Shown here: positions 1 through 64,000 of the stretch, piece after piece
How positions within the stretch are numbered: the stretch's first letter is position 1
How the letters are laid out: every line of letters begins with the position of its first letter
NCBI GenBank assembly: GCA_964387845.1
Contig: CAYLXA010000013.1
Location: 25,521-89,520 of the forward strand
Length of the DNA: 64,000 nt
DNA from: an uncultured bacterium
Lineage (GTDB): Bacteria; Omnitrophota; Omnitrophia; Omnitrophales; Abzuiibacteriaceae
Direction of reading: 5' to 3'
Notes under the pieces: model-generated
Seen by the model: only the letters and a program-made list of their open reading frames with translations
The model's database searches: none
What the model was told of the DNA's origin: nothing
Program-made: the position numbers and the translations under genes

Positions 1-296
1 TCGTGATAACACTCTAAGATTTGATTTAAAATTTCAAACCGGCCCTTTTCCAAAAGGAGCGAGATGAATTCAATCGTGAGCGCGCTTAGTTTGCCGTGAT
101 TTGTTTTAGCAAGAAGCGATTTTTTTTCTTCAAACGAAATAATTGGATTTTTGAAGAATTGCGCAAATTGCTTATTGTTCTCGATGGCTCCCAGGAAGGC
201 TTTCAGCTCTCCCTCAATCTTCAGCTCGGATTTGGATTGAGCTGCCAATTCAAACAACGCTTTGGCGTATCGGGAGGCAAGTGCGCGGTCTTTCAT
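1..296 (-). CDS. atpH: ATP synthase F1 delta subunit (OSCP), 5' part only. The gene continues past the window start.
   Basis: The reverse-strand translation from the ATG at 296..294 reads MKDRALASRYAKALFELAAQSKSELKIEGELKAFLGAIENNKQF..., which is typical of delta/OSCP. The start overlaps the atpF stop (ATGA). The position after atpF fits the operon order. Confidence 0.7.
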   Translation of the reverse strand, partial: MKDRALASRYAKALFELAAQSKSELKIEGELKAFLGAIENNKQFAQFFKNPIISFEEKKSLLAKTNHGKLSALTIEFISLLLEKGRFEILNQILECYH

Positions 297-811
297 GACT
301 CTACCAGCGGCCCTTTGGTTTCATCGAGTTCCTTGATGAAATCGATAATAAGCTGCTCATCCTTTTTGTCGGTGAGCTTGTCTTTAACGATCCGTTCAGT
401 CGCGGAAAATGCAAGTCCCGCGATTTCCCGGCGCAAAGAAACATGCGCCTTGGCGGTTTCAAGCCGGATATCTTCCTTGGATTTTTCAAGGATTTCCTTG
501 GCTTGATTGCGCGCTTCATCCTGAAGCTGGCGCGATAGTTTTTTGCCTTCCTGGATTACTTGCTCCATTTTGGCGCGCGCTTCTTCTTCGATGTGGCGCA
601 ATTTGTCGTCGTAATCCGACTTCAATTTGGCCAGCTCTGCCTTGGTGGCATCAATTTCGCGAAATCCACCCTCAATTTTCTGTCTTCTGCCTTCGAGCAT
701 TGCCAAAACCGGTTTCCAGACTTTGGCTTTGAGAAACAGAAAAATGATGATGAATGCAAGAAGCTGAACAAAAACTTCTCTTAATTGAATATTCGCTGCG
801 AAAAATTCCAT
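293..811 (-). CDS. atpF: ATP synthase F0 subunit b
   Basis: The 172-aa ORF has one N-terminal TM helix followed by a long charged coiled-coil region rich in E, K, A and R, as in b subunits. It lies in the atpB-atpE-atpF-atpH order. Confidence 0.9.
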   Translation of the reverse strand: MEFFAANIQLREVFVQLLAFIIIFLFLKAKVWKPVLAMLEGRRQKIEGGFREIDATKAELAKLKSDYDDKLRHIEEEARAKMEQVIQEGKKLSRQLQDEARNQAKEILEKSKEDIRLETAKAHVSLRREIAGLAFSATERIVKDKLTDKKDEQLIIDFIKELDETKGPLVES

Positions 812-829
812 GTCAAAGTTTCCGGCAGC

Positions 830-1060
830 TTAGATTTTTCCCATCAATGAAAAGCCAAACACGAGCGCATAAAGCGTCAAAGCTTCGATGAGTGCGCAGC
901 CGGCCATCATGTTAACGAGAATCTTCGTAGAAGCTTCAGGCTGGCGTGCGGTCGCATCCATGGCGGCGGCAACGGCTTTTCCGAGCGCGAAAGCGGAAGC
1001 GAGCGCGGTAACGGCAAGCCCGAGGGGAAGTGCAAATGATAATGCAACTTGAGGTGTCAT
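830..1060 (-). CDS. atpE: ATP synthase F0 subunit c
   Basis: The 76-aa ORF is a two-helix proteolipid. It has a glycine/alanine-rich helix 1, an ARQPE loop and a conserved carboxylate (E) in helix 2. Confidence 0.9.
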   Translation of the reverse strand: MTPQVALSFALPLGLAVTALASAFALGKAVAAAMDATARQPEASTKILVNMMAGCALIEALTLYALVFGFSLMGKI

Positions 1061-1084
1061 GATTTTTATTCTCCTTTATTTTGG

Positions 1085-1945
1085 TTAATGAGCGTGCGCC
1101 GCTTCGGCAGCATGCCCGTGGTGATGATCTTCATGAGGTAAAACAAGTGAAATATACACCGTTGAAAGCAGCATAAACACAAACGCCTGCACCATGCTGA
1201 ACGCAATCGCAAGCACGTTGGCGAATATTTGCAGCAGGAACGGTATTCCCTTAAATAAAACGTTTAACTCCGCAAATTTAAAAAGCAGTTTGTCTTCGCT
1301 GGAAACGTTTGCAAATAAACGAAGCGACAAACTCAGGGGCACGGCAACAAACTCGACTGAAAGATTAATAACGAGCATGAGCGGAATTAAAATGTAGCCA
1401 AACAAATTAGAAGGATTTCCGGCCACATGCTTCAAATAATGCACCGGGCCTTGTGCGCGGATTCCGGTCCATTGAACGTAAGCGGTTGTGAATATTGCAA
1501 GCGCCGCGGTAGTTCCCCAAACCGCCGTTGAAGATTTCATCAGAGGCACTAAACCGCTCCAGTTCATGAGAAGAATGTAAATAAAAACGGTCCCTAAAAA
1601 AGGCACATGCTCGCGGCCCCGGTCTCCGAGAATTCCGGTGACGAAGGTTTCGATGCCTTCAACGAATAATTCCACAAAATTTTGGATGCCTTTCGGGATG
1701 AAGCTTGCTTTTCGGACTGCCGCAACGCCGACGAAAATAATCAATGCCGCCGCTGTCATCGAGAAAATAACGTTTTCCCAGCGGTGCAGGAAATGAACGA
1801 TTTCAGAATCCGGGAAAGTGTTGTTGAGTACGGTAATTAGATTGGCAAGCTCATGATGCGCTTCACCGTGATGGGCGCCGGCCGCTGCGTGATGAACGGC
1901 TTCGGCTGCATGTTCGGCGTGACTTGCGACTTCGTGTTCCGTCAT
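1085..1945 (-). CDS. atpB: ATP synthase F0 subunit a, with unusual histidine-rich N- and C-termini
   Basis: The 286-aa polytopic membrane protein has the conserved a-subunit arginine region (LSLRLFAN). Its N-terminal ~35 aa and C-terminal 16 aa are rich in His and Ala. The true start may be an internal Met. Confidence 0.85.
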   Translation of the reverse strand: MTEHEVASHAEHAAEAVHHAAAGAHHGEAHHELANLITVLNNTFPDSEIVHFLHRWENVIFSMTAAALIIFVGVAAVRKASFIPKGIQNFVELFVEGIETFVTGILGDRGREHVPFLGTVFIYILLMNWSGLVPLMKSSTAVWGTTAALAIFTTAYVQWTGIRAQGPVHYLKHVAGNPSNLFGYILIPLMLVINLSVEFVAVPLSLSLRLFANVSSEDKLLFKFAELNVLFKGIPFLLQIFANVLAIAFSMVQAFVFMLLSTVYISLVLPHEDHHHGHAAEAAHAH

Positions 1946-2145
1946 TTCGAATTCAGATTTTGCTTCAGTTGATGAATTAATTTATATGATTGAAAACCGG
2001 ATCCAACGAGGCCTAAAACCATCAAAATCGGTGTTGTTGGCTTAGGCAGTCCCATATATTTGACAAGCCAAAATTCGCCAAGCAAATATCCGGCCAAAGG
2101 ACCGCTTAAAAGAATCATGGGGAGCGTTATCGCTAACCCCAACAT
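1942..2145 (-). CDS. Small membrane protein upstream of atpB, AtpZ/AtpI-like
   Basis: The ORF-track 147-aa ORF overlaps the upstream permease gene. The plausible start is the internal Met (MLGLAITLPM...), giving ~67 aa with two TM helices. Its stop overlaps the atpB start (ATGA coupling). Confidence 0.45.
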   Translation of the reverse strand: MLGLAITLPMILLSGPLAGYLLGEFWLVKYMGLPKPTTPILMVLGLVGSGFQSYKLIHQLKQNLNSK

Positions 2146-2279
2146 CCACAATAACTTATAAGTATCTTTACTGTTAGTCAAAGGAGCCTTCAAGAAGGTT
2201 TTCAGACCGTCATGAAAGAAGGGTATTATAGTGAAAAAATCAGATAAAAGGAAGTAAAAAAGGAAAAAAGCGCTGATTT

Positions 2280-3686
2280 TTAAAACGTTTCCGGAGCGCC
2301 CGGCATTAAATGAAATTGGGCGTACAAAATAGTCATCGCAACGATGATTGTGATAGTTGATACGACAACACCCGGTTTTATCCAATCCATAAATTTAATA
2401 CTTTGCCCGGTTTCTTTTTCAAGCATACCCATGGCCACAATGTTTGCCGTACTGCCGACCACCGTGAGGTTTCCGTACATGGTGCCGCCGAACAGCATGG
2501 CCCACCAAAACGGAAAGATGTAAACGCCGATTTTTTCGATATCCGCCAGGATCGGGATAAATGTGGCAACCGCCAATACGTTATCCATAAATCCGGTCAA
2601 TAAACAAATTGCAGCCGTAAAAATGTTAAGCAAAAACGTATGGCCGCCGCCGGCGACGCTGATCATGCCTTGCGCGATTTGTTCGGTAACGCCTACGTAT
2701 TTTAAAGTTCCGACGGATGAGAAAAGCGCCAAAAAGAAGGTGAGTGTCCACCAATCTACGCGGCGCATAAAGAATTCACGCGCTTCTCCTGCTTTTAAGA
2801 AAATAGAAACGGCGCCAAAAAAGAGAGCGGTCCCAAGCAGCATCGAATTTTTTTCAAGATGGAGCAATTCCTCAATCGTGTGATGCAGCACAAGGCAGAT
2901 GACGGTGCTCAAAAACAGGATCCAGCACTTCTGAATCCCTGCATTTGTGTAATGCACATGCTTTAATTCGTTCATTTCGCCGCGCTGTTTCTTCATGGCA
3001 TCCTGGAGCTTTTGGATGTCCTTCTTAAAAATGAAGAGGGATAGTCCGATGGTGATCGTTAAAGTCACGACGGAAATAGGCGCTGCCCAGCGGAGAAAAT
3101 CGGCAAACGTAAGGCCGGATCTCATCGCAATCATGACGCCGATCGGGTTGCCGACCGGAGTTGCGCTGGAGCCGATATTGGTTGCAAACACAATCATCAA
3201 AAGAAAGGGAATTGGGTTCACTTTATAGCGCTTGGTGATGTGAAACATGGTGGACATCATGAAAAGGATGGAAGTGACCTCATCCACCAGCGCGGCTGAC
3301 GAAGCGCCTAAGACCATTAAAACCGCCATCATTAGGAATGCTTTTTCGCCGATCCGGTCCACGACTTTCGCAACAACGTACTCAAAAAAGTGGTTTTCTT
3401 CCAAATAACCGATGATTGTCATCATGCCAACTAAAAACAGAATGATGTCTAATCCGGCAAATTCGATGATGTGCGGAGTATCGAGGAGATTGGTGGCCAA
3501 AAGGATTGCAATTCCGGAAAATGCGAACGCAAGCCTGAACTTCCAGTAGAAAAGTGTACCGAGCAGGATTAATAAGAAAATCAGCGTGGCGATGATTTGC
3601 TTTTGGGAAAAAGCAAAATGAGAGAGCGCCAAAGCGGTTCCGATTAAAATTCCGAGTATGATTAAAGGTGTTTTAAGCTTTTCCAT
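2280..3686 (-). CDS. Anion permease of the ArsB/NhaD (DASS/SLC13-like) superfamily
   Basis: The 468-aa polytopic membrane protein has two halves, each with a GSSATPVGNP-type hairpin motif typical of this transporter superfamily. Confidence 0.55.
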   Translation of the reverse strand: MEKLKTPLIILGILIGTALALSHFAFSQKQIIATLIFLLILLGTLFYWKFRLAFAFSGIAILLATNLLDTPHIIEFAGLDIILFLVGMMTIIGYLEENHFFEYVVAKVVDRIGEKAFLMMAVLMVLGASSAALVDEVTSILFMMSTMFHITKRYKVNPIPFLLMIVFATNIGSSATPVGNPIGVMIAMRSGLTFADFLRWAAPISVVTLTITIGLSLFIFKKDIQKLQDAMKKQRGEMNELKHVHYTNAGIQKCWILFLSTVICLVLHHTIEELLHLEKNSMLLGTALFFGAVSIFLKAGEAREFFMRRVDWWTLTFFLALFSSVGTLKYVGVTEQIAQGMISVAGGGHTFLLNIFTAAICLLTGFMDNVLAVATFIPILADIEKIGVYIFPFWWAMLFGGTMYGNLTVVGSTANIVAMGMLEKETGQSIKFMDWIKPGVVVSTITIIVAMTILYAQFHLMPGAPETF

Positions 3687-3780
3687 TTTTTATGCCCAAA
3701 TTCAGAAAGTTAGATTATTACGCGAAAGCAATAAAACGTATCATACGAAAAACTTCTGGGAATGTGAAGAGCTAATTCTC

Positions 3781-5583
3781 TCAGGCCTGCGCGGATTTCG
3801 GGCGCAAGCAAATCAATTCGCTGCCGGCCGGCAGATTGTTATGCGGAATGAGCAACTGAATTCCGTCCGCAGACCATGCAAAAACAGGACAGTCCGGATT
3901 CAGCTTCGTCATTAAATCCTGTGTGATTTTCTGAGAGGATTCTACTTTTTTAACGTAAAGTTCATACTCCCCGCTTTGAAGCAGCCGATCCAAACTGAAT
4001 TGAGTCGGCGCCCCTACCAAAAAGGGTTTTCCCCAAGATGAATCATAATTTTCAGAGGTAACGGCCTGCCAGGAGTCGGTTTTATCCCAAAGCCTGAAGA
4101 CGGAATTTCGGTCTAAATATTTTGTAAACGTTTGGCAGCAGAGAACATTGACTTCATGGTTGGTCGTAACCGCAATCATTTTACCGATGCCTTTTAAGTC
4201 AAGAGACTCAAGAAAATCAATATCAAAGCCGCTGCCCTGATAGATTTCAAGATTTTCGGATCGGGCGCGCTCACAATTAATGAAGCTGACGTCGATCATC
4301 TTGACGTTTACTTTTCGATTTTTGATTTCCCGCGCTAAAAGCAAGCCGGCAGCGGTAGCGCCGACAATCACAATTCCGTTTCGTTTGCCTTCTTTCAGGC
4401 CGAGAATATGCGCAATTAAAATAGAAATAATCGCATAAAAAATAATAGTTCCGGAAATCACAACAAAAGTCAGCGGAAGGAAATAACCTGTGCCGCTCAG
4501 CTCCCTGTGCTCAAATTCGATGGCAAAAAGGGAAGCCAGCGACGCGGAAACAATTCCGCGGGGCGCCATAAAGGACAGGAACGTTTTTTCGCGCCAGTTT
4601 AAAGATTTGTCGGTGGCTGTGCTGATTAAAACAGAGGCCGGGCGAATTAAAAAGATTACAATCGCCGTCAACCAAAGCCCTTCCTGAAAAATATGCTTGG
4701 CTTCCCGGACGGGAACGTTGCTGGCAAGCAGCACGAAGAGAATGGATAAAGCAAACAAAACAACCTGATCTTTGAAATGGTCAATCTGGTCTTTTAGCGG
4801 AACTTTGGCTTGTCCAAAATAAATACCCGCAACCGTTACCGTCACGAGCCCGGATTCTGTCAGCATGAATTCCGAAAATCCATACGAGAGCAAAACCATC
4901 GAAAGCACAAACAAGCCGCCCAACTCTTCACCCTCGGCCCTCAGAAGCCACCGGTTTGTGAGGCCGTTGACCATGACAAACCCTGTGATCCAGCCAAGAA
5001 TCATGCCGAGCGTCAGACGGCCTCCGAGCGCAGCCAGAGAATGCCATATGGTCCCATGCTGCAGGACAAAGAACTCAAAGAGCACGACCGCGACGATGAC
5101 ACCAAGCGGGTCTATTAATATCGCTTCCCATTTTAGAATGTTGTGGATTTTCTCCTGTAATCTCAACCTCCGCAGGATGGGAATCACAACCGTGGGTCCT
5201 GTGACGACCATAATCGCGCCGAAAAGGACGGATTTATCCCACGACAAATGAGCGATGTAATGAGCGCCGGCGGCTGCGCCGACGAGTGTCACGAGCGCGC
5301 CAACAGTCAGCAGGTTCCGCAGAGTTTTCGAAATTTCTCGGAATTGCGAAATCTTCAGGGAAGAACCGCCTTCAAAAAGAATCAAACCGACCAAGAGCGC
5401 AACATAGTCCGGAAAATTAGACTTAAAAACTTGTGGCTGGACCAAATTGGCAAATTCGGGCCCGAGGAGGATACCGAACATGAGAAAGAAAAGAATGCTC
5501 GGGATCCGCATTTTGGAAGCCAAAATGAGCGACAAAATACCGCCGGCAACCGTGAAAATCAGGGTGGTTAAAGGCTGGATCAT
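3781..5583 (-). CDS. Monovalent cation:proton antiporter (CPA1/NhaP-type) fused to a C-terminal RCK/TrkA nucleotide-binding domain
   Basis: The 600-aa protein has an N-terminal ~400-aa multi-TM exchanger domain and a Rossmann-type RCK domain (VIVGATAAGLLLAREI...) at the C-terminus. Confidence 0.75.
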   Translation of the reverse strand: MIQPLTTLIFTVAGGILSLILASKMRIPSILFFLMFGILLGPEFANLVQPQVFKSNFPDYVALLVGLILFEGGSSLKISQFREISKTLRNLLTVGALVTLVGAAAGAHYIAHLSWDKSVLFGAIMVVTGPTVVIPILRRLRLQEKIHNILKWEAILIDPLGVIVAVVLFEFFVLQHGTIWHSLAALGGRLTLGMILGWITGFVMVNGLTNRWLLRAEGEELGGLFVLSMVLLSYGFSEFMLTESGLVTVTVAGIYFGQAKVPLKDQIDHFKDQVVLFALSILFVLLASNVPVREAKHIFQEGLWLTAIVIFLIRPASVLISTATDKSLNWREKTFLSFMAPRGIVSASLASLFAIEFEHRELSGTGYFLPLTFVVISGTIIFYAIISILIAHILGLKEGKRNGIVIVGATAAGLLLAREIKNRKVNVKMIDVSFINCERARSENLEIYQGSGFDIDFLESLDLKGIGKMIAVTTNHEVNVLCCQTFTKYLDRNSVFRLWDKTDSWQAVTSENYDSSWGKPFLVGAPTQFSLDRLLQSGEYELYVKKVESSQKITQDLMTKLNPDCPVFAWSADGIQLLIPHNNLPAGSELICLRPKSAQA

Positions 5584-5589
5584 ATGGCC

Positions 5590-6810
5590 TTAAAGATGAA
5601 TCAGGTCGCCTTCGTGAAAGAGGGAAAGGAATAGGAGTAAGTAATCACGGACGTGGCGAGTCAGAAGAAAATTCTGGCGGACATGTTCACGGCCGTTTTC
5701 GCCTAATTTCTTGGCGTAATCCGGGTTCTGCAAAAGCTGCTTGATTGCATAAGCCGCACCTTCGATACTGTGGCACAGAAGTCCGGAATATTTGTGTGTG
5801 ATTTGAAGCGTAATGCCGCCTACTGCCGATGCAACCATCGGGCAGCCCTTCCATAAAGCTTCCGAAATAGTCAGCCCGAAACCTTCTTTCAAAGACTTTT
5901 GAAGCACCACGGCAGATGCGCGTTGAAGCGCATTAATTTCAAAATCGCTGCCCGAAGGAATTGCAAGAACGTGAATGTCAGGATTGTCCGCCGCCTTCTC
6001 ACGGACTTTGGCGAGGACTTCCATGCCTTCCGGGTCGTCGGTGGCTTCGCCGCCCGCGAGAATCAATTGGCAATCCACATTCCGTCGGACCATTTCGAAT
6101 GCTTCGATGACGCCAACCGGGTCTTTGAGATAATCAAACCTGGAAATTTGTGTCACCATCGGTTTTTCAGGATCCAAATTGAACCGGCTCAAAACACCGT
6201 CAATCTCGTGCTGAGTAAGATCTCTATTTTTCTCACTCAGCGGATCAATGGATGGCGCGATTAAGAATTGATGAATCGGTAATTCCTGGCTGAAAGACGG
6301 CGCCGAAAATACGGAAGCATCGTATTGATTCACAAAAGGCCTTAAAAAATTCCAAACTTGCGGATCCGGATTTGAAACATCAATATGACAGCGCCAAACC
6401 CACTTTCCTTTACGGTCCTTTTTTTGATTAATGAGCGTGATCGGCTGCGGGTCATGAATAAACAAAACATCGCTGTCCATCGGCATGTTTTTGTTATTCA
6501 TTTCGCCGGTTTCAAGAAATACGTCAAAGTCTTCTTTTGTAAAATCTTGCTCTTTTCCGTGAAGCGCGTTGTGGAATTTTTTGGTGACCTTGTAAAATTT
6601 CTCTCCGCCTTTAATCACGTCCCACTTTGCATTAATGCCCAATTCATGAAGCAGGGGAATCATACGGTTTAAAATTTCGGCAACGCCGCCGCCCACAGCC
6701 GTCGAGTTGACATTCTGCACCGTCATGCCCTTTGCTTTTTCGGCAATGACGCGAAGCTCTTCTAATGTTTCAGATCCTACAATTGGTTCGTAGTCTTTCA
6801 AATTCGGCAT
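5590..6810 (-). CDS. treT: Trehalose glycosyltransferring synthase, TreT-like (GT4)
   Basis: The 406-aa protein has motifs I remember from archaeal TreT: NSTAVGGGVAEIL, FHNAL, HDPQP, WRCHID, PSIDPLSEKN, RFDxxKDP, DDPEG and EGFGLTISEALWKG. It is the last gene in the trehalose cluster. Confidence 0.7.
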   Translation of the reverse strand: MPNLKDYEPIVGSETLEELRVIAEKAKGMTVQNVNSTAVGGGVAEILNRMIPLLHELGINAKWDVIKGGEKFYKVTKKFHNALHGKEQDFTKEDFDVFLETGEMNNKNMPMDSDVLFIHDPQPITLINQKKDRKGKWVWRCHIDVSNPDPQVWNFLRPFVNQYDASVFSAPSFSQELPIHQFLIAPSIDPLSEKNRDLTQHEIDGVLSRFNLDPEKPMVTQISRFDYLKDPVGVIEAFEMVRRNVDCQLILAGGEATDDPEGMEVLAKVREKAADNPDIHVLAIPSGSDFEINALQRASAVVLQKSLKEGFGLTISEALWKGCPMVASAVGGITLQITHKYSGLLCHSIEGAAYAIKQLLQNPDYAKKLGENGREHVRQNFLLTRHVRDYLLLFLSLFHEGDLIHL

Positions 6811-6812
6811 CG

Positions 6813-7511
6813 TTATTTGTCCTTTGAATGAGCGGCTGATTTTTGCATGCTTTTCTCTATCAAATGAATAATTTTATCTCTTAAACGCTCAACCGTGTAA
6901 GTGTAAGGATCAAGTTTCGCGATTTTTTTGGCGAGCTCTTTTTCTCCGAGCGAAGTATCAAGCCAATACGAGAAATCGTTGACTCCTTTTTCCAAGCGAA
7001 GACGCGCTTCAAACATATGGAAATAAATAGAATGCACGGTCACTTTTCTTAGAAGCACCGTGAATTCTTCAAGTGAATTGGCGGTATAAGGCGTTTGAAG
7101 AATAAAGCTGACGGATTTAATAAAGTGAAAATCGCGGCCTTCCGGAACATCGTTTAATCGCCTCTTTGATTTTGACAGATAAGTTTCGATGGTGGCGATG
7201 ATTTTTTCCCGCAGCTCTCGAATGGTGTGGTATTCGATGGTGTTAATGCTGGCCAATTTTTCACCCAGCTCTTTGTCGTTTAAAACCTCGCTGACCCAAT
7301 AAGCAAAATCATTCGGCGGTTCCGGGTTTAAAAACTGATGCTGTTTCAGAAAATGATGTGTGTGATGGTAAATCACCGATCCAGGGACGGCCTTGATGTG
7401 TTCGAGGAGTTGAACGAGATTTTTTGCTTTCAAACCCGTCAATTCCGGCAGGTGAACACGCGTATAAAAAGAAAACGGCGCAAGTGCTTTATGCATTTCT
7501 GATTCTGACAT
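6813..7511 (-). CDS. Hypothetical protein with an internal tandem duplication of a ~90-aa domain
   Basis: The 232-aa ORF is wedged between otsB and treT. Its two halves align: FAYWVSEVLNDKELGEKLASINTIEYHTIRELREKII with FSYWLDTSLGEKELAKKIAKLDPYTYTVERLRDKII. An alternative start lies at 7496. Confidence 0.5.
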   Translation of the reverse strand: MSESEMHKALAPFSFYTRVHLPELTGLKAKNLVQLLEHIKAVPGSVIYHHTHHFLKQHQFLNPEPPNDFAYWVSEVLNDKELGEKLASINTIEYHTIRELREKIIATIETYLSKSKRRLNDVPEGRDFHFIKSVSFILQTPYTANSLEEFTVLLRKVTVHSIYFHMFEARLRLEKGVNDFSYWLDTSLGEKELAKKIAKLDPYTYTVERLRDKIIHLIEKSMQKSAAHSKDK

Positions 7512-8334
7512 AGCTTTTTGTCCGGTTGTTTTTAAATTTTCTTAGGTCACGGATTAGTTTTAAAAAATCAGATACTTCAACTGGTGTCGTCAAAAAATAT
7601 TCAGCATGCGTTGATTCGTCTAACCGGTTTGTAACACGAATTCCCAACCCCATTTTGTTTTTTCCCAACACACTGAGCGCGTCTTCGTCGGTCCTGTCAT
7701 CGCCAATATAAATCGGAAACGTTTTCATGCTTGTATGGGCCATCAATCTGGCGATAATCCATAATACCGCAGCACCTTTATTCCATGCAAGCTCTGGCCG
7801 GATTTCCCAGACTTTTTTGCCTTCGGTCAGGACAACATGTTTTTCATTGACATAAGGCCGTACAACTTCCATGAAAATCTGTTTTGCTTTATCAATCTTG
7901 TCATGTGCGAGCAGCCGGTAATGAACGGCGATGCTGAACTTTTTATTTTCTACGATAACGCCCCGCATCTTTATTTTGTTTTTTAATTTCGCCGCAATTT
8001 CTAAAAAGAGCTTCTCTTTGATCACGGCATCCGGGTGGGTGTAAGTGATCCGCGGACCTTGGATTTCAAGGCCGTGATTCCCGACATAAATAATGTCTGG
8101 AACATTTACCAGTTTTTTAACATCATCAACGTGCCGGCCGCTGACGATCGAAACCCGGACGTTCTCGAGTTCGGTCAAATCTTCGAGTACTTGTCGATTC
8201 GGCTTCAATAACTTTGCTTGCCAGGGCTTGTCTTTGATGGCGGTTAAAGTTCCGTCGTAGTCCAAGAAAAGCATCAAGTAACAATTTTGGATTTGACCCG
8301 AAATTTCATTCCAATGTTTGAACAAATGCTTCAT
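7489..8334 (-). CDS. otsB: Trehalose-6-phosphate phosphatase (HAD superfamily)
   Basis: The 281-aa protein has the HAD motif I, LFLDYDGTL, and follows otsA directly. Confidence 0.8.
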   Translation of the reverse strand: MKHLFKHWNEISGQIQNCYLMLFLDYDGTLTAIKDKPWQAKLLKPNRQVLEDLTELENVRVSIVSGRHVDDVKKLVNVPDIIYVGNHGLEIQGPRITYTHPDAVIKEKLFLEIAAKLKNKIKMRGVIVENKKFSIAVHYRLLAHDKIDKAKQIFMEVVRPYVNEKHVVLTEGKKVWEIRPELAWNKGAAVLWIIARLMAHTSMKTFPIYIGDDRTDEDALSVLGKNKMGLGIRVTNRLDESTHAEYFLTTPVEVSDFLKLIRDLRKFKNNRTKSYVRIRNA

Positions 8335-9816
8335 TTATACCTCCTGGAATTCAAATTTCAGGAGCTGTGATAAAATTTTCCCGGTCCAACGGTAAATATT
8401 GTTCTGGGCGACGATTTCGCGCATTTTACGCATGCGTTTCTCTTTTTCCTCCTGCGGCATCGCGAACGCTTGCTCAATCGCATCTGCAAATTGCTCCGAA
8501 TCGTAAGGATTGATCAAAATCGCATCCGACAACTCTCTGGATGCGCCTGTGAATTTTGACAGGATCAGAGCACCGCCCAAATCCTCGCGCGCCGCAACAA
8601 ATTCCTTTGAAACCAAATTCATTCCGTCGTGAAGCGAGCTCACAACACAAACATCCGCCATCCGGTAAAGGGCTAGAATGTCGTCATAACTCACATAAGT
8701 ACGCTTTAATACGATAGGTGCCCACGAATCAGTAGAATGTTTCCAGTTAATTTCCTCTACAAGCCCGTTAATTTCATCATTCAGATGTTTATAGCGAGGA
8801 ATGTGAATTCTTGAGATTTGGCCTATTTGAAGGAAAATAAATTTTTCTTTGTATTGAGGATATTTTTCAAGAAACCGGTCTATCGCGCGCAGTCTTTCGG
8901 GAATGCCCTTAGTGTAATCAATCCGGTCTACGCCGACGATTAATTTCAAATCACCGATTGAATACTCATCACGCAAGTTCTGAATCCGTGACCGGGTTTT
9001 GTCCGACGATGCTTGTTCCGAAATGGCTTCGAAATCAACCGAAATCGGAAATGCGCGTATCAGTGCTTCATGATTTTGAAACGAAACCGAGTCACGTTCA
9101 CGGTCAATCCGGCTTTCAACCTCGCGGTCAACCGTTGCGAAAAAATTATCCATGTGGTAACGAATCTGAAATCCGACAAGGTCGCACGATAAGAATCCTT
9201 CCAAAATTTCCTGTTTTTGCGGGCAAATCCTAAATACTTCCGGATTCGGCCACGGAATATGCCAGAAAATCGATGTGATGATATTCAAACGCCCGGAATC
9301 ACGTAGATATTTGGCAACGAGTGCGAGCTGAAAATCCTGGATCCAGACAAAAGCTTTTTCATTTCCGACTTCTGCTAAAACCGCATCCGCGAACATTTTG
9401 TTTACCTTCTGATAGGATTTCCAGTCGGCGTCGTTAAATAACGGCCTCGTATAAGCCACATGGCACAATGGCCAAAGCCCCTCATTGGAAAAACCGTAAT
9501 AGTATTTGTCACGGTCTTCTTTGCTGAGAAACATGCGTTTTAACTGGTAAGAAGGATTGTGCGGCGGGAGCATGACTTTTGAATTTGCATCGACCGCTTT
9601 TTTGTCGTGCTCACTTGAGGAGGCAGCAATCCAAGTTCCTTGGACGGCTTCCATGACGGGGCTAAGGGCGGTTACGAGGCCGCCCGGTTCGCGCTGACAG
9701 ATTAATTTACCGCTTTGCAGAACATGCTTGAACGGCTGCCGATTGGAGACTACGATGAGTTTATAGTCGGACAAACGTTCTTGTATGGTTTTTTGAAGCG
9801 TTTCTTTGGTCCACAT
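8335..9816 (-). CDS. otsA: Alpha,alpha-trehalose-phosphate synthase (GT20)
   Basis: The 493-aa protein has IVVSNRQP and GGLVTAL and a GT20-like layout. It abuts otsB. Confidence 0.9.
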   Translation of the reverse strand: MWTKETLQKTIQERLSDYKLIVVSNRQPFKHVLQSGKLICQREPGGLVTALSPVMEAVQGTWIAASSSEHDKKAVDANSKVMLPPHNPSYQLKRMFLSKEDRDKYYYGFSNEGLWPLCHVAYTRPLFNDADWKSYQKVNKMFADAVLAEVGNEKAFVWIQDFQLALVAKYLRDSGRLNIITSIFWHIPWPNPEVFRICPQKQEILEGFLSCDLVGFQIRYHMDNFFATVDREVESRIDRERDSVSFQNHEALIRAFPISVDFEAISEQASSDKTRSRIQNLRDEYSIGDLKLIVGVDRIDYTKGIPERLRAIDRFLEKYPQYKEKFIFLQIGQISRIHIPRYKHLNDEINGLVEEINWKHSTDSWAPIVLKRTYVSYDDILALYRMADVCVVSSLHDGMNLVSKEFVAAREDLGGALILSKFTGASRELSDAILINPYDSEQFADAIEQAFAMPQEEKEKRMRKMREIVAQNNIYRWTGKILSQLLKFEFQEV

Positions 9817-9825
9817 GATTTTGCC

Positions 9826-9872
9826 TTAAAATAGAAACCGCCACCTGAATTTTTCATTCAGATGGCGGCCCG
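9826..9872 (-). terminator. Hairpin plus U-tract between nuoN and otsA. It may be an intrinsic terminator or attenuator, read on the minus strand.
   Basis: Arms of 13-15 bp (aaccgccacctgaat / attcagatggcgg, one mismatch) with a 5-nt loop. The minus-strand RNA continues UUUCUAUUUU. The hairpin ends only ~20 nt before the otsA start. Confidence 0.4.
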
Positions 9873-10020
9873 GCCATCACTTCAAATTTAACCTCCGGAA
9901 TATTTCCGGACCCTTTGGCGTAGAAAAGATTTTAAACCGTTTTTAAAATAAGGGCAAGGTTTTTATCCGAGTTTAGGAGAAATTTTCTACGAATTTTATT
10001 TTCGACGGGTGAAAAATATT

Positions 10021-11457
10021 TTAGATTGCGAAGAAATTGACGAGTGCGACCTGGACGAAGGAAATCACGCTGGAAGGAAAAAGGCCGATTGCGACGGTTC
10101 CAAAAAGCGCCACAACAACGCAGGCAATCGCCAAATTGGAAGCCGTAACCGGTGAATGTTTGTCGCTGTGCGTGAGGTACATCGCGCGGACAATTTTGAA
10201 ATAATAAACCGCTGCGATGGCGCTGTTGATGGCGGCTGCAACTGCGAGCATGATGAAACTATGCTGAATCGCACTCGCAAACACAAACCATTTTCCGATA
10301 AATCCCGCAAGCGGTGGAATTCCGGCCAAAGACAACATAAAAATCAGCATGCAGGCCGCTAAAAATGGATTTCGTTTAGAAAGGCCGTTTAACGCCTCAA
10401 TGCGGCTTGAGCCCTCGCTCTCCTCAATGGCGGCAAGCGTCAAAAAAGCGCCCATATTGGTAAAGATGTAGGTGATGATATAAATGAAAACTGCTTCAAC
10501 GCCGGTTCCTGAGGCCGTGGCAAGTCCCATTAATATGTAGCCGGCTTGCGCAACGCTGGAATAGGCCAAAAGGCGTTTGGCACTGGCCTGAGAGACAGCC
10601 GTGATGTTGCCGATCGTCATAGTCAAAATGGAAAGCACAACCAAAATCGAGCTCCATTCGGCGTGGAAATTTTGAAAAGCGCTGAATAAAACACGGCAGA
10701 TCACCAAAAAGCCAATGCCTTTCGGTGCGACGGTCAAAAACGCCGCAATCGGTGTCGGCGCACCTTCATAAACATCCGGCGCCCAGGCATGAAACGGCAC
10801 GGATGAAATCTTGAATCCGAATCCGACCAACAGGAACACAAGCGCTACCTTTGCCGTGGCGATGATGGAAGGGCTTGCGGCTTTAAAAACGGCGTTCATT
10901 TGCGTGAGCTCTAACGTTCCCGTGAGGCCAAACAAAATCGACATGCCGAAAAGCATGCAGGCTGATGAAACGCCGCCGAAGAGAAGGTACTTGAGTGATG
11001 CTTCGCTCGAGCGTTTATCGAATTTACGGAAACCGGTCAATATATAGGAAGACAGCGAAACCGATTCGATCGCGAGGAAAATCATCAGCAAATTGGTGGT
11101 AGAACCCATCAAAACGAGCAGGAATAGCAGAAAAGTGACCAAGAAATAGAATTCTCCCTTTTGCTTTTCCGGAATCAGTTTGGATTGAATCACGGAAGCG
11201 ATGGCAAGGCTTGTCGCAATCGCAAGGCCGATCTGGAGAAAATAGCTGAACACATCGTAATAAAAGAGCCCCGAAAAAAGCGACATGGCTTTTTGCGGAT
11301 AAGGCAAAAGCCAGAGGGAAACCGTAATGCCGATGAGCGCAATGAGGCCGTTCACTTTTTGTTCGAGGCCAAAAAGATCGAGCACCAAAACAAGCAGTGC
11401 AGCGCCAATTAAGACGGCGTGCGGAATAAAATACGGTAAGCTCGCGAGTGCGTCCAT
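10021..11457 (-). CDS. nuoN: NADH-quinone oxidoreductase subunit N
   Basis: The 478-aa polytopic antiporter-like subunit is last in the nuo operon. Confidence 0.9.
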   Translation of the reverse strand: MDALASLPYFIPHAVLIGAALLVLVLDLFGLEQKVNGLIALIGITVSLWLLPYPQKAMSLFSGLFYYDVFSYFLQIGLAIATSLAIASVIQSKLIPEKQKGEFYFLVTFLLFLLVLMGSTTNLLMIFLAIESVSLSSYILTGFRKFDKRSSEASLKYLLFGGVSSACMLFGMSILFGLTGTLELTQMNAVFKAASPSIIATAKVALVFLLVGFGFKISSVPFHAWAPDVYEGAPTPIAAFLTVAPKGIGFLVICRVLFSAFQNFHAEWSSILVVLSILTMTIGNITAVSQASAKRLLAYSSVAQAGYILMGLATASGTGVEAVFIYIITYIFTNMGAFLTLAAIEESEGSSRIEALNGLSKRNPFLAACMLIFMLSLAGIPPLAGFIGKWFVFASAIQHSFIMLAVAAAINSAIAAVYYFKIVRAMYLTHSDKHSPVTASNLAIACVVVALFGTVAIGLFPSSVISFVQVALVNFFAI

Positions 11458-11458
11458 A

Positions 11459-12928
11459 TTACATTAAACTTCCGATTTGGGCCAAAAGCGCGTTCATGCT
11501 CGGCGTCATCACATCAAGAATCAGTTTTGGATAAACGCCCAGGACTAAAATAATCACCATGAGCGGAATAATCGTAAAAAGCTCGCGCGCGTTGATATCC
11601 GTCAGTTTTTCCCACTTCTGGTTAAACGGCCCGAGCAATACTTTTTGAATCATGTAAAGCAGGTAGCAGGCAGCCAAGAGGATTCCGATGCAGGAAATTC
11701 CGGTGATCCAGGGATAAATTTTGAATGCGCCGAGCAATACCATAAATTCACTGACGAAACCGCTCAGGCCCGGCAAACCCATCGAAGCGAACGTTACAAA
11801 AATCAAAACGCCCGAATAAACACTCATTTTCACACCCAAGCCGCCGAAGGCGTTCATGTCGCGTGTATGAGCGCGGTCATATAAAACACCAACCAGCAAG
11901 AAGAGCGCGCCGGTGATGGTTCCGTGGTTGAACATTTGAAGCATGGCGCCGTTTAAGCCGTTTTGCGTAAAAACCGCGAGGCCCAACAGCACAAAACCCA
12001 TGTGGCTGACGCTGGAATAAGCGACCATTTTTTTGAAATCGGTTTGCGCAAACGCTACGAATCCGCCGTAAACGATTCCGATTGCAGCCAAAATGCCCAT
12101 CGCAAGCGAAAACCAATGTGCCCCAAGCGGCAAAATCGGATAGCTGATCCTGAAAAATCCGTAGGTCCCCATTTTAAGAAGCACGGCCGCCAGAATCACG
12201 CTGATCGGTGTCGGCGCTTCAACGTGCGCATCCGGAAGCCACGTGTGGAACGGGAAAACCGGGACTTTGATCGCAAACCCGAGGAAAAACGCGAGAAAAA
12301 TGATTTTTTGGAATTCCAAGCTAAAGGAATTGTTGCGGAGCGCGATCATGTCAAACGTATGCGGCGTGCTCGAGAAAAAGAGCGCCAAAATACCCAGCAG
12401 CATGAACAAACTTCCGGCCAATGTGTAAATAAAAAACTTAATTGCCGCATATTCTTTGCGCGGTCCGCCCCAGATGCCGATCAGGAAATACATCGGAACC
12501 AGCACCACTTCCCAAAAAACGTAAAAAAGGAAAAGATCGAGAGACAAAAATGTGCCGAACATACCGGTTTCAAGCAACAAATAAAGCGCGAAGTATTCTT
12601 TTACGCGGTCTTTGATGCCGTAACTTGCGACACAAGCCAGAAGGGAAATCAAGCCGGTGAGGAAAATCATCGTTACGCTGATGCCGTCGATTCCGAGTGA
12701 ATAAAAAACGTTCAACGGCTCGATCCAGCTGATTTTTTCCGCAAATTGAATGCCGGTGTTGGCGGAGTCAAAGTTAAGCGTGACGTAAGTCGTGAGCAGA
12801 AACACGACTGCGCTAACCGACGTTGCGATGGTCCGGATTAATTTTGTGTTTTCCTTCGGCGCGAGCATCGTCAAAATCATGCCGACGACCGGCAAAAATA
12901 TAATGGAAGACAGAATTGGAAAATTCAT
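11459..12928 (-). CDS. nuoM: NADH-quinone oxidoreductase subunit M
   Basis: The 489-aa antiporter-like subunit has the motifs HTWLPDA and VSHMG. Confidence 0.9.
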   Translation of the reverse strand: MNFPILSSIIFLPVVGMILTMLAPKENTKLIRTIATSVSAVVFLLTTYVTLNFDSANTGIQFAEKISWIEPLNVFYSLGIDGISVTMIFLTGLISLLACVASYGIKDRVKEYFALYLLLETGMFGTFLSLDLFLFYVFWEVVLVPMYFLIGIWGGPRKEYAAIKFFIYTLAGSLFMLLGILALFFSSTPHTFDMIALRNNSFSLEFQKIIFLAFFLGFAIKVPVFPFHTWLPDAHVEAPTPISVILAAVLLKMGTYGFFRISYPILPLGAHWFSLAMGILAAIGIVYGGFVAFAQTDFKKMVAYSSVSHMGFVLLGLAVFTQNGLNGAMLQMFNHGTITGALFLLVGVLYDRAHTRDMNAFGGLGVKMSVYSGVLIFVTFASMGLPGLSGFVSEFMVLLGAFKIYPWITGISCIGILLAACYLLYMIQKVLLGPFNQKWEKLTDINARELFTIIPLMVIILVLGVYPKLILDVMTPSMNALLAQIGSLM

Positions 12929-12942
12929 CGAGTAAATCTCCT

Positions 12943-14853
12943 TTATTTAAAAACTCCGTAAAGAATCCACAAAATTCCGACAAAAACGAAAAATAGATAA
13001 TGATGGATAAATCCGGTTTGGAAAAGCCGCAGCACGGAACTCAAAGTTTGCGTGATCCATCCCGTAAAGTTCACCAAGCCGTCAACGATATGCTGATCGA
13101 TCCAAAATTTTACCCGAGCACTCCATTTGCCGAAGCGGCCCGTATCATTCACGATGCGGTCGACAACTTTTTGATCGAATTGAAATAAGAAATCCGCCTT
13201 CCATTGAAATAAGCGGCCGAATGTGGCGCTATAAATTTCATCGAAATAAAGTTTGTTGAGAGAAACCGTGTAAAGCGGTTTCAGGCTTTGTGCGATTTTA
13301 GCCGGAATGTCGGTTCTCACCAGATAAAACACGTAAGCCATTACAGCACCTAGAGTTGCAACAACTATCGATAGAATCATCAGCGTGTAATTTGGATGAA
13401 TTTCCTCCGGATGGCCGCCGTGCAAAAAGGTTTGAAACCAATGATGCATGAAAGGCGAACCGGGAATACCGGCACCGACCGCAAACACAGCCAAAATCAT
13501 CAAAGGAACCGTCATCGACGCAGGGGATTCGTGCGCGTGAATGTGGCCGCGTGTTTTTCCGAAGAAAGTCAAAAATGTGAGCCGGAACATGTAAAAGGAA
13601 GTTAAAAATGCAGTGATAACAAGCAGCGCCAAGATAACGTAATGCCCGGACTCGTAAGCGCTGAGCAGAATTTCATCTTTGCTCCAAAATCCGGCAAACG
13701 GCGGAATGCCTGCGATTGCGATTGTCGCGATTAAAAATGTCCACGCCGTTTTCGGCATATGCTTGAACAGCCCGCCCATTTCACGAATGTCCTGCGTACC
13801 TGTGCCGTGAATCACGGAACCGGCGCCCAAAAAGAGCAGTGCTTTGAAAAACGCGTGCGTCATTAAATGAAAAGAGCCGGCGCTGAATCCTCCGCAGCCC
13901 AAAGCTGCGATCATATAACCAAGCTGAGAAATCGTTGAATAGGCGAGCACTTTTTTAATATCCGTTTGCGTCAGTGCAATAAAAGCACCGATGCAAGCGG
14001 TTGTGGTTCCGATAACAGCCACAACGTCAGCGGAATTTGGAAACGCTTCATAAAGCGGCGTGAGGCGCGCAACCATGTAAACGCCTGCGGCCACCATTGT
14101 CGCGGCGTGAATCAAAGCACTGACGGGTGTCGGGCCTTCCATCGCATCCGGAAGCCATACGTGAAGCGGAAACTGCGCCGATTTTCCGATGGCACCGCAA
14201 AAGAGGAAAATTCCGGCAATTCCGACAATCCAGGCATTGTGATGATGGAAGAAGTCGTGATTGAAATCCGCGAAAAGTACGGTCCCGGTGGAATAAAAAA
14301 GAAGTGCAATGCCGATGAAAAATCCGACGTCGCCGATCCGGTTTGTGATAAACGCTTTCTTGCTGGCGTCAGAAGCGGATTTCTTTTCAAACCAGAATCC
14401 GATCAAAAAGTAAGAGCAAAGGCCGACAAGCTCCCAGAAAATATACATTTGGACAAGATTGGTTGCGAGCACAAGGCCGAGCATCGAAAATAAAAAGAGC
14501 GCCAAGTAAGCGAAAAAGCGCGAATACCGCGCATCTTCATGCATGTAGCCTGTCGAGTAAATCACGATGAGTGAGCCGATGAATGTGACGACAAAAAGCA
14601 TCATCGCGGTCAAAGGATCCACCATAAATCCGAATTGAAGCGCTTTAGCGCCGAAGGGAAGCCAGTCAAAATTGATGAGAATCGTCTCGCCTTTCAGAAC
14701 CGGCTGAATGACGATCATCGACAAAATAAAAGAACCGACGCTGGCTGCGATGGTGACGAGCGAGGCTTTGTGCTTCAGCGTTTTTCCGAAGAAAATATTA
14801 ATCGTAAACGCCGCGAGCGGAAGTAATGGAATTAAAGCGAGTTGAGTTACCAT
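12943..14853 (-). CDS. nuoL: NADH-quinone oxidoreductase subunit L
   Basis: The 636-aa protein has HVWLPDAMEGPTPVSALIHAATMV and a C-terminal long-helix region. Confidence 0.9.
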   Translation of the reverse strand: MVTQLALIPLLPLAAFTINIFFGKTLKHKASLVTIAASVGSFILSMIVIQPVLKGETILINFDWLPFGAKALQFGFMVDPLTAMMLFVVTFIGSLIVIYSTGYMHEDARYSRFFAYLALFLFSMLGLVLATNLVQMYIFWELVGLCSYFLIGFWFEKKSASDASKKAFITNRIGDVGFFIGIALLFYSTGTVLFADFNHDFFHHHNAWIVGIAGIFLFCGAIGKSAQFPLHVWLPDAMEGPTPVSALIHAATMVAAGVYMVARLTPLYEAFPNSADVVAVIGTTTACIGAFIALTQTDIKKVLAYSTISQLGYMIAALGCGGFSAGSFHLMTHAFFKALLFLGAGSVIHGTGTQDIREMGGLFKHMPKTAWTFLIATIAIAGIPPFAGFWSKDEILLSAYESGHYVILALLVITAFLTSFYMFRLTFLTFFGKTRGHIHAHESPASMTVPLMILAVFAVGAGIPGSPFMHHWFQTFLHGGHPEEIHPNYTLMILSIVVATLGAVMAYVFYLVRTDIPAKIAQSLKPLYTVSLNKLYFDEIYSATFGRLFQWKADFLFQFDQKVVDRIVNDTGRFGKWSARVKFWIDQHIVDGLVNFTGWITQTLSSVLRLFQTGFIHHYLFFVFVGILWILYGVFK

Positions 14854-15155
14854 TTTAAAAGGTCGATTTCGTCTGTGTAAATGGTGTCCTGGTTTCTATA
14901 GATAGAAAGTACGATCGCAAGGCCGACGCCGGCTGCTGCGGCCGCCATCACAATGATAAAGACCGCAAAAATCTGCCCCACTTCCGGGCTTGTATTGGTG
15001 TAGCGCGAGAAGGCGACCAAATTAACATTGACGGAATTAATCATGATTTCGATCGCGATTAAAATTCCGACAATATGGCGGCGCGTCAAAACGCCGTAAA
15101 GCCCGATGCAAAAAAGAATCGAGGTAAACACCAAAATATGCTGAAGCGGTACCAT
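14847..15155 (-). CDS. nuoK: NADH-quinone oxidoreductase subunit K
   Basis: The 102-aa protein has three TM helices. It overlaps nuoL and nuoJ by a few nucleotides. Confidence 0.9.
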   Translation of the reverse strand: MVPLQHILVFTSILFCIGLYGVLTRRHIVGILIAIEIMINSVNVNLVAFSRYTNTSPEVGQIFAVFIIVMAAAAAGVGLAIVLSIYRNQDTIYTDEIDLLKW

Positions 15156-15658
15156 TATTGGTCTCCCCGTGCAATCACAATTGCGCCGATCAAAGCCACG
15201 ACCAAAACAATCGAAATAATTTCAAACGGAAGCACATAATTTCCCATAAACGCTTTTCCGATTGCGACGGCGTCCACGGTGGTCAAGTTGTCTTTCACCG
15301 GCCACGCCGTGTGAGTCATTACTCGGACTAGAAACCCGATTAAAATCGCAATACCGATCGCGACCGGAATTTTTTGCCGGTTCGATGTCGGAATGGAGGT
15401 GTCGCCCATTTTTGAAGTCATCATAACGGCGAAAATAACGAGCGTGACGATGGCGCCCACATACAGCAAAATTTGAATGGCGCCCAGAAATTCGGCGTGC
15501 ATGACAAAATAGGTTCCAGCAACACCCAAAAGTGCAAATACGAGCCCGAGCGCGGCGTGGAAAATATTCCGTACGGTCACCGCAAGAAGCGCTGACAGTA
15601 ACGTGATGCCAAAAATGGCATAGATTCCGTATTTGGTAATCGCTGCTAGTACGTCCAT
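15155..15658 (-). CDS. nuoJ: NADH-quinone oxidoreductase subunit J
   Basis: The 167-aa membrane subunit sits at the right position in the operon. Confidence 0.85.
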   Translation of the reverse strand: MDVLAAITKYGIYAIFGITLLSALLAVTVRNIFHAALGLVFALLGVAGTYFVMHAEFLGAIQILLYVGAIVTLVIFAVMMTSKMGDTSIPTSNRQKIPVAIGIAILIGFLVRVMTHTAWPVKDNLTTVDAVAIGKAFMGNYVLPFEIISIVLVVALIGAIVIARGDQ

Positions 15659-15669
15659 AAATTCCTTAT

Positions 15670-16809
15670 TTATTCTGCGTATCGATAAACCCGCTTCTTG
15701 GGAAGCATCGGTTTATTGATTGCCAGTAAAATAAAAACACTGAAAGCCAAAACAACACCTGTCGTGACAAAGTTCATCGGGAATGCCGAGCTTTTCCAGA
15801 GACAAGCGACAAAAATATTGACTAATGATAACGGAAGCAAAAATTTCCACGCAAAACCCATCAGCTGATCGACGCGCAGGCGCGGAAATGTGCCGCGGAA
15901 CCACATCATCGTGAAAATAAGTGCGTATGTTTTAATCAAAAACCAAACCCAGCTGGGGAGAAGAGGGCCTTGCCAGCCGCCCAGATAAACGGTTGCGACC
16001 AGGGCTGAAACCGTAAACACATTCATAAATTCGGCCATATAAAAGAGCGCGAACTTCATGCCGCTGTATTCCGTGTGAAACCCGGCGATGATTTCGGATT
16101 CGGCTTCCGGAAGGTCAAACGGCGTGCGGTTGACTTCGGCAACGGCACAGAGAAAGAAAATAAAAAATCCGACAATTCCCCAAGGCGAAAATACGAACCA
16201 ATTCATTCCGGTTTGAGCTTCCACGATTTTTACTGTCGAAAAGGAGCCGACCATTAAAAGAACGGGAACCACGGAAAGAATAAACGGAATTTCATACGAA
16301 ATCATTTGTGCGACGGAACGCATTCCGCCTAAAAGTGAAAACTTATTCCGGGAACCCCACGCAGCCGTGAAAATAAAAACGGTTGTGGTGCCTGAAATCG
16401 CGAGGAAAAACAAAACGCCGATATTAAGATCGGCCGCGATCATGTTGCGGCCGAAGGGAAGCACGGCAAACACCAAAAGCGCCGGAATCACAATCGCGAT
16501 CGGCGCCAGCGTGTGCGCAAATTTGTCGGCACCGGTCGGCACGACGTCTTCTTTTGTCATCATTTTAACGCCGTCCGCCAAAGGCTGCAGAAGACCGAAC
16601 GTTCCGACACGGTTTGGGCCGTAACGATTTTGAACACGAGCTAAAATTTTGCGTTCAAACCATGTGAGGTACATCATCGTAAGTGGCCCGAAAATAGCGA
16701 CGCCCACAATCGGAATTAAAATCGCGACAATGACCACAAGCCAATCAGGCAGAATGGGCGTTACGATACTCACAATCCCTGCTTTTAAATTGACGAATAA
16801 TTGATCCAT
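15670..16809 (-). CDS. nuoH: NADH-quinone oxidoreductase subunit H
   Basis: The ORF-track ORF extends to 16947. Its first 46 residues are Lys/Arg-rich and overlap nuoI, so I trimmed the gene to the internal start MDQLFVNLKAG. The rest is typical NuoH/ND1. Confidence 0.85.
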   Translation of the reverse strand: MDQLFVNLKAGIVSIVTPILPDWLVVIVAILIPIVGVAIFGPLTMMYLTWFERKILARVQNRYGPNRVGTFGLLQPLADGVKMMTKEDVVPTGADKFAHTLAPIAIVIPALLVFAVLPFGRNMIAADLNIGVLFFLAISGTTTVFIFTAAWGSRNKFSLLGGMRSVAQMISYEIPFILSVVPVLLMVGSFSTVKIVEAQTGMNWFVFSPWGIVGFFIFFLCAVAEVNRTPFDLPEAESEIIAGFHTEYSGMKFALFYMAEFMNVFTVSALVATVYLGGWQGPLLPSWVWFLIKTYALIFTMMWFRGTFPRLRVDQLMGFAWKFLLPLSLVNIFVACLWKSSAFPMNFVTTGVVLAFSVFILLAINKPMLPKKRVYRYAE

Positions 16810-16810
16810 G

Positions 16811-17407
16811 TTATGAATTTGCCGGCGGAGTTGGTGGTGTTTGTGGAGCAGCTGCAGCCGCTTTCGCTTGGGCCAATTTCGCCGCAGCTTCCTGTGCCTT
16901 TTTGGCCTCTTCTTTTTTACGGCGGTCTTCAGCGATGCGCGTTGCATCGGTCGGCCGTATCTTCATAAAATATTCCGCCGGTTTCAGGAGCCTGTCTTTC
17001 GTGTAATTCAAATCATTGAAACGGCCGTATTCTCCGAGCTCAAACGTGTGGTCCATGTAAATCGCGTCAAACGGGCAAACTTCTTCGCAAATACCGCAGT
17101 TCATGCAGATGGAGTAATCGATATTGAATACTTTCGGGCGCTTCAGCGGTTTGTTTTGCTCATCGGCGTCTTTGACGATGTGAATGCATTTGGGCGGGCA
17201 TTCTTTCGCGCAAATATCGCACGCCACACAGCGAAGATTATCCGGCGTTGCATCATAAATTAAAAAAGGAAAATTGCGAAAACGCTCTTTTTCCGGCAAA
17301 CGCTCTTCCGGAAACTGAACTGTCGTCAAATGATCTTTTGAAAAATAGCTGGCCACAAAGTTTTTAAGCGTGACCGCCATTCCTTTTAATACACCTAACC
17401 CAAACAT
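16811..17407 (-). CDS. nuoI: NADH-quinone oxidoreductase subunit I (2x[4Fe-4S] ferredoxin) with a C-terminal Ala/Lys/Pro-rich extension
   Basis: Two CxxCxxCxxxCP motifs (CVACDICAKECP and CMNCGICEEVCP). The last ~40 aa, KKEEAKKAQEAAAKLAQAKAAAAAPQTPPTPPANS, are low complexity. Confidence 0.9.
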   Translation of the reverse strand: MFGLGVLKGMAVTLKNFVASYFSKDHLTTVQFPEERLPEKERFRNFPFLIYDATPDNLRCVACDICAKECPPKCIHIVKDADEQNKPLKRPKVFNIDYSICMNCGICEEVCPFDAIYMDHTFELGEYGRFNDLNYTKDRLLKPAEYFMKIRPTDATRIAEDRRKKEEAKKAQEAAAKLAQAKAAAAAPQTPPTPPANS

Positions 17408-17411
17408 CTAA

Positions 17412-17488
17412 ACTCCTAGTTGTAAGTTGTAAGTGGTAAGAGATAAGTAAAAAGCTTTTAACTTAACACTTATCACTTACCACTTATG
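17412..17488. repeat. Palindromic intergenic element of the TAAGT-heptad family (family T), sitting inside the nuo operon between nuoD and nuoI
   Basis: gttgtaagtggtaagagataagt ... acttatcacttaccacttat forms inverted arms around an AT-rich loop. It is built of repeated NNTAAGT heptads. Related copies lie at 36990, 37549, 37975 and 46729. Confidence 0.7.
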
Positions 17489-17490
17489 CC

Positions 17491-18654
17491 TTATCTATCA
17501 ACTTCCCCTAAAACGATATCAACACTTCCAAGAATAATGACAGCATCCGCCACTTTGTGGCCGAGGCACATATCTTCTAAAATCGTCAAATTAACAAAGC
17601 TGGGCGCACGGACGTGATAACGATATGGTTTGTTCGTGCCGTCGGAAACCAGATAAAATCCAAGCTCGCCCTTAGGCGCTTCGATGCGGCTGTAAACATC
17701 GCCTTTCGGCGGCTTGAAGTTACGCGGCGTTTTTCCGATTGTGGCACCTTGCTTTGAAATATGCTCACCGGCCGGAATTTCTTTTACGGCCTGCTCCAGA
17801 ATCTTGATACTTTCACGCATTTCCAAAATACGGACATAATAACGGTCATACACATCGCCATGGTCGCCTAGCGGCACGCGGAACTTGAAACGATTATAAA
17901 TTCCGTAACCATCAACTTTGCGAATGTCGTAATCAACACCGGCCGCGCGAAGCATGGGGCCTGTGACACCTGCATTAATTGCCAAATCTTTGGGTAAAAC
18001 ACCGACGCCTTGCGTGCGGGACATTAAAATTTCGTTTTCGGAAAGCAATTTTTCGAATTCATCGAGAAACTTCGGATATTTTTGGATAACTTCTTTCACG
18101 CGAGGCAAAAAATCCTCCGTCACATCCAGTTTTTGTCCGCCGAAGCGGAAATAATTACACATCATGCGTGAGCCGGCAACGCTTTCGAATAAATCGAGAA
18201 TTTTTTCGCGCTCGCGGAATGCATAAAGCACGGGCGTAAAGAATGCGCCCAAGTCATTCAGCAAAAATCCGACGAGGAGCGTGTGATTCACAAGCCGCGT
18301 GAGTTCCGCCATGATGATTCGAATATACTGTGCGCGCTCTGAAACCTCGATTTTGGCGAGTTTTTCAACCGCCATTGCGTAAGAAAAATTGTTGGTCATC
18401 GAGCAGAGATAATCCAAGCGGTCCGTAAAGGGCATCGAGGCCAAGTAAGTCATATTTTCGGCGAGTTTTTCGTGATTGCGGTGCAGATAGCCCATGAAAG
18501 GCTTCAGCTGAACAATGTTTTCGCCGTCGAGTTTAATATCCATCCGGAACACGCCGTGCGTGGAAGGGTGCTGCGGCCCGAGGCTGACTTCGAGCGTTTG
18601 CGTGTCGAGCGTTTTATCGAGTAAATTATGTTCCATATTTATTTTCGTCGTCAT
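17491..18654 (-). CDS. nuoD: NADH-quinone oxidoreductase subunit D (49 kDa)
   Basis: The 387-aa protein has a typical NuoD N-terminus and the C-terminal LGEVDR. Confidence 0.9.
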
Positions 18655-18659
18655 TCTGA

Positions 18660-18710
18660 GGCGCAGCCGAAGAATCTAGATCCTTCGCTTCGCTCAGGAT
18701 GACGATTAAT
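18660..18710. repeat. Palindromic element between nuoC and nuoD, related to the elements at 32738 and 33528 (family G)
   Basis: tcgtcattctgaggcgcagccgaagaatctagatccttcgcttcgctcaggatgacga has a 13-bp outer stem with one mismatch. It shares the gtcatt..gaggcg / cgaag.aatct motifs with the repeats flanking 32893..33522. Confidence 0.55.
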
Positions 18711-18712
18711 TC

Positions 18713-19225
18713 TTATCCTGTCGCCTTCTGGATGACTTCGCTTTGATCATCCGACACATAGTCTTTGCGCATCGGATAAAACTGAAAACCTTCCCACATC
18801 AAAATTCTGCGTAAGTCCGGATGTCCTTCGAATTGAATCCCGAACAAATCGTACGCTTCGCGCTCTTGAAACTCGGCACTCCGCCAAACAGGTGTCACGG
18901 ACGGAATTTTCCCCGTTTCGCGGTCGGTACGGACTTTGATGGCGAGCGGGCCATGTTTTTTTGTCATGGAATACAAATGATAAACCGCTTCAAGATGCGT
19001 GGTGTAGTCAACGCCCGAAACGCTTGAAAGGAAATTAAGCTCATAATCGGGATTTCCCTTAAGAAACATGGCCACTTCAAGCCATTTTTCTTTGGGAACT
19101 ATCAAACTATCCGCTTCAATCGTAATTTGCGAAGACGTACGTGATTCGATGTCTTTTTTAATTTCTTCTAGGGATTTCACGAATACACCGTAATGTCTTT
19201 GCGGGAATTGGCCTGCGGATTCCAA
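18713..19225 (-). CDS. nuoC: NADH-quinone oxidoreductase subunit C (30 kDa)
   Basis: The 170-aa protein has the NuoC-like motifs EAVYHL and [18 protein letters not shown]. Confidence 0.85.
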
Positions 19226-19854
19226 ATTTCAGGATTGTACTTCGGGATTAAACCGTTCGGCCCGTATTCCGGAACCGGAAATTCACGTTTCAGGCCTTTT
19301 TGATACCACTCGGTTTTTTCAATTTCTTGCGAATCGATTTTCTCTTGAAGCTTCATTAAACCATGCAAGAGCGCTTCCGGGCGCGGCGGGCAACCGGGCA
19401 GGTGAACATCGACCGGAATGTAACGATCAATTCCTTTTAACACATTGTATCCGTCGATAAACGGGCCGCCCGAAATGGAACAAGCGCCCATCGTGATGCA
19501 ATATTTCGGCTCCGGCATTTGATTGTAGAGACGAACCACATTCGGCGCCATTTTTTTGGTGACTGTGCCGGCGATGATGATGAGGTCAGCTTGACGCGGC
19601 GAAGCGCGGAAAAGTCCCGCGCCGAATCGATCGATGTCGTAGCGTGCGCAGGCCGTGGCGATCATTTCAATCGCGCAGCAAGCAAGTCCGAACTGGAGCG
19701 GCCAAATAGAAGAGCGGCGGCCCCAATTGTAAAGCGCTTCAAGGGGCGTAATGTAAACGCCCTTTTTTGATAGTTCGTTTTTTAAACCGTCTTCAACTTG
19801 ATTAACATTCGGTGTGAAAGCCATTATTTCCATTCCAGCGCGTGTTTGCGCCAT
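19177..19854 (-). CDS. nuoB: NADH-quinone oxidoreductase subunit B (20 kDa, N2 cluster)
   Basis: The protein has GLACCAIEM and [10 protein letters not shown]. The start is more likely the internal Met near 19824-19833, because the longest ORF overlaps nuoA. Confidence 0.85.
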
Positions 19855-20219
19855 GCGTAGGCAAGCCCGAGAGCAAGAATTGCGATGAAAATTAACATTT
19901 CAATAAAAGCAAAAAGCCCGAGCTGGTTGTAAGCAACCGCCCAAGGGTAGATAAAGACGGTTTCGACATCGAAAATCACGAAAATCAGCGCGAAGATGTA
20001 ATACTGGACCTTAAATTGAATCCATGCGTCACCCTTGGCTTCAAGGCCGCATTCGTAAGAGGCATTTTTTATCTGATTGGGTTTCTTGGGTGCGACGATT
20101 TTGGCTAGTATTATAGGAAGCGCTGGGAAAACAATGGCGACCAGAAGAAACACACCCAGAAACCAATAATTGTATAAATACGAATCGATATTGTTCATCT
20201 GAAATAGGGAATTGGACAA
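19824..20219 (-). CDS. nuoA: NADH-quinone oxidoreductase subunit A
   Basis: The 131-aa protein has three TM helices and is the first gene of the operon. Confidence 0.85.
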
Positions 20220-20241
20220 CGATATCCGTTGATTATAGTTA

Positions 20242-20269
20242 ATCTGTAAGAAGTGTCAACACTGTGCTA
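20242..20269 (-). promoter_or_regulatory. Near-consensus sigma70 promoter for the nuo operon
   Basis: The minus strand reads TTGACA (20269..20264), a 16-nt spacer, then TATAAT (20247..20242). This puts it ~20 nt upstream of the nuoA start. Confidence 0.5.
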
Positions 20270-20370
20270 CTTATATAACGTTGGGAACATTTTCAAAGAA
20301 AGCGCAGGGTAGTCATGACTTCAACTAATTTAACGATTGAAAAATAAAAGGGAAGTCATGGCAACAACAC

Positions 20371-23300
20371 TTAAACCGAGAGAGAAATTGTGGTTGGTGC
20401 TTTCTCGACTAAAATTTCAAAAAGGATTTCGAAAAATGTTTTCACCGGATTTCCGGAAGGTTTTGGGCCGCCGCGCAAACGGATCATTTCGCCGTTGAAT
20501 TTGTCCAATTGCTGTAATGACGCAACGCCGATTTGCAGAGGGGCGACACGGGTTGAGCTTTGGATTAAAGACTTGGCAGTTGAAATCGGTTCATTCTGAA
20601 CTACCGCAGATTCATCAAGCGTTTCCAAACCTCCGGTTATTGTAGCAATTGCACCGGAAACATTTGCTTTTGTATTGGAGGCAGCCTGTCGCGGAACATT
20701 GCCGCTGCCGGATGCTGCCGCAGGCTGTGTTCCAGGGCTTGGGTTATTATAGGGCACAATCACGCCGACAATTCCCGGCGTATAATATCCGCCTGTGTTT
20801 TGAGGATTTGCCGTCTCTTGCGGTGAACCGTTTTCCGGCCCGCCTTCGTCCGGATTGGAATCCGGAGGATTCTGGGTTTCACCGTTGGTAGCGGGGCTTT
20901 CCGGGATAACTGCAAATGTTGCTTCTATCGTATGATCAGAAGTGACGTTATTAAATGTATAACTCGAAACCGCGCCGACGGAGGTTGAATTCACAAGTAC
21001 ATCTTGGATTTCGTAGCGCGAATCGGGCGTAATTGTAAAAGTCGCATTGTCACCTTCGTTGACCACAACATCTCCAACCGGTGAAATTTGGCCGCCTTCC
21101 GAAGCGCTTGCGGTAATTGTGAAGGCTAGTGGATTACATGGAGCGCCTTCCGGGCAAATACACATATCGTTTGCTTCATCGCATTCTTCACCGGTGTCAC
21201 AGGCAGAAGTTCCGGATTGGCATCCTGCTGTTGCATTACAAGTCTCGCTTCCGTTGCAGAATAATCCATCCGAACAAATCGAATCATCCGGCGTATTGGC
21301 GCAGCCGTTTACGGAATCGCAGGAATCATTTGTGCAGGAGACGCCATCATCACACACAAGCGGTGCGCTCGCCTGACAACCTAAGCCGGGGTCACAGGTC
21401 TCCGTACCGTTACACACATTGGCGTCATCGCACACAAGCGGTGTTCCGGCCTGACAGGTATTATTTACACAAGCTTCAGCGCCGTTACATAAATTTCCGT
21501 CGCCACACTCCGAATCACTGATACAAGCAAAACACTGATCATTCGGTTCATCACAATGGTCCGGATCCGAGCAAGGCTCGGTTCCGTTTTGGCAAATTCC
21601 GGCAATACAAATTTCGGCTCCTGTGCAGAATAACCCGTCAGAACAGCTCATACCATCCACAACCGGGGTTGATTCGCAGCCCGTTGCAGGATCACAAGCT
21701 TCCGCGGTGCATGGATTGCCGTCATCACAGACAAGCGGCGCGCCTGTTTGACAACCCAGCGTTGAGTCGCAACTTTCAGGGCCGTTACAGACATTTCCGT
21801 CATCACATGTTAGCGGTATCCCGGATTGGCAACCCAAGGCAGAATCGCAGGTTTCTGTTCCGTTGCAGATGTTGCCATCATCGCAAACGAGAGAAGTTCC
21901 GGCTGTACAGATGCCTGCCTGGCAAGTTTCCGTTCCATTACAAGCGTTGCTGTCATCACAGTCGGAGTCATTAAGGCATCCTGTGCATTGATCGTTTGTT
22001 TCGTCGCAGATCAGGTTTGGTCCTGAGCAAGGTGCCGGATTTGATTGGCAACCCAGAGCGGCGTTGCAGATTTCAGCTCCCGTGCAAAATAATCCGTCCG
22101 AGCAAACCGAATTGTCTGTTGTATGCACACATCCGCTCAAAGAATCGCAGGAATCATTCGTACAAGCAATTCCATCATCACAATTAAGAGGAACACCCGA
22201 TAAACAACCCAAAGTTGGATCGCAAGATTCAATACCGTTACACGCATCGGCGTCTCCGCAGTTTAATGGCGCACCCAACTGACAGCCAAGGACAGAATCA
22301 CAGGTTTCTGTTCCGTTGCAGAGGTTGCCGTCATCGCAAGCAAGCGGAGTTCCTGGCTGGCATGAACCCGAGACGCAGGTTTCTGTGCCATTACAGGTAT
22401 TGTTGTCTGAGCAATTTGCATCGGTTAAACATGCTTGCACTACGATAGTGATTGCCGGTGAAAATCCGCTGCCGAAACCGCCATCCTGAGGCGGCTGGGA
22501 CCAAGCCTGTACACGGGCGTAGTAAGTTCCGGTTTGTGAAATTACAAACGGTTCAAAAATTCCCGATGGCCAGCGTTCATCGATATTCTGTACAAAATTT
22601 GGATCCGGCGACAATTGTACTTGATAGATCGCAGCGCCCGGAACCGCGTCCCATTCCAAATTGAATGCTCCTAAATTCGGCGAAGGCGGATTTGCGCTCA
22701 CGCCGGGCGGCGCCGAGAAATTCACGGAAATCATAATATCGTCGGAACCTGTGAGCATCGAGTCATCTGCGGTCAACCGTAATTGATAAGAACCCGGATG
22801 CGAAAATGTAACGGACGTGCTGGTATTGTTCGGCGGATTGAATGTGGCGATACCGCCGGAGCTGGTTACTTGCGACCAGCTGACCGTCACCGCACCGGGC
22901 GGATTCGGCAGACCATCATCCGTCACGCCGCCGTTAATGATTGCCGAAGTGCCGAAAGCGACGGTTTGATCATTTCCAAGGTCAACGGTTGGATTTTCAT
23001 TCTGTAAAGTCGATTGGTACTCATACGGACCGATGTCGGTTTGCGCATCGCGCGGGCGGTCTCTGACGTCGGTATGCAAATTCGGCATCGGAAATCCCGC
23101 GTCAATGGCGGCTGATTCGCTGTGCAAATCGTAATCGTTGACCGAAGGAGCTTCTGAAAAATTAACCATCAACACATCCGTTGCGGTTTGCAGGCTCGAA
23201 TATGTGTCGACGCCGTTGAGAAATGACCGCCAGTTGTTGAAATTGGTTATGGGATCTGGTGACGACCACTCGATCCCGCCGGCTGCGAAATACTGACAGT

Positions 23301-26300
23301 CGATATAGATATTGTTGTTGTGCTGAATCGCCGCAAAATCTGTGTAGTTGAAGTAAGCTGCGCAATAAGCCGGCGCCGCTTCTTTTTTGTAAACGATGTT
23401 GTTTAAGAACTGAATGTTGGGGGCGCTTGACGGACTTGCCTCTGCGCCGATGAGGACCACGTAACTATCGTATCCGTTGCCGATCAGTAAATTGTTATAG
23501 AATCGGCCGTTTTCTTGGACGTTGTCCAAAGACAAAGCTTTTCCGATCGATGCGTCTACCACGTTATTAAAGAATTCAATGTTGGAACCTATGCCGCCGA
23601 CCGTGCCGTTGATGTAATTGTTGTAATAGCGGCTGTTACGGTTGAGTTGAAGTGCGCCCGAAAGGCCGGCGTTGATCGTTATGTTGTTCGAAAATAAATT
23701 GCCAGCAGCATGTCCATAAATCACATGGCCGTATCGGTCATAGGTGTATTGCCAAGGATCTGATATTTCTGAAAGGCATATCTCAACAGGATAGCTGGAG
23801 TCGTCGGCAATGACGAGAGGCCCGATATTTTCAAATCGGTTGTTCTGATAAGTAAAATAGTTATCAATTGTCGGGTGGGGCGTTAGATCCGCGATACCCA
23901 TGCTATTAAGGCTTCTGAGAGTACTGTCATAAACTTCGATATATTGACCGGGATTTCCGCCGGGCAGCGGGTTCATTTTAATACCTTCCTCGCCATGCTG
24001 AATGGTTAAGCCGATGAAACGGATGTAGGATGCTGACGTGTAAAACCGGTTTTGTCCGGGAAAGTAAAACGAATGTTCTGACGGGTTGGTCCCGGACGGG
24101 AGGCGAATGTATAAGCGCCCACTTGTGCAATCGATAAAATAAGCGTTGAATGAAGTATTGGAATTCGGGATTGTTAATACATCAAGCATATCTTGATGAC
24201 GGAGCATGCGGCTGAAGGGCCGTTCAAGATCCATGATTATGCCTCTCGGATAATTTCCTTCACCGCCGTTTGCGTTAGGATCGTATGTTCCAAGCGATGT
24301 ATCAGTCCACCAGATTGAATAATTGCCCGCGTTTTCTGAAAATGTCCAGTTTGAAGGAATGCTTGCTCCCGAATCAATGACCGGTGTTTCGCCGGGATAG
24401 TTTCGAATGGTTACCCACTGATTCGGCGCTCCGCCGCGATCCATAAGGTTGTAGGATCCAAACGGCTGTGTTCCACCGCGGATGTAAACCGTATCTCCAG
24501 GATTGAGCTGATCAAACGTTGCGCTTACATTGCAAATCGGCTGGGCAAGAGATCCGGGGCCGCTGTTGCTGCACGCCGGATTATTTGCATCAACTACGTA
24601 GTAATTTCCCGCGCAATCGTTTGAACAATCAAAATGGCTTTCACGCCGGAGATCACAGTAACCGTCACCGCAAGTCCCGGCGCAATCCTGCGAGCAGGTT
24701 TGAACCGTCTCTGGCGCTTCACAAATACCGTCGCCGCAAAGTGCGGTAGTGGTAACCGAAAAAGACGCTTCAATGGTGTGGGTTGTTTGTACGTTGTTAA
24801 ACGTATAACTGGAAATAGCGCCTTGCGAAACGCTGTCGACGAGCACATCCGTAATTTCGTAACCGATATTGGGCGTGATTGTAAATATTTGATCGCTGCC
24901 TTCGGCAACATTGACCGTGCCGTTCGGTACAATGTAGCCGCCGTTATTTGCTGTTGCATTAATTGAATGTGAAGGGCCTTCTACTTGGCAGATTGAGCTG
25001 CAGCCGTCGCCGCTTGCCGTATTGCCGTCGTCGCAAGTTTCATTGCCGACGACTAAACCGTCACCGCAAATTGGATTACATTCTGGGTTGCTGCCGGGAT
25101 TTACAGTGTCAACGGAACAGGTCCAACCGGCCTCGTAATAAATCGTGTCTTGCATAATGGCCGAAATGTTTCCAACACTATCAATCAATCTGGCAAACAC
25201 TGTCCGTTCACCGCTCGGCCCGCTGGCAAGTTTCCAGCGCATGACGTTTTCATACGGAGTCGGGTCACTCCAAATTGTTCCGTTATTAGAAAATATTACG
25301 GATGTGATCGAGGATCCGCCTGAGTCAGAAACCGTTAAGTAGATATGCGAGTCTAACGAATAAGTAACCGCCGCGTCATTCTCAATCAGTATTGTTCCGC
25401 TCGGCGGTTCAAGATCAACGACAAACTGAACCACATTGGAATATTCGGTTGGGTTCCGCCCAAGTTGAAACGGCGGCACGGGCGGTGATTCCCATCCGCG
25501 CACGCGGGCGTGATAAGTATTTGAGGTGCTCAACGAAACAGGAACAAACGTATCGTTTGACCAAAGAGTCGTAACATTGGAAGCAAAATTAGGGTCGGTT
25601 GAAATTTTGATTTCGTAAGCATTTGAGCCCAGCGACGGAGTCCAAGCGAGATTAAAATCGCCGTCATTGGGCGTTGCGGGTTGCGCCAGAACAGGCTGGA
25701 CGGCGGCTTGTGACGCAAAAGCCCCAATGTGGCAGCCTGTGCTTCCGGTTGGCGTGACGGAAACATTAAAACCGTTTTCGATGACATTAAGGCACATGCC
25801 CGAGTGGCTTGCAGGACTGCCCGGTTGAAGATTGAAATCAGCGTTTGCGAGATCCACAAATTGCGGATCTGCTTGAATATTTGAATCTGCCAGATTGAAG
25901 TTATTAAAATCAGCTACTGAGTAAAGCCCGCTCACCACGATTTGCCCGTTTCCGCCGCCATCTTTTAAAGCTCTAATAACCGAAGTTTCGTGGGCCGGAT
26001 TAGACGAGTAAATCAAATTATTTCGAATGTCATCGCCGTATCCGCCAAAATTCGTATCAACATATTCCAGCGGATCGTAATGAAGCATTAGTAGCTCAGC
26101 ATTGAAAGTATTGCCGAAAGAGACTGGTGAAACATAATCATGGTTGGCATCCATCAAAATATTGTTCCAGATGCGGACATTATATATAGCATTCAGGGCG
26201 TCCGGAGGATTCCAGTTGAAATTGGCAGTATAAATTCCACGCGGCCCCGGACTGTGAATGGTATTGTTAAAGATGTATACGTCCTGAATTAAATTTTGGT

Positions 26301-29300
26301 CAGCAACATTTGCAACGAGCGTGATTCCGGTAGAATCGTTAAATCCGTCATAAATAACGTTATTGTAAATGTAAAGTCGTTCTGTTTTTCCGGGCCCGAT
26401 TTGAATTGCGCCGCCGCGGTGATTTGATTCTGAAGGGAATTGGTTGGTTCCAAAAAACGTGTTATTTCGAATAATCGTATTTTGTGAAATGCCGGGATTT
26501 CCGTCAATTGAACCGATGCCGAATGAAGTGTGAAACCGATTTCGGAATGTATTATTCTCTATTAAAACATTTTCAGAATTCCGGAAACCGACAGTTCCAT
26601 GTCCGCAATCACCGAACCAGCTGTTTTTAATAGTCGTATTTCTTGCATCATCGCCAACAATTCCGTCAACGCCGCCGCCGTTCATCAGAAGCAAGCTCGG
26701 GCTTGCCGTGCAATTTAAATTTAAATTGTCAATCTCTACTCCATCGGTATCGAGAACTTTAATTCCGTTTGCCCAAGGTTCCGCGTAACTTTGCTCCGGC
26801 GGCCAGCGGTGGCCAATGCCGATATCATCATTTCCGGTGAATGAAGTGACTGATATATTTTTGAGCTTGACGCCATTTGACCGTTGAATGCCAAGCACGT
26901 AGGGTGCATACAATCTTCCGCCTGCGGTATCGATATGCCCAATGAAATTTAATGAATCAAAAGTAATGTCGTTTGCCAAATAAGTTGTCAGCATATATAT
27001 GCCGATATTGCTGCCTTGAGCCGTCATACTGCTGCCGTGTAAATTCACGGTTTCATTCGGATAGCCGCGAATCGTAATCGGGTTTGCCTCAGTTCCCGAA
27101 CTTCGGATGACAATAAAATTGTTTGCATCAATGTAGGGGAGGAAGTAATCGCCGCCCCGAATGTAAACCGTATCGCCGATATTTAATTTTTCATAAGGAG
27201 ACGTTTCACGAAGCGCTCTCGGCGTGCACCACGGCGTATTGGGATCGAGTGCTTGAGTTCTTGAGTAACTGTCCGAACAGTCACAATTATTTTGATCAAT
27301 GAAAAGCATATTAGTTCCGTTCGCAAGCTCTTGCGGGTCGGAACTGCCGACCGTGCATCCGCCTTCGGATTGGCTTGTATATTCAAATGCGCCGGGCGCG
27401 CAACTTCCGCTTTCAGGACGCGGATTTCCGTCAAAATCCACCGCAACTTCCGGAAGACAAGGGACCGAGCCGATCGCAGGGCTGTCCTGCTGTAAATGAA
27501 AATCGCCGATACCAGCGTTTACGAAAAGCGGGTTGCCGTCTACGTTGTCTTCGGCGAATGACAGTGCATTAAATTCGTCGATGGTGTAGTGATAACGCTG
27601 CGTGTTCCGATTGTTGGTGCTTTGGACCGGGTCTTCGGCAGGATTGAGTTCTTTGACCCAGTTATTTTCAAACACATTTCCATAGCCATTTTGGCCTTCA
27701 AAATCCCAGCCGCCCAGCCGGATTTCGCCGTGAATTTGTTCTCCTTCGCCCGTATAAGTTTGAATTCCGTAGAAAATATTATTTTTGATTTGATTATTAT
27801 TGGCCCAATTATTTTGGCCGAAAACGCCGTTATTGCCGACGCTCATGTTGGCGTAGCCTGTGTTGTAAACCGTGTTGTGAAAGATTTTATTGTTGTTGGC
27901 TTCAAAGAATCCGGTGCCGGGCCCGTTTTGATCCTGAGAATTGGCAATCGAAATTCCGTTTCCATTTAATGCGCCGTTGTAAATCACATTGTTATAAATC
28001 AGGTTGTCACTGGCCCCCAAAATCTGAATGCTGTTTGCGCGAAGCGTGGTCTCCGAAGGAATTGAATTGTAAGTATGAAACGTGTTATTCCGGATGATGT
28101 TATCGTGAGAACCGACACCAACGGCGATATTGGTATGGAGCGTATTTGAAAAATCATTATTTTGCACCAAAACGTCATGCGTATTAAAACGAAGCACAAG
28201 TAGAATGTGGCCGCAGTCACGGAATGTATTGTTTTCGATTAAGCCGCCCGAGACATAATCCATCATGATGCCATCGCCGGAATAGCGGTTGTCCGGGTTA
28301 ATTTGATCGTTAACTTGCATGCATCGGAAAAAACTATTCTTCACTGTGATGTTGCTTGCATTATCAAATTCGATGCCGTTGCCATAAGGTGCATTAGGAG
28401 CGCGATCGTCGTAGCCGATGTCATCGGTGCCTTTGAAGTCAACAACCGAAATGCTGTCAAATACAATATCGCTGCTTCCGCTGACAACCTCAATGACTCG
28501 CGGGCCATACAATTTTCCGTTTGGGTTACCAACATCCACGTTGCCGACAAAATGAAGATTTTCAAATGTGATGAAATGAACGTCATTCAGAACAAATGTG
28601 CGTTCGAACGCTGTGTGCGCACCGCGGATGACTGCCGTTTCGCCGGGATATGAAGTGAATGTAATTCGGTTGCTATCGCTTGTGCCCGATGAATTGATTC
28701 TGACTGTGGTATCGACGATCGGATATTCACCGCCGCGAATATAAACGGTGTCGCCTGCGTTTAATTTGTGATTGGGCCGGTTTTCATGAAAGCCAAGAGG
28801 CGAACACCAGGGTGTATAAGGATCGCGTGCCGCATACCGGTCTCCAGCGTCGCTGCAGTTGCAATTATTTTTATCCACAAAGAGAACATTGGCGCCGTTG
28901 GCAAGCCCTTGCGGGTCAGAGCTTCCGGCTATGCAGCCTCCGAGCTCTGATGGGTGATTGTTGGGATCGTTGGGATTAAATCCGCCTGCAAATTCTTCAC
29001 CGTCTGAGTAGCCGTCACCGTCTGTGTCCGGATTATTAGGATCCGTGCCGTTTTGAAATTCCTGCAGATTGATAAATTGATCATTGTCCGGGTCATCCGT
29101 GCCGTTTTGATTGAGATTGCCGAAGTGCAGCATTTCCCAAACGTCCGGCAAACCGTCTTGATCTGTATCTGAAGTGTCGTTGTAAACATACTCGAATGGA
29201 CCGATGTCGCAGGCAGCGCCTTGCGGCCGGATATGGTTGTCAAAATCAAAATCTACTTCAGGAACACAGATTCCGGCATCCACTGCCGAGCTTTGCTCGG

Positions 29301-31257
29301 TTGGGTGAAAATCGTGATTCTGCGGATCGACAAATAAAGGCACGGTTCCGAGATTATCTACGATTGTTCCAGTCCCAAAAAGGTTATCCAGATTTTGAAG
29401 TGTGTAATCAAAGTGTATATACGGAGGATTGGAAGTTCCAAAATTTCGCGTAGACATCACAAATCCGCCCGGGTTGTCAGTCACCAGCAAATTATTTTTG
29501 ATTTCATTTCCGTAACCCTGATTGGGTTCGAAGCCATAAATATCAAAGAAAATAGGACGGTTGAGATAATACGCATATGTCTGAGAGTAAGGTCCGTCGG
29601 CAGCTCCGCCGGTTTTAAGCTGGATGATATTGTTTTGCACTTTGTTGTCATGCACATAATTGGTATTTGGCAACAGGACGTCATTTATATCCGGACGATT
29701 ATTAAACTCAATCGCTTTTACCATAGAGTTGTGCGTGGTTGCTGTCGGGTCGTCCATATAAATTAAATTATGATAAACCTGGTTCCGGTCGGAATTCGAA
29801 TCGCCGTTTCCGATAAAAGTAATGCCGTGCAAGGAACGCCGCCTCGGCTCGTCAGCGTCGTAGTAAATGATGTTGTTGTGGATTTGGCTGTCGGAAGCCG
29901 AGAGCATTTCAATGGCATGGCCGCCTTGGTTTCCCGTGGTCGGGTACACATTCCAGTTGTAAATCAAATTATTTTTAATAGTCATTTGACTGCCGCCGAA
30001 TGCAAAGCAGGTATGAAGTTCGTTATTACAGGAATTATTTTCAACCGTTATGTTGTCAGACCATCTAACCGTTAAGCTGATATGTCCGCAATTTCCAAAA
30101 GTACTATTTTTTACGCTGCCACCGGATACGCGATTAAATTGAATCCCGTCGCCCGAGAAGCGAAAATCTTCGGTCGGGCGCTCAGAGTATTCAGAGCAGC
30201 TGACAGATGCATTCTCGATTTTAATATTAGAAACGTCATCAAATTGTATTGCACTCCCCCAAGTTTCATAGTCTTCCCCGGTTTTCCGCCACCTAAAGCC
30301 GTAACCGATGTCATTGAGGCTTTGAAAATTAAGAACGCTTGTATCTAAAATTTGAATATCTTGGGCTGGATTTCCAACAGTCCCGCTAATTCTCAACGGA
30401 TTCGGCATGTAAAGTCTGCCTTCCGGCGTATCTTCATAGGCAATAAAATTAAGCCCCTTTAACGTAATGTAGCTGGCGTTATTCAAGATCAGAATCCACG
30501 AATAATTATAAGAGCCGCCGCGTATGGTAACCGGCTCATAACCACTCGGTTCAGTTTGAGAGGGATATGCTTGGATCGTGATCCGCTGCGCAGGCCCGGC
30601 GCCGGACGTATTAACGCTCGCATTATGTTCCGTATAGTCGCCGCGGCGAATGAAGACTGTATCGCCCGGATTCAATTTATGGTTTGGCCTGTATTCGGTT
30701 AACCCGCGCAAACTACACCACGGTGTTGCGGGATTTAAGGCTTCCGGGCGTTCACGGTTATCGCGGCAATTACAATTGCTCTGATCGACAAACAGAACAT
30801 TCAGCCCATTTGCCAAATTCAAAGGATCTGTATTGTTGTCACACTGACGAAGTGGAATACTGCTTGCGTTGGTCGGGCTACTGCCTAATCTGATCTCGTC
30901 GTCATCATTGACGCCATCTCCGTCTGTGTCATATCCGATGTTTCCGTTGCCCACAGTTGGATTGGTATTAAAAGCAACTTCCCGAAAGTTGGGCACTCCG
31001 TCTCTATCCGGATCGTCGTATTGATCATAACTTGTGATATCGCCAAAGTATTGAATTTCCCAATCATCTGAAAGGCCATCAAAATCAGTGTCAATTTCAC
31101 CGGCGGCAATTTGGGGAAGGGGAATGCCCATGAAGACGAGCGTGAAAATAATGATCAAAGAAACAAAATCAGAAAGAAATTTGGAAACAACTTTCTTGAA
31201 CTGCCGGGATTTTATTTTTTTTTTGTGTGATTTATCTGATTCGGAGCTTCGTCCCAT
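20371..31257 (-). CDS. Giant secreted multidomain surface protein (3628 aa). It has TSP3-like Ca-binding repeats, four pectate-lyase-type beta-helix modules, FN3/PKD-like domains, InlB-B-type repeats, a Myxococcus-type Cys-rich repeat and a Dictyostelium/EGF-like Cys-repeat region.
   Basis: A single uninterrupted ORF with an N-terminal signal/anchor ([18 protein letters not shown]). It has DxDxDGxxDxxE motifs and repeated NxxxN/right-handed beta-helix signatures. The module-start motif LANGxNVLF(V/I)DxxNC(N/D)C...TPWC...GDTVYIRGG occurs three times. A CGDGxxxxxExCDDGNxxSGDGCSxxC unit is present. About 20 CxxGxxxxxCDDGNxCTxDxC-like units lie between ~22435 and ~21130. Confidence 0.85.
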   Translation of the reverse strand: [3628 protein letters not shown]

Positions 31258-31485
31258 TTTAGCTGTTCTGCTTTCTTCTTAACTGATAAAAGTTTATCAT
31301 CTTATTAAAGCATTTACAAAAGATTACAAAACTATTTTAAAAATAATTAGTATATCCGGATATTAAGGAAATATAAGCGGTTTTGAATTTTGAATTAGCC
31401 GTCGTGGGCGCTAAAAATTAGACGACAGGGTACTATTCCATAGGCTTGAAAATGCCAAATTCTATGCTAAATTTTGCCTTCTAAA

Positions 31486-31512
31486 TTGACACAAAACGCG
31501 TGCTGTGATAAT
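31486..31512 (+). promoter_or_regulatory. Candidate promoter for the peroxiredoxin gene
   Basis: TTGACA at 31486..31491, then an extended -10-like tgtGATAAT at 31504..31512. The spacer is short at 15-16 nt. An RBS GGAGG precedes the ATG at 31577. Confidence 0.3.
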
Positions 31513-31576
31513 TTCAATGGCTCCAAAGCAATTTTAACTGGATATTAATAGCAGTTTGAGTCATCAGGAGGTTGTT

Positions 31577-32101
31577 ATGTCAGTACAAGTAGGTTCACCC
31601 GCGCCCGATTTTAAAATGCAGGCCGTTGTGGATGGCGGAAAGTTCCAAGATGTAAAGTTGAGCGATTACAAAGGAAAATGGGTGGTGCTGTATTTTTATC
31701 CGCTCGATTTTACCTTTGTTTGCCCGACGGAAATCACGGCTTTTCGTGAAAAATTGGAAGAGTTTAAAAAGTTAAATACTGTCATTGTTGGAGCCAGTAT
31801 TGACAGCGTTTATTCGCACAAAGCTTGGATCGAGCAGCAGCTCAAGGATTTACACTATCCTTTGGCAAGCGATCTTTCAAAGGATGTTTCACGTCGCTAT
31901 GGAATTCTCTTGGAAGAAAAGGGAATTACACTTCGCGGAACTTTCATCATCGATCCGAACGGTATTTTGAAATGGCAGCTTGTCAACGATCTCGGAATCG
32001 GACGCAATGTGGATGAGGTTTTGAGAGTGCTCCAAGCGCTTCAGACCGGCGAGCTTTGCCAGGCCAACTGGAAGCCGGGCCAAAAGACCTTAGGCAAATA
32101 A
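31577..32101 (+). CDS. Peroxiredoxin (typical 2-Cys Prx/AhpC family)
   Basis: It has FTFVCPTEI around the peroxidatic Cys and a resolving Cys near the C-terminus. The start is set at the Met after the RBS, which gives MSVQVGSPAPDFK. Confidence 0.85.
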   Translation: MSVQVGSPAPDFKMQAVVDGGKFQDVKLSDYKGKWVVLYFYPLDFTFVCPTEITAFREKLEEFKKLNTVIVGASIDSVYSHKAWIEQQLKDLHYPLASDLSKDVSRRYGILLEEKGITLRGTFIIDPNGILKWQLVNDLGIGRNVDEVLRVLQALQTGELCQANWKPGQKTLGK

Positions 32102-32285
32102 ACTAGTTCAGATTTTAAAAAAATAGCCCACGCAAAGAAAAAGCGTGGGTTATTTTTTTGTGTCCTTTTGCTACATTTTTAGGTGTAGTTTAAGGAAAAA
32201 CCAGATCAAAATTCGCCGTAAAAATCTTTTATTCACTTGCCAATTTAGGCGCGGTCGGTATAATAACCGCCCTTTTGAGGAAACC

Positions 32286-32729
32286 ATGATTAAAGTAGCC
32301 AGAACAAGAAAACCAAAGAAACAGCACGTCGAAGCGGTTGCGGCGTTAATCCGCAACGAAAAGGACGGTTCTTTCTTTATTACCCAGCGGCACTTGGATG
32401 ATTTTTTAGGGGGGCTTTGGGAATTTCCGGGCGGAAAGCGCCGCCGCGGTGAAAGCTTTGAGCAAGCACTTCGCCGGGAAGTCAAAGAAGAAACTGACTT
32501 GATCATTGAAGTGGGCGCCCGTCACCGCGCGTCGTCATTCGAATATCCTGACCGTGTTGTAAATCTTTATTTCTATTGGGCTCGTGTTTTAAAGGGAAAG
32601 CCCAGAGCGATTGGCTGCCGCGATTTTAAGTGGGTCCAGCCTGCCGAACTTCTCAATTATACGTTCCCGCCGGCAGATGCCGAGTTGATTTTGGAACTTT
32701 CCAAGCCGACTGAGCTATTCTGCAACTAA
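32286..32729 (+). CDS. Nudix hydrolase (MutT-like)
   Basis: It has the Nudix box GGLWEFPGGKRRRGESFEQALRREVKEETDL. The start is placed at the internal Met MIKVART. The upstream part of the longest ORF looks noncoding. Confidence 0.7.
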   Translation: MIKVARTRKPKKQHVEAVAALIRNEKDGSFFITQRHLDDFLGGLWEFPGGKRRRGESFEQALRREVKEETDLIIEVGARHRASSFEYPDRVVNLYFYWARVLKGKPRAIGCRDFKWVQPAELLNYTFPPADAELILELSKPTELFCN

Positions 32730-32737
32730 GCTAGTAC

Positions 32738-32830
32738 TGTCATTGCGAGATACGTTATTTGGTATCGAAGCAATCTCGGTACTTAGATTGCTTCGGCACT
32801 GCACAACGCGCCTCGCAATGACGACTTGAC
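32738..32830. repeat. ~90-bp palindromic intergenic repeat (family G), copy 1
   Basis: gtcattgcgag ... agattgcttcggc ... aacgcgcctcgcaatgac. The outer arms are inverted repeats of each other. About 40 nt are near-identical to the copy at 33586..33625. Confidence 0.7.
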
Positions 32831-32892
32831 CTTCCTTAGCAATTTGACGATAATCAATTCATCGATTTTTTGATAACCAGGAGGAGGAAAAT

Positions 32893-33522
32893 ATGGCGTT
32901 GTCCGATCTTTATAGCAATTTTCATTTGTTTTTCAGATGGCTTCACGTATTTGTCGGTATTATTTGGATCGGCCATCTGTATTTTTTCAATTTTGTGAAC
33001 GTCCCGCTTCAAGCCTCACTAGATGATGCCGGCAAGAAAGTCGTCAACCCAAAACTGATGCCGCGCGCACTTTGGTGGTTCCGCTGGGGCGCCATGCTCA
33101 CGTTTATTTCCGGGTTGATTCTTTATACGATGATTTACATGTATACGCCGGGAGCCGGATTTGGCCCTTCATCCGCGTTTCGTGATCTTTTCGGTAATAT
33201 TACGGGTAGATCAATTTGGATTTTAATCGGAATGTTATTTGGCACGATTATGTGGTTCAACGTGTGGTTTATTATTTGGCCTGCTCAGAAAGCTCTTTTA
33301 TCCGGAAAAGTTCCGGCCGATCAAGCCGCCGGCGTTCGCCGCAGAGCCTATTTGGCGTCACGTACAAATACCTATCTGTCGGGCCCCATGCTTTATGGTA
33401 TGTTGGCTCCGGGGCATTACGGCGCGTTTAGCTGGGTGACGTTTTTGGTGTTTGGTTTGGTGGCGGTGGCCTTGATTTTCCACGCCATTCAGAAATCCCC
33501 CAAAGTCGGTACGTCAGTTTGA
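32893..33522 (+). CDS. Polytopic membrane protein, possibly of the HemJ/UPF0093-like family
   Basis: The 209-aa protein has 4-5 TM helices. Its first helix has the F-W-L-H-x-F-V-G-I-I-W-I-G-H-L-Y-F pattern, reminiscent of HemJ-type proteins. An RBS GGAGGAGG sits 6 nt upstream. Family G repeats flank the gene on both sides. Confidence 0.55.
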   Translation: MALSDLYSNFHLFFRWLHVFVGIIWIGHLYFFNFVNVPLQASLDDAGKKVVNPKLMPRALWWFRWGAMLTFISGLILYTMIYMYTPGAGFGPSSAFRDLFGNITGRSIWILIGMLFGTIMWFNVWFIIWPAQKALLSGKVPADQAAGVRRRAYLASRTNTYLSGPMLYGMLAPGHYGAFSWVTFLVFGLVAVALIFHAIQKSPKVGTSV

Positions 33523-33527
33523 TCTAA

Positions 33528-33625
33528 TCGTTATTGCGAGGCGCCTTAATCAGCGTCGCGGCAATCCCTGTTCTGAGATTGCTTCGGCGTTAATCAACGC
33601 GCCTCGCAATGACAGTTCAATTTAT
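33528..33625. repeat. ~95-bp palindromic intergenic repeat (family G), copy 2
   Basis: ttattgcgaggcgcc ... agattgcttcggcgttaatcaacgcgcctcgcaatgac. It has the same architecture as copy 1 and sits between convergent genes. Confidence 0.7.
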
Positions 33626-33634
33626 ACTTTAAAA

Positions 33635-33892
33635 TTATTCTAATTCCTGCAAAAACGAATTCCGGCTTTTCAAATCGACAAACACAACCTGGTCTGGATA
33701 ATTTAACCCCGCTTCACTGACAAATACTGTGGTGCCGTTGATCTGAAACGCCATTACCTCGCAACCCTCGATGGGAAGTTTGTTCCCGCCCCCTATGATT
33801 TTATCGACAATTTCCTGGCTTACGGCTTTGGCTTTTTGGCCGCGCGCGTCGAGGTAATTCACCAGGATTGTCTTTAGGTCTTGGATTGTCAT
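33635..33892 (-). CDS. Small hypothetical protein (85 aa)
   Basis: An ORF with a LacI-type palindromic operator 29 nt upstream. I recognise no family. It does not end in GG, so it is not a ThiS/CysO-type carrier. Confidence 0.45.
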   Translation of the reverse strand: MTIQDLKTILVNYLDARGQKAKAVSQEIVDKIIGGGNKLPIEGCEVMAFQINGTTVFVSEAGLNYPDQVVFVDLKSRNSFLQELE

Positions 33893-33920
33893 TGTTATTT
33901 CCTCTTTTCTCCGGTTTTAT

Positions 33921-33934
33921 TGTAACCGGTTACA
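33921..33934. promoter_or_regulatory. Perfect 14-bp palindrome TGTAACCGGTTACA. It looks like a LacI-family operator, upstream of the 85-aa gene.
   Basis: It matches the LacI/GalR operator pattern TGnAAnCGnTTnCA and is identical to the site at 34983..34996. Confidence 0.55.
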
Positions 33935-33952
33935 TAAAAATTAAAAAAAATA

Positions 33953-34966
33953 TCAATCCGATTTTCTTATAACCAATTCCGGATCAAATTTGGTTTGAAC
34001 AGGAGCTTTTACCTTATTTGTCACTAAGTTAATTAGAGTTTCGCATGCAGTGCGTCCCATGGTTTCGAGTGGTTGGCGCACGGAAGTAAGCGGCGGCGTG
34101 AACGTTTCGTTTTTAGGCGAGTCATCAAAGCCGGCGATGGCTACATCATCCGGGATGCGAAGCCTCGCTTCTTTGATAGCACGGACAGCTCCCCGTGCCA
34201 AATCATCATTGGCGCAGAAAATCGCGCGCGGCAGTTTCTTATTTTTAATCCAATTTGCAGTTACGACAAAACCATCTTGTTCGTCAAACCGGGCCGCTTG
34301 CGGTAAAAATTCATCACGAAGCTTAAATTTTAGATTTCTTGAAGCGGATTTAAATGCTTTGAATCGGGCTCTTGCGTCCAGGGAAATATACTCCGGCCCT
34401 CTGAGCATCCCGATGGTTCGGTAACCCCGCCTGATGAATCGTGAACAGATGGCTTCGACTCCGCTTTGATTACTGCAGTAAACGATACTGGATTTAACGC
34501 TAGGCTCATAGTCATTAATGAGCACGACGGGAAGTTTTGAATGAGTTTCGATTTCCCGGATTAATTTTGGGAAGAGGCGCCAGGTCAAAAAAATGATGCC
34601 ATCAACAGCGTGTTTCTGCAGAAGGTCTTTGAGGTTGCATTGTTCAATTTCAGCATCGCGGATCATGATCCATTTCAAATCATATGTGCAAGCGTACATT
34701 CCTGTGATGATTCCCGAAATAAGGCCTTCATAGTAATTGCTTTTCACAAGATCGGTTGAAAATGGCGTCACCATGCCGACCGTGTTGGTGGTTTGCTTGC
34801 TCAGCGCGCGCGCAGATTGACTGGGAATGTAATTGAGTTTACGAATTACTTTTTCAATTTGTTTTTGCGTTTCGGAGTGCACAAGGTGCTTTTTGTCGGG
34901 ATCCATGTAGCGGGATATGCTTGCTACCGAAACTCCCGCTTGCTTTGCCACATCTCTGATTGTTGC
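33953..34966 (-). CDS. LacI-family transcriptional regulator
   Basis: The N-terminal HTH reads MATIRDVAKQAGVSVASISRYM, followed by a periplasmic-binding-protein-like sugar-binding core. The start is set at this Met (track residue 22). Confidence 0.8.
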   Translation of the reverse strand, partial: ATIRDVAKQAGVSVASISRYMDPDKKHLVHSETQKQIEKVIRKLNYIPSQSARALSKQTTNTVGMVTPFSTDLVKSNYYEGLISGIITGMYACTYDLKWIMIRDAEIEQCNLKDLLQKHAVDGIIFLTWRLFPKLIREIETHSKLPVVLINDYEPSVKSSIVYCSNQSGVEAICSRFIRRGYRTIGMLRGPEYISLDARARFKAFKSASRNLKFKLRDEFLPQAARFDEQDGFVVTANWIKNKKLPRAIFCANDDLARGAVRAIKEARLRIPDDVAIAGFDDSPKNETFTPPLTSVRQPLETMGRTACETLINLVTNKVKAPVQTKFDPELVIRKSD

Positions 34967-34982
34967 CATAAAGCTCCTTTTT

Positions 34983-34996
34983 TGTAACCGGTTACA
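34983..34996. promoter_or_regulatory. Second identical palindrome TGTAACCGGTTACA, 17 nt upstream of the LacI-family gene start. Likely an autoregulatory operator.
   Basis: An exact copy of the 33921 site, in the divergent region between the regulator and the sulfite reductase gene. Confidence 0.55.
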
Positions 34997-35255
34997 TTGG
35001 AAAGGTAGCACAGCTTTGCCCTTTGTCAAGGTGCCGATTTATGAGTGCGCCGCGTTTTTGAAAAACAGGTTGGCCGGTCGATATATTCGGCCGGATTGTC
35101 GGATATGCGGGAGATGTATTTTTTAAGTTTATCGAGATAAGCCTATAACTGACTATATTAGTCGGAATTTGGTTTGACAGTTCCGCCGAAGTGGACTATG
35201 ATAGGCGTCACTTTCAGCAAGATTCCAAGCCGAGAGTCCCCAAATAAGGTGAAAA

Positions 35256-36983
35256 ATGCTCGATAAATTGGTATTGCCTTCAGAAATTAAGAAGTTTGAG
35301 GAGATGGTGATTAAGCTCGAAAAGGGCGAAATCTCATCCGATGAATTCAAAAAATTCCGCCTCAATAATGGTGTCTACGGAATCCGCAATTCTGACGACA
35401 CCCACATGATCCGCATTAAAATCCCGTTCGGCGCTTTGAGTTCCGAACAGCTGGAAGCCATTGCAGATGCGACCGAGAAATACGCGCCGCTGAAGATGGG
35501 GCACGTCACGACCCGTCAATGTATTCAGGTTCACAAGATCAAGCGCGAAGATGTTGCTAAATATTTGGATATCATCGGAAAAGCCGGTGTCACGAGCCGT
35601 GAAGCGTGCGGCAACACAGTTCGAAATGTGACCGCATGTCCCTACGCAGGTGTTTCAAAATCCGAAGCTTTTGACGTGAGGCCCTACGCTGAAGTCATAG
35701 TCGAATATTTTCTGCGCAATCCGCTCAATCAAAATTTACCGCGGAAATTCAAAATCGCACTCGAAGGATGCCCGGAAGATCACGCACGCACGCCGATTCA
35801 TGATTTGGGGCTTGTGGCTGCGATTCGCAAGGTGAACGGAAAAGAAGAGCGCGGCTTTAAAATTTATGCGGGCGGCGGCTTGGGAAGCCACCCGGTCAGC
35901 GCCGTGCTGCTCGAACCTTTCACGCCGATGGAACTCGTTTTGCCGACGTGCGATGCGACGGTCCGCATTTTTGAGCGCCACGGAGACCGCAAGAACCGTT
36001 CACGTGCTCGGATTAAGTTTTTGCTTGAAGATTGGGGCGAAGAAAAATTCCGCAAAGCGATTTTAGATGAGCGGGCTGCTGTTCTTTTCACACGATCGGG
36101 CCTAGCGTATCCTAAATTTGATATTCAGGACGAAAAACCGCCGGTTGTAAAAGAAAAGGCTGAAAAAGTGACATCGCCTGCGTTCGAAAAGTGGCGAAAG
36201 ACCAACGCGGTTGAACAAAAACAAAAAGGTTTTTACTCGGTCGCAATCCGCTGCCCGCTGGGTGATGTGACGGTTTCCCAGATGCGCGATATCGCAAAAA
36301 TCGCGCGCAAATTCTGCGGAGGCAGAATTGTAACTACTATCACACAAAATTTCATATTCGCGTGGGTGCACGAAAATTATCTGGGGTCTGTTTATAAAGA
36401 GCTCGAAAAAATTAATCTCGCATTTGATGGCGCCGAGCGCTTCATTGATGTGACGCGCTGCCCGGGAGCTGACACTTGTAATCTCGCGATTACAAAATCG
36501 CGCGGGCTTGCGCAGGCAGTCGATCAGCTTTTCAATAACGGATTGAGCCCGCTTTCAGATCTCGAGGGAATCGACATTAAAATTTCAGGCTGCCCGAATT
36601 CTTGCGGCCAGCACCATATTGCTTCGATGGGTTTTTACGGAACTGCCCGGAATGTAAACGGAAAACTCGTGCCGCACTATGAATTAATGATCGGCGGCGG
36701 AACGGTAGAGGGAAAAGCCACGTTTGGCGTTGCCACGATCCGGATCCCTGCGCGCAAGACGCCGGATGCCGTCAAACACTTGGCCGGCATTTATCAAAAG
36801 GAAAAAAAGTCGGACGAGACATTTAATCAATTCGCTGCCCGCATCGGAAACGAGCGGATCAAGAAAGAGCTCGAACCGTTTACGCATTTGGAAGCGTATG
36901 ATACCGATCCCGAAAACTATCAGGATTGGACCGACGAAGCACCGTTTAAACTTCAGGTCGGCAAGGGCGAATGTGCAGCTTAA
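35256..36983 (+). CDS. sir: Ferredoxin-dependent sulfite (or nitrite) reductase hemoprotein (siroheme-[4Fe-4S])
   Basis: The 575-aa protein has two NiR/SiR repeats. Cluster-ligand motifs are CPGADTCNLAITKSRG and GCPNSCGQHH. Confidence 0.8.
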   Translation: MLDKLVLPSEIKKFEEMVIKLEKGEISSDEFKKFRLNNGVYGIRNSDDTHMIRIKIPFGALSSEQLEAIADATEKYAPLKMGHVTTRQCIQVHKIKREDVAKYLDIIGKAGVTSREACGNTVRNVTACPYAGVSKSEAFDVRPYAEVIVEYFLRNPLNQNLPRKFKIALEGCPEDHARTPIHDLGLVAAIRKVNGKEERGFKIYAGGGLGSHPVSAVLLEPFTPMELVLPTCDATVRIFERHGDRKNRSRARIKFLLEDWGEEKFRKAILDERAAVLFTRSGLAYPKFDIQDEKPPVVKEKAEKVTSPAFEKWRKTNAVEQKQKGFYSVAIRCPLGDVTVSQMRDIAKIARKFCGGRIVTTITQNFIFAWVHENYLGSVYKELEKINLAFDGAERFIDVTRCPGADTCNLAITKSRGLAQAVDQLFNNGLSPLSDLEGIDIKISGCPNSCGQHHIASMGFYGTARNVNGKLVPHYELMIGGGTVEGKATFGVATIRIPARKTPDAVKHLAGIYQKEKKSDETFNQFAARIGNERIKKELEPFTHLEAYDTDPENYQDWTDEAPFKLQVGKGECAA

Positions 36984-36989
36984 TTTAGT

Positions 36990-37028
36990 GATAAGTTGTA
37001 AGTGGTAAGTGCTAAGTTAACTGCCAAG
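36990..37028. repeat. Family T (TAAGT-heptad) repeat between sir and mec
   Basis: tagtgataagttgtaagtggtaagtgctaagttaa. Confidence 0.6.
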
Positions 37029-37548
37029 CAAGTTCCAAAAAATCTTTCTTCGTAGAATCCCAGCCGAATAATTTCGCACCGCGGGCTTTACCCCTGACTC
37101 GAACGGAGTCAGGGACTGCGTCGGCCGCGAAGCGATCGGCTTCGCTGTCCGCGCTGTCTTTTGTAACGTCGACTACTAAATAATTCACATCAGGCATCAG
37201 AGGGCTGCCATCAAACGTCGCTTGTTTTTTATCTTCGTCCGAAAAATAAGAACCGACATCAACGTGAGAATGATAAATAATCCGGATGACCTCGTCTTTT
37301 GTACGGGCGACTTTTTCGATATTCAAAAGGTCTTTGGGATCTAAAAAGTAGGCAGTTTTGCTTGTTCGCGGAAACTTTTGAGGGTCGCTTGCGTGCATTT
37401 CATCCTGCAAATTCCGGCAGGGAAACGAGTTTTCAAGACTTGCGGGAATCCCTTTTTTGCCGGTAATGATACCGCAACATTCGGAAGGATAGGCTGAAAT
37501 AGCATGGCGATAAACCGCGTCTATGATTCGTTTTTTGATTGTAACCAT
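37012..37548 (-). CDS. mec: JAMM/MPN+ metalloprotease (Mec-like CysO-cysteine peptidase)
   Basis: The JAMM motif IIYHSHVDVGSYFSDED (HxHx7Sx2D) is present, along with a conserved Glu and a Cys-Cys near the N-terminus. Genomic context is next to moeZ and cysM. Confidence 0.75.
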   Translation of the reverse strand: MVTIKKRIIDAVYRHAISAYPSECCGIITGKKGIPASLENSFPCRNLQDEMHASDPQKFPRTSKTAYFLDPKDLLNIEKVARTKDEVIRIIYHSHVDVGSYFSDEDKKQATFDGSPLMPDVNYLVVDVTKDSADSEADRFAADAVPDSVRVRGKARGAKLFGWDSTKKDFLELAWQLT

Positions 37549-37585
37549 AGTTGTAAGTGGTAAGCGCTAAGTGTTAAGTAAAAGG
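37549..37585. repeat. Family T repeat upstream-flanking the four-helix-bundle gene
   Basis: accatagttgtaagtggtaagcgctaagtgttaagt. It is in inverted orientation relative to the copy at 37975..38012. Confidence 0.6.
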
Positions 37586-37935
37586 GATTTTTGAAAACCG
37601 CAAAGCATTCTTCCGACCTCATCACAATTTTCTGAAATTAGTTCAAACTTTTCATGACTAATATAAGCCAAATCAAAGCCTAATAACAGATGATATTTAG
37701 TTTCTTCTAGAGAGCTATCAGCTAAGTTTAGAAAATGCAGAAATTCTTTCCTGCTTTTTCTCTTTTGTCCTTCTACGATGTTTGTAGAAATGGAAGCGGC
37801 AGCTCTGCGTAATTGACTAGATAATCCGAATTTTTCGTCTGACGGGAAGCTTTTAGTAATTTTATAAACTTCCAAAACCAATCGATGAGCTTTTTGCCAG
37901 ACTTTTAAATCACGAAATGTACTAATTTTATTCAT
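37567..37935 (-). CDS. Four-helix-bundle protein (the family often found in 23S rRNA intervening sequences)
   Basis: The 122-aa protein reads MNKISTFRDLKVWQKAHRLVLEVYKITKSFPSDEKFGLSSQLRRAAASISTNIVEG, the characteristic signature of that family. A strong RBS AGGAGGG is present. Inverted family T repeats flank the gene. Confidence 0.8.
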   Translation of the reverse strand: MNKISTFRDLKVWQKAHRLVLEVYKITKSFPSDEKFGLSSQLRRAAASISTNIVEGQKRKSRKEFLHFLNLADSSLEETKYHLLLGFDLAYISHEKFELISENCDEVGRMLCGFQKSLLLNT

Positions 37936-37974
37936 AAACCCTCCTTGAATTAATATGATTATTTAATTCGTGGA

Positions 37975-38012
37975 GGGAAAAACTTATCACTTACAACTTA
38001 CCACTTAAAACT
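37975..38012. repeat. Family T repeat in inverted orientation, downstream flank of the four-helix-bundle gene
   Basis: acttatcacttacaacttaccacttaaaacttag, which is the reverse complement of the TAAGT-heptad unit. Confidence 0.6.
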
Positions 38013-39184
38013 TAGTACCTTGCCATGCTCGGATCAACGCGCTCAGCCCACACATCGATTCCGCCGGTCAGGTTTTTCAACTTCTTAAACCCGCGCGATT
38101 GAAGGATTTGCAGCGCTTTCATGCTGCGCCCTCCGTGATGGCATTGCAGCACAATCTCTTTTGAGGGATCAAGCTCTCCGGTTCGATTTTGAATTTCACC
38201 CAGCGGAATGAGTTTTGAACCTTCAATGTGGCAAATGTCGTATTCAAACGGCTCGCGAACATCAATCAAAACCACTTCTTTCCTGTCGAGTCTCTTTTTG
38301 AGTTCTTCAACCGTGATTTCAATCGAATCGCCTTTTCCTTTTGCTGCATCTTCACCGACAGATTCCTGGCCGATCCGCAGGCCGCAAAATTGTTCGTAAT
38401 CGATTAATTTTTTAATCGTCGGATTTTTTCCGCAGATGGGGCACTCCGGATCTTTTCTTAGTTTCAATTCGTGAAAGCGCATCTTGAGCGCGTTAAATGT
38501 GAGAAGCCTTCCGATGAGCGGAGTGCCTTGGCCCGTGATGAGTTTTACGGTTTCGGTGGCTTGAATCACACCGACAACGCCGGGAAGAATTCCCAAAACT
38601 CCGCCTTCTGCGCAGCTCGGGACCATTCCGGGCGGCGGCGGTTCGGGATAAAGGCAGCGATAACAGGGCCCGCGTGTTGAATCAAAAACGGAAGCCTGGC
38701 CTTCAAATCGGAAAATACTGCCGTAAGCGTTTGGTTTGCCGAGCAAAACGCAGGCATCGTTTACGAGATAACGCGTCGGAAAATTATCGGTTCCGTCTGC
38801 GACGATGTCGTATTGTTTGATGATTTCCATCGCGTTCGAGGAATCCAGTTTGGTTTCGTGCTCGATCACATTGACGTTCGGATTAATCTCGCGAAGCCGA
38901 GCTGCAGCCGTACCGACTTTGGATTTTCCGATATCTTTGGTGCCGAACAAAACCTGGCGCTGCAAATTGGTGTGATCGACGACGTCAAAATCAATCAGCC
39001 CGAGCGTTCCGATGCCGGCGGCTGCGAGATATAAGGAAAGCGGGGAGCCAAGGCCGCCCGTGCCGACACACAGGACTTTTGCGGCTTTTAGCTTTTTTTG
39101 CCCTTCGACGCCGATTTCAGGCAATATCAGATGGCGTGAGTAGCGCTTCAGCTCTTCAGTTGATAGATTTACTTCTTTTCCCAT
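38012..39184 (-). CDS. moeZ: Sulfur-carrier-protein adenylyltransferase/sulfurtransferase (MoeZ/MoeB-type E1 with a C-terminal rhodanese domain)
   Basis: It has a ThiF/MoeB Rossmann fold (VLCVGTGGLGSP), a CxxC pair and a rhodanese domain with the active-site motif CHHGGRS. Confidence 0.85.
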   Translation of the reverse strand: MGKEVNLSTEELKRYSRHLILPEIGVEGQKKLKAAKVLCVGTGGLGSPLSLYLAAAGIGTLGLIDFDVVDHTNLQRQVLFGTKDIGKSKVGTAAARLREINPNVNVIEHETKLDSSNAMEIIKQYDIVADGTDNFPTRYLVNDACVLLGKPNAYGSIFRFEGQASVFDSTRGPCYRCLYPEPPPPGMVPSCAEGGVLGILPGVVGVIQATETVKLITGQGTPLIGRLLTFNALKMRFHELKLRKDPECPICGKNPTIKKLIDYEQFCGLRIGQESVGEDAAKGKGDSIEITVEELKKRLDRKEVVLIDVREPFEYDICHIEGSKLIPLGEIQNRTGELDPSKEIVLQCHHGGRSMKALQILQSRGFKKLKNLTGGIDVWAERVDPSMARY

Positions 39185-40094
39185 TGTTTTTGTCCTTTAA
39201 TTCCCAGAAGGAGTCGTTCATATAGCGATCGCCGCCGTCAGGGAAAACAGTCACGATTTTACCAGATTTAATTTTTTGAGCAAGTTTGAGCGCAGCGCAC
39301 ATGGCCGCACCGGCTGAAACACCTGCAAAAAGCCCTTCTTCACTAGCCAGCCGAATTGTCATTTCGTATGCGTCTTCGGTTGCGACATCAATGATTTCAT
39401 CAGGCTGTTTCGGGTCATAAATCCCGGGATTTAAGTTGGTCTGCATGTGTTTCCAGCCCTCAAGGCCGTGGAAAGTCGAGTCCGGCTGAGCGGCGATCGC
39501 TCGAATCTTGGAATTTATTTTCTTTAAGTACCGGCTCGTTCCCATAAAAGTTCCGCTGGTGCCCATGCCGGCCACAAAATGCGTCACTTCGCCGTTCGTT
39601 TGTTTCCAAATTTCAGGCCCCGTCGTTTCGAAATGTGCCTTCCAATTTTCATCATTATTGTATTGATCCGGAAAGAAGTATTTATCCGGATTGGATCTAT
39701 AAGTCTCCTGGCATTTTTCAATTGCACCATCAGAACCTTTCAAAGGGTCGCTGAAGATCAACTCAGCGCCGTAGGCCGTGATCATTACTTTTCGCTCATG
39801 GCAGATATTTTTCGGTACGACGAGATTGACTTTGTAACCTTTACGCGCACCGATCATTGCGTAGGCGATTCCGGTATTTCCGGAGGTTGCGTCGAGAATT
39901 ACTTTGCCTGGTTTTAATTTTCCGGATTTTTCACCCATCGCAATCATGCGTGACGCAGCGCGGTCTTTCACGGATCCGCCGGGATTAAACCACTCAAGCT
40001 TCGCAAAAATCCGGGCCGGAGAGACGGATTTTGTGATTTTTTTGATTTCTACGAGCGGCGTATTGCCTATTTTTGATAAAAGATCATCCAACAT
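39156..40094 (-). CDS. cysM: Cysteine synthase (PLP-dependent; CysM/CysK family)
   Basis: It has the PLP-lysine region NPGGSVKDRAA, a GTSGTF glycine loop and the motif SAGAA. Confidence 0.85.
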   Translation of the reverse strand: MLDDLLSKIGNTPLVEIKKITKSVSPARIFAKLEWFNPGGSVKDRAASRMIAMGEKSGKLKPGKVILDATSGNTGIAYAMIGARKGYKVNLVVPKNICHERKVMITAYGAELIFSDPLKGSDGAIEKCQETYRSNPDKYFFPDQYNNDENWKAHFETTGPEIWKQTNGEVTHFVAGMGTSGTFMGTSRYLKKINSKIRAIAAQPDSTFHGLEGWKHMQTNLNPGIYDPKQPDEIIDVATEDAYEMTIRLASEEGLFAGVSAGAAMCAALKLAQKIKSGKIVTVFPDGGDRYMNDSFWELKDKNNGKRSKSIN

Positions 40095-40153
40095 AGCTCG
40101 CCATTGTATAAAACCAAACGCGGAAAGTAAAGGAATGCGCCAAATCGAGATGG

Positions 40154-40182
40154 TTGAATCTGCGGAACCGTCAGGATATAAT
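40154..40182 (+). promoter_or_regulatory. Near-consensus sigma70 promoter reading into the lipoprotein-like gene
   Basis: TTGAAT (40154..40159), a 17-nt spacer, then TATAAT (40177..40182). The predicted TSS is only ~5 nt before the ATG at 40194, so the mRNA would be nearly leaderless. Confidence 0.5.
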
Positions 40183-40193
40183 GCGCCACTTCC

Positions 40194-40883
40194 ATGAAGA
40201 AATCAGCGGGATTTTTTTATCTGTTATTTGTGTATATTTTTGCGGCTCTTGTGATTTTGCCGGCTGCCTTCGCGGAAGAATCCGTGAAAGACGATGCGAA
40301 AAAAAAGGAAGAGCCGCCGAAAAAAGTAATCGGTTTCATTCCGATTCAAAAAACATTTCCATATCCGGTTTATTTGTCAACCGAGCCGAATGCTTTTGAT
40401 GTTATCAAGCGTTTATTTCAGGACAAACGGCTTAATTTACAAAAGCAGGTTGACTACGATCCGCGTTATGTGCCGGCGCTGCTCGAGGAATTGATTTCCG
40501 AGAAGCTTTTCGACAGCGGTTATTTGGTGTATACGCCGGAGCAAATCGAGCCGCATTTTGAACAGCTGACGCTTTTTAAAGAAGAGTTTCCGATTGAACA
40601 ATTGAAAGAATATTTTGATGCCGGCGCATTTTTGAACGTGACACTCACGGAATGGAACGCCGATGATTTTGATAAGAAAGGCACTCTTAGAGTTGGTTTC
40701 CAAGCGGTTTTGGTGGACGTACAAACGAAGAACGTGGTATGGTCTAGCCAGGCTGCCGGCATGAAAATCAAAACGCCGTCGGATGATTTTCTTTATTCTA
40801 AATATCAGCGCGATGTATTAAATGATTTAGCCAAACGGATTCTCAAAGGTTTTCCGAAAAACGACTGGATTGTCAATTCATGA
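40194..40883 (+). CDS. Hypothetical secreted protein with a signal peptide
   Basis: The 229-aa protein has an N-terminal hydrophobic signal (FFYLLFVYIFAALVILPAAFA) and then a charged region. I recognise no family. Confidence 0.5.
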   Translation: MKKSAGFFYLLFVYIFAALVILPAAFAEESVKDDAKKKEEPPKKVIGFIPIQKTFPYPVYLSTEPNAFDVIKRLFQDKRLNLQKQVDYDPRYVPALLEELISEKLFDSGYLVYTPEQIEPHFEQLTLFKEEFPIEQLKEYFDAGAFLNVTLTEWNADDFDKKGTLRVGFQAVLVDVQTKNVVWSSQAAGMKIKTPSDDFLYSKYQRDVLNDLAKRILKGFPKNDWIVNS

Positions 40884-41758
40884 AAACACTTTCGCCCGCC
40901 AAAGAAAAAGCCATGCTGAAATCCTTGCTCAAAAATCGAAGCAGAGAATTTGTAAAAAACATCGGCCTTGTTCAGAAGGGCAAAATAGAAAAAGCTTTCG
41001 AACCGGCGCTTTGGGCATGCCGCGGCCTTCAGGGTTTCAACGGAGTGTTTACTTCTTACTTTGCGAATCCGGTTTCCGCAGAAGTGTCCGGCGCGGTCGA
41101 TCAGGCCGAAGCTTTGCTCGAAAAAATAAAAATTCACCGCGCATTTCGTTATTTGACCAACAAACTCTCGAAAGCAAGCGCCAAAGAAAAAATCTCGGGA
41201 TTTTCCCAGCTTGTGGCGGATATTCAAAATGACGCGGACAAAAACATCAAAAAATTGTCGGCCGAAGTGAAGTACGTTAAAACTAAGAAGGCCGCCAAGC
41301 TTTCGGATCAGCTTCAGTCGAATTGTGCGGGCGTTGTACCGCATTTAATGAAAGCGCTCAACCGTGACCGCAAGGAATTGTTTGATCAAGTAGTGCGGAT
41401 GATTCAAACCTCTCGGCGCGAAGAGTTGGATGAGCTCTGGCTTGAAGTCGGGCGGTTTTGCGCGATTTTAGAACTCGCTGTGGAATCGGGATTTCAAAAA
41501 GGAAAGCGCCTTTTGCAAACACTCGAAGTGCTCCATAAACGCCTCGAAGAGGTTCGTATTGAGGAGTTATTCCGCAGGTATATAGAAGAGCTGGAAAAAG
41601 AGCGTGAAAGACATCACGAAACCGTCCGCGATGTCCAGCTGATTCGCATTCTTAAGATTCAGCTCGGTATTTCTCAAGCGGCCGCGATCCAAAATTTACA
41701 TTCTCAACTTCCTCCGTCACTTCAACTCCTAAAACGCCCTCTCAACTGGACGTTTTAA
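40880..41758 (+). CDS. Hypothetical alpha-helical protein
   Basis: The 292-aa ORF overlaps the upstream gene by 4 nt and has coiled-coil-like composition. I recognise no family. Confidence 0.45.
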   Translation: MKTLSPAKEKAMLKSLLKNRSREFVKNIGLVQKGKIEKAFEPALWACRGLQGFNGVFTSYFANPVSAEVSGAVDQAEALLEKIKIHRAFRYLTNKLSKASAKEKISGFSQLVADIQNDADKNIKKLSAEVKYVKTKKAAKLSDQLQSNCAGVVPHLMKALNRDRKELFDQVVRMIQTSRREELDELWLEVGRFCAILELAVESGFQKGKRLLQTLEVLHKRLEEVRIEELFRRYIEELEKERERHHETVRDVQLIRILKIQLGISQAAAIQNLHSQLPPSLQLLKRPLNWTF

Positions 41759-42024
41759 CCCCTAAAAAGCCTCGTAGACAAAACCGCGAAGTTTTAGTAC
41801 ACTCACTCAGAGTAACCATGACTTTCATTTAAGCAGTAAAGGCGTTTATCTATGGAAAGTCATGATAATCCCAACGCTTTTTGTTAATGGAATATTTATA
41901 ATTCTAATGATGCGTTGGGACAACCCAAATTCCTGCCAAACCGGTATAAATCCCTCAAAATTGGCTAGGGAGGGTGTTTAGCATTCATATATGATAAAAG
42001 CAGTCAGAATTTTTCAAGCTATAA

Positions 42025-43428
<1,404 letters not shown>

Positions 43429-44361
43429 ATGAGCAGCAGAATTTATAACTCCATCGAAGAAGAAATTGCGGCGCTGAAAAAAGAGCGAAACGCGATTATT
43501 CTGGCGCACAATTATCAAGTCGGCGAAATCCAGGACATCGCGGATTTCACGGGTGATTCGCTTAAACTTTCTCAGCAAGCGGCCAAAACGGATGCGGATG
43601 TTATTGTTTTTTGCGGCGTTCATTTTATGGCTGAGACTGCGAGTATTTTATCGCCCAACAAAAAAGTTCTGATCCCTGATATGGACGCCGGATGTTCACT
43701 TTCCGGAATGATTAAGCCCGAAGACGTTCGCAAATGGAAAGAAGCACATCCCAATGGTGTGGTTGTGACTTATGTCAATACCTCCGCGCAAGTCAAAGCC
43801 GAGTCTGACTATTGCTGCACGTCCTCCAATGCTGTGAAAGTGGTTGAAAGCATTCCGCGCGATAAAGAAATTCTGTTCGTTCCTGATTTTTATTTGGGAT
43901 CTTACGTTAAAAAGCAAACCGGCCGCACCAACATGACGGTTTGGAACGGTTATTGCCACGTTCACGTGATGATCAGCTCCCAAAAAATCGATGAAATGCG
44001 CCACGAACATCCGAAGGCGGAAGTTTTGATGCATCCGGAATGCAGCTGCATGACGAAAGTGATGGATAAAGCGGATCAAGTTTTATCAACGGAAGGCATG
44101 GTGAAGCATGTCCGTGATTCCAAGAAAAACGAATTTGTGATTGCGACTGAAACGGGCGTTATTCACAAAATGGAAAAAGAAAATCCCGGCAAAAAGTTTT
44201 ATCCGGCGGTTCAGCAGGCCGTTTGCGGTTACATGAAGCTCAACACGCTTGAGAAAATTGTACGCACACTTGAGAAATTGCAGTACGAAGTAAAAGTCCC
44301 GGAAGATATTGCGCGCCGAGCGCGTATTCCGATCGAAAGGATGCTTCAAATAGTTCCATAA
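43429..44361 (+). CDS. nadA: Quinolinate synthase
   Basis: The 310-aa NadA fold has three repeats. It starts directly at the thiC stop. Confidence 0.9.
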   Translation: MSSRIYNSIEEEIAALKKERNAIILAHNYQVGEIQDIADFTGDSLKLSQQAAKTDADVIVFCGVHFMAETASILSPNKKVLIPDMDAGCSLSGMIKPEDVRKWKEAHPNGVVVTYVNTSAQVKAESDYCCTSSNAVKVVESIPRDKEILFVPDFYLGSYVKKQTGRTNMTVWNGYCHVHVMISSQKIDEMRHEHPKAEVLMHPECSCMTKVMDKADQVLSTEGMVKHVRDSKKNEFVIATETGVIHKMEKENPGKKFYPAVQQAVCGYMKLNTLEKIVRTLEKLQYEVKVPEDIARRARIPIERMLQIVP

Positions 44362-44468
44362 ACTTAAATTCAAATATCAAATTTCAAATATCAAAATTTC
44401 GCTTGTTTCGAATTTTAAATTTTTGTGATTTGAATTTGTTTTTAATTTTGAAATTTGGATTTTGATAT
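44362..44468. repeat. AT-rich ~100-bp imperfect-palindrome repeat (family F), copy 1, upstream of ispG
   Basis: caaatatcaaatttcaaatatcaaaatttcgcttgtttcgaattttaaatttttgtgatttgaatttgtttttaattttgaaatttggattttgatatt. It is ~90% identical to the copy at 45535..45640. Confidence 0.7.
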
Positions 44469-45534
44469 TATGAATAAACGACGCAAATCCAGACAAGTTA
44501 CGATCGGCGGTTTAACGCTTGGCGGCAATGCCCCGATCCGAATTCAATCCATGACCACCACGCACACGCGCGATGTGGCCGCAACGGTGAAACAAATCAA
44601 TGAACTTGCTGAAGCCGGCTGCGAAATGGTCCGCGTCGCATGTCCCACGGAAGAAGATGCCAAATCACTTGGCGCTATCAAGAAGCAAATCAAAGTTCCG
44701 CTCATTGCAGATATTCATTTTAATTATAAACTCGCGTTAATTGCGCTTGAAGAAGGTGTTGATAAATTGCGCCTGAACCCGGGCAACATCGGCGGCCGAG
44801 ACCGCGTTGAAGCAGTTGTCGCAAAAGCCAAAGAGCGCAAAGTGCCGATCCGGATCGGCGTCAATGGCGGTTCGCTCGAGAAAGATTTGATGGAAAAATA
44901 TGGGCCGGTTCCGCAAGCGATTGTGGAAAGCGCGCTTCGCCACATCAAAATTTTAGAAGACGTTGATTTTCACGACATCATCGTATCGCTCAAAGCGAGC
45001 GATGTTCCGACGATGATTGAGAGTTACCGTCTGGCGGCCAAAGCATTTGATTATCCGCTTCATTTAGGTGTTACGGAAGCCGGAACATTACTTCGCGGCT
45101 CGGTCTATAACGCGATCGGCGTCGGAAGTTTGCTCTATGACGGTATCGGCGACACCATTCGAATTTCTCTCACGGCGGAATCTGTGGAAGAAGTGAAAGT
45201 TGCGCGTTTTATATTGGAAGCCATCGGCCACCGGAAATTCGGACCGCGCGTGATTGCGTGCCCGAGCTGCGGCCGTGCGGAAGTCGATGTCTTTAAACTC
45301 GCGAATGAAGTCGAAAACCGTGCGATGAAATTGAAAGACCCGATGGTGATTTCCGTTTTAGGCTGTGTCGTCAACGGCCCCGGCGAAGCGCACGAATCTG
45401 ATTTCGGCATCACGGGCGGGAAAGACAAAGGCATGGTTTATATTGATGGTCAGCAGCACAAAACAGTTCCCGAAGAAAAGTTGGTCGATGAACTTTTTAA
45501 CGAAATCGAAAAGAGAAAGAAAAAGCAACCGTAA
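44455..45534 (+). CDS. ispG: 4-hydroxy-3-methylbut-2-en-1-yl diphosphate synthase (MEP pathway)
   Basis: The 359-aa GcpE protein starts QVTIGGLTLGGNAPIRIQSMT and has the C-terminal Cys triad CPSCGR...GCVVNGPGE. Confidence 0.9.
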   Translation: MDFDIMNKRRKSRQVTIGGLTLGGNAPIRIQSMTTTHTRDVAATVKQINELAEAGCEMVRVACPTEEDAKSLGAIKKQIKVPLIADIHFNYKLALIALEEGVDKLRLNPGNIGGRDRVEAVVAKAKERKVPIRIGVNGGSLEKDLMEKYGPVPQAIVESALRHIKILEDVDFHDIIVSLKASDVPTMIESYRLAAKAFDYPLHLGVTEAGTLLRGSVYNAIGVGSLLYDGIGDTIRISLTAESVEEVKVARFILEAIGHRKFGPRVIACPSCGRAEVDVFKLANEVENRAMKLKDPMVISVLGCVVNGPGEAHESDFGITGGKDKGMVYIDGQQHKTVPEEKLVDELFNEIEKRKKKQP

Positions 45535-45640
45535 TATCAAAATTCAAATTTCAAATATCAAAATTTCGTTCGTTTCGAATTTTAAATTTTATAATTTGAA
45601 TTTGTTTTGAATTTTGATACTTGAGTTTTGAATTTATAAA
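45535..45640. repeat. AT-rich ~100-bp imperfect-palindrome repeat (family F), copy 2, downstream of ispG
   Basis: tatcaaaattcaaatttcaaatatcaaaatttcgttcgtttcgaattttaaattttataatttgaatttgttttgaattttgatacttgagttttgaattt. Confidence 0.7.
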
Positions 45641-46728
45641 TGAATTCAATCTTCCATAACCCTGAACTCTCCGATATCGCAGAAAAAGTCCGCAGCCAGA
45701 CGCGTCTTTCGTTCGAGGACGGTGTCCGGCTCTTCAAATCCAATGATCTTCCCTTGATTGGAAGATTGGCCCACGAAGTCAGAACGCGTCTTCACGGCAA
45801 AAAAGTTTTCTATTCCATAAACCTGCACATGAATCACACAAATGTTTGTACGGCCCGCTGTTTGTTTTGCGCGTTTGCGCGCAGGCCCCATGAAGAAGGC
45901 GGCTACACTTTTTCAGTCGAACAAATCAAAGATGCGGTCCGAAAAGCTGTTGAGCGCTACCACATTAATGAAGTTCATATTGTGGGCGGCTTAAATCCCG
46001 ATTTGGATTTCAATTATTACCTCGATCTTTTCCGGATGATTCACACGAATTGGCCGAATTTATTTATCAAAGCACTCACAGCGGTTGAGATCGATGACCT
46101 CGCCGTTAGGTTCAATATGAGCTGGGAAGATGTTTTGCAGCAACTCAAAGATGCCGGGTTAAGCGGGCTTCCGGGCGGGGGAGCCGAGATTTTCCAGGAA
46201 GAGCGGCGCAAACGGATTTGCGCGGATAAAACCACTTCCAAAAATTGGCTCGAAATTCACCGGATTGCGCACCGCCTCGGGCTTGATTCCAACTGTACGA
46301 TTCTCTACGGACATATTGAATCCATCGAAGACCGCGTGGATCACATTCTACGTTTACGCGCGCTTCAGGACGAAACAAGCGGCTTTAATTCATTCATTCC
46401 GCTCGCGTTTAACGCGGAAAATACGCCGATTGAGAAATTGGGCGAACCGGACGGCTTTACAGATTTAAAAATGTGTGCCATCGCGCGGCTTCTATTTGAT
46501 AATGTTCCGCACATCAAGCTGCACTGGACATCACTCGATTTAAAAATGGCATCCGTCGGCCTTTATTTTGGTGCCGATGATTTGGGCGGAACCAATATTA
46601 ATGAAAAAATCATGCACGATGCCGGTAACGAAACGCCGGTCGATATGACGGAAGAAAAATTTCGCGCGTTCATCGAAAAATCCGGTTTTGAGCCGGTTCT
46701 TGTGGATAGTTCTTATCAAACCGTTTAG
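45640..46728 (+). CDS. Radical SAM enzyme of the MqnE/MqnC/CofG/CofH family. It is probably a futalosine-pathway menaquinone synthase.
   Basis: The 362-aa protein has the CxxxCxFC cluster motif (CTARCLFCAF) and the family's TIM-barrel layout. The assignment within the family is uncertain. Confidence 0.65.
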   Translation: MNSIFHNPELSDIAEKVRSQTRLSFEDGVRLFKSNDLPLIGRLAHEVRTRLHGKKVFYSINLHMNHTNVCTARCLFCAFARRPHEEGGYTFSVEQIKDAVRKAVERYHINEVHIVGGLNPDLDFNYYLDLFRMIHTNWPNLFIKALTAVEIDDLAVRFNMSWEDVLQQLKDAGLSGLPGGGAEIFQEERRKRICADKTTSKNWLEIHRIAHRLGLDSNCTILYGHIESIEDRVDHILRLRALQDETSGFNSFIPLAFNAENTPIEKLGEPDGFTDLKMCAIARLLFDNVPHIKLHWTSLDLKMASVGLYFGADDLGGTNINEKIMHDAGNETPVDMTEEKFRAFIEKSGFEPVLVDSSYQTV

Positions 46729-46800
46729 GGCAAGTTGTAAGTGGTAAGTGATAAGTGTTAAGTTAATCAAATTACTTAGCACTTACAACTTAGCACTTAG
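46729..46800. repeat. Family T (TAAGT-heptad) palindromic element between the two radical SAM genes
   Basis: gttgtaagtggtaagtgataagtgttaagttaatcaaattacttagcacttacaacttagcacttagcac. Confidence 0.65.
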
Positions 46801-46812
46801 CACTGGAAAAAA

Positions 46813-47913
46813 ATGTGGTCTCAAATCGAATCAAAAATTAATTCTGGCGAAAGTCTGACGGAATTCGAAGCCCAGTGGCTTTTGGAGCGCGAGGAAGCTT
46901 CCGATTTAGAGCGTTTGTACTCTCTCGCCGGAAAGGTGAATGATCGGCTCAACGGAAATGTTGTGTCGTTCATCCACAACATGAACGTTAATTACACCAA
47001 TATTTGTGAATATCGCTGCACATTCTGTGAGTTTAAGAAGTCGCCAATCTCGAAAGACGCTTATATCCTCAGCTTTGACGATGTGAAGCACCGTTTGGAG
47101 CATGCCGACGGAAAAATCTCGGAAATTACCTATCAAGGCGGCCTTTCACCGGAAGTGACTTTCCATCAGGCGCTTGATTTGATGCACAAAATTAAAAGCG
47201 CTTATCCGCATATTCATTTTCACGCTTTTTCACCGGAAGAAATTGATTTTTATGCGGATGCAAACGGCCTGTCTTATCGCGAAACGATTCAGGAATGCCA
47301 AAAAGCCGGCATGGATTCGATGTGCGGAACGGCTGCCGAAGTTCTGGATGATGAAATCCGCCGGAAAATTTGCTGGGAGAAAATTTCGAGTGATGAATGG
47401 GTCGAAATTATCAAGACCGGCCACGAGCTCGGCATGAATTCCACAGCGACGATTCTTTTTGGCCATCTCGAAAAACCTGAAAATGTCGCACGTCATTTCA
47501 GACGGCTTCGTGATTTGCAGCGCGAAACGCGCGGGCTCACGGAATTTATCCCGCTTTTATTCATGCCGGACCGCACCAAACTCGGACGCGTTGTGGATCC
47601 GGAATTAGACAGAATTGAATATGCTTTCAAAATGATGGCTACGGCACGGCTTTATTTTATGAACGATATCCGCAATGTTCAAGTCAGCTGGGTCAAAATG
47701 GGATGGGAAAATGCGTTACTCGCTTTAAATCGCGGCGCCAACGACATGGGCGGAACACTTTACTACGAAAATATTACGCGTGAAGCCGGCGGCACGAACG
47801 GCGAATACACACCGGTTTCCAAATTTGTCTCCGAACTTTCCCGCATCGGCAAAATTCCCCAAGAGCGCGATACAACTTACTCCTTTCAAGAATCTTCTGC
47901 AATTACAAAGTAA
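46813..47913 (+). CDS. Second radical SAM enzyme of the MqnE/MqnC/CofG/CofH family, a paralog of the upstream gene
   Basis: The 366-aa protein has the cluster motif CEYRCTFCEF and the same domain layout as its neighbour. Confidence 0.65.
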   Translation: MWSQIESKINSGESLTEFEAQWLLEREEASDLERLYSLAGKVNDRLNGNVVSFIHNMNVNYTNICEYRCTFCEFKKSPISKDAYILSFDDVKHRLEHADGKISEITYQGGLSPEVTFHQALDLMHKIKSAYPHIHFHAFSPEEIDFYADANGLSYRETIQECQKAGMDSMCGTAAEVLDDEIRRKICWEKISSDEWVEIIKTGHELGMNSTATILFGHLEKPENVARHFRRLRDLQRETRGLTEFIPLLFMPDRTKLGRVVDPELDRIEYAFKMMATARLYFMNDIRNVQVSWVKMGWENALLALNRGANDMGGTLYYENITREAGGTNGEYTPVSKFVSELSRIGKIPQERDTTYSFQESSAITK

Positions 47914-47916
47914 AAT

Positions 47917-47950
47917 GGAGCTAGATTTAACCCAGCTCCATTTTTTAAAC
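47917..47950 (+). terminator. Putative intrinsic terminator after the radical SAM pair
   Basis: aatggagctagatttaacccagctccatttttt has an 8-9-bp stem followed by a T-run. Confidence 0.5.
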
Positions 47951-47984
47951 CTGGCACCTGTAGAACAGGCACCGATTTACCAAT

Positions 47985-48233
47985 TTAAATGCAGGGCGGA
48001 GGGCAAGCGCCACCACTATTACATTGTGCGCACAAATCTTTTGGATCTGCTCTTGTAATTGCGGGACATCCTTCTCTTGTGTAATCAAGTTCGAAAAAAT
48101 TTATTAGACCACATTTCAGCGGCCCTACAAACTCGGCTGCCATTAAAGTATTGGGTGCAATAATCAAACTGCCCATCAAAACTGGTAAAGCAACCAGCGC
48201 AATTACAACAATTCTTAAAGCAGTTTTTCTCAT
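47985..48233 (-). CDS. Small Cys-rich secreted or membrane protein (hypothetical)
   Basis: Counting from the internal Met it is 82 aa: MRKTALRIVVIALVALPVLMG, a signal-like helix, then a C-terminal CAQCNSGGACPPPC. Confidence 0.3.
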   Translation of the reverse strand: MRKTALRIVVIALVALPVLMGSLIIAPNTLMAAEFVGPLKCGLINFFELDYTREGCPAITRADPKDLCAQCNSGGACPPPCI

Positions 48234-48435
48234 TGTTATTTCCTCATTTCTTAAAGCTCGCGTAGTCAATGTCTTTCTAAAATCATTAACTTACTTAGCC
48301 AAAATTTAGCATTCAATTTTTTTTTGCAACCTATCGAGCTAAAATAGTTTGGGTCATCTAATTTTCCGGTTTCATTTAATGGATTGAGCGGTCGAACGGG
48401 AGCTTTTAAAAAGTGACGGTCGGGACTTTTTAAAA

Positions 48436-48476
48436 GTAGAGGCGGATCAGCGTATAGCGTATAGCGTATAGAAAGC
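48436..48476. repeat. GCGTATAG-type repeat (family R), a tandem 7-mer array
   Basis: gcggatcagcgtatagcgtatagcgtatagaaagcg. It is related to the elements at 52704 and 54094. Confidence 0.55.
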
Positions 48477-48521
48477 GTTTTGAGGTTAAATTTCATGACT
48501 TGACACTCGTTGAGTAGGGTG

Positions 48522-48546
48522 ATACATTGTATATACATTGTATACA
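48522..48546 (+). promoter_or_regulatory. Tandem TATAC-ATT-GTATA palindromes overlapping the -10/TSS of the TA operon. Candidate antitoxin operator.
   Basis: atacattgtatatacattgtataca lies just upstream of the RBS GGAGGG. A -35 TTGACA sits at 48500..48505. Confidence 0.5.
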
Positions 48547-48558
48547 AGGAGGGATCTT

Positions 48559-48786
48559 ATGGTTAAGCATTTAACCCAGCATGGCAACAGTGCGGCATTA
48601 ATCATTGAGAAGCCGGTACTCGAGCTTCTAAATATCACCTTTGAAACTCCTCTGGAAATTGCTACGGATGGCAAAAATTTGATTATTTCGCCTATTTCGA
48701 AAGCGATACGTGAAAAGCAATTTCAAAAGGCGCTTGCGAGTGTTAATAAACGCCACGCAAAAACTTTAAAGCGTCTCGCTCGTTAA
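48559..48786 (+). CDS. AbrB/SpoVT-type (Phd-like) antitoxin
   Basis: The 75-aa protein reads MVKHLTQHGNSAALIIEKPVLELL, a swapped-hairpin AbrB-like N-terminus. It sits immediately upstream of doc. Confidence 0.65.
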   Translation: MVKHLTQHGNSAALIIEKPVLELLNITFETPLEIATDGKNLIISPISKAIREKQFQKALASVNKRHAKTLKRLAR

Positions 48787-48792
48787 TTTCCG

Positions 48793-49188
48793 GTGAAGGC
48801 GCCCAATTTTCTAACACTTGCCGAAATTCTCGAAATCCATAAAAATCAAATTGAACTTTATGGCGGGGAGACCGGTATGCGTGATTTAGGTCTTCTCGAG
48901 TCAGCTATTAATCAGCCGGAAGCAAGTTTTGGCGGTGAATGGCTGCATAAAACTATTTTTGAAATGGCAGCTGCTTACGCTTTTCATATTGCCAAGAATC
49001 ATCCGTTTGTCGATGGAAATAAACGCGCGGCGCTTGCGAGCGCTCTTGTGTTTCTTGAACTAAACGGAATTTCTGTTCGAGATTCAAAGGGAAAGTTGTA
49101 TGATGTCATGATTAAGCTTACGACTTCTCAAATCTCAAAACAAGAATTTGGAAAAATTTTGAAAAAAATGGAAAAGAAAAGTAAATGA
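48793..49188 (+). CDS. doc: Doc (death-on-curing) toxin of the Fic family
   Basis: It has the Fic/Doc motif [11 protein letters not shown]. The protein is 131 aa, starts at a GTG and begins 6 nt after the antitoxin stop. Confidence 0.8.
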
Positions 49189-50744
49189 ACAAAACTCCAC
49201 TCGCGGGCCAAACGATCGCGGAAGCCAAACATTCCGCGGAGGAAATCCAGAATTGTATCGATATCCTGAATCATCTGGTTGAAAATGCTTCGGAGTTTGC
49301 GCATTTATCAAAAGAACAAAGAATCGCACTTTTGAAAGCCTCGGGGCTGCTGTCGCATCCCAACAAGCATGAACTGAAAAACCGCTCTAAAAACTCGCTG
49401 AAACTTAAAAAACAAAGAATTGTCCGTTACGAACGAAGCGCACGCAAAGCCACCGGAATCCGAAGCGCCCGCGAAGCGTCGGTTTTTACGGCGCCGAAAC
49501 AAATTGCTGATCCGTCTCATTTGAAAAGTGTGGAGCTCGTGAATCCGAAGGATTGTTATGTGTGCAAAACCAAATATACAAAGCTTCACTTTTTTTACGA
49601 TGCGATGTGCCCAAGCTGCGCGGAATTTAATTACAATAAGCGTTTTCAAACCGCATCTTTGAAGGGACAAATCGCTTTAATTACGGGTTCGCGCCTTAAA
49701 ATCGGCTATCAATCATCACTCATGATGCTTCGGGCCGGTGCGCGCGTCATCGCGACCACGCGCTTTCCGGTCGATTCGGCGCTCCGGTATTCAAAAGAAG
49801 AGGATTTTGCGGATTGGAAAGACCGGCTTCATATCTATGGACTCGATCTTCGACACACGCCGAGTGTGGAGATTTTCTGCAATTACATTGAGCAAAAATA
49901 TCCGCGGCTTGATATTTTGATCAACAATGCGGCTCAAACGGTCCGCCGCCCGCCCGGATTTTATGCGCACATGCTTCCTAATGAATTACTTCAATTTCAG
50001 GATTTGCCTGAAAATGCGCGGTTACTTTTACAGTCGTTTGAGGAATGTAAACAGCAGATTTTACCTCGCCGGAATCCGGAACTTGCAAACGAAACGGTTC
50101 CCGCGGTCGGCTGGCACGGGAAAATGATCGGCATGGGGCTTGCAAAATCAGCCGAGCTTTCCCAAATTCCGTATGTGCACGACGATACTTTGGCGGTCGA
50201 GAAAATATTCCCCGTCGGAAAATTGGACGCCGACTTGCAGCAAATTGACCTGCGCGCAACCAATAGCTGGCGTCTTAAGTTGGGCGATATTGAAACTTCG
50301 GAAATGATCGAACTTCAACTTGTGAACGCTATCGCGCCTTTTGTGCTTTGTAACCGGCTTTCCAGAATAATGAAACGCGACAATACAGGAAGAAAACATA
50401 TTGTGAATGTTTCTGCGATGGAAGGGAAGTTTCACCGCTTCACAAAAACCGACCGGCATCCGCATACCAACATGGCGAAAGCAGCGCTCAACATGCTCAC
50501 GCACACTTCCGCGAGCGACCTTGCGACATACGGTATTTTTATGAACGCGGTCGACACGGGCTGGGTGACGGATGAGGACCCTTTTATGCTTTCCTTGCGC
50601 AAACAGGAAGAGCATGATTTTCAGCCGCCGCTCGATATTGTTGACGGCGCGGCGCGTGTTTGCGATCCATTTTTCGACGGTATTTTGACAGGCAAGCATT
50701 GGTGTGGTAAATTCCTCAAAGATTATTTTCCAGTCGACTGGTAA
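49185..50744 (+). CDS. SDR-family oxidoreductase with a ~170-aa N-terminal extension containing a CxxC...CxxC zinc-ribbon-like motif
   Basis: The 519-aa protein has a Rossmann motif [11 protein letters not shown] and an NNAAQ SDR motif. The N-terminal region has [22 protein letters not shown]. It overlaps the doc stop by 4 nt. Confidence 0.65.
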
Positions 50745-50897
50745 CCTGAGTCGGCTCGGCTAATTATTCATTTATAATCGTAAACAATTTATGGAAACCC
50801 TTGCGCTACTTAGCATAAGAATCAGGACAATTTTTAATGAAAGCGCAAGGGTGGTCATGATTTGATGGACATACAATCGGGCCAATTATAAGAAATC

Positions 50898-52706
50898 ATG
50901 ACCAAAGCACTATTACAAATTAAAGATATTCATAAAAGTTACGGGCCCACCGTGATTTTAGACGGCGCAAGCGCCACGCTTTCAACCGACCAGAAGATCG
51001 GCATGATCGGCCGGAATGGGGCGGGCAAGTCCACGCTCTGCAAAATTATCACGGGCCACGAGCAGGCCGACAGCGGTGAAATATCAAAAAGTGCCGACCT
51101 GAAACTCAGTTATCTGGAACAGCAGGACCCTTACAAGGAAGCAGAGACGGTTCTCGAGTTTTTAATGCGCTACACCGGCAAAGAAGAATGGCAATGCGGT
51201 GAAATGGCGCACCGGTTTCAAATCTCAAACGAGATGCTTGCTCATCCGATCAGCGCGCTTGCGGGCGGATACAGAACGCGCGTCAAGCTTGCGGCCATGC
51301 TTCTTAACGATCCAAACTTTTTAATTTTGGATGAACCGACGAACTATCTCGATCTCAGCACGCTGATTCTGCTCGAAAATTTCCTTCAGGATTTCCGAGG
51401 CGGATTTTTAATTGTGTCGCACGACCGCGAGTTTTTAAAGCGCACGTGTGAACATACACTCGAGGTTGAAGCCGGCGACCTGACGCTCTATCCGGGTTCC
51501 ATCGAGGAATATTTCACATTTAAAGAAGAACAGCGTGTCCAAAAAACAGCGCACAACAAATCTATTGAGAAAAAAAGAGAGCAGCTTCAGGCTTTCGTCG
51601 ATCGTTTCCGCGCGAAAGCCTCTACGGCGTCGCGGGCAAAATCCAAGCAAAAACAGATGGAAAAACTGAAAACCATCGAAATTGAACATCCGATGTCGAA
51701 TGTCAAAATCCGTGTGCCGCGCGTGGAGCGTAAATCAGGAATTGCGCTATTTTGCGATGACCTTGCGATCGGATATCCCGAGAAACTGGTGGCCAACAAA
51801 ATTCACATGGATGTTGACCGGGGCGCGCATGTGGCGGTTTTGGGCGATAACGGGCAGGGAAAAACTACTTTTTTGAGGACAATTGCGAATGATTTGGCAC
51901 TGAAAGGCGGAAAATTCCGATGGGGAACCGGGCTCGATATCGGCTATTACGCTCAGCACGTATTTGGCACGCTGAACGGCGAGGAAGAGATTTTTAATTA
52001 CCTGCAGCGCCACGCAACTGACGGCGTTTTGACTCAGGATATTCTCGACATGGCAGGGAGTTTCTTATTTAAAGGAAACGACGTCCGCAAACAAATCAAG
52101 GTCCTGAGCGGCGGCGAACGCGCGCGGCTTGTGTTGGCCGGACTTTTACTCACGAAGTGCCATGTATTGCTTTTGGACGAACCGACCAACCATCTGGATT
52201 TTGAAACTGTCGAAGCTTTAGGGAGAGCGCTTCGGGAATTTGCGGGCACGCTATTCTTTATCAGTCACGACCGGACATTTGTGAATTTGGTCGCGACCGA
52301 GATTATTGAAGTCAAAAATGGCTGCGTAAAAAAATATCCCGGCACATATGAAGATTATGTTTATCATTTGGAACAGGAAGCCCAAGGCATCCAGCAGAAA
52401 GAAAATAAATTACACGAACTTCATGTGAAAGAGCATAGCAAAAAATCGGAAGAGAAAAAAGAAACTGCTCCCAAAAATAATCCGGAAATTGCAAAACAAA
52501 AAGACAAGATCAAGAAATCAGAAAACCGGCTGAAGCAATTTACGGTTGAGAAGGAAAAGATTCTCGAAGAAATGCGTGCCAATCCGTTTCATTTTTCTAA
52601 AGATAGAAATAAGCGCTTAAAAGATTTAGAGGTTTTGATCGAAAATGAAGAAACAGATTGGCTGAAGTTTCAATCTGAACTCGAAGCTTTTAAATCTAGC
52701 GGATAG
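50898..52706 (+). CDS. ABC-F family ATPase (Uup-like; tandem ABC domains plus a C-terminal coiled coil)
   Basis: The 602-aa protein has two Walker A motifs (GRNGAGKST and GDNGQGKTT), two LSGGxR signatures, no TM domain and a Lys/Glu-rich C-terminal coiled coil. Confidence 0.85.
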   Translation: MTKALLQIKDIHKSYGPTVILDGASATLSTDQKIGMIGRNGAGKSTLCKIITGHEQADSGEISKSADLKLSYLEQQDPYKEAETVLEFLMRYTGKEEWQCGEMAHRFQISNEMLAHPISALAGGYRTRVKLAAMLLNDPNFLILDEPTNYLDLSTLILLENFLQDFRGGFLIVSHDREFLKRTCEHTLEVEAGDLTLYPGSIEEYFTFKEEQRVQKTAHNKSIEKKREQLQAFVDRFRAKASTASRAKSKQKQMEKLKTIEIEHPMSNVKIRVPRVERKSGIALFCDDLAIGYPEKLVANKIHMDVDRGAHVAVLGDNGQGKTTFLRTIANDLALKGGKFRWGTGLDIGYYAQHVFGTLNGEEEIFNYLQRHATDGVLTQDILDMAGSFLFKGNDVRKQIKVLSGGERARLVLAGLLLTKCHVLLLDEPTNHLDFETVEALGRALREFAGTLFFISHDRTFVNLVATEIIEVKNGCVKKYPGTYEDYVYHLEQEAQGIQQKENKLHELHVKEHSKKSEEKKETAPKNNPEIAKQKDKIKKSENRLKQFTVEKEKILEEMRANPFHFSKDRNKRLKDLEVLIENEETDWLKFQSELEAFKSSG

Positions 52707-52786
52707 CGTTTAGGGGATAGAGCCGAATAACGTTTTGGGATTTCTATACGCTACCCGCTCTACGCTAAACGCTATTTTTTATGTTC
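52704..52786. repeat. Family R palindromic element between convergent ABC-F and queF. Possible terminator for ABC-F.
   Basis: tagcggatagcgtttagggg...ctatacgctacccgctctacgctaaacgctatttttt. The inverted arms atagcgtttag / ctaaacgctat are followed by a T6 run. The element overlaps the last codons of queF. Confidence 0.45.
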
Positions 52787-53125
52787 TGCGGTAACTACAG
52801 TGTGGATCCCGCCTCGCACAAAAAAATCACCGACGACTTTCATGCTGCGTGGCTTTGTGGCTTTCACAAGATCATCTAAAATTTTGTTGGTGACCGCTTC
52901 GTGAAAAGCGCCTTCGTTGCGATAGGACCAAAGGTATAACTTGAGCGATTTTAATTCCACGCAAAACTTGTCCGGCACATATTCAATCCGAATTGTTGCA
53001 AAGTCCGGCTGGCCGGTTTTAGGGCAAACACAGGTGAATTCCGGGCATTCGAAATTAATCACATAATCCCTTTCAGGATTTGGATTTGCGAATGTCTCCA
53101 GGTTTTTTGAAGGTTTCGAAGGCAT
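52772..53125 (-). CDS. queF: NADPH-dependent 7-cyano-7-deazaguanine reductase
   Basis: The 117-aa type I QueF has the Cys motif [16 protein letters not shown] and the E(S/L)K(S/L)(K/Y)(L/Y)(Y/W) motif. Confidence 0.85.
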
Positions 53126-53190
53126 GCGGTACTATATCAAATCGCCTTCATTTTTTCCATGCTTTGTGTTAATTTGATCGCAGGCAAAGC

Positions 53191-53225
53191 AGGGGTCAGT
53201 TCTCAACATTCAAGAACTGACCCCT
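53191..53225. other. Perfect 13-bp stem-loop in the queF/greA divergent region
   Basis: aggggtcagttct caacattca agaactgacccct. No T-run follows on either strand. Confidence 0.6.
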
Positions 53226-53259
53226 CTGTGACGTAAACCAAATTATTCAACAAAGGTCA

Positions 53260-53739
53260 ATGAAAATGGGCGAAGTAGTTTTATTTACACCGGAAGGTTA
53301 TGAAAAGTTAAAGGCAGAACTCAAATACTTAAAGGAAGTAAAGCGTGTCGAAGTTGCCAATCAGCTTGAGGTAGCGCGGGCGCACGGTGATTTGCGGGAA
53401 AACGCAGATTATGACGCAGCGAAAAATGCCAAATCCCATTTGGAAGGCCAGATAGCCAGGCTTGAAGAGAAGCTGATCAACGCAAAAGTGGTTGATGCCA
53501 AAGACGCACCGACAGACAAAATCTACTTTGGAACTTCCGCGGAACTAATGAATCACAAAACCAAGCAAAAGGTTGTGTTTTCATTTGTTGCGCAAGATGA
53601 AGCGGATATTGCAAAAAATAAAATCTCAATTAGTTCACCTATCGGAAAAGCGCTTTTAGGCCATGCGCCCGGCGAAAAAGTGAATGTCACGGTACCGGCC
53701 GGCGTTATTACATTCGAAATCCTTAAAATTTGGCGGTGA
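53260..53739 (+). CDS. greA: Transcription elongation factor GreA
   Basis: The 159-aa protein has the N-terminal coiled-coil motif AHGDLRENADYDAAK and a C-terminal FKBP-like domain. Confidence 0.85.
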   Translation: MKMGEVVLFTPEGYEKLKAELKYLKEVKRVEVANQLEVARAHGDLRENADYDAAKNAKSHLEGQIARLEEKLINAKVVDAKDAPTDKIYFGTSAELMNHKTKQKVVFSFVAQDEADIAKNKISISSPIGKALLGHAPGEKVNVTVPAGVITFEILKIWR

Positions 53740-53740
53740 A

Positions 53741-54091
53741 ATGAATCACAAATTACCAACCCTTCTCTTTCTTTCCGTCTTTTTATTGTCATTTGCTTCG
53801 CCTTCTTCCGCTATTCCTCCCCAAGTTGAAAAATTAAAACGCGGTGCTTGCAACATGATTTTAGGCGGTGTTGAAGTTCCGAAATATATGATCATCGAAG
53901 CGGCCAACGCCGAAAAGCCCCGATGGGCATCTTTGCGCGGTGTTTTCTATGGTTCGTTTAAAGGTGCAATTAAAGGCACTAAGCGGATTTTATCAGGCGC
54001 TTATGATGTACTTACATTTCCCATCAACTACCCAGATCATTATTCTTCGTTGGTTTCTCCCGATTATTTCACGTTTTCGGATATTGATTAA
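53741..54091 (+). CDS. Small secreted protein with a signal peptide (hypothetical)
   Basis: The 116-aa protein starts at the internal Met MNHKLPTLLFLSVFLLSFASPSSA. It carries two RG-containing Gly-rich motifs (KRGACNMILGG and LRGVFYGSFKG) and starts 2 nt after the greA stop. Confidence 0.5.
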   Translation: MNHKLPTLLFLSVFLLSFASPSSAIPPQVEKLKRGACNMILGGVEVPKYMIIEAANAEKPRWASLRGVFYGSFKGAIKGTKRILSGAYDVLTFPINYPDHYSSLVSPDYFTFSDID

Positions 54092-54093
54092 CA

Positions 54094-54172
54094 GCGTATA
54101 GTGTTTAGCGGATAGCATATAGGAATGATCAGAAAAATGGTTTTTTCTATCCACTCTACGCTATCCGCTAGC
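54094..54172. repeat. Family R palindromic element upstream of the pilin operon
   Basis: agcgtatagtgtttagcggatagcatatagg...ctatccactctacgctatccgcta has 11-bp perfect outer arms, tagcggatagc / gctatccgcta. Confidence 0.55.
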
Positions 54173-54240
54173 CAAAATTTGAACATTTCTCCCGCCCATG
54201 TTAACTTTTGATTAATAGAAGTCGTACTTAATGAATGATT

Positions 54241-54750
54241 ATGAAAACTCAATGTTCCAAAAAGGGCTTTACGTTGGCCGAAGTTTTGATCACGATCGCG
54301 CTGCTCGGCATTCTTGCTGCAATGGTGTTGCCACGTTTGACGGGGCAAACTGATAAGGCTAGAGCTGCTGAGGCGATTAATATGCTTGGTGCTATCCGAC
54401 AGGCCGAGATTTCTTACCGAAATGGTCCTGCAGGTGAATATCTTGGAATTCTTAACACAACTGACGGCGGCTGGTCTTGTGCGGATCCGGCTCTTTGGGC
54501 ACGTTTGGGCATTGGTGATCCAAATGGAAATCCCAATTCTTTATTTGGGTATTGTATAGACTGGACAGATGATCCTACTAGCGGTCCGGTTATATTTCGA
54601 GCAGTTGCGAGACGACTTAGTGCTGCAAATGCTGACGATGAAGTGATTACTTTAAATCAAGATGGAATTTGGGATGGTAATAGTCCCCATGTTCCTCAAA
54701 ATGAAGGTGGAGCAGATTGCGAGTCTAACTGGTTTCCTTGTTGGCCGTAG
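54241..54750 (+). CDS. Type IV pilin or pseudopilin (prepilin-type N-terminus)
   Basis: It has a class III signal, KKGF-TLAEVLITIALLGILAA, with F+1 and E+5 and a variable C-terminal domain. The start is set at MKTQ. Confidence 0.75.
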   Translation: MKTQCSKKGFTLAEVLITIALLGILAAMVLPRLTGQTDKARAAEAINMLGAIRQAEISYRNGPAGEYLGILNTTDGGWSCADPALWARLGIGDPNGNPNSLFGYCIDWTDDPTSGPVIFRAVARRLSAANADDEVITLNQDGIWDGNSPHVPQNEGGADCESNWFPCWP

Positions 54751-54759
54751 GATTTAAAT

Positions 54760-55230
54760 ATGCAAAATTCAAATAAAGGTTTTACGCTAACCGAACTTTT
54801 GATTACGATTGCTATCATTGGTATTTTGGCGGCAATTACGCTCCCGCGCTACTTTCAAACCGAAGCCGCGCGGGTTTCAGAAGCAACCTCTATGCTATCA
54901 ATGATACGTTTAGCAGAGGAAAGTTTTCAGGATCAAAATGGCTGCTATGCTTTAGTGGGTTCGTCAGGGACTTCATGCCCGACGCTCGGGGCCACTTGGA
55001 ATGCACTTGGAATAGAAATTCCTGCCAATAACTATTTTGATTACGAAATTGAAGCCGCCTCAGACACCACCTTTTGTGCATCTGCTACAAGAAATGGCAC
55101 AGGAAGTCCACCTGAAGAATATGAAGGTACTACAATTTGTATTGATGAAACCGGAGCTTTTTACGGTGACCATCCCAATGGGCCAAGCATTGGTTCGGCA
55201 TCGACAGGTGGTTGTAATACATTTTGCTAA
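54760..55230 (+). CDS. Type IV pilin or pseudopilin (prepilin-type N-terminus)
   Basis: [21 protein letters not shown] with E+5. The mature domain is 156 aa with Cys pairs. Confidence 0.75.
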   Translation: [156 protein letters not shown]

Positions 55231-55422
55231 TCAGGCATTTATTTTCTAGTATTTCCGGTCATTTTTTCTGTATAACTTCCATATAGCGCTTAAATAAGAT
55301 AATTCACACCGATTTCTCCGCATTGTTTTCATCTTCTGCCATGTTAAACTTTGTACAGGTTTGGCGGAAAGTAGAAATATAAGCTGTTTAAGGATTTCAG
55401 TTTTTATCAACTTTTACAAACT

Positions 55423-55944
55423 ATGACGCCAATAAGAAAAAATAAAAATTCAGAAAAAGGATTTACGCTGCTTGAAGTGATGGTTTCAGCGCTGGTTGTG
55501 TTAACTGCCGCCGCGATCAGCATGCAGCTTTTGCTTGCACCCAAAGAAAAAGTTGTAGAGCTTGAAATGCGCGCCGAAGTATCGCGCTATTTAAATACGC
55601 GCATTCAGGAAGTAAAAGACATGTCTTCGTTTCCGACAACAGGAATTGATGAACAGCACTATTGCAATCCAGGAACCGGGACTGGTTCTTGTAATGCCAA
55701 TATCTGTGGGAATATTTGTAATGCATACAGCAGCAAATGTGGCAGCGCATTAACGGATGATGCGCGGTTACGTGATATGATCAGCCGGATTCCGTCAATG
55801 TGTTTTGTCCACGTTGAAATGAACTTTGATTGCGGAGAACCAGTAGACAGTAGCGAAGCGACCCAGGTTTGTATCAAAGCAGAGTGGCCGAAGAAAGGAA
55901 GCGAGTATTATGAAGAAGCGCTCACTGCTTTTTTGGTTAAATAA
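55423..55944 (+). CDS. Minor pilin (PilV/FimT-like; prepilin N-terminal methylation domain)
   Basis: EKGF-TLLEVMVSALVVL with E+5. The 173-aa protein has a Cys-rich C-terminus. Confidence 0.65.
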   Translation: MTPIRKNKNSEKGFTLLEVMVSALVVLTAAAISMQLLLAPKEKVVELEMRAEVSRYLNTRIQEVKDMSSFPTTGIDEQHYCNPGTGTGSCNANICGNICNAYSSKCGSALTDDARLRDMISRIPSMCFVHVEMNFDCGEPVDSSEATQVCIKAEWPKKGSEYYEEALTAFLVK

Positions 55945-56572
55945 GTTGTTTTCGAGATCTGAAAGAGGCTTGAGTTTAATCGAGCTCATGGTCGCGATCA
56001 GCATTGTGCCGACCGTGATTTTCGCGTCATCTAATTTTCAGCTCTACTCCAGCAAAATCATGAACAATACCTACGACCGTGGTATGCGCTTGTCCGAACA
56101 AATTGTTATATTTCAATACCTAGAACGGACGATGATCAATGGCTCTTCTGCTATTACTCCAGTCGATTATCAAGGGTATCAAGCTTATACCGCGTGCCCA
56201 AATTCTAGTGATTTTAGTTGGAATAATAGATTGGTTATCAATTTGCCTACTAGTAGCGGTGCTGGCCAACCACCGGTTATTTATGATTTTCTGAAAAATT
56301 GTGGGGACACCGCTGCTCTTCTGCAAGTTACCTATGACATGAACGGAGATAGCCTGATTACGGCAAGCGAATTTACCAAAATTTCGTATTTTGGATCTGT
56401 TGATTATCCGGATGAAACTCCAGGTTTTACGGGAAGCAACAACGTGCCGTTTGTTTATGATACAGACAATAAAAAAGTTACAGTGAGACTTGGATTTAAG
56501 TCAACCGATCCAAATAGCCCGAAAATTACGGTTCCTTTGGAAATTAAATTGAGCGGAGGAAGCGGAACATGA
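55910..56572 (+). CDS. Minor pilin (PilW-like; prepilin N-terminal methylation domain)
   Basis: ERGL-SLIELMVAISIV with E+5. The 220-aa protein overlaps its neighbours in the way minor-pilin operons do. Confidence 0.6.
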   Translation: MKKRSLLFWLNKLFSRSERGLSLIELMVAISIVPTVIFASSNFQLYSSKIMNNTYDRGMRLSEQIVIFQYLERTMINGSSAITPVDYQGYQAYTACPNSSDFSWNNRLVINLPTSSGAGQPPVIYDFLKNCGDTAALLQVTYDMNGDSLITASEFTKISYFGSVDYPDETPGFTGSNNVPFVYDTDNKKVTVRLGFKSTDPNSPKITVPLEIKLSGGSGT

Positions 56573-59500
56573 AATTAATTCATCGCCGAGAATCCGGTTA
56601 TGCGCTTGCGGTGGTGATGTTTGTCCTCGCATTGTGGATTCCGGCTAGCTTAATTCAGGGTTATTTGAAGAATGCCCACATGATCAAGAACCTGTCAAAA
56701 CAGATTTCGGATACCAATCTTAAGTGGGCCACAGAATCAATTGCTAATCGCGCAATGTTTAATTTAAAAAATGCCATTCAGAACAACGGCCTTGATGATT
56801 GCATGTTTTGTCCGCCGACGGACGCAAATCCTCTTTGCGGTAGTTCAACACCTTCCGGCGGAGGAGGATGCCATGTGGCCGGTGTCGAGACTAATTCATT
56901 GGAATGGTTTAACGATATTGATGATACGGTGCCCGGCGTTGGTTTTCAGCAGTCGTTTTTAAATTTTCTTACACCAAACTCAGCATATCTTGCTTCCACA
57001 GTGCAAAGTACCGAAGTTTTGGAATTAAGTGTGAGAGCACTTGAAAATCCTTCACCGGCATCCGGTGTTGCAGTTTTTGATATTGGTGCGAAAGTAAAAC
57101 TTTCGGACCAGGTTGGAAATTTAACGTCCGGTATCAATCAACAATTTAGAATCCGATCGTCTAATATAGCAAGCTTTTCAATTTTCCTTGCTTGCGGCCA
57201 AGATTTTGTGGTGTCTCCGGGCACCAATACGCGTTTGGAAGGACCTATTTACGTTTGTGAAAATGCATTTTTAACACCCAACAAGAACACGGCACTGACC
57301 ATTGCATGTCCGGATTGCGATCGAAATAATCCCGATCCAAACATGTATGCATTGAAAACCAGCGGATCTATTATGTGGGGCGGGCCGGTAAAGATTGGCC
57401 AAACGCCGCCTACCCAAAATAATGCTACAAAACCTTATGAAACAGACGTGTACGGAAAACCCGTTCGTTATCAATTTTTGAGTAATATTGATTCGGGGTG
57501 GACGGGATTTGATACGACTCCGGGAATTGATGGGGCAGAAGCATTGAAGACAAGTATCATTGAAGTGCAAGATGTCCACGGAACCCAAGCAAGTCCTCAA
57601 TTTACGAGATTGATCGGCATGAATACAGCCACAGATCCCATTAGAGCTCCTCCGATTAAATTTGAATTTCTACGCGGCCCTGATCAGCACGTGCCGCCAA
57701 CCACCGCCCATACACCATTGGCTAATTTAAATACGGCGCCTTCCAATACAAACGTTCCAGCTAATAATGTTGTTGTTAATACTTCGCTTGCTTATGACTC
57801 GTTGAATCCAGAGCTTGTAGCGCCATTTATGAGCTCTGAAAATCAAATCTGGCGAAACTTTTTGGATAGTCATTTCCGGACCAGTGTAACGGATATTTAT
57901 TTTTTAGAAGACAAAGCCGCTCTCAGGACTTTGCAAATCGGTTCCGCAAATCCGCGAGATTTAATTGAGTTTGCATCTGATTCTGACAACAGTATTCTTA
58001 AAAATGTAAAGTTTCAATGGGTTGCATTCAACGCGCATAGATATGATCCGAATTTACCGGATCCGCATATTGCCAATTCATCCAGTGATTTTGCGGGTAT
58101 CTCGCTTGATTTTAGAAAGTACGGCTGTACCGGGTCTGTATGCACCGATACAACTACTATTAAAGGAGAAAACCCAACCAATTGGGGGGGCGCGAACGGA
58201 TTTTTGAATTTCCCATCAGTTACTTATCAAGACTGGCGGCGCGGACAATTTCCCATTAAAATTGTCGAATTGGATGTTGGAGCGCTAAAAGATTTGATCG
58301 TTCTGCCGGATGCGGATCCTCCTTCACCAAACGCTACGTATCCATTTCCCCGAAAACCTTTTGTTTTGTATATTGGTTTTGATACCAATTTATCCGCCCC
58401 ATATCATATTTTAAATTCGGTGTTGCGGATCAAGAATGCAGCTGAGTTGCCAGTGAACGGTTTAACCATCGCAACAAATGGATTTGTCCAAATTCAGGGT
58501 GATTACAATATAACAGGCACACCGCCCAGCCATGGCCCCGGCTCAGGGGATGTGTGCGGCATGATTCCGGCTGCGGTTGTGGCAGATCAAATCATGGTTC
58601 TTTCGAATAGCTGGCAGGATTGGACCAATTCAGGGCCGAATGCTCCGGCTTCGTTCGAAGATCCCTTTGTTGGCCCTGGTACAACTTTTCCGGCAGTTGA
58701 CAGTAATCCTAACCTGACGGGTATTCAGCCTTATCCAAAGCATAATTTCAGGTCGCATGTGATTTATCCAAACAAAAATGTGACAGTCAATGCTGTCTTG
58801 GTAGCCGGCGGTCTTAATGAGAAGTTGGAGCCTATGGATGTAGCAAGTTCTTTAGCGCGTTCTTTTGATGTAAATCCATTAACAGGATATTCATATGGAC
58901 AGCTTATGTTAAATAATCTCGTATTTCCATGGACTCGGTTTCCATATTTGAGAAATCGGCGCTTATCACAGGATAATACAGGCGTTTGTCCATTTTCTCC
59001 GGGCATTTTTCCGGAAGTTGGAACGCCGCCAACGGCTGCTACTAACCCCGAGTGTTTTGATGTTTCCGGTATCACGAGAATTAAAAGCAATAATTGGAGA
59101 AACACAAGAGTCCAAATCATTGATTATGAACCGCCTGCCGGAAGTTGTAATGGAAATTCACCTTGTATTATTGATTTGGGCCCTATCGGCGATGTTGCTA
59201 CTGCCATTACTATCGGAAGCCAAACTTACAAAGGCTTTTTATATGGCTGTACTTCTTGTAATGGTATGCCAGGCTATACTAGCGCAGCTGATCTTAACGA
59301 TAATATACCGCTTTATATTAAAGTAGATGAAAATGGACGCCATGTGGCGCCTTGTAATCCGGATGGTTTTACGCCTGCCGGAACAGTTGCCTGCGATGAT
59401 CCTTCTGTTGCTGGGTTTTTAAACACGTCTGTGGTTAGTTTGGAAACTGCACATCTTATAACAAAAGTAGAAAATGTTAGCGGAAGCTGGGTCGTGACTT

Positions 59501-60375
59501 CTCCCGATATAGTTCCGGTACCAAATTCACCAGTGAGTCCCAGTGAATACGACTATACGCAGGTGAAGCCAGGCGCCCGGTTTGCAGCTTTTGCACGGCA
59601 CACTTATGATCCTGCGTATCCAAATAATGCGCGCCGCTTGATCATGCCCGATAGTATCACTTTAGGTTGTTGCACAACAAGCGGAGGGTCAACCAGCTGC
59701 CCTTACGTATGTGACGGAAACCCTCCCGGATGCAGCGTAGGTAATATTGGTTCAAACTGTAGTTATTCAACTTATTGTCCGAGTTGTGCCGCAAATATCT
59801 GTGGTGGTGAGGGATGTACGCAATCACCACAAGTGAATCCAAGCTCACTGACCTGCACTGGCATGGGATGGCAATGTCCAACAGCTACAAACGGTTTAGG
59901 CACCTGTTCTACTAGCTGTGCAGTTTCCGGACAAAGTGTTCCAAACCCATACCCCGTGATTCGATATTCAAAAGGAGGTAATACCAGACAAATGGCAGCT
60001 GATCCCTTCAGTGTAACGGCAATGAAATTTGTCTATCTCCCTTATTATGTGCAAAGATACAGCGGCGGGTTTGAAAATATGATCCGTTTTGGGGAAGATT
60101 GGGTTTCTTGGAATTGTTCCGGAAATCCTGCGTCTTGTACGCCATTAACAACCTCAAGGTCGGTAGAATTAAACGGTTCAGTTCATAAGCTTTGGGAATC
60201 TGTAACGCTCAAGAAAGCGGATAACACTTCATTTGCATATTGGGCTCCTGATACATACACGGCACCGAACAGAATTTTCCAATATTCGAGTGAGCTGAAA
60301 CATGAAGAATGCGTGCCACCGGCTATGCCGCGCGCAACGCCTGAAAGCGAAGATTTGAATGTGAGGAGATTTTAA
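56569..60375 (+). CDS. Large pilus-associated protein with a PilX-like N-terminal anchor (1268 aa). Possibly a tip adhesin.
   Basis: The N-terminus is RRESGYALAVVMFVLALWI, a PilX-N-like hydrophobic segment without E+5. It is followed by a long extracellular region that is Cys-rich toward the C-terminus. It sits at the pilX/pilY1 position of a fimU-pilVWXY1E-like operon. Confidence 0.55.
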   Translation: MKLIHRRESGYALAVVMFVLALWIPASLIQGYLKNAHMIKNLSKQISDTNLKWATESIANRAMFNLKNAIQNNGLDDCMFCPPTDANPLCGSSTPSGGGGCHVAGVETNSLEWFNDIDDTVPGVGFQQSFLNFLTPNSAYLASTVQSTEVLELSVRALENPSPASGVAVFDIGAKVKLSDQVGNLTSGINQQFRIRSSNIASFSIFLACGQDFVVSPGTNTRLEGPIYVCENAFLTPNKNTALTIACPDCDRNNPDPNMYALKTSGSIMWGGPVKIGQTPPTQNNATKPYETDVYGKPVRYQFLSNIDSGWTGFDTTPGIDGAEALKTSIIEVQDVHGTQASPQFTRLIGMNTATDPIRAPPIKFEFLRGPDQHVPPTTAHTPLANLNTAPSNTNVPANNVVVNTSLAYDSLNPELVAPFMSSENQIWRNFLDSHFRTSVTDIYFLEDKAALRTLQIGSANPRDLIEFASDSDNSILKNVKFQWVAFNAHRYDPNLPDPHIANSSSDFAGISLDFRKYGCTGSVCTDTTTIKGENPTNWGGANGFLNFPSVTYQDWRRGQFPIKIVELDVGALKDLIVLPDADPPSPNATYPFPRKPFVLYIGFDTNLSAPYHILNSVLRIKNAAELPVNGLTIATNGFVQIQGDYNITGTPPSHGPGSGDVCGMIPAAVVADQIMVLSNSWQDWTNSGPNAPASFEDPFVGPGTTFPAVDSNPNLTGIQPYPKHNFRSHVIYPNKNVTVNAVLVAGGLNEKLEPMDVASSLARSFDVNPLTGYSYGQLMLNNLVFPWTRFPYLRNRRLSQDNTGVCPFSPGIFPEVGTPPTAATNPECFDVSGITRIKSNNWRNTRVQIIDYEPPAGSCNGNSPCIIDLGPIGDVATAITIGSQTYKGFLYGCTSCNGMPGYTSAADLNDNIPLYIKVDENGRHVAPCNPDGFTPAGTVACDDPSVAGFLNTSVVSLETAHLITKVENVSGSWVVTSPDIVPVPNSPVSPSEYDYTQVKPGARFAAFARHTYDPAYPNNARRLIMPDSITLGCCTTSGGSTSCPYVCDGNPPGCSVGNIGSNCSYSTYCPSCAANICGGEGCTQSPQVNPSSLTCTGMGWQCPTATNGLGTCSTSCAVSGQSVPNPYPVIRYSKGGNTRQMAADPFSVTAMKFVYLPYYVQRYSGGFENMIRFGEDWVSWNCSGNPASCTPLTTSRSVELNGSVHKLWESVTLKKADNTSFAYWAPDTYTAPNRIFQYSSELKHEECVPPAMPRATPESEDLNVRRF

Positions 60376-63056
60376 TGAAGTGGCTCCAGCGGTTTAAACT
60401 GATAAAAGGAATCACGTTATTCGAATTGATCGTTGTTATTGCGATCATTGGAATATTGGCAGCCGTCGGTGTTCCAAGTTTTGAAAGCATGATCAAAAAG
60501 CGTGAGCTCAAGAATGCAAGCGAAAATCTTTTCTCCATTCTAAACGGAATTCGTTCATGGGAACTCCAGCATCCTCAATCTTTATTCCCCGGAGAAGTGT
60601 ACGATGCTGATTTTTGGGTAAATAATTGGAAGTCTAATTTAACGTCCCAATATCTCAGCAAAATGAACGACAAAACACCCGATAACCCTCTTTTACTTAC
60701 ATTGGAAAGTGGGGTTCGGAAAATAGAGTACTATTTAGCGCCTCATGCGGCTGATTTTCTCCACATTTATGGTACATATTCGGTAAATAATAATCCGCAG
60801 GGTTTTGTTTATCTAACTTATGACGGAATTTTGAGTACCGAATCAGTCGTGCCAGGCACATGTCCTAACGGAGTGTTGGGCCCTGGAGAGCAATGCGAAA
60901 ATGATTTTCATTGCGCTGGTGTAGCGACCTGTAACACAGCGACATGCACTTGTTCGGGCGGGGGCGGTTCATGCGGAGATGGGACTGTCAATAACGGTGA
61001 ACAATGCGATGATAACAACACTATATCCGGCGATGGCTGCAGCTCAACGTGTCGAGATGAAGTCTGCGGTGACGGCATTAAACAGGATGACGAGGGTTGC
61101 GATGGCAACCCAAATCAGTGTCCTCCGATTGCGGGTAATAATGTAGTTTGTACAACTGCCTGCGAATGTTCTTATAGTCCGATTGGAAATGCTTTGTGCG
61201 GTGACGGAACTGTTACTGCTCCGGAATTGTGTGACCGTGGAAATTTGCCGATTATTCCAGCTATTGGATGTCCTGTTGGATCGGTTTGTGCTGGCGATTG
61301 CAAGTCTTGTTGTGGTGACGGTATTTTAACGCCATCTAGTTCAGAAGTTTGCGATATCGGTGTCGGGTGCGGAGCAATCACGGGTTCTGTTTGTAATTCA
61401 ACTTGTTCTGCCTGCGAATGTCCGTCGGGAGAAAGTGAGAATCCGCCGGGTTCAGGCCATTGTTGTCCGACGGGAACCTCATGGAACGGATCAAGCTGCA
61501 GCGCTTGCGGGAATAACGCGCTGGATGTTGGCGAGATTTGCGACGAGTCGGCTTTTCCCAACGGCTGTCCGTTTGATCAGGAGTGTAACGCTGCTTGTAA
61601 TGCATGTTCCTGTCCGGCCGGAACTGCTTTGAGCAATTATCATTGCTGCCCGGTCGGTTCAGTGTGGAACGGCCATGACTGTACGACTTGCGGTGACGGC
61701 GTAAAATCCGGCTGGGAACAGTGCGATCCAACCGATCCTGATGCAGCAGATCAAACGTGTACGCCTTACACGCCGTCCGGCCTACCGGGTTGCGGCATGA
61801 TGGGAAAATCCGAACGTTACTCTTTGCAAAGCGGTTCAGTTGAAGAAATTTTATCCGAACAAATGTCTTATTATAACCTTTCTAAATCAGGCCCGGCACC
61901 GATGGCAGACCCTTGTCCGCCTGGTTCGCCTCAACCGAGATATTGTCAGGAGTGCTTATGTGTTCCCGGATCAGGCGGAATTTGCGGCAATAATCTTCTG
62001 GAAACAGGCGAGCAATGCGACGACGGCAATACAACTTCAGGTGATGGCTGCAGTGCAAGCTGTCAGCAGGAATATTGTGGTGACTCAGTCATTCAACCTG
62101 GTTTAAATGAGCAGTGCGACAATAGCGCTTGTGCCCCCAATCCGAACCCTCCTCCGCTTGGGACACCTCTATTTTGTATGAACTGTCAATGCCAGTGTGT
62201 GCCATTTTTGTGTAGTCAGGGCAGTGTTCCTAATATGGAAACTTGTTCGTGCGATCCGATGCCTTGTGATAGTACATCCGATTGCGATGATCAAAATGAA
62301 TGTACGGATGATAGCTGTGATTTAACCGCGGGGCATTGCGTATTTGATGGCACCGGCATGAACGGTCTGGCTTGCGATGATGGAGATATCTGCACAACAG
62401 GTGAACAATGCGACGCCGGAATTTGTATCGGCGGAACAGCCACATCGTGCGATGACGGAAATCCGTGCACAACCGACGTATGTGATTATGATACCGGCTG
62501 TATAAATCAAAATTTACCGAATGGAACTTCCTGCGCTGACGCAGATTTGTGTGATGGCGATGAAGTTTGTGATAACTTTGGCGTTTGTCAACCCGGAGTG
62601 TCGGTGGTCTGCACAGCGCTGGATCAATGTCATGACGTTGGCGTTTGCGATCCGGGAACCGGTGTCTGCTCGAATCCTATCAAAGCCGACGGCACAAGTT
62701 GTGTTCATCCGAATTCAAGCCAAACGTGGGATCATGACGGTAATCCCGGCACTCCTGAAATCCCGGTGTATGATAACGAATGTTATCTCCAGGAATGTAT
62801 CGCTGGCGCATGTCAATTTACAACCGGTTTATATGATTCAAATGAATGTGATTATGATGGACTACCGCAAAGCGGCTGTAACTATGAAACATGCAGCGCT
62901 GGATGGTGTATTCCGGATACTCCCGGCTGTCCCGGCGGCAGTTGCGTAGATTGTCCCAACCAAATCGGATCGCCAATTGCAGCATGCGGCGGCTCTCTTT
63001 GCGCTCAGTCTTCTGCCGATCCGCTTGACCCCAGTTTGGGGTATTGCTGCGCATAA
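60375..63056 (+). CDS. Giant type IV pilin (893 aa). A prepilin N-terminus is fused to a ~740-aa Cys-rich repeat domain made of Myxococcus-type and Dictyostelium/EGF-like repeats.
   Basis: [20 protein letters not shown] with E+5. Myxococcus-type units: [27 protein letters not shown] at ~60969..61075 and [27 protein letters not shown] at ~61982..62088. A Dictyostelium/EGF-like unit [13 protein letters not shown] is also present. This gene is last in the operon. Confidence 0.7.
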   Translation: [893 protein letters not shown]

Positions 63057-63102
63057 TACGGCTAATCGCCGATTTACACCTAAAAATAATCTAAAAATAA
63101 TG

Positions 63103-63131
63103 TTGACATAGATTTTATCTAATCATATAAT
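63103..63131 (+). promoter_or_regulatory. Perfect consensus sigma70 promoter, TTGACA-17-TATAAT
   Basis: ttgaca at 63103..63108, a 17-nt spacer, then tataat at 63126..63131. It lies 335 nt upstream of the 16S 5' end. Confidence 0.6.
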
Positions 63132-63277
63132 CTCTCACTTTTGGGAGAGGCTCTGAGTAGTAATTCCTACCATAGTTGTAAGTCCCATACGGTCATTAAT
63201 AAATTAAATTTTGTGATTGCAGAAGACGATAAATTGGTTCGTCGTCTTTATTGAAAACTTTTGTCTTAAAAATAAAG

Positions 63278-63330
63278 GACGCCCTTACTTAGAAAAGGGC
63301 GTCCTTTATTTTCTGTTTTTTTGCTCTTTC
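63278..63330 (+). promoter_or_regulatory. boxB-like hairpin followed by a boxA-like TGCTCTTTC in the rRNA leader. Alternatively it is an intrinsic terminator.
   Basis: aaaggacgccctt acttagaa aagggcgtccttt is a perfect 13-bp stem. It is followed by attttctgtttttt, then tgctctttctta, which resembles the boxA consensus GCTCTTTAACAA. Confidence 0.45.
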
Positions 63331-63437
63331 TTATAGTTTGAATTTGTGCGAGGGTCAATGTCTCAACATATGAGTCCAAGTCAGTTGAGCTTCATATATA
63401 TGTATGAAGTTTGATTGACGAAAGATTCAAATACTAA

Positions 63438-64000
<563 letters not shown>

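What the first reader, a model, noticed from the sequence alone, without database searches (positions are those of the whole stretch)
56569..60375. 1268-aa protein with a PilX-like anchor occupying the combined pilX/pilY1 slot
Canonical PilX is ~200 aa and PilY1 ~1000 aa, and they are encoded separately. Here a single ORF starts with a PilX-N-type hydrophobic segment (no E+5) and continues for more than 1200 residues with a Cys-rich C-terminal region.

The ORF could be a fused priming subunit and tip adhesin.
Basis: inference. Interest (0 to 1): 0.55.

Follow-up and report, generated by a model that had tools for sequence, protein, structure and literature searches.

The report
Giant solenoid-bearing pilus-tip minor pilin
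The 1268-residue gene is real and intact, and it is not a PilX–PilY1 fusion but an oversized, unannotated version of the pilus-capping minor pilin (GspK/PilX/ComZ type) with a large beta-solenoid and a cysteine-rich insert, probably the pilus tip plug and adhesin of an Omnitrophota bacterium.

Summary
The ORF at 56569-60375 (+) is intact and encodes 1268 aa. It starts with a prepilin-like N-terminus (RRESG|YALAV...) that lacks Glu5, and 17 of its 36 Cys lie in residues 1034-1117. It is the fifth gene of a translationally coupled six-gene pilin cassette: two pilins, an I/PilV-like gene, a J/PilW-like gene, this gene, and an 893-aa Cys-rich modular pilin.

No Pfam, NCBIfam or PDB sequence model hits it. 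An exhaustive HMMER search finds about 25 colinear full-length relatives of 1000-1330 aa. All are "hypothetical proteins"; those that carry a source name are from Candidatus Omnitrophota. In the distant clade they sit after I- and J-like pilins inside complete type IV pilus clusters that lack pilY1.

Profile comparison shows the protein equals a widespread ~650-aa solenoid K-pilin scaffold of Verrucomicrobiota (HpsA-related) plus a ~410-aa insert.

Verdict: this is a cap-type priming minor pilin whose inserted solenoid and insert probably replace PilY1 in cis. The "fusion" idea holds in function but not in origin. It is a new variant of a known kind, of moderate interest.

The parts
54235..54750 (+). 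Pilin 1 (171 aa), G|FTLAE N-terminus; candidate major or abundant pilin
   Evidence: It matches N_methyl and TIGR02532. It is 34-39% identical to pilins that lie next to the platform gene in the pilus clusters of distant homologues.
54760..55230 (+). Pilin 2 (156 aa), G|FTLTE; paralogue of pilin 1
   Evidence: It matches N_methyl and gives a sub-threshold ComP_DUS match. It is 39% identical to pilin 1 and is conserved in L001, L004 and L009.
55423..55944 (+). Minor pilin (173 aa), G|FTLLE; GspI/PilV-position subunit
   Evidence: It matches N_methyl. A gene of 139-182 aa with a prepilin N-terminus lies two positions upstream of the giant gene in every locus examined.
55910..56572 (+). Minor pilin (220 aa), G|LSLIE; GspJ/PilW-position subunit. 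Its stop overlaps the start of the giant gene (ATGA).
   Evidence: It matches N_methyl at threshold. A G|(L/M)TL.EL gene of 196-267 aa lies immediately upstream of the giant gene in all loci.
56569..60375 (+). The finding: a 1268-aa K-type (GspK/PilX/ComZ-like) cap minor pilin with a beta-solenoid and a Cys-rich insert
56569..56784 (+). Residues 1-72: prepilin-like leader (cleavage inferred after Gly10), hydrophobic alpha1 helix, no Glu5
   Evidence: Hydropathy is. The family alignment shows Gly-(F/Y/L) followed by a hydrophobic run and never Glu5 in 27 members. Seven of 27 relatives hit NF037980 T2SS_GspK over profile positions 1-65.
57010..57168 (+). Residues 148-200: three long antiparallel strands, interpreted as the pilin-domain beta-sheet
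   Evidence: AF2 DSSP shows strands at model residues 80-91, 99-110 and 117-128, which are protein residues 148-196. The interpretation follows ComZ/GspK topology (PMC6561018).
57169..58827 (+). Residues 201-753: beta-solenoid scaffold with family-wide motifs (FSIF..DFVVSPG..GPIY at 203-228, GLTIATNG..QGDYN at 631-647, PAAVVADQI..LSNSWQD at 667-684, VNAVL at 740)
58828..60057 (+). Residues 754-1163: ~410-aa insert that the short relatives lack. It includes the Cys-rich block 1034-1117 (nt 59668-59919). It is poorly modelled and its first part is the most divergent.
   Evidence: Motif spacing is about 410 aa here versus about 10-20 aa in P0046-type proteins. pLDDT is mostly below 50. Per-region identity is 22-26% versus 32-41% for the scaffold across P0003-P0008.
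60058..60372 (+). Residues 1164-1268: conserved C-terminal module (YSGGFEN..GEDW, ..LW.., Y.AP.R.F.Y, PP..P, terminal strand). It is inferred to return to and complete the pilin sheet in cis.
   Evidence: It holds the invariant columns G1166, G1167, E1169, W1178, G1203, W1209, P1233, R1235 and P1250. hhalign against the C-termini of short relatives gives probability 99.3%, E 4.8e-20, down to the last residue. pLDDT is 74-94. The cis-strand idea comes from PMC13533445.
60375..63056 (+). Modular pilin (893 aa): G|ITLFE pilin N-terminus with Glu5 followed by ~800 aa of Cys-rich repeats. It takes the position of a 171-185-aa pilin in distant loci (GspH/FimU-like slot).
   Evidence: It matches myxo_disulf_rpt at 1.5e-20, plus DUF4215, Dicty_CTDC and an N_methyl-type N-terminus. 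Orthologues of 894, 813 and 324 aa follow the giant gene in L002, L004 and L009, and 171-185-aa pilins follow it in L003 and L007.

Best explanation
The gene encodes the cap subunit (GspK/PilX/PilK/ComZ class) of the minor-pilin priming complex of a type IV filament, in a bacterium that is most likely a member of Candidatus Omnitrophota.

Shown:
- It has a prepilin-like N-terminal helix without Glu5.
- It follows I-like and J-like minor pilin genes in a translationally coupled cassette.
- Its relatives keep this position, often inside complete pilus machine clusters that have no pilY1.
- Its predicted fold is closest to ComZ, a GspK-like pilin domain carrying an ice-binding-protein-like beta-solenoid.
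- It equals a widespread ~650-aa solenoid K-pilin scaffold plus a ~410-aa insert that includes the Cys-rich part.

Inferred:
- The protein inserts in the inner membrane by its alpha1 helix and is probably trimmed after Gly10 by the prepilin peptidase.
- It assembles with the 173-aa and 220-aa minor pilins into the tip trimer that starts polymerisation. Because it lacks Glu5, it can only be the top subunit.
- The conserved extreme C-terminus folds back to supply the last strand of its own pilin sheet. This is the role PilY1/PilC plays in trans in classical type IVa pili, and the role GspK and CpaL play in cis.
- The solenoid and the fast-evolving Cys-rich insert project from the tip. They act as plug and adhesin, possibly together with the 893-aa Cys-rich pilin encoded next.
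For: ORF and N-terminus:
-.
- Glu5 is present in all five neighbouring pilins and absent in all 27 family members.

Family:
- There are 76 HMMER hits, 8 of them at E<=1e-30, and the full-length members are colinear.
- Named members are all from Omnitrophota and all "hypothetical".

Context:
- The same six-gene cassette occurs in L001/L002, L004 and L009.
- In L003, L006 and L007/L008 the gene sits with PilM, PilO, a secretin, an MshEN-T2SSE ATPase, T2SSF and pilins, and no PilY1 domain is listed.

Sub-threshold but consistent matches:
- GspK N-terminal hits in 7 of 27 relatives.
- HpsA motif hits in 19 of 27 relatives.

Structure:
- The model has pTM 0.70.

Scaffold homology to ~650-aa K-position proteins of Verrucomicrobiota:
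- hhalign probability 100%, E 3e-50 for the N-terminus through the solenoid.
- hhalign probability 99.3%, E 4.8e-20 for the C-terminus to the last residue.
- These proteins also follow I- and J-like pilins.

Literature:
- ComZ architecture and the argument for a tip location (PMC6561018).
- Cis versus trans C-terminal strand addition (PMC13533445).
- The cyanobacterial PilX solenoid proposed as a PilY1 substitute, with HpsA as an expanded form (bioRxiv 10.64898/2026.02.12.705559).

Fast evolution:
- Housekeeping proteins are 83-96% identical to those of L004, but the giant protein only about 35% and its partners 26-28%.
Against: - No curated GspK, PilX_N or HpsA model hits the window protein itself.
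- The tools return no model coordinates. The contact between the C-terminal strands and the N-terminal sheet, and the exact insertion point of the solenoid, are therefore inferred and not seen.
- The alpha1 helix was left out of the model because of the 1200-residue limit.
- About a third of the model (383 of 1200 residues), including the whole Cys-rich region, has pLDDT below 50.
- Foldseek against the PDB gave nothing significant.
- No pilus machine genes lie in the 64-kb window, so the link to a machine rests on relatives.
- Adhesion, processing by the prepilin peptidase and the tip location are all untested.
- The +1 residue is Tyr, which is less common than Phe or Met.
Confidence: 0.78

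Rival explanations
1. It is a literal gene fusion of a PilX-type minor pilin with a PilY1/PilC-type tip adhesin. The large C-terminal part would then be a diverged PilY1 (vWA domain and/or beta-propeller).
For: - The size (1268 aa) is about PilX plus PilY1.
- The gene sits where pilX-pilY1 would lie.
- No separate pilY1 is seen in the cassette or in related clusters.
Against: - Pfam finds no Neisseria_PilC/PilY1 or vWA match, even at E<=10 on the whole protein and on four pieces.
- The conserved C-terminal 105 residues are homologous to the C-terminus of ~650-aa K-pilins that have no adhesin part. The protein is therefore one scaffold with an insert, not two genes joined end to end.
Confidence: 0.04
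2. It is the cap pseudopilin of a secretion-type filament, either type II secretion or a cyanobacterial Hps-like polysaccharide export system. In that case it works as a periplasmic piston tip, not as the tip of an exposed adhesive pilus.
For: - The sub-threshold N-terminal matches are to T2SS GspK.
- There is remote homology to HpsA, which is needed for hormogonium polysaccharide secretion (bioRxiv 10.64898/2026.02.12.705559).
- The ATPases in related clusters carry an MshEN domain, and no second PilT-like ATPase is seen in the stretches fetched.
- An exosortase-associated TIGR04073 gene lies directly upstream and is syntenic.
Against: - Related clusters use PilM_2 and PilO components, not GspL/GspM, and carry several pilin genes.
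- A ~135-kDa cap with a long solenoid plus an 893-aa Cys-rich pilin is hard to fit in a periplasmic pseudopilus.
- No glycosyltransferase or polysaccharide export genes flank the cassette.
- Omnitrophota are reported to express type IVa pili (PMC10066038).
Confidence: 0.14
3. It is a membrane-anchored (signal-anchor) surface or periplasmic solenoid protein, such as an adhesin or a polysaccharide-active enzyme. It would be merely co-transcribed with the pilin genes and not incorporated into the filament.
For: - No curated pilin model hits the protein.
Against: - The position after I- and J-like genes is strictly conserved across Omnitrophota and Verrucomicrobiota.
- The leader has the same (E/R)-x-G|aromatic form as its pilin neighbours.
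- The best structural match is a bona fide tip pilin, not an enzyme.
- The extreme C-terminal strand is conserved, as in GspK and CpaL (PMC13533445).
Confidence: 0.04

Closest known systems
ComZ of Thermus thermophilus (PDB 6QVI), the competence-pilus tip pilin
   Same: - It is a GspK-like pilin domain carrying a large ice-binding-protein-like beta-solenoid.
- Its N-terminal hydrophobic helix lacks Glu5.
- It is encoded among minor pilin genes and is argued to sit at the tip (PMC6561018).
   Different: - The crystallised ComZ chain is 518 residues, against 1268 for this protein.
- There is no detectable sequence similarity.
- This protein has a longer solenoid region, a ~410-aa insert that includes the Cys-rich block, and a different conserved C-terminal module.
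- ComZ binds DNA; nothing here points to DNA binding.
Cyanobacterial PilX solenoid minor pilins and HpsA (PilX_EPS; NCBIfam NF038301)
   Same: - The described architecture is the same: a pilin fold interrupted by a triangular solenoid placed before the last strand.
- HpsA is an expanded form, and the solenoid is proposed to replace the PilY1 plug (bioRxiv 10.64898/2026.02.12.705559).
- 19 of 27 family members hit the HpsA model over the FxVF..DLEI.PGP..GP motif.
- The ~650-aa relatives hit it at 1e-12 to 1e-21.
   Different: - The window protein itself does not hit NF038301, whose cutoff is 400 bits.
- It is not in an hps-type glycosyltransferase locus.
- The phylum is different.
- The Cys-rich insert is not described for HpsA.
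GspK (type II secretion) and PilX/PilK (type IVa pili) cap minor pilins
   Same: - The prepilin-like N-terminus has no Glu5.
- The gene order is I-J-K.
- A role as top subunit of the priming trimer is inferred.
- As in GspK, the C-terminal strand is likely supplied in cis (PMC13533445).
   Different: - GspK is about 330 aa with an alpha-helical insert, and PilX is about 200 aa and needs PilY1 in trans.
- The curated models (NF037980, PF14341) do not hit the window protein.
PilY1/PilC tip adhesins
   Same: - It is a large tip-associated protein that may plug the tip and bind surfaces.
- It is encoded at the end of the minor pilin operon.
   Different: - It has no beta-propeller and no vWA domain.
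- It has a pilin-type N-terminus, which PilY1/PilC proteins are not known to have (own knowledge, not tested here).
- It is a pilin itself, not an accessory protein docked by a C-terminal strand.
CpaL/TadG of Tad pili and the modular pilins of Streptococcus sanguinis (PilB, PilC)
   Same: A pilin module is combined with bulky functional domains in one polypeptide. In CpaL, a pilin-like N-terminal domain is completed by the protein's own extreme C-terminus, with a dispensable middle part (PMC13533445; PMC8179133).
   Different: The folds of the added modules, the filament classes and the sizes all differ. No sequence relationship was detected.

Membership tests
PilY1/PilC tip adhesins | C-terminal PilY1/PilC beta-propeller domain (Pfam Neisseria_PilC, PF05567) | tested here: not met
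   [not shown]
PilY1/PilC tip adhesins | N-terminal vWA-like domain (present in many PilY1 proteins) | tested here: not met
   [not shown]
GspK/PilX/PilK cap minor pilins | Prepilin-type N-terminus with a hydrophobic alpha1 helix and no Glu at +5 | tested here: met
   The sequence reads RRESG|YALAVVMFVLALW, with Val at +5. Glu5 is absent in all 27 aligned members and present in the five neighbouring pilins.
GspK/PilX/PilK cap minor pilins | Encoded directly after I-type and J-type minor pilin genes | tested here: met
   The 173-aa and 220-aa prepilin genes precede it with overlapping stop and start. The same order holds in L001, L003, L004, L006, L007, L009 and L012.
GspK/PilX/PilK cap minor pilins | Match to curated models (NF037980 T2SS_GspK at >=130 bits; Pfam PilX_N) | tested here: not met
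   The window protein has no hit. Seven of 27 relatives hit NF037980 at 13-21 bits, over profile positions 1-65 only.
GspK/PilX/PilK cap minor pilins | Cleavage by the prepilin peptidase and incorporation at the filament tip | not testable with these tools
   This needs N-terminal proteomics and immuno-EM or cryo-ET.
ComZ-type solenoid tip pilins | Pilin-like domain combined with an ice-binding-protein-like triangular beta-solenoid | tested here: met
   [not shown]
ComZ-type solenoid tip pilins | Solenoid inserted between the penultimate and the last strand of the pilin sheet, so that the C-terminus returns to the pilin domain | tested here: inconclusive
   The order of elements fits: helix, three strands, solenoid, conserved C-terminal strands. 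No coordinates or contacts are returned by the tools, and alpha1 was not modelled.
HpsA / PilX_EPS (NCBIfam NF038301) | Score at or above the curated cutoff (400 bits) of the equivalog model | tested here: not met
   The window protein has no hit. Relatives score 16-26 bits on a ~40-residue motif. Homology is transitive only, through the ~650-aa proteins.
HpsA / PilX_EPS (NCBIfam NF038301) | Location in an hps-type locus with glycosyltransferases | tested here: not met
   The flanking genes are GreA, QueF, an ABC-F protein, a TIGR04073 protein and the 16S rRNA gene. No glycosyltransferase adjoins the cassette.
Verru_Chthon cassette protein A (TIGR02600) | Match to the NCBIfam model | tested here: not met
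   NCBIfam scans report no such hit for the window protein, the 27 family members or the ~650-aa relatives. Only pilin 2 and the 893-aa pilin give weak hits, to cassette protein D.

The most novel reading that the evidence does not exclude
In Omnitrophota the pilus tip is a two-part giant adhesin. One part is the 1268-aa cap pilin, whose ~410-aa insert (partly Cys-rich) evolves much faster than the genome. The other part is the adjacent 893-aa Cys-rich modular pilin. Together they would set which host cell or surface these ultra-small, host-dependent bacteria attach to. The cassette would then be the host-range determinant of the phylum and a PilY1-independent solution to tip plugging and adhesion.
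Probability: 0.3. Interest if true: 0.65.

Novelty: new variant of a known kind. Interest (0 to 1): 0.45.

Why it matters
Tip proteins decide what a type IV pilus binds and whether it assembles at all. Outside Proteobacteria the PilY1 role is mostly unassigned.

This locus gives a name and a testable role to an unannotated protein family of Omnitrophota. It also links a much larger unannotated ~650-aa family in Verrucomicrobiota to the same role: at least 633 protein clusters, none of the 120 listed carrying a functional name.

It extends the ComZ/HpsA principle, in which a solenoid built into the cap pilin replaces PilY1, to the PVC group.

Omnitrophota are thought to live attached to other cells and to rely on type IVa pili (PMC10066038). 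The fast-evolving insert and the Cys-rich partner pilin are therefore candidate host-recognition determinants.

The concept itself is already in the literature, so this broadens a known principle and does not overturn it.

Tried and rejected
- Word-indexed homologue search. It returned only the query itself, both for the single protein and for a 27-sequence alignment. Relatives came only from the exhaustive HMMER search.
- Exact-sequence contig look-up of the protein found nothing on record.
- The first genome-contig scan, with the single protein, found nothing. A 27-sequence alignment was too divergent for pattern design. The 7-sequence alignment found one Omnitrophica MAG and two motif-only hits.
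- Single-sequence AlphaFold of residues 1-1200 gave pLDDT 29 and was unusable.
- Foldseek against the PDB gave no significant match; its best hits were NTF2-like sheets at E about 0.3. The afdb50 library was not available.
- PDB sequence searches with the protein and with the family profile gave nothing.
- Pfam gave nothing on the protein, on its pieces, on the family or on the short relatives.
- Rejected: PilY1 fusion, because there is no propeller and no vWA domain.
- Rejected: Verru_Chthon cassette protein A, because the model does not hit.
- Rejected: assembly artefact or frameshift, because the homologues are colinear.
- MshQ was considered only from the literature (PMC13533445). It is a separate large protein encoded downstream of a PilK homologue, MshP, so it is not itself the K-type pilin.

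Full report
**Observation**

The ORF at 56569-60375 (+) is real and uninterrupted, and it encodes 1268 aa.
- A GGAGG lies about 10 nt upstream of the ATG.
- The start overlaps the stop of the upstream gene (ATGA), and the TAA stop overlaps the ATG of the downstream gene (TAATG). This indicates translational coupling.
- The only strongly hydrophobic segment is residues 8-33.
- The N-terminus, MKLIHRRESG|YALAVVMFVLALW, has Gly at -1 and Val at +5.
- The four upstream genes and the downstream gene all start with a classical prepilin motif that includes Glu5: G|FTLAE, G|FTLTE, G|FTLLE, G|LSLIE and G|ITLFE.
- The protein has 36 Cys, 17 of them within residues 1034-1117.

**Surroundings**

The gene is fifth in a six-gene, same-strand cassette at 54235-63056:
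- two ~160-aa pilins;
- a 173-aa minor pilin;
- a 220-aa minor pilin;
- the 1268-aa protein;
- an 893-aa pilin, whose pilin N-terminus is followed by ~800 aa of Cys-rich repeats (myxo_disulf_rpt 1.5e-20, DUF4215, Dicty_CTDC).

No pilus machine genes lie in the window. The neighbours are housekeeping genes: nuo, trehalose synthesis, sulfite reductase, thiC, nadA, ispG, mqn-like radical SAM genes, an ABC-F protein, queF and greA. A TIGR04073 exosortase-associated gene also lies nearby, and a 16S rRNA gene starts at 63438.

**Is there a family?**

Curated libraries see nothing:
- Pfam and NCBIfam give no hit, even at E<=10 on pieces of the protein.
- PDB sequence searches with the protein and with a family profile find nothing.
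- The word-indexed protein search returned only the query itself.

An exhaustive HMMER search of 1.84 billion cluster representatives, using residues 69-1268, found 76 proteins at E<=1e-3. Eight of them score at E<=1e-30.
- About 25 are full-length relatives of 1000-1330 aa that align from Met1 to the C-terminus.
- A close clade is 29-45% identical (P0002-P0008), and a distant clade about 22%.
- Every named member is a "hypothetical protein" from a Candidatus Omnitrophota MAG.
- This colinearity across independent assemblies rules out a frameshift or a mis-joined pair of genes.

Conserved features across the family:
- the Gly-(F/Y/L) hydrophobic N-terminus, never with Glu5;
- FxVF..D(L/F)..PG....GP(I/V) at residues 203-228;
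- GLTxATNG...QGDYN at 631-647;
- PPAAIxxDxxxxLSxxWxD at 667-685;
- VNAxL at 740;
- YSGGxENxxxxxExW at 1164-1178;
- Y..AP.R.F.Y at about 1230-1239;
- a PP..P-hydrophobic-strand ending.

**Genomic context of relatives**

The close clade repeats the window's cassette:
- P0002 on L001/L002.
- P0003 on a 525-kb contig, L004, with the same flanking ispG, mqn, queF, greA and TIGR04073 genes and a 16S gene after the cassette.
- An Omnitrophica CG11 MAG, L009, where the cassette lies between nuo genes and a CitMHS transporter. Both of those are also present in the window.

The window therefore most likely comes from an Omnitrophota genome. Its Nuo proteins are 58-77% identical to those of the CG11 MAG.

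In the distant clade the giant gene lies inside complete type IV pilus clusters (P0009 on L003, P0016 on L006, P0018 on L007/L008).
- These clusters encode PilM_2, PilO, a secretin, an MshEN-T2SSE ATPase, a T2SSF platform and several pilins.
- After those come a ~140-175-aa prepilin, a ~218-267-aa prepilin, the giant gene and, in L003 and L007/L008, a ~170-185-aa pilin.
- No PilY1/PilC domain is listed in any of these clusters.

This is the I-J-K(-H) order of core minor pilins, with the giant protein in the K position.

**Weak but consistent sequence links**

Scanning all 27 family members against NCBIfam gave two recurrent sub-threshold matches:
- Seven members match T2SS_GspK over profile positions 1-65, the N-terminal helix.
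- Nineteen members match the cyanobacterial HpsA model over the ~40-residue FxVF..DLEI.PGP motif.

The weaker HMMER hits of 500-750 aa carry all the same motifs in the same order.
- Those with a source name are from Verrucomicrobiota, and named relatives of P0046 are Chthoniobacterales.
- They match HpsA at 1e-12 to 1e-21 and have no Pfam domain.
- One of them, P0046, again follows two prepilin genes with overlapping reading frames.
- P0046 has at least 633 relatives.

Profile-profile comparison of the giant family with this short family gave:
- probability 100%, E 3e-50, from the N-terminal helix through the solenoid;
- for the C-terminal modules, probability 99.3%, E 4.8e-20, down to the last residue.

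The spacing between VNAxL and YSGGxEN is about 10-20 residues in the short proteins and about 410 residues here. The 1268-aa protein is therefore the short scaffold plus an insert at residues 754-1163, which contains the Cys-rich block.

**Structure**

A single-sequence AlphaFold model was useless, with pLDDT 29. With a 31-sequence alignment, residues 69-1268 gave pTM 0.70 and mean pLDDT 65.5.
- The region with three long antiparallel strands (residues 148-196) is modelled with mixed confidence.
- The following solenoid-like region of many short strands is confident.
- The C-terminal module is confident.
- Residues 1013-1127 and parts of 754-1012 are low-confidence.

- no PilY1 propeller and no vWA fold among the 60 matches listed.

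Foldseek found nothing significant.

This pattern is what the ComZ paper itself reports (PMC6561018). ComZ is a GspK-like pilin domain with an ice-binding-protein-like solenoid inserted between the penultimate and last strands of the pilin sheet. Because it is too bulky for the fibre body, it is argued to sit at the tip.

A 2026 preprint describes the same architecture for all cyanobacterial PilX proteins. It treats HpsA as an expanded form and proposes that the solenoid replaces the PilY1 plug (bioRxiv 10.64898/2026.02.12.705559).

**Mechanism**

Established knowledge: Glu5 is needed to dock each pilin onto the subunit above it, so the Glu5-less GspK/PilX subunit caps the filament.

Ellison et al. 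2026 (PMC13533445) show that the last strand of the K-pilin sheet can come from two sources. PilY1/PilC supplies it in trans, while GspK and CpaL supply it themselves in cis. This strand licenses assembly of the I-J-K complex.

From this I infer the following steps:
1. The protein is anchored by alpha1 and probably cleaved after Gly10.
2. It joins the 173-aa and 220-aa minor pilins as the top of the priming trimer.
3. It closes its own pilin sheet with its conserved extreme C-terminus.
4. It displays the solenoid and the insert at the tip as plug and adhesin.

Steps 1-4 are inferred and not shown. The tools return no coordinates, so I could not check the contact between the C-terminal strands and the N-terminal sheet.

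**Evolutionary rate**

Between the window and L004:
- Housekeeping proteins are 83-96% identical, for example IspG 96%, GreA 94% and QueF 91%.
- The first 563 nt of the 16S gene are 93.7% identical.
- The giant protein is only about 35% identical.
- The I-like pilin is 28%, the J-like pilin 26% and the Cys-rich pilin 28% identical.

Within the giant protein, compared with P0003-P0008, the solenoid and C-terminal module are the best conserved at 32-41%. The pilin sheet, the loops and the first part of the insert are the least conserved at 17-27%. Such divergence fits an exposed, recognition-type surface, but it is not proof of one.

**Comparison and novelty**

The protein works like ComZ, cyanobacterial PilX/HpsA, and GspK or CpaL, all of which are cap pilins with built-in bulk and a cis strand.

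It fails the formal tests for several families:
- PilY1: no propeller and no vWA domain.
- HpsA equivalog: no hit, against a 400-bit cutoff.
- The curated GspK model.
- Verru_Chthon cassette protein A.

It meets the following features:
- a Glu5-less prepilin N-terminus;
- the K gene position;
- the ComZ-type fold.

What is new:
- the phylum;
- the size;
- the ~410-aa insert, partly Cys-rich;
- the pairing with an 893-aa Cys-rich modular pilin;
- recognition that a large unannotated PVC protein family belongs to this class.

The principle itself is already published, so I rate this a new variant of a known kind with moderate interest (0.45).

Noticed in passing
window 60375-63056 (+): This 893-aa modular pilin has a normal prepilin N-terminus with Glu5, followed by ~800 aa of Cys-rich repeats (myxo_disulf_rpt, DUF4215, Dicty_CTDC). 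Its orthologues vary from 324 to 894 aa in the close clade. In distant clusters a 171-185-aa pilin takes its place.
   Followed up: partly
window 20371-31257 (-): This 3628-aa protein has Beta_helix, TSP3, PKD-like and InlB-B-like domains. It also carries the same DUF4215 and Dicty_CTDC Cys-rich repeats as the 893-aa pilin, so it looks like a giant surface protein that shares modules with the pilus cassette.
   Followed up: no
window 9860-9913 (-): An nhaA-I RNA (Rfam type: riboswitch) scores 44.1 bits against a gathering score of 37. It lies directly upstream of a same-strand gene run encoding trehalose-6-phosphate synthase, trehalose phosphatase, DUF5752, a TreT-like glycosyltransferase, a Na+/H+ exchanger and a CitMHS transporter. 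This suggests one osmotic-stress operon under this riboswitch.
   Followed up: no
window 63073-63312 and 63438-64000 (+): A perfect sigma-70 consensus (TTGACA, 17 nt, TATAAT) lies at 63103-63131. An 18-bp hairpin with a T-run lies at 63269-63312. Both sit between the end of the pilin cassette and the 16S rRNA gene that starts at 63438. It is unclear whether the hairpin ends the cassette transcript or belongs to the rRNA leader. L004 has the same cassette-then-16S arrangement.
   Followed up: no
window 53684-54091 (+): A TIGR04073 exosortase-system-associated protein (135 aa, 50.4 bits against a cutoff of 50) lies directly upstream of the pilin cassette and overlaps the end of greA. It keeps this position in L004 and L001. 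Any link between it and the pilus cassette is unexplained.
   Followed up: partly
window 48538-49188 (+): An 82-aa ORF is followed by a 131-aa ORF that contains [11 protein letters not shown], a Fic/Doc-type motif read by eye. The pair looks like a Phd/Doc-like toxin-antitoxin pair inserted between mqn-like genes and an SDR gene. It was not scanned against any library.
   Followed up: no
window 56569-60375 versus L004 10001-13834: The whole tip cassette is far more diverged (26-35% identity, with the two pilins at about 50%) than the flanking housekeeping genes (83-96%) between two genomes with 93.7% identical 16S 5' regions. Either the cassette evolves very fast or it has been exchanged between lineages.
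   Followed up: partly
tool behaviour, versus 25: The word-indexed homologue search missed every relative, including sequences that were part of the query alignment. The exhaustive HMMER search found 76. A negative result from the indexed search should not be read as meaning the protein is an orphan.
   Followed up: yes

What the first reader, a model, noticed from the sequence alone, without database searches (positions are those of the whole stretch)
60375..63056. The giant pilin and the 3628-aa protein share the same uncommon Cys-rich repeat types
The unit CGDGxxxxxE(Q/T)CDDGN(T)xSGDGCSxxC occurs at ~60969..61075 and ~61982..62088 in the pilin. It also occurs at ~24990..25075 in the giant protein, where it reads ICGDGLVVGNETCDDGNTASGDGCSSIC.

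Both proteins also carry arrays of CDDGNxCTxDxC-type units. This points to modular exchange of adhesive cassettes between a fibre subunit and a cell-surface protein that lie 30 kb apart.
Basis: seen in the sequence. Interest (0 to 1): 0.7.

Follow-up and report, generated by a model that had tools for sequence, protein, structure and literature searches.

The report
Cys-rich modular pilin in Omnitrophota
A pilus subunit and a huge surface protein of an uncultivated Omnitrophota bacterium do carry the same two cysteine-rich repeat types, but these are widespread catalogued domain families, and the DNA shows no recent swap between the two genes.

Summary
The 893-aa prepilin-type protein (60375..63056) has two full CGDG..E.CDDGN..GDGC...C units, at 60972..61052 and 61983..62063. 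The 3628-aa protein (20371..31257, minus strand) has one, at 24988..25068. Both also carry CDDGNxC(T/N)-type arrays.

These are known families: TIGR02232/PF13948 (Myxococcus cysteine-rich repeat, DUF4215) and PF00526 (Dicty_CTDC). One unit hits 20,223 protein clusters, so "uncommon" is wrong.

The dot-plot test is negative for recent exchange:
- The units are 59-64% identical in DNA.
- Synonymous sites look saturated.
- The best cross-gene match is 50 nt at 76%.
- The units are no closer to each other than to units from unrelated organisms.

The gene is best read as a modular type IV minor pilin. A Cys-free pilin module is fused to a roughly 730-aa acidic region with 100 Cys. It closes a six-gene pilin operon.

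Sister genomes show the operon is a hypervariable island: 26-51% protein identity between flanks that are 85-89% identical in DNA. Cassette number and order differ in both proteins. So mosaic, cassette-like evolution is supported, but direct exchange between these two genes is not. One weak hint remains unresolved.

It is a new member of a known kind, of modest interest.

The parts
60375..63056 (+). Gene for the 893-aa modular prepilin-type protein (the 'giant pilin'). Its start overlaps the upstream stop (TAATG), and a GAGGAG Shine-Dalgarno sequence lies upstream.
   Evidence: ORF list and translation; junction sequence; TIGR02532, TIGR02232, PF13948 and PF00526 hits
60375..60860 (+). Pilin module, aa 1-162, with no cysteine. 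Leader is [12 protein letters not shown]; the predicted mature N-terminus is ITLFE... with Glu5; a hydrophobic alpha1-N helix follows.
   Evidence: TIGR02532 scores 17.6 against a cut-off of 16.3. N-terminal matches to solved pilins reach 8e-7. The AF2 module model has helix 15-65 plus 4 strands but pLDDT is only 56.
60972..61052 (+). Full TIGR02232/DUF4215 unit 1: [27 protein letters not shown]
   Evidence: i-E 1.4e-11
61065..61727 (+). Region of half units (CGDGxxxxxExCD at aa 231, 275, 313, 378, 439), including two HCCP..WNG..C..CG units (aa 362, 423)
61983..62063 (+). Full TIGR02232/DUF4215 unit 2: [27 protein letters not shown]. A half unit follows at aa 568. The full unit is conserved in the orthologue P0002.
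   Evidence: i-E 3.2e-12
62283..62699 (+). Dicty_CTDC-type array (units at aa 637, 667, 692, 720 plus degenerate units)
   Evidence: PF00526 at 27.4 bits; unit parsing
62700..63053 (+). C-terminal Cys-rich tail assigned to no family
20371..31257 (-). Gene for the 3628-aa surface protein. It has an N-terminal signal/anchor helix, three right-handed beta-helix / choice-of-anchor-Q modules, TSP3-like linkers, a PKD-like domain and an InlB-B-like domain. It lies directly upstream of the nuo operon.
24988..25068 (-). The single full TIGR02232/DUF4215 unit of the giant protein: CGDGLVVGNETCDDGNTASGDGCSSIC
   Evidence: i-E 4.6e-10
21133..22413 (-). Dicty_CTDC-type array of the giant protein: 14 units in three ~150-aa super-repeats (aa 2949-3375). 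The super-repeats are 57-61% identical to one another.
54235..56572 (+). Four upstream prepilin-type genes of the same operon: 54235..54750, 54760..55230, 55423..55944, 55910..56572
   Evidence: PF07963/TIGR02532 hits
56569..60375 (+). 1268-aa protein with an N-terminal hydrophobic segment lacking Glu5. It has no Pfam or NCBIfam family and a Cys-rich region near the C-terminus. It is syntenic in both relatives.
53260..53739 (+). greA, the conserved left flank of the variable pilus operon (94% aa and 85% nt identity to the JGI relative)
63076..64000 (+). rRNA upstream region and start of 16S rRNA (63438..64000). This is the conserved right flank: 86% nt identity to the JGI relative and 89% to the Logan relative.

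Best explanation
**What the pilin is.** ORF 60375..63056 encodes a modular type IV (minor) pilin of an uncultivated Omnitrophota bacterium.
- A class III signal peptide and a Cys-free pilin module occupy aa 1-~162.
- This is fused to a ~730-aa acidic region (13.7% D+E, 1.4% K+R) with 100 cysteines.
- That region is built from small disulfide-knot repeats: TIGR02232/DUF4215 units (2 full, 6 half), two HCCP-WNG units and 4-5 Dicty_CTDC-type units.
- It is the last, translationally coupled gene of a six-gene pilin operon.

**What the giant protein is.** The 3628-aa protein is an N-terminally anchored beta-helix surface protein. It happens to carry one DUF4215 unit and 14 CTDC units.

**What the sharing means.** The two proteins share widespread extracellular repeat families, not recently exchanged DNA.

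**Shown.** Family membership, absence of DNA-level identity, operon context, synteny, and extreme divergence with cassette rearrangement between sister genomes.

**Inferred.**
- A prepilin peptidase cleaves after Gly12.
- The alpha1 helix docks the protein into the pilus. Because of its bulk, this is at the tip, together with the minor pilins and the 1268-aa protein.
- The Cys-rich stalk is displayed for attachment to a surface or a host/prey cell.
- Diversifying selection, together with repeat duplication, loss and shuffling from a lineage-wide pool of such modules, makes both proteins mosaics.
For: **Family membership.** TIGR02232, PF13948 and PF00526 score above their curated cut-offs in both proteins. 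The custom HMM hits only these two ORFs in the window.

**Pilin identity.**
- TIGR02532 scores above its cut-off.
- N-terminal matches to GspG/GspH/PilA models and to solved pilins, best 9egp at 8e-7.
- Four further prepilin genes lie upstream.
- The start overlaps the upstream stop as TAATG, with a GAGGAG Shine-Dalgarno sequence.
- All 100 Cys lie after aa 162.

**No recent exchange.**

**Commonness of the repeat.** 20,223 clusters.

**Taxon.** All named NuoL relatives except one (a Planctomycetes entry) are Candidatus Omnitrophica/Omnitrophota.

**Synteny and divergence.**
- The Logan relative L001 keeps the 182/216/1271/894-aa gene order.
- In the JGI relative L085, identity to the window is: GreA 94%, pilins 50/51%, minor pilins 28/26%, large protein 30%, giant pilin 28%.
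- Flanking DNA is 85-89% identical, and similarity collapses between 54.2 and 63.06 kb.

**Cassette maps differ.**. The JGI giant protein has Flg_new repeats in place of the CTDC array.

**Literature.**
- Modular pilins are a described, widespread class, probably tip-exposed (PMC8179133).
- Type 4a pili and large adhesin-like ORFs are common in Omnitrophota and have been linked to host attachment (PMC10066038).
Against: - The pilin fold of aa 35-162 is not established. The full-length AF2 model has pLDDT 29 and the module model pLDDT 56. The best Foldseek hit, the minor pilin PilV 5v23, has E = 0.24, which is not significant.
- PF07963 scores below its gathering score: 18.4 against 21.2.
- No homologue of the globular part of the pilin module was found beyond alpha1.
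- No pilus machinery gene or prepilin peptidase lies in the window.
- Tip location, adhesion and disulfide bonding are all inference.
- The comparison set of foreign units came from proteins retrieved by similarity to the pilin, so it is biased. Units of 27 aa also carry little phylogenetic signal.
- One pair hints at a specific pilin-giant link. Window pilin unit 1 against a unit of the JGI giant protein is 22/27 aa and 62/81 nt identical, and the two share the motif CDDNNTIS.
Confidence: 0.65

Rival explanations
1. The pilin and the giant surface protein exchange adhesive cassettes by recombination or gene conversion within the genome, with the giant protein acting as a cassette reservoir.
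For: - Both carry the same two repeat families.
- Both are mosaics whose cassettes differ between sister genomes.
- Window pilin unit 1 is as close to a unit of the JGI giant protein as true orthologous units are to each other: 22/27 aa, 77% nt and 64% identical codons, against 67% identical codons for orthologous pairs.
- That pair shares CDDNNTIS, which occurs in 0 of 449 foreign units.
- Identical codons are enriched, P = 0.039. Only 0.9-1.6% of foreign units reach 22/27.
- At that position the Logan orthologue has a degenerate unit.
Against: - Within the window the units are 59-64% identical in DNA and synonymous sites look saturated.
- No cross-gene match exceeds 50 nt at 76%.
- There is no flank similarity around the hinting pair.
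- That hint does not survive correction for the roughly 6-15 pairs compared.
- Foreign units reach 23/27 identity to the same pilin unit.
Confidence: 0.1
2. The 893-aa protein is not a filament subunit. It is a cell-surface or periplasmic protein held by an uncleaved pilin-like N-terminal helix, or a type II secretion-like pseudopilin that never leaves the periplasm.
For: - Only the N-terminal ~60 residues match pilins.
- The fold is not confirmed.
- N-terminal matches include GspG and GspH.
- A 730-aa module with 50 possible disulfides is bulky for export through a secretin.
Against: - The class III motif is canonical: KG|ITLFE with Glu5.
- Operon position is conserved, with four other prepilins and a large partner protein, in three genomes.
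- Bulky modular pilins and PilY1-type tip proteins are documented (PMC8179133).
- Extreme divergence is typical of exposed proteins.
Confidence: 0.15
3. The resemblance is only compositional: Cys/Asp/Gly-rich low-complexity sequence with no homology.
For: The repeats are short and dominated by C, D, G and N. PF00526 is only marginal on the pilin, at 27.4 bits against a cut-off of 27.
Against: - TIGR02232 E-values are 1.5e-20 and 3.8e-11.
- An HMM from unrelated proteins finds only these two ORFs among 1176.
- Spacing of all Cys and of the CDDGN and GDGC cores is conserved.
Confidence: 0.02

Closest known systems
Modular type IV pilins (Raynaud et al. 2021, PNAS, PMC8179133; e.g. Streptococcus sanguinis PilB with a vWA module and PilC with a lectin module)
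   Same: An N-terminal class III signal and pilin module is fused to a bulky module that is not specific to pili. It is a minor pilin encoded in a pilin operon and is presumed to be tip-displayed and adhesive.
   Different: The grafted region is a ~730-aa array of Cys-rich repeats with 100 Cys. IPR011936/PF13948 and IPR001673/PF00526 appear in none of the 264 architectures of that paper's Dataset S1. The host is Omnitrophota. No structure or function has been tested.
TIGR02232 / PF13948 (DUF4215), the Myxococcus cysteine-rich repeat (IPR011936)
   Same: Both proteins score above the curated cut-offs. The units match the family consensus [27 protein letters not shown] at 19-21 of 27 positions.
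   Different: Copy number is low: 2 full units in the pilin and 1 in the giant protein, against up to 52 elsewhere. The pilin also has truncated half units. Among the 120 best hits, fusion to a prepilin N-terminus occurs only in this protein and its orthologue.
PF00526 Dicty_CTDC (Dictyostelium slime-mould repeat). From my own knowledge, it is known from spore-coat and extracellular-matrix proteins.
   Same: The ~24-28-aa CxDxxxC(T/N)xxxC...GC units are arranged in tandem arrays, and both proteins reach the gathering score.
   Different: These are bacterial proteins. The pilin score is marginal. The giant protein uses mostly a CNGxExC variant that the window pilin lacks, although one unit of the JGI pilin has it.
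Divergent minor-pilin/PilY1 operons and pilin islands of type IVa pili, e.g. Pseudomonas fimU-pilVWXY1E alleles (own knowledge, not tested here)
   Same: An operon of several minor pilins plus a very large partner protein. Alleles differ strongly between close relatives while the flanks are conserved.
   Different: The 1268-aa protein matches no PilY1 model or any other family. The large adhesin-like module sits on a pilin itself.

Membership tests
Type IV pilin / prepilin (class III signal peptide) | Short basic leader ending in Gly, followed by ~20 hydrophobic residues with Glu at +5 | tested here: met
   [34 protein letters not shown]. TIGR02532 scores 17.6 bits against a cut-off of 16.3. 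PF07963 scores 18.4, below its cut-off of 21.2. Alpha1-N aligns to solved pilins with E down to 8e-7.
Type IV pilin / prepilin (class III signal peptide) | Globular pilin fold: alpha1-C packed on an antiparallel beta-sheet | tested here: inconclusive
   The AF2 module model shows helix 15-65 plus 4 strands (116-157), but pLDDT is 56. The best Foldseek hit is the minor pilin PilV 5v23 at E = 0.24. The full-length model has pLDDT 29.
Type IV pilin / prepilin (class III signal peptide) | Encoded with other pilins or pilus genes | tested here: met
   Four prepilin-type genes and a 1268-aa partner lie directly upstream. The same order is found in L001 and L085. No machinery genes lie in the window.
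Type IV pilin / prepilin (class III signal peptide) | Cleavage and N-methylation by a prepilin peptidase, and incorporation into a filament | not testable with these tools
   Needs biochemistry or proteomics. The prepilin peptidase gene is not in the window.
Modular pilin (sensu Raynaud et al. 2021) | A pilin module plus at least one additional domain not specific to type IV filaments | tested here: met
   N-terminal prepilin motif plus PF13948/TIGR02232 and PF00526.
TIGR02232 / PF13948 (DUF4215) cysteine-rich repeat | Score above the curated cut-off; the pattern CG[DN]G-x5-6-E-x-CDDGN-x3-GDGC-x3-C | tested here: met
   Pilin: 72.7 bits (TIGR02232) and 29.7 bits (PF13948). Giant protein: 42.6 and 36.5 bits. 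Cut-offs are 20.8 and 27. Units are listed.
PF00526 Dicty_CTDC | Score above the gathering score; tandem ~24-aa Cys repeats | tested here: met
   Giant protein 34.2 bits; pilin 27.4 bits (marginal); cut-off 27. Arrays are parsed.
Recently exchanged (recombined or gene-converted) cassettes between the two loci | DNA identity clearly above that expected from protein conservation, extending over a cassette, with low synonymous divergence | tested here: not met
   Unit identity is 59-64% nt. Identical codons are 47% against ~39% expected. The longest shared word is 17 nt against 11-16 nt in shuffles. The best cross match is 50 nt at 76%.
Recently exchanged (recombined or gene-converted) cassettes between the two loci | Units of the two proteins are each other's closest relatives compared with units from other organisms | tested here: not met
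   19% and 61% of 429 foreign units are at least as similar. One cross-genome pair, window pilin unit 1 against a JGI giant-protein unit, lies in the top 1-2%. This is inconclusive on its own.
PilY1 / PilX / GspK-type tip proteins (for the 1268-aa neighbour) | Match to PilY1 beta-propeller, PilX_N or GspK models | tested here: not met
   No Pfam or NCBIfam family at E <= 0.01. The only likeness is an N-terminal hydrophobic segment without Glu5.

The most novel reading that the evidence does not exclude
The Cys-rich pilin is the host- or prey-recognition tip adhesin of an Omnitrophota type IV pilus. Its specificity is re-programmed by shuffling small disulfide-knot cassettes drawn from other surface proteins of the same genome, including the 3628-aa protein. 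This would be a domain-cassette analogue of pilE/pilS variation. It would explain both the hypervariable operon between conserved flanks and the one pilin unit that resembles a giant-protein unit of a sister genome.
Probability: 0.1. Interest if true: 0.6.

Novelty: new member of a known kind. Interest (0 to 1): 0.3.

Why it matters
As stated, the finding is ordinary: two secreted proteins that share widespread repeat families. What is worth keeping is the gene itself and its locus.

- **The gene.** It is an 893-aa pilin whose displayed part is about 50 potential disulfides' worth of Cys-rich repeats. This architecture is not in the published catalogue of modular pilins.
- **The locus.** The gene sits in a pilus operon that has diverged to 26-51% protein identity between relatives whose flanking genes are 91-94% identical.
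- **The organism.** Omnitrophota are uncultivated and thought to attach to other cells. For them, this is a concrete candidate attachment determinant and a marker of diversifying selection.

It opens no new principle.

Tried and rejected
- **Scans for more operons.** I scanned genome contigs and metagenome contigs with the alignment of the 1268-aa protein. No confirmed relative was found.
- **Taxonomy from ThiC.** The best GTDB hits were only 76% identical and taxonomically scattered, so this was uninformative. NuoL worked instead.
- **Source contig.** The exact-match look-up of the pilin's own contig found nothing on record. The cluster look-up gave no names.
- **Pilin module homologues.** A search with aa 1-162 returned only six short pilins that match alpha1, with E around 1e-4.
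- **Structure.** The full-length AlphaFold2 model was unusable, with pLDDT 29. The module model was weak, and the Foldseek search against PDB had no hit at E <= 1e-3.
- **PDB sequence search.** No solved structure exists for the Cys-rich repeats.
- **Pure compositional resemblance.** Considered and rejected.
- **An adhesin island linking the two genes.** Considered and rejected. The intervening 29 kb holds housekeeping genes: peroxiredoxin, Nudix, sulfite reductase, ThiF, CysK-like, ThiC, NadA, IspG, Mqn, ABC-F, QueF and GreA.

Full report
**Observation**

ORF 60375..63056 (+) encodes 893 aa. ORF 20371..31257 (-) encodes 3628 aa.

- pilin aa 200-226, window 60972..61052
- pilin aa 537-563, window 61983..62063
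- giant protein aa 2064-2090, window 24988..25068

The match is more than chance:
- NCBIfam TIGR02232 ("cysteine-rich acidic repeat", myxo_disulf_rpt) scores 72.7 bits on the pilin and 42.6 bits on the giant protein, against a cut-off of 20.8.
- Pfam PF13948 (DUF4215) scores 29.7 and 36.5 bits, against a cut-off of 27.
- PF00526 (Dicty_CTDC) scores 27.4 and 34.2 bits, against a cut-off of 27.
- I built an HMM from 422 units of unrelated proteins and searched all 1176 six-frame ORFs of the window. It finds only these two ORFs.

The pilin additionally has six half units (CGDGxxxxxExCD) and two HCCP..WNG..C..CG units. Its CTDC-type units lie at aa 637-~775. The giant protein has 14 such units in three ~150-aa super-repeats at aa 2949-3375.

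They are not uncommon. A 43-aa query around unit 2 hits 20,223 of 1.84 billion cluster representatives at E <= 1e-3, with up to 52 copies per protein. The full-length search returned 997 hits among only 8000 scored candidates.

- blastn with 7-nt words gives, as the best cross-gene match, 50 nt at 76%. The repeat finder gives further matches of 37 nt at 70% and 29 nt at 83%.
- The three full units are 59-64% identical in DNA.
- At identical residues only 47% of codons are identical, against about 39% expected from codon usage.
- The longest shared word is 17 nt (the CDDGNT core), against 11-16 nt in codon-shuffled controls.
- At protein level the pilin-to-giant unit identities are 19/27 and 17/27. 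Of 429 units from unrelated proteins, 19% and 61% are at least as similar.

There is therefore no sign of recent recombination, and no special kinship between the units of the two genes in this window.

One caveat applies. The foreign units come from proteins retrieved by similarity to the pilin, and 27-residue units carry little phylogenetic signal.

**What the gene is**

The N-terminus is [32 protein letters not shown], a canonical class III signal with Glu5.
- It passes TIGR02532.
- It aligns to GspG, GspH and PilA models and to solved pilins, best E = 8e-7.
- PF07963 is just below its cut-off.

Residues 1-162 contain no cysteine. Residues 163-893 contain 100 cysteines (13.7%), and that region is strongly acidic.

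The gene is the last of an operon:
- four prepilin-type genes at 54235..54750, 54760..55230, 55423..55944 and 55910..56572
- a 1268-aa protein at 56569..60375, with no Pfam or NCBIfam family and an N-terminal hydrophobic segment without Glu5

The pilin start overlaps the upstream stop (TAATG), behind a GAGGAG Shine-Dalgarno sequence.

The fold of the pilin module could not be confirmed:
- Full-length AF2 gave pLDDT 29.
- The module model gave pLDDT 56. It shows a long helix at 15-65 and four strands.
- Its only suggestive Foldseek hit is the Neisseria minor pilin PilV, at a non-significant E = 0.24.

**Organism and context**

NuoL homologues that carry names are Candidatus Omnitrophica/Omnitrophota, apart from a single Planctomycetes entry, at 55-66% identity (73% for one partial entry). 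The window ends in the first 563 nt of a 16S rRNA gene.

Between the two genes lie about 29 kb of housekeeping genes, and the giant gene sits directly upstream of the nuo operon. This is not an adhesin island.

Omnitrophota commonly encode type 4a pili and large adhesin-like ORFs. Both have been linked to attachment to other cells (PMC10066038).

**Related loci**

Three relatives are informative.

1. *Logan contig L001 (SRR18669186).* It carries the same gene order. Its 894-aa orthologue is 49% identical. Nearly all Cys and unit 2 are conserved, but unit 1 is degenerate.

2. *JGI contig Ga0268299_1000036, pilus locus.* NuoL is 91% and GreA 94% identical to the window. The locus is syntenic: greA, a TIGR04073-family gene, four prepilins, a 1277-aa protein and an 813-aa prepilin-type Cys-rich protein. 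Identities to the window fall steeply along the operon:

| Protein | Identity to window |
|---|---|
| GreA | 94% |
| Two pilins | 50% and 51% |
| Two minor pilins | 28% and 26% |
| Large protein | 30% |
| Giant pilin | 28% |

DNA similarity is 85% in greA and 86-89% in the rRNA upstream region. It collapses between 54.2 and 63.06 kb. The operon is therefore a hypervariable island between conserved flanks.

3. *Cassette content differs.*

| Pilin | DUF4215-type units | HCCP-WNG units | CTDC units |
|---|---|---|---|
| Window (the Logan orthologue is nearly the same, with 9 DUF4215-type units) | 8 | 2 | 4 |
| JGI | 4 | 1 | 8, six of them directly after the pilin module |

The JGI orthologue of the giant protein is 3181 aa. 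It is 49-56% identical in the shared parts. Where the window protein has its CTDC array, the JGI protein has about ten Flg_new/InlB-B repeats, and it has two DUF4215 units.

Both proteins are therefore mosaics that gain, lose and rearrange repeat cassettes.

**An unresolved hint**

Window pilin unit 1 and one unit of the JGI giant protein are unusually close:
- They share 22/27 residues, 62/81 nt and 14/22 identical codons. True orthologous unit pairs show the same level: 21/27 residues, 62/81 nt and 14/21 identical codons.
- Other non-orthologous pairs in the lineage average 50/81 nt, with SD 1.7.
- The two units share CDDNNTIS, which is absent from 449 foreign units.
- The codon excess has P = 0.039. 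Only 0.9-1.6% of foreign units reach 22/27.

Against this, there is no flank similarity. After allowing for the number of pairs inspected, the hint is not significant. I record it as a lead, not a result.

**Mechanism**

Inferred from what is established for type IV pilins and modular pilins (PMC8179133):
- The leader is cleaved after Gly12.
- Alpha1 inserts the protein into the filament. Given its bulk, this is most plausibly at the tip, together with the other minor pilins and the 1268-aa protein.
- The disulfide-rich acidic stalk is presented outward for adhesion.

The steep divergence fits diversifying selection on an exposed recognition surface.

**Comparison with the known**

Modular pilins are a described class of more than 1200 proteins in 264 architectures. 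None of the listed architectures contains IPR011936/PF13948 or IPR001673/PF00526. Among the 120 best hits to this protein, only it and its orthologue have a prepilin N-terminus.

This is a new member, with a new module combination, of a known kind. The finding as stated (shared uncommon repeats pointing to exchange) is largely ordinary.

**Verdict**

Mosaic evolution holds. Recent exchange between the two loci does not.
- Interest is 0.3.

Noticed in passing
window 54235..63056; L085 11248..19972; L001 504..8202: The whole six-gene pilin operon is a hypervariable island. Protein identity to two genus-level relatives is 26-51%. The flanks are far more conserved: greA is 94% identical in protein and 85% in DNA, and the rRNA upstream region is 86-89% identical in DNA.
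   Followed up: yes
window 56569..60375: A 1268-aa protein is translationally coupled to the giant pilin and matches no Pfam or NCBIfam family. It has an N-terminal hydrophobic segment without Glu5 (GspK/PilX-like?) and a Cys-rich patch near the C-terminus. Syntenic homologues are 30-39% identical (BLAST). Genome and metagenome scans found no others.
   Followed up: partly
L084 1..4138 versus window 21133..22413: The JGI orthologue of the giant protein lacks the CTDC array at the corresponding position. It carries about ten Flg_new/InlB-B-type repeats there instead. Precomputed Pfam hits place a weak Dicty_CTDC hit earlier in that protein, outside the fetched DNA.
   Followed up: partly
window 60972..61052 versus L084 (JGI giant protein, C-terminal fragment aa 504-530): Pilin unit 1 resembles a giant-protein unit of the sister genome as closely as orthologous units resemble each other (77% nt, shared CDDNNTIS). 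It resembles the window's own giant-protein unit much less (63% nt).
   Followed up: partly
window 32739..32822 and 33530..33613: An ~84-94-nt element occurs in two copies (75% identical) flanking ORF 32893..33522. Each copy is itself a hairpin with termini GTCATTGCGAG...CTCGCAATGAC. It may be a REP- or MITE-like element.
   Followed up: no
window 36987, 37549, 46733 (direct); 37982, 46774 (inverted): A ~31-34-nt intergenic repeat, AGTTGTAAGTGGTAAGTG.TAAGT, recurs in five intergenic places at 79-91% identity.
   Followed up: no
window 44360..44478 and 45527..45644: AT-rich ~120-nt intergenic repeats (80-88% identical, with internal inverted repeats) lie on both sides of ispG (44455..45534).
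   Followed up: no
window 9860..9913 (-): An nhaA-I riboswitch scores 44.1 bits against a gathering score of 37. It lies directly upstream of the GT20 (otsA-like) gene 8335..9816. In the JGI relative the operon continues with a trehalose phosphatase, TreT, MscS and a Na+/H+ exchanger.
   Followed up: no
window 53684..54091: A TIGR04073 family (exosortase system-associated) protein is encoded between greA and the pilin operon. It overlaps the end of greA in another frame. It is conserved at 59% in the JGI relative.
   Followed up: partly
window 48538..49188: Two small adjacent ORFs of 82 and 131 aa look like a toxin-antitoxin pair. The second has a Fic/Doc-like appearance. Neither was checked against any library.
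   Followed up: no
window 20371..31257 (-), aa ~150-1960: The giant protein has three tandem ~530-600-aa right-handed beta-helix / choice-of-anchor-Q modules, separated by Asp-rich TSP3-like linkers. DNA patches between modules reach about 74-77% identity.
   Followed up: partly

Follow-up and report, generated by a model that had tools for sequence, protein, structure and literature searches.

A consensus promoter and a putative nut-like leader upstream of the 16S rRNA gene in an Omnitrophota-related bacterium

The region immediately upstream of the 16S rRNA gene in the 64-kb stretch of DNA analyzed here (hereafter, the window) most likely comprises the single promoter of the rRNA operon followed by a transcribed leader of about 300 nt that carries a nut-like module. 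The leader lies between the promoter and the 16S gene, contains a boxA close to the consensus, and has a stem-loop 5' of boxA (Table 1). A preliminary description of this DNA had offered two readings, of which the first, an rrn leader with the hairpin as boxB followed by boxA, is borne out: the same order recurs in nine related leaders, hairpins abut boxA in outgroup leaders, and the E. coli rrnB leader shares the boxB-boxA-boxC order.

Table 1. Features of the region upstream of the 16S rRNA gene (positions in the window)
Feature	Position	Strand	Basis
A/T-rich tract CACCTAAAAATAATCTAAAAATAATG, UP-element-like, 5' of the -35 hexamer	63076..63102	+	Similarity to L123 starts at 63076
-35/-10 promoter, TTGACA-17-TATAAT	63103..63131	+	Sigma-70-type; 12/12 positions in pattern scan
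HP1, branched leader hairpin, 15 pairs	63142..63187	+	Consensus fold of the window, L123 and L129
HP2, A/U-rich leader hairpin	63190..63219	+	Three-sequence consensus fold
HP3, leader hairpin	63221..63250	+	Three-sequence consensus fold
HP4, boxB-position hairpin shaped like an intrinsic terminator	63269..63312	+	13-bp GC core at 63274-63307, extended to 18 bp; pattern scan and folding
T-rich linker TTTATTTTCTGTTTTTTT, hairpin to boxA	63305..63321	+	T/pyrimidine-rich linker of 9-33 nt in all clade members
boxA-like element TGCTCTTTCTTATAG, core GCTCTTT	63322..63336	+	Identical in L123 and L129
boxC-like TGTGCGAGGG and presumed 5' strand of the 16S leader-trailer helix	63345..63379	+	Conserved in L123 and L129
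HP5, leader hairpin directly 5' of 16S	63380..63419	+	dG -21.5, z = -8.1
16S rRNA gene, first 563 nt, truncated where the window stops	63438..64000	+	Rfam RF00177 SSU_rRNA_bacteria, 505.9 bits, model positions 1-541

Results and discussion

Conservation of the leader among related rRNA operons

Eleven related rRNA leaders on other contigs, for which the first 563 nt of 16S are 75-94% identical, served for comparison with the window. An exact 16S 23-mer, GGATAAGGCATGCAAATCGAACG, had no match in the genome or metagenome contig collections; the A in the CAAATCG of this 23-mer is specific to the window sequence. A looser 16S pattern retrieved 119 genome loci, chiefly from Patescibacteria and a few from Omnitrophota, the best relative in the genome collection being the Omnitrophota locus L030 (81.6% across the 5' 563 nt of 16S), and a two-part 16S pattern retrieved eight loci on metagenome contigs. 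The 16S identity to the window is 93.7% for L123, 84-85% for L122, L120, L121, L126 and L124, 81.8% for L127 and 75% for L125. The third close relative, L129, was reached via P0002 in a protein search with the upstream gene, and its contig ends inside the leader; P0003 (33% identical) was rejected as a route to a syntenic relative, the corresponding locus, L130, not being syntenic.

Nine relatives (L123, L129, L122, L120, L121, L126, L127, L030 and L026) share the order of an A-rich tract, a near-perfect promoter, a leader of 95-184 nt, a GC hairpin, a linker of 9-33 nt, boxA (YGYTCTTT), a boxC-like segment with the leader strand, and the 16S gene, with 58-124 nt between boxA and 16S. In a blastn comparison, L123 and the window yield a single long match of about 90% identity that begins at 63076 and continues into 16S until the window stops, whereas the genes upstream of the rRNA are not alignable as DNA and encode proteins that are 31% identical. 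Thus, the leader evolves as slowly as the rRNA itself, and the abrupt onset of similarity at 63076, next to so divergent a protein, indicates that selection acts on the whole leader and the rRNA together, as a single unit.

The same comparisons bear on the explanation that HP4 is the terminator of the upstream operon and is adjacent to the rRNA gene only incidentally. The upstream gene, with a stop at 63056, encodes a Cys-rich DUF4215/Dicty_CTDC protein and ends a pilin-like operon (54235-63056, plus strand) that has no other terminator-like site past its stop codon. However, HP4 is located 213 nt beyond that stop and 3' of the rrn promoter, conservation with L123 begins only at 63076, and the hairpin is conserved in relatives with unrelated upstream genes, which, judging from the last translated residues, appear to be glmS-like in L120, L121 and L126 and tyrS-like in L030 and L127. 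None of the relatives seen had the hairpin next to the Cys-rich gene in the absence of an rRNA gene, and we regard this explanation as vanishingly improbable.

A single consensus promoter

The textbook strong promoter of the preliminary description is present in full: the -35 hexamer TTGACA (63103-63108) and the -10 hexamer TATAAT (63126-63131) are separated by a 17-bp spacer and form the sole 12/12 promoter site detected by the pattern scan within 61000-64000. The spacing predicts a transcription start at about 63137-63138. Equivalent sites, TTGAC(A/T)-16/17-TATAAT, occupy the same position in L123, L129, L122, L120, L121, L126, L127 and L030. Near-consensus promoters are the norm for rRNA operons, with a site of at least 11/12 in 60 of the 102 rRNA upstream regions surveyed, so that a perfect promoter is unremarkable in this context. 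The tract at 63076-63102 is near-identical in L123 and L129, and A-rich tracts also precede the promoter in L120, L122, L121 and L126; by analogy with E. coli rrn P1, this tract may function as an UP element. A 10/12 site at 63073-63101 was discarded as a promoter, given that it is not conserved (L123 reads AAACAC, compared to TTTACA in the window).

The pattern scan identified no second, P2-type promoter inside the leader: there is no site of at least 9/12 in 63132-63438, an interval that includes the space between the hairpin and boxA. Therefore boxA can be transcribed only from the promoter at 63103.

Hairpins of the leader

In the consensus fold of the window, L123 and L129, four hairpins (HP1-HP4) precede boxA. 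Across the three sequences, 97% of the stem cells are paired, with nine one-sided changes overall. In HP1, every cell is paired and there is one G-U to A-U change; HP2 provides no covariation information because its sequence is almost invariant; HP3 shows five one-sided changes with the pairing kept (A-U to G-U in L123) and a different loop. HP4 is retained in L123 and L129 with one compensatory change (G-C to A-U) and three one-sided changes, and the base of its stem, GGAC...GTCC, is found in L030 and L127 as well. The outer stem of HP5 differs between L123 and the window (GUCAGUU/GAUUGAC versus CUAAUC/GAUUAG) and the fold is kept in L123, which is indicative of compensatory change. The overall covariation is no better than that in shuffles (267/500), a comparison that is uninformative with three close sequences only, and the substitutions in HP1-HP5 are best described as compatible with the predicted fold rather than as proof of it.

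The local hairpin ctctc/gagag that the preliminary description placed at the start of the RNA does exist in the DNA (63132-63149) and could form in L123 too, given G-U wobbles, but its 5' arm precedes the likely start (about 63137/63138) and it is absent from the consensus fold. A small open reading frame at 63141-63254 was ruled out: the leaders of the window, L123 and L129 differ by single-base indels, which excludes a coding function.

The second reading in the preliminary description was that the promoter drives only an independent small RNA of about 170 nt and that the rrn promoter lies elsewhere. A promoter and a strong terminator-like hairpin about 180 nt apart would suit a gene for an RNA of about 175 nt, its fold is more stable than those of shuffled sequences (z = -4.4), and the sequence is strongly conserved. 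All the same, there is no promoter-like site 3' of the hairpin, and boxA, which adjoins the T-run, must be transcribed from upstream; the conserved block runs unbroken from the upstream element into 16S; in every relative, the element is found only directly before 16S, with a leader length that varies from 95 to 184 nt; and the fold consists of successive local hairpins, with neither the rod of 6S nor any other recognizable small-RNA shape. No copies of the element away from an rRNA gene were found in the window or in 131 loci. The covariance-model scan that had been proposed for this segment gave no family match, with best scores of 15-25 bits against Rfam gathering scores of 43-229; permissive E-values added just hairpin-driven chance matches (miRNA precursors, SprD), and neither a tRNA nor a further Rfam family was found in the region. 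An independent small-RNA gene is accordingly very unlikely; a short terminated RNA might still arise from the rrn promoter as a by-product.

BoxA and the boxC-like segment

The boxA-like sequence reported previously, TGCTCTTTC, occupies 63322-63330, directly after the T-run; the nine relatives have a boxA at the same relative position. In the window, 7 of the 8 core bases agree with the E. coli boxA (consensus UGCUCUUUAACAA), and the 3' half differs from it. Across the nine relatives, G(C/T)TCTTT is invariant at the equivalent position, the variants being TGTTCTTTC/G in L127 and L030, TGTTCTTTGA in L122, TGCTCTTTGAC in L026, and CGCTCTTTGAAA and CGTTCTTTGAAA in L120, L126 and L121 (summarized as CG(C/T)TCTTTGAAA). 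By itself, the 8-mer YGYTCTTT is not significant in the window (17 occurrences versus 14.4 expected); its significance derives from the conserved position in the relatives. L120 and L122 are complete 16S-tRNAIle-tRNAAla-23S operons and contain a second boxA in the 16S-23S spacer (TGTTCTTTGACAA and TGATCTTTGACAA, respectively), in each case with a preceding hairpin.

Several other boxA-like sequences were observed. An earlier box in the window, TCGTCTTTATTGAAAA at 63244-63259, consists of the 3' arm of HP3 and its tail and would be sequestered by base-pairing. An early boxA-like CGATCTTTATA is located about 25-35 nt past the start site in L120, L121, L122 and L126, with TTTCTTTGACA in L026. In these lineages, GATCTTT is validated as a variant of boxA, being present in the spacer of L122 and in the leaders of L050, L104 and L076.

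Downstream of boxA, the boxC-like TGTGCGAGGG spans 63345-63354, and the entire segment 63345-63379 is invariant across the window, L123 and L129 save for one substitution and a 1-nt insertion in L129. Pairing with the sequence directly 3' of 16S is seen for the homologous segments of L120 (GTGCGCAAAG...) and L122 (AGCGCAAAGCCG...), and the GTGCGCAAAG shared by L120, L121 and L126 is complementary to the trailer. The window segment would similarly be expected to pair with its own 16S trailer, which lies past position 64000. An RNAduplex control for the leader-trailer helix was clear for L120 (about 4 sd) and weak for L122 (about 2 sd), in the latter case because long interior loops are allowed; this helix is better seen by direct reading than by RNAduplex.

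HP4 as boxB or as a terminator

The perfect 13-bp hairpin with a U-run of the preliminary description was likewise recovered. The core stem consists of AAAGGACGCCCTT (63274-63286) and AAGGGCGTCCTTT (63295-63307) with the loop ACTTAGAA, followed by CTGTTTTTTT, and the T-run extends up to 63321; A-T pairs lengthen the 13-bp core to 18 bp (63269-63312). The minimum free energy is -26.9 kcal/mol, compared to -8.3 +/- 2.7 in shuffles (z = -7.0). In sequence, HP4 has the makings of a strong intrinsic terminator, with 18 pairs (7 G-C), an A-tract 5' and a T-tract 3', the U-tract of 7-9 nt directly following the GC-rich hairpin. The scanner rates it close to the E. coli rrnB T1 terminator (20 pairs, 8 G-C) and finds no terminator-like site in the E. 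coli rrnB leader. Within the 64-kb window, HP4 is the strongest terminator-like site, the runner-up being the terminator of an nhaA-I riboswitch. Its location is not that of a terminator: HP4 is found between the sole promoter and 16S rather than at the 3' end of a unit, and boxA follows directly. Since there is no promoter 3' of HP4, polymerase must pass HP4 for rRNA to be made. Two insertions distinguish the window from L123 and L129, where TTTATTTTC is followed directly by TGCTCTTTC: AA within the 5' A-tract and, in the linker, the 8-nt TGTTTTTT particular to the window, each of which improves the terminator form.

These features invite the alternative that HP4 is a working terminator placed before boxA. 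Under this scheme, the hairpin and T-run would terminate a sizeable fraction of polymerases, freeing a conserved leader RNA of about 180 nt (HP1-HP4), and the frequency of read-through would set rRNA output via an unknown factor or the conserved 5' leader, with HP1-HP3 serving as a sensor or antiterminator, or as part of a functional leader RNA. The strength of HP4, on a par with rrnB T1 in the scan and equal to the nhaA-I riboswitch terminator, speaks for this possibility, and the latter equality suggests that the polymerase of this organism responds to such signals. So do the two insertions specific to the window; the 130 nt 5' of HP4, which are as conserved as 16S and have no known role; and the consensus promoter, which would be expected to allow little control at initiation. 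Furthermore, because HP4 is upstream of boxA, polymerase could not be shielded from HP4 by antitermination that depends on boxA. Conversely, folding up to the HP4 loop revealed no conserved strong competitor pairing for the HP4 5' arm in the window, L123 and L129. In L120, L122, L121 and L126, the T-run is at least 9-10 nt off the stem, a non-canonical arrangement, yet the module is kept, which argues against termination as the conserved function. In many outgroup leaders, moreover, the 'T-run' is boxA itself, so the terminator look may be a side effect of the boxB-boxA arrangement. On balance, attenuation in the leader appears unlikely, and the same applies to a dedicated sensor or leader-RNA role of the upstream hairpins.

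The outgroup survey covered the 52 candidate-phyla leaders with a promoter of at least 11/12, drawn from the 102 rRNA upstream regions. A hairpin of at least 7 bp with a T-rich tail was detected in 17 of the 52, compared to 1.5 expected from dinucleotide shuffles, and in most of these 17 the T-rich tail itself is a boxA-like motif, as in CCTGATTTTGTTCTTTGAAAA (L044), GGGGAGT-TGTTCGTTGAAA (L056) and GCGCC-GAAA-GGCGC-C-CGATCTTTGAAAG (L104). Hence the hairpin with boxA is a general module that the scanner scores as a terminator: boxA is 75% T, so an adjacent boxB hairpin satisfies simple terminator rules. The extra T-rich linker in the clade of the window adds to the resemblance; among the loci with a recognizable boxA, a strict-form hairpin ending 0-30 nt 5' of boxA is seen in this clade only. 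As part of the rrn-leader reading, the T-run 3' of HP4 is probably a lineage-specific boxB-boxA linker and not a gene end.

Proposed mechanism and comparison with known systems

For the rrn leader that we favor, the following course of events can be proposed. Polymerase would start at about 63137 from the consensus promoter with its A-rich upstream tract and would transcribe the conserved HP1-HP3 first, followed by the nut-like module, that is, HP4 in the boxB position, the T-rich linker, boxA TGCTCTTTC and the boxC-like segment. The latter would begin the strand whose expected partner is the 16S trailer; having read through HP4, polymerase would then enter 16S. On the model of E. coli, NusB/NusE and other Nus factors would be recruited by boxA, would render polymerase resistant to termination and would aid the folding and processing of the rRNA. 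No nus genes are present within the window.

The order of elements in E. coli rrn leaders is boxB-boxA-boxC (PMC10250234; PMC3177189), and the 8-nt core of boxA is bound by NusB/NusE (PMC3177189). In the rrnB leader, which served as the control, the boxB hairpin is followed by boxA TGCTCTTTAACAA and then by TGTGTGGG. Similarly, the hairpin, boxA and a putative GU-rich boxC-like element are found in the same 5'-3' order between the promoter and 16S in the window, the boxC-like element would begin the leader-trailer strand, and the spacer boxA has its counterpart in the relatives L120 and L122. The distance from boxA to mature 16S is about 115 nt in the window, compared to positions -147 to -133 in E. 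coli (PMC10250234). Unlike in E. coli, the hairpin is 13-18 bp long rather than about 6 bp, is separated from boxA by a T-rich linker of 9-17 nt (9-33 nt over the clade) that completes its resemblance to an intrinsic terminator, and is preceded by about 130 nt of conserved hairpins upstream of the hairpin-boxA module; there is one promoter rather than P1 and P2, and the 3' half of boxA reads CTTATAG rather than AACAA/GAAAA.

HP4 resembles E. coli rrnB T1 in its GC-rich stem, 5' A-tract, 3' T-tract, 44-nt palindrome and near-equal scan score, but is located at the start rather than the end of a transcription unit. The nutL and nutR sites of phage lambda combine boxA with a stem-loop and an intervening spacer that is bound by NusA (PMC3177189, PMC2724277). 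The window also has boxA and a stem-loop with a spacer between them, but the lambda order, boxA then boxB, is reversed here, the stem does not carry a GNRA-like pentaloop, and nothing implies an N protein.

Other features of the related loci and the window

In both L120 (4655-4680) and L122 (2040-2052), 7-9 consecutive T directly follow the trailer strand of the helix between the 16S leader and trailer, so that this long-range helix, with its T-run, is also terminator-like, just before tRNA-Ile. About 100-120 nt 5' of 16S in L121 and L126, a purine-rich hairpin 3' arm, AGAGGAGGAG, pairs with either the upstream CCTCC or the downstream CTCTCTTTTT; the AGAGGAGGAG-CTCTCTTTTT pairing has a T-run after it, and the alternative structures are attenuator-like. 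In L030 (1405-1480, minus strand), a long GC-rich hairpin, CGGGTGGCCGAGATT...AATCTCGGCCAGGACCCG, separates the rrn promoter from the stop codon of the preceding gene, which appears from its translated end to be tyrS. L122 contains a group I intron (4410-5059; Rfam 61.1 bits) within the 23S rRNA gene.

Within the pilin-like operon of the window, four pilin-like (N_methyl) genes are followed by a gene for a 1268-aa protein (56569-60375, plus strand) with no Pfam domain, for which a search of 5.8 billion proteins at E <= 1e-20 returned only the protein itself; L129 encodes a syntenic 1271-aa gene (1665-5480). The nhaA-I (Na+) riboswitch at 9835-9913 on the minus strand (Rfam 44.1 bits, gathering score 37) overlaps a strong terminator hairpin at 9835-9871 (dG about -25) and precedes an operon (2280-9816, minus strand) that encodes an OtsA-like GT20 protein, a trehalose phosphatase, a DUF5752 protein, a TreT-like synthase, a Na+/H+ exchanger and a CitMHS transporter; this arrangement would connect Na+ sensing with trehalose synthesis. 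A single open reading frame of 3628 aa occupies 20371-31257 on the minus strand. TPP riboswitches before thiC are common in bacteria; at the Rfam gathering threshold, none was reported in the 278 nt (41759-42036) before ThiC (42037-43428). The window has just one further strong bidirectional terminator-like site, a 15-bp palindromic hairpin with A- and T-run flanks at 47912-47944, just past a MqnC/CofH-like gene (46813-47913).

Conclusions

Were HP4 to terminate transcription after all, attenuation in the leader would govern rRNA synthesis from a constitutive consensus promoter. For annotation, the analysis implies that terminator-scored hits in rRNA leaders should not, without further evidence, be taken as gene ends or small-RNA genes. 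The rrn-leader reading, which we consider the probable one, fixes the promoter, the start region and the leader anatomy of the rRNA operon in a barely sampled lineage, the closest named relative of which is an Omnitrophota genome with 82% identity across the 5' 563 nt of 16S. With this reading, the boxB-boxA-boxC layout known from E. coli would extend to this Omnitrophota-related lineage.
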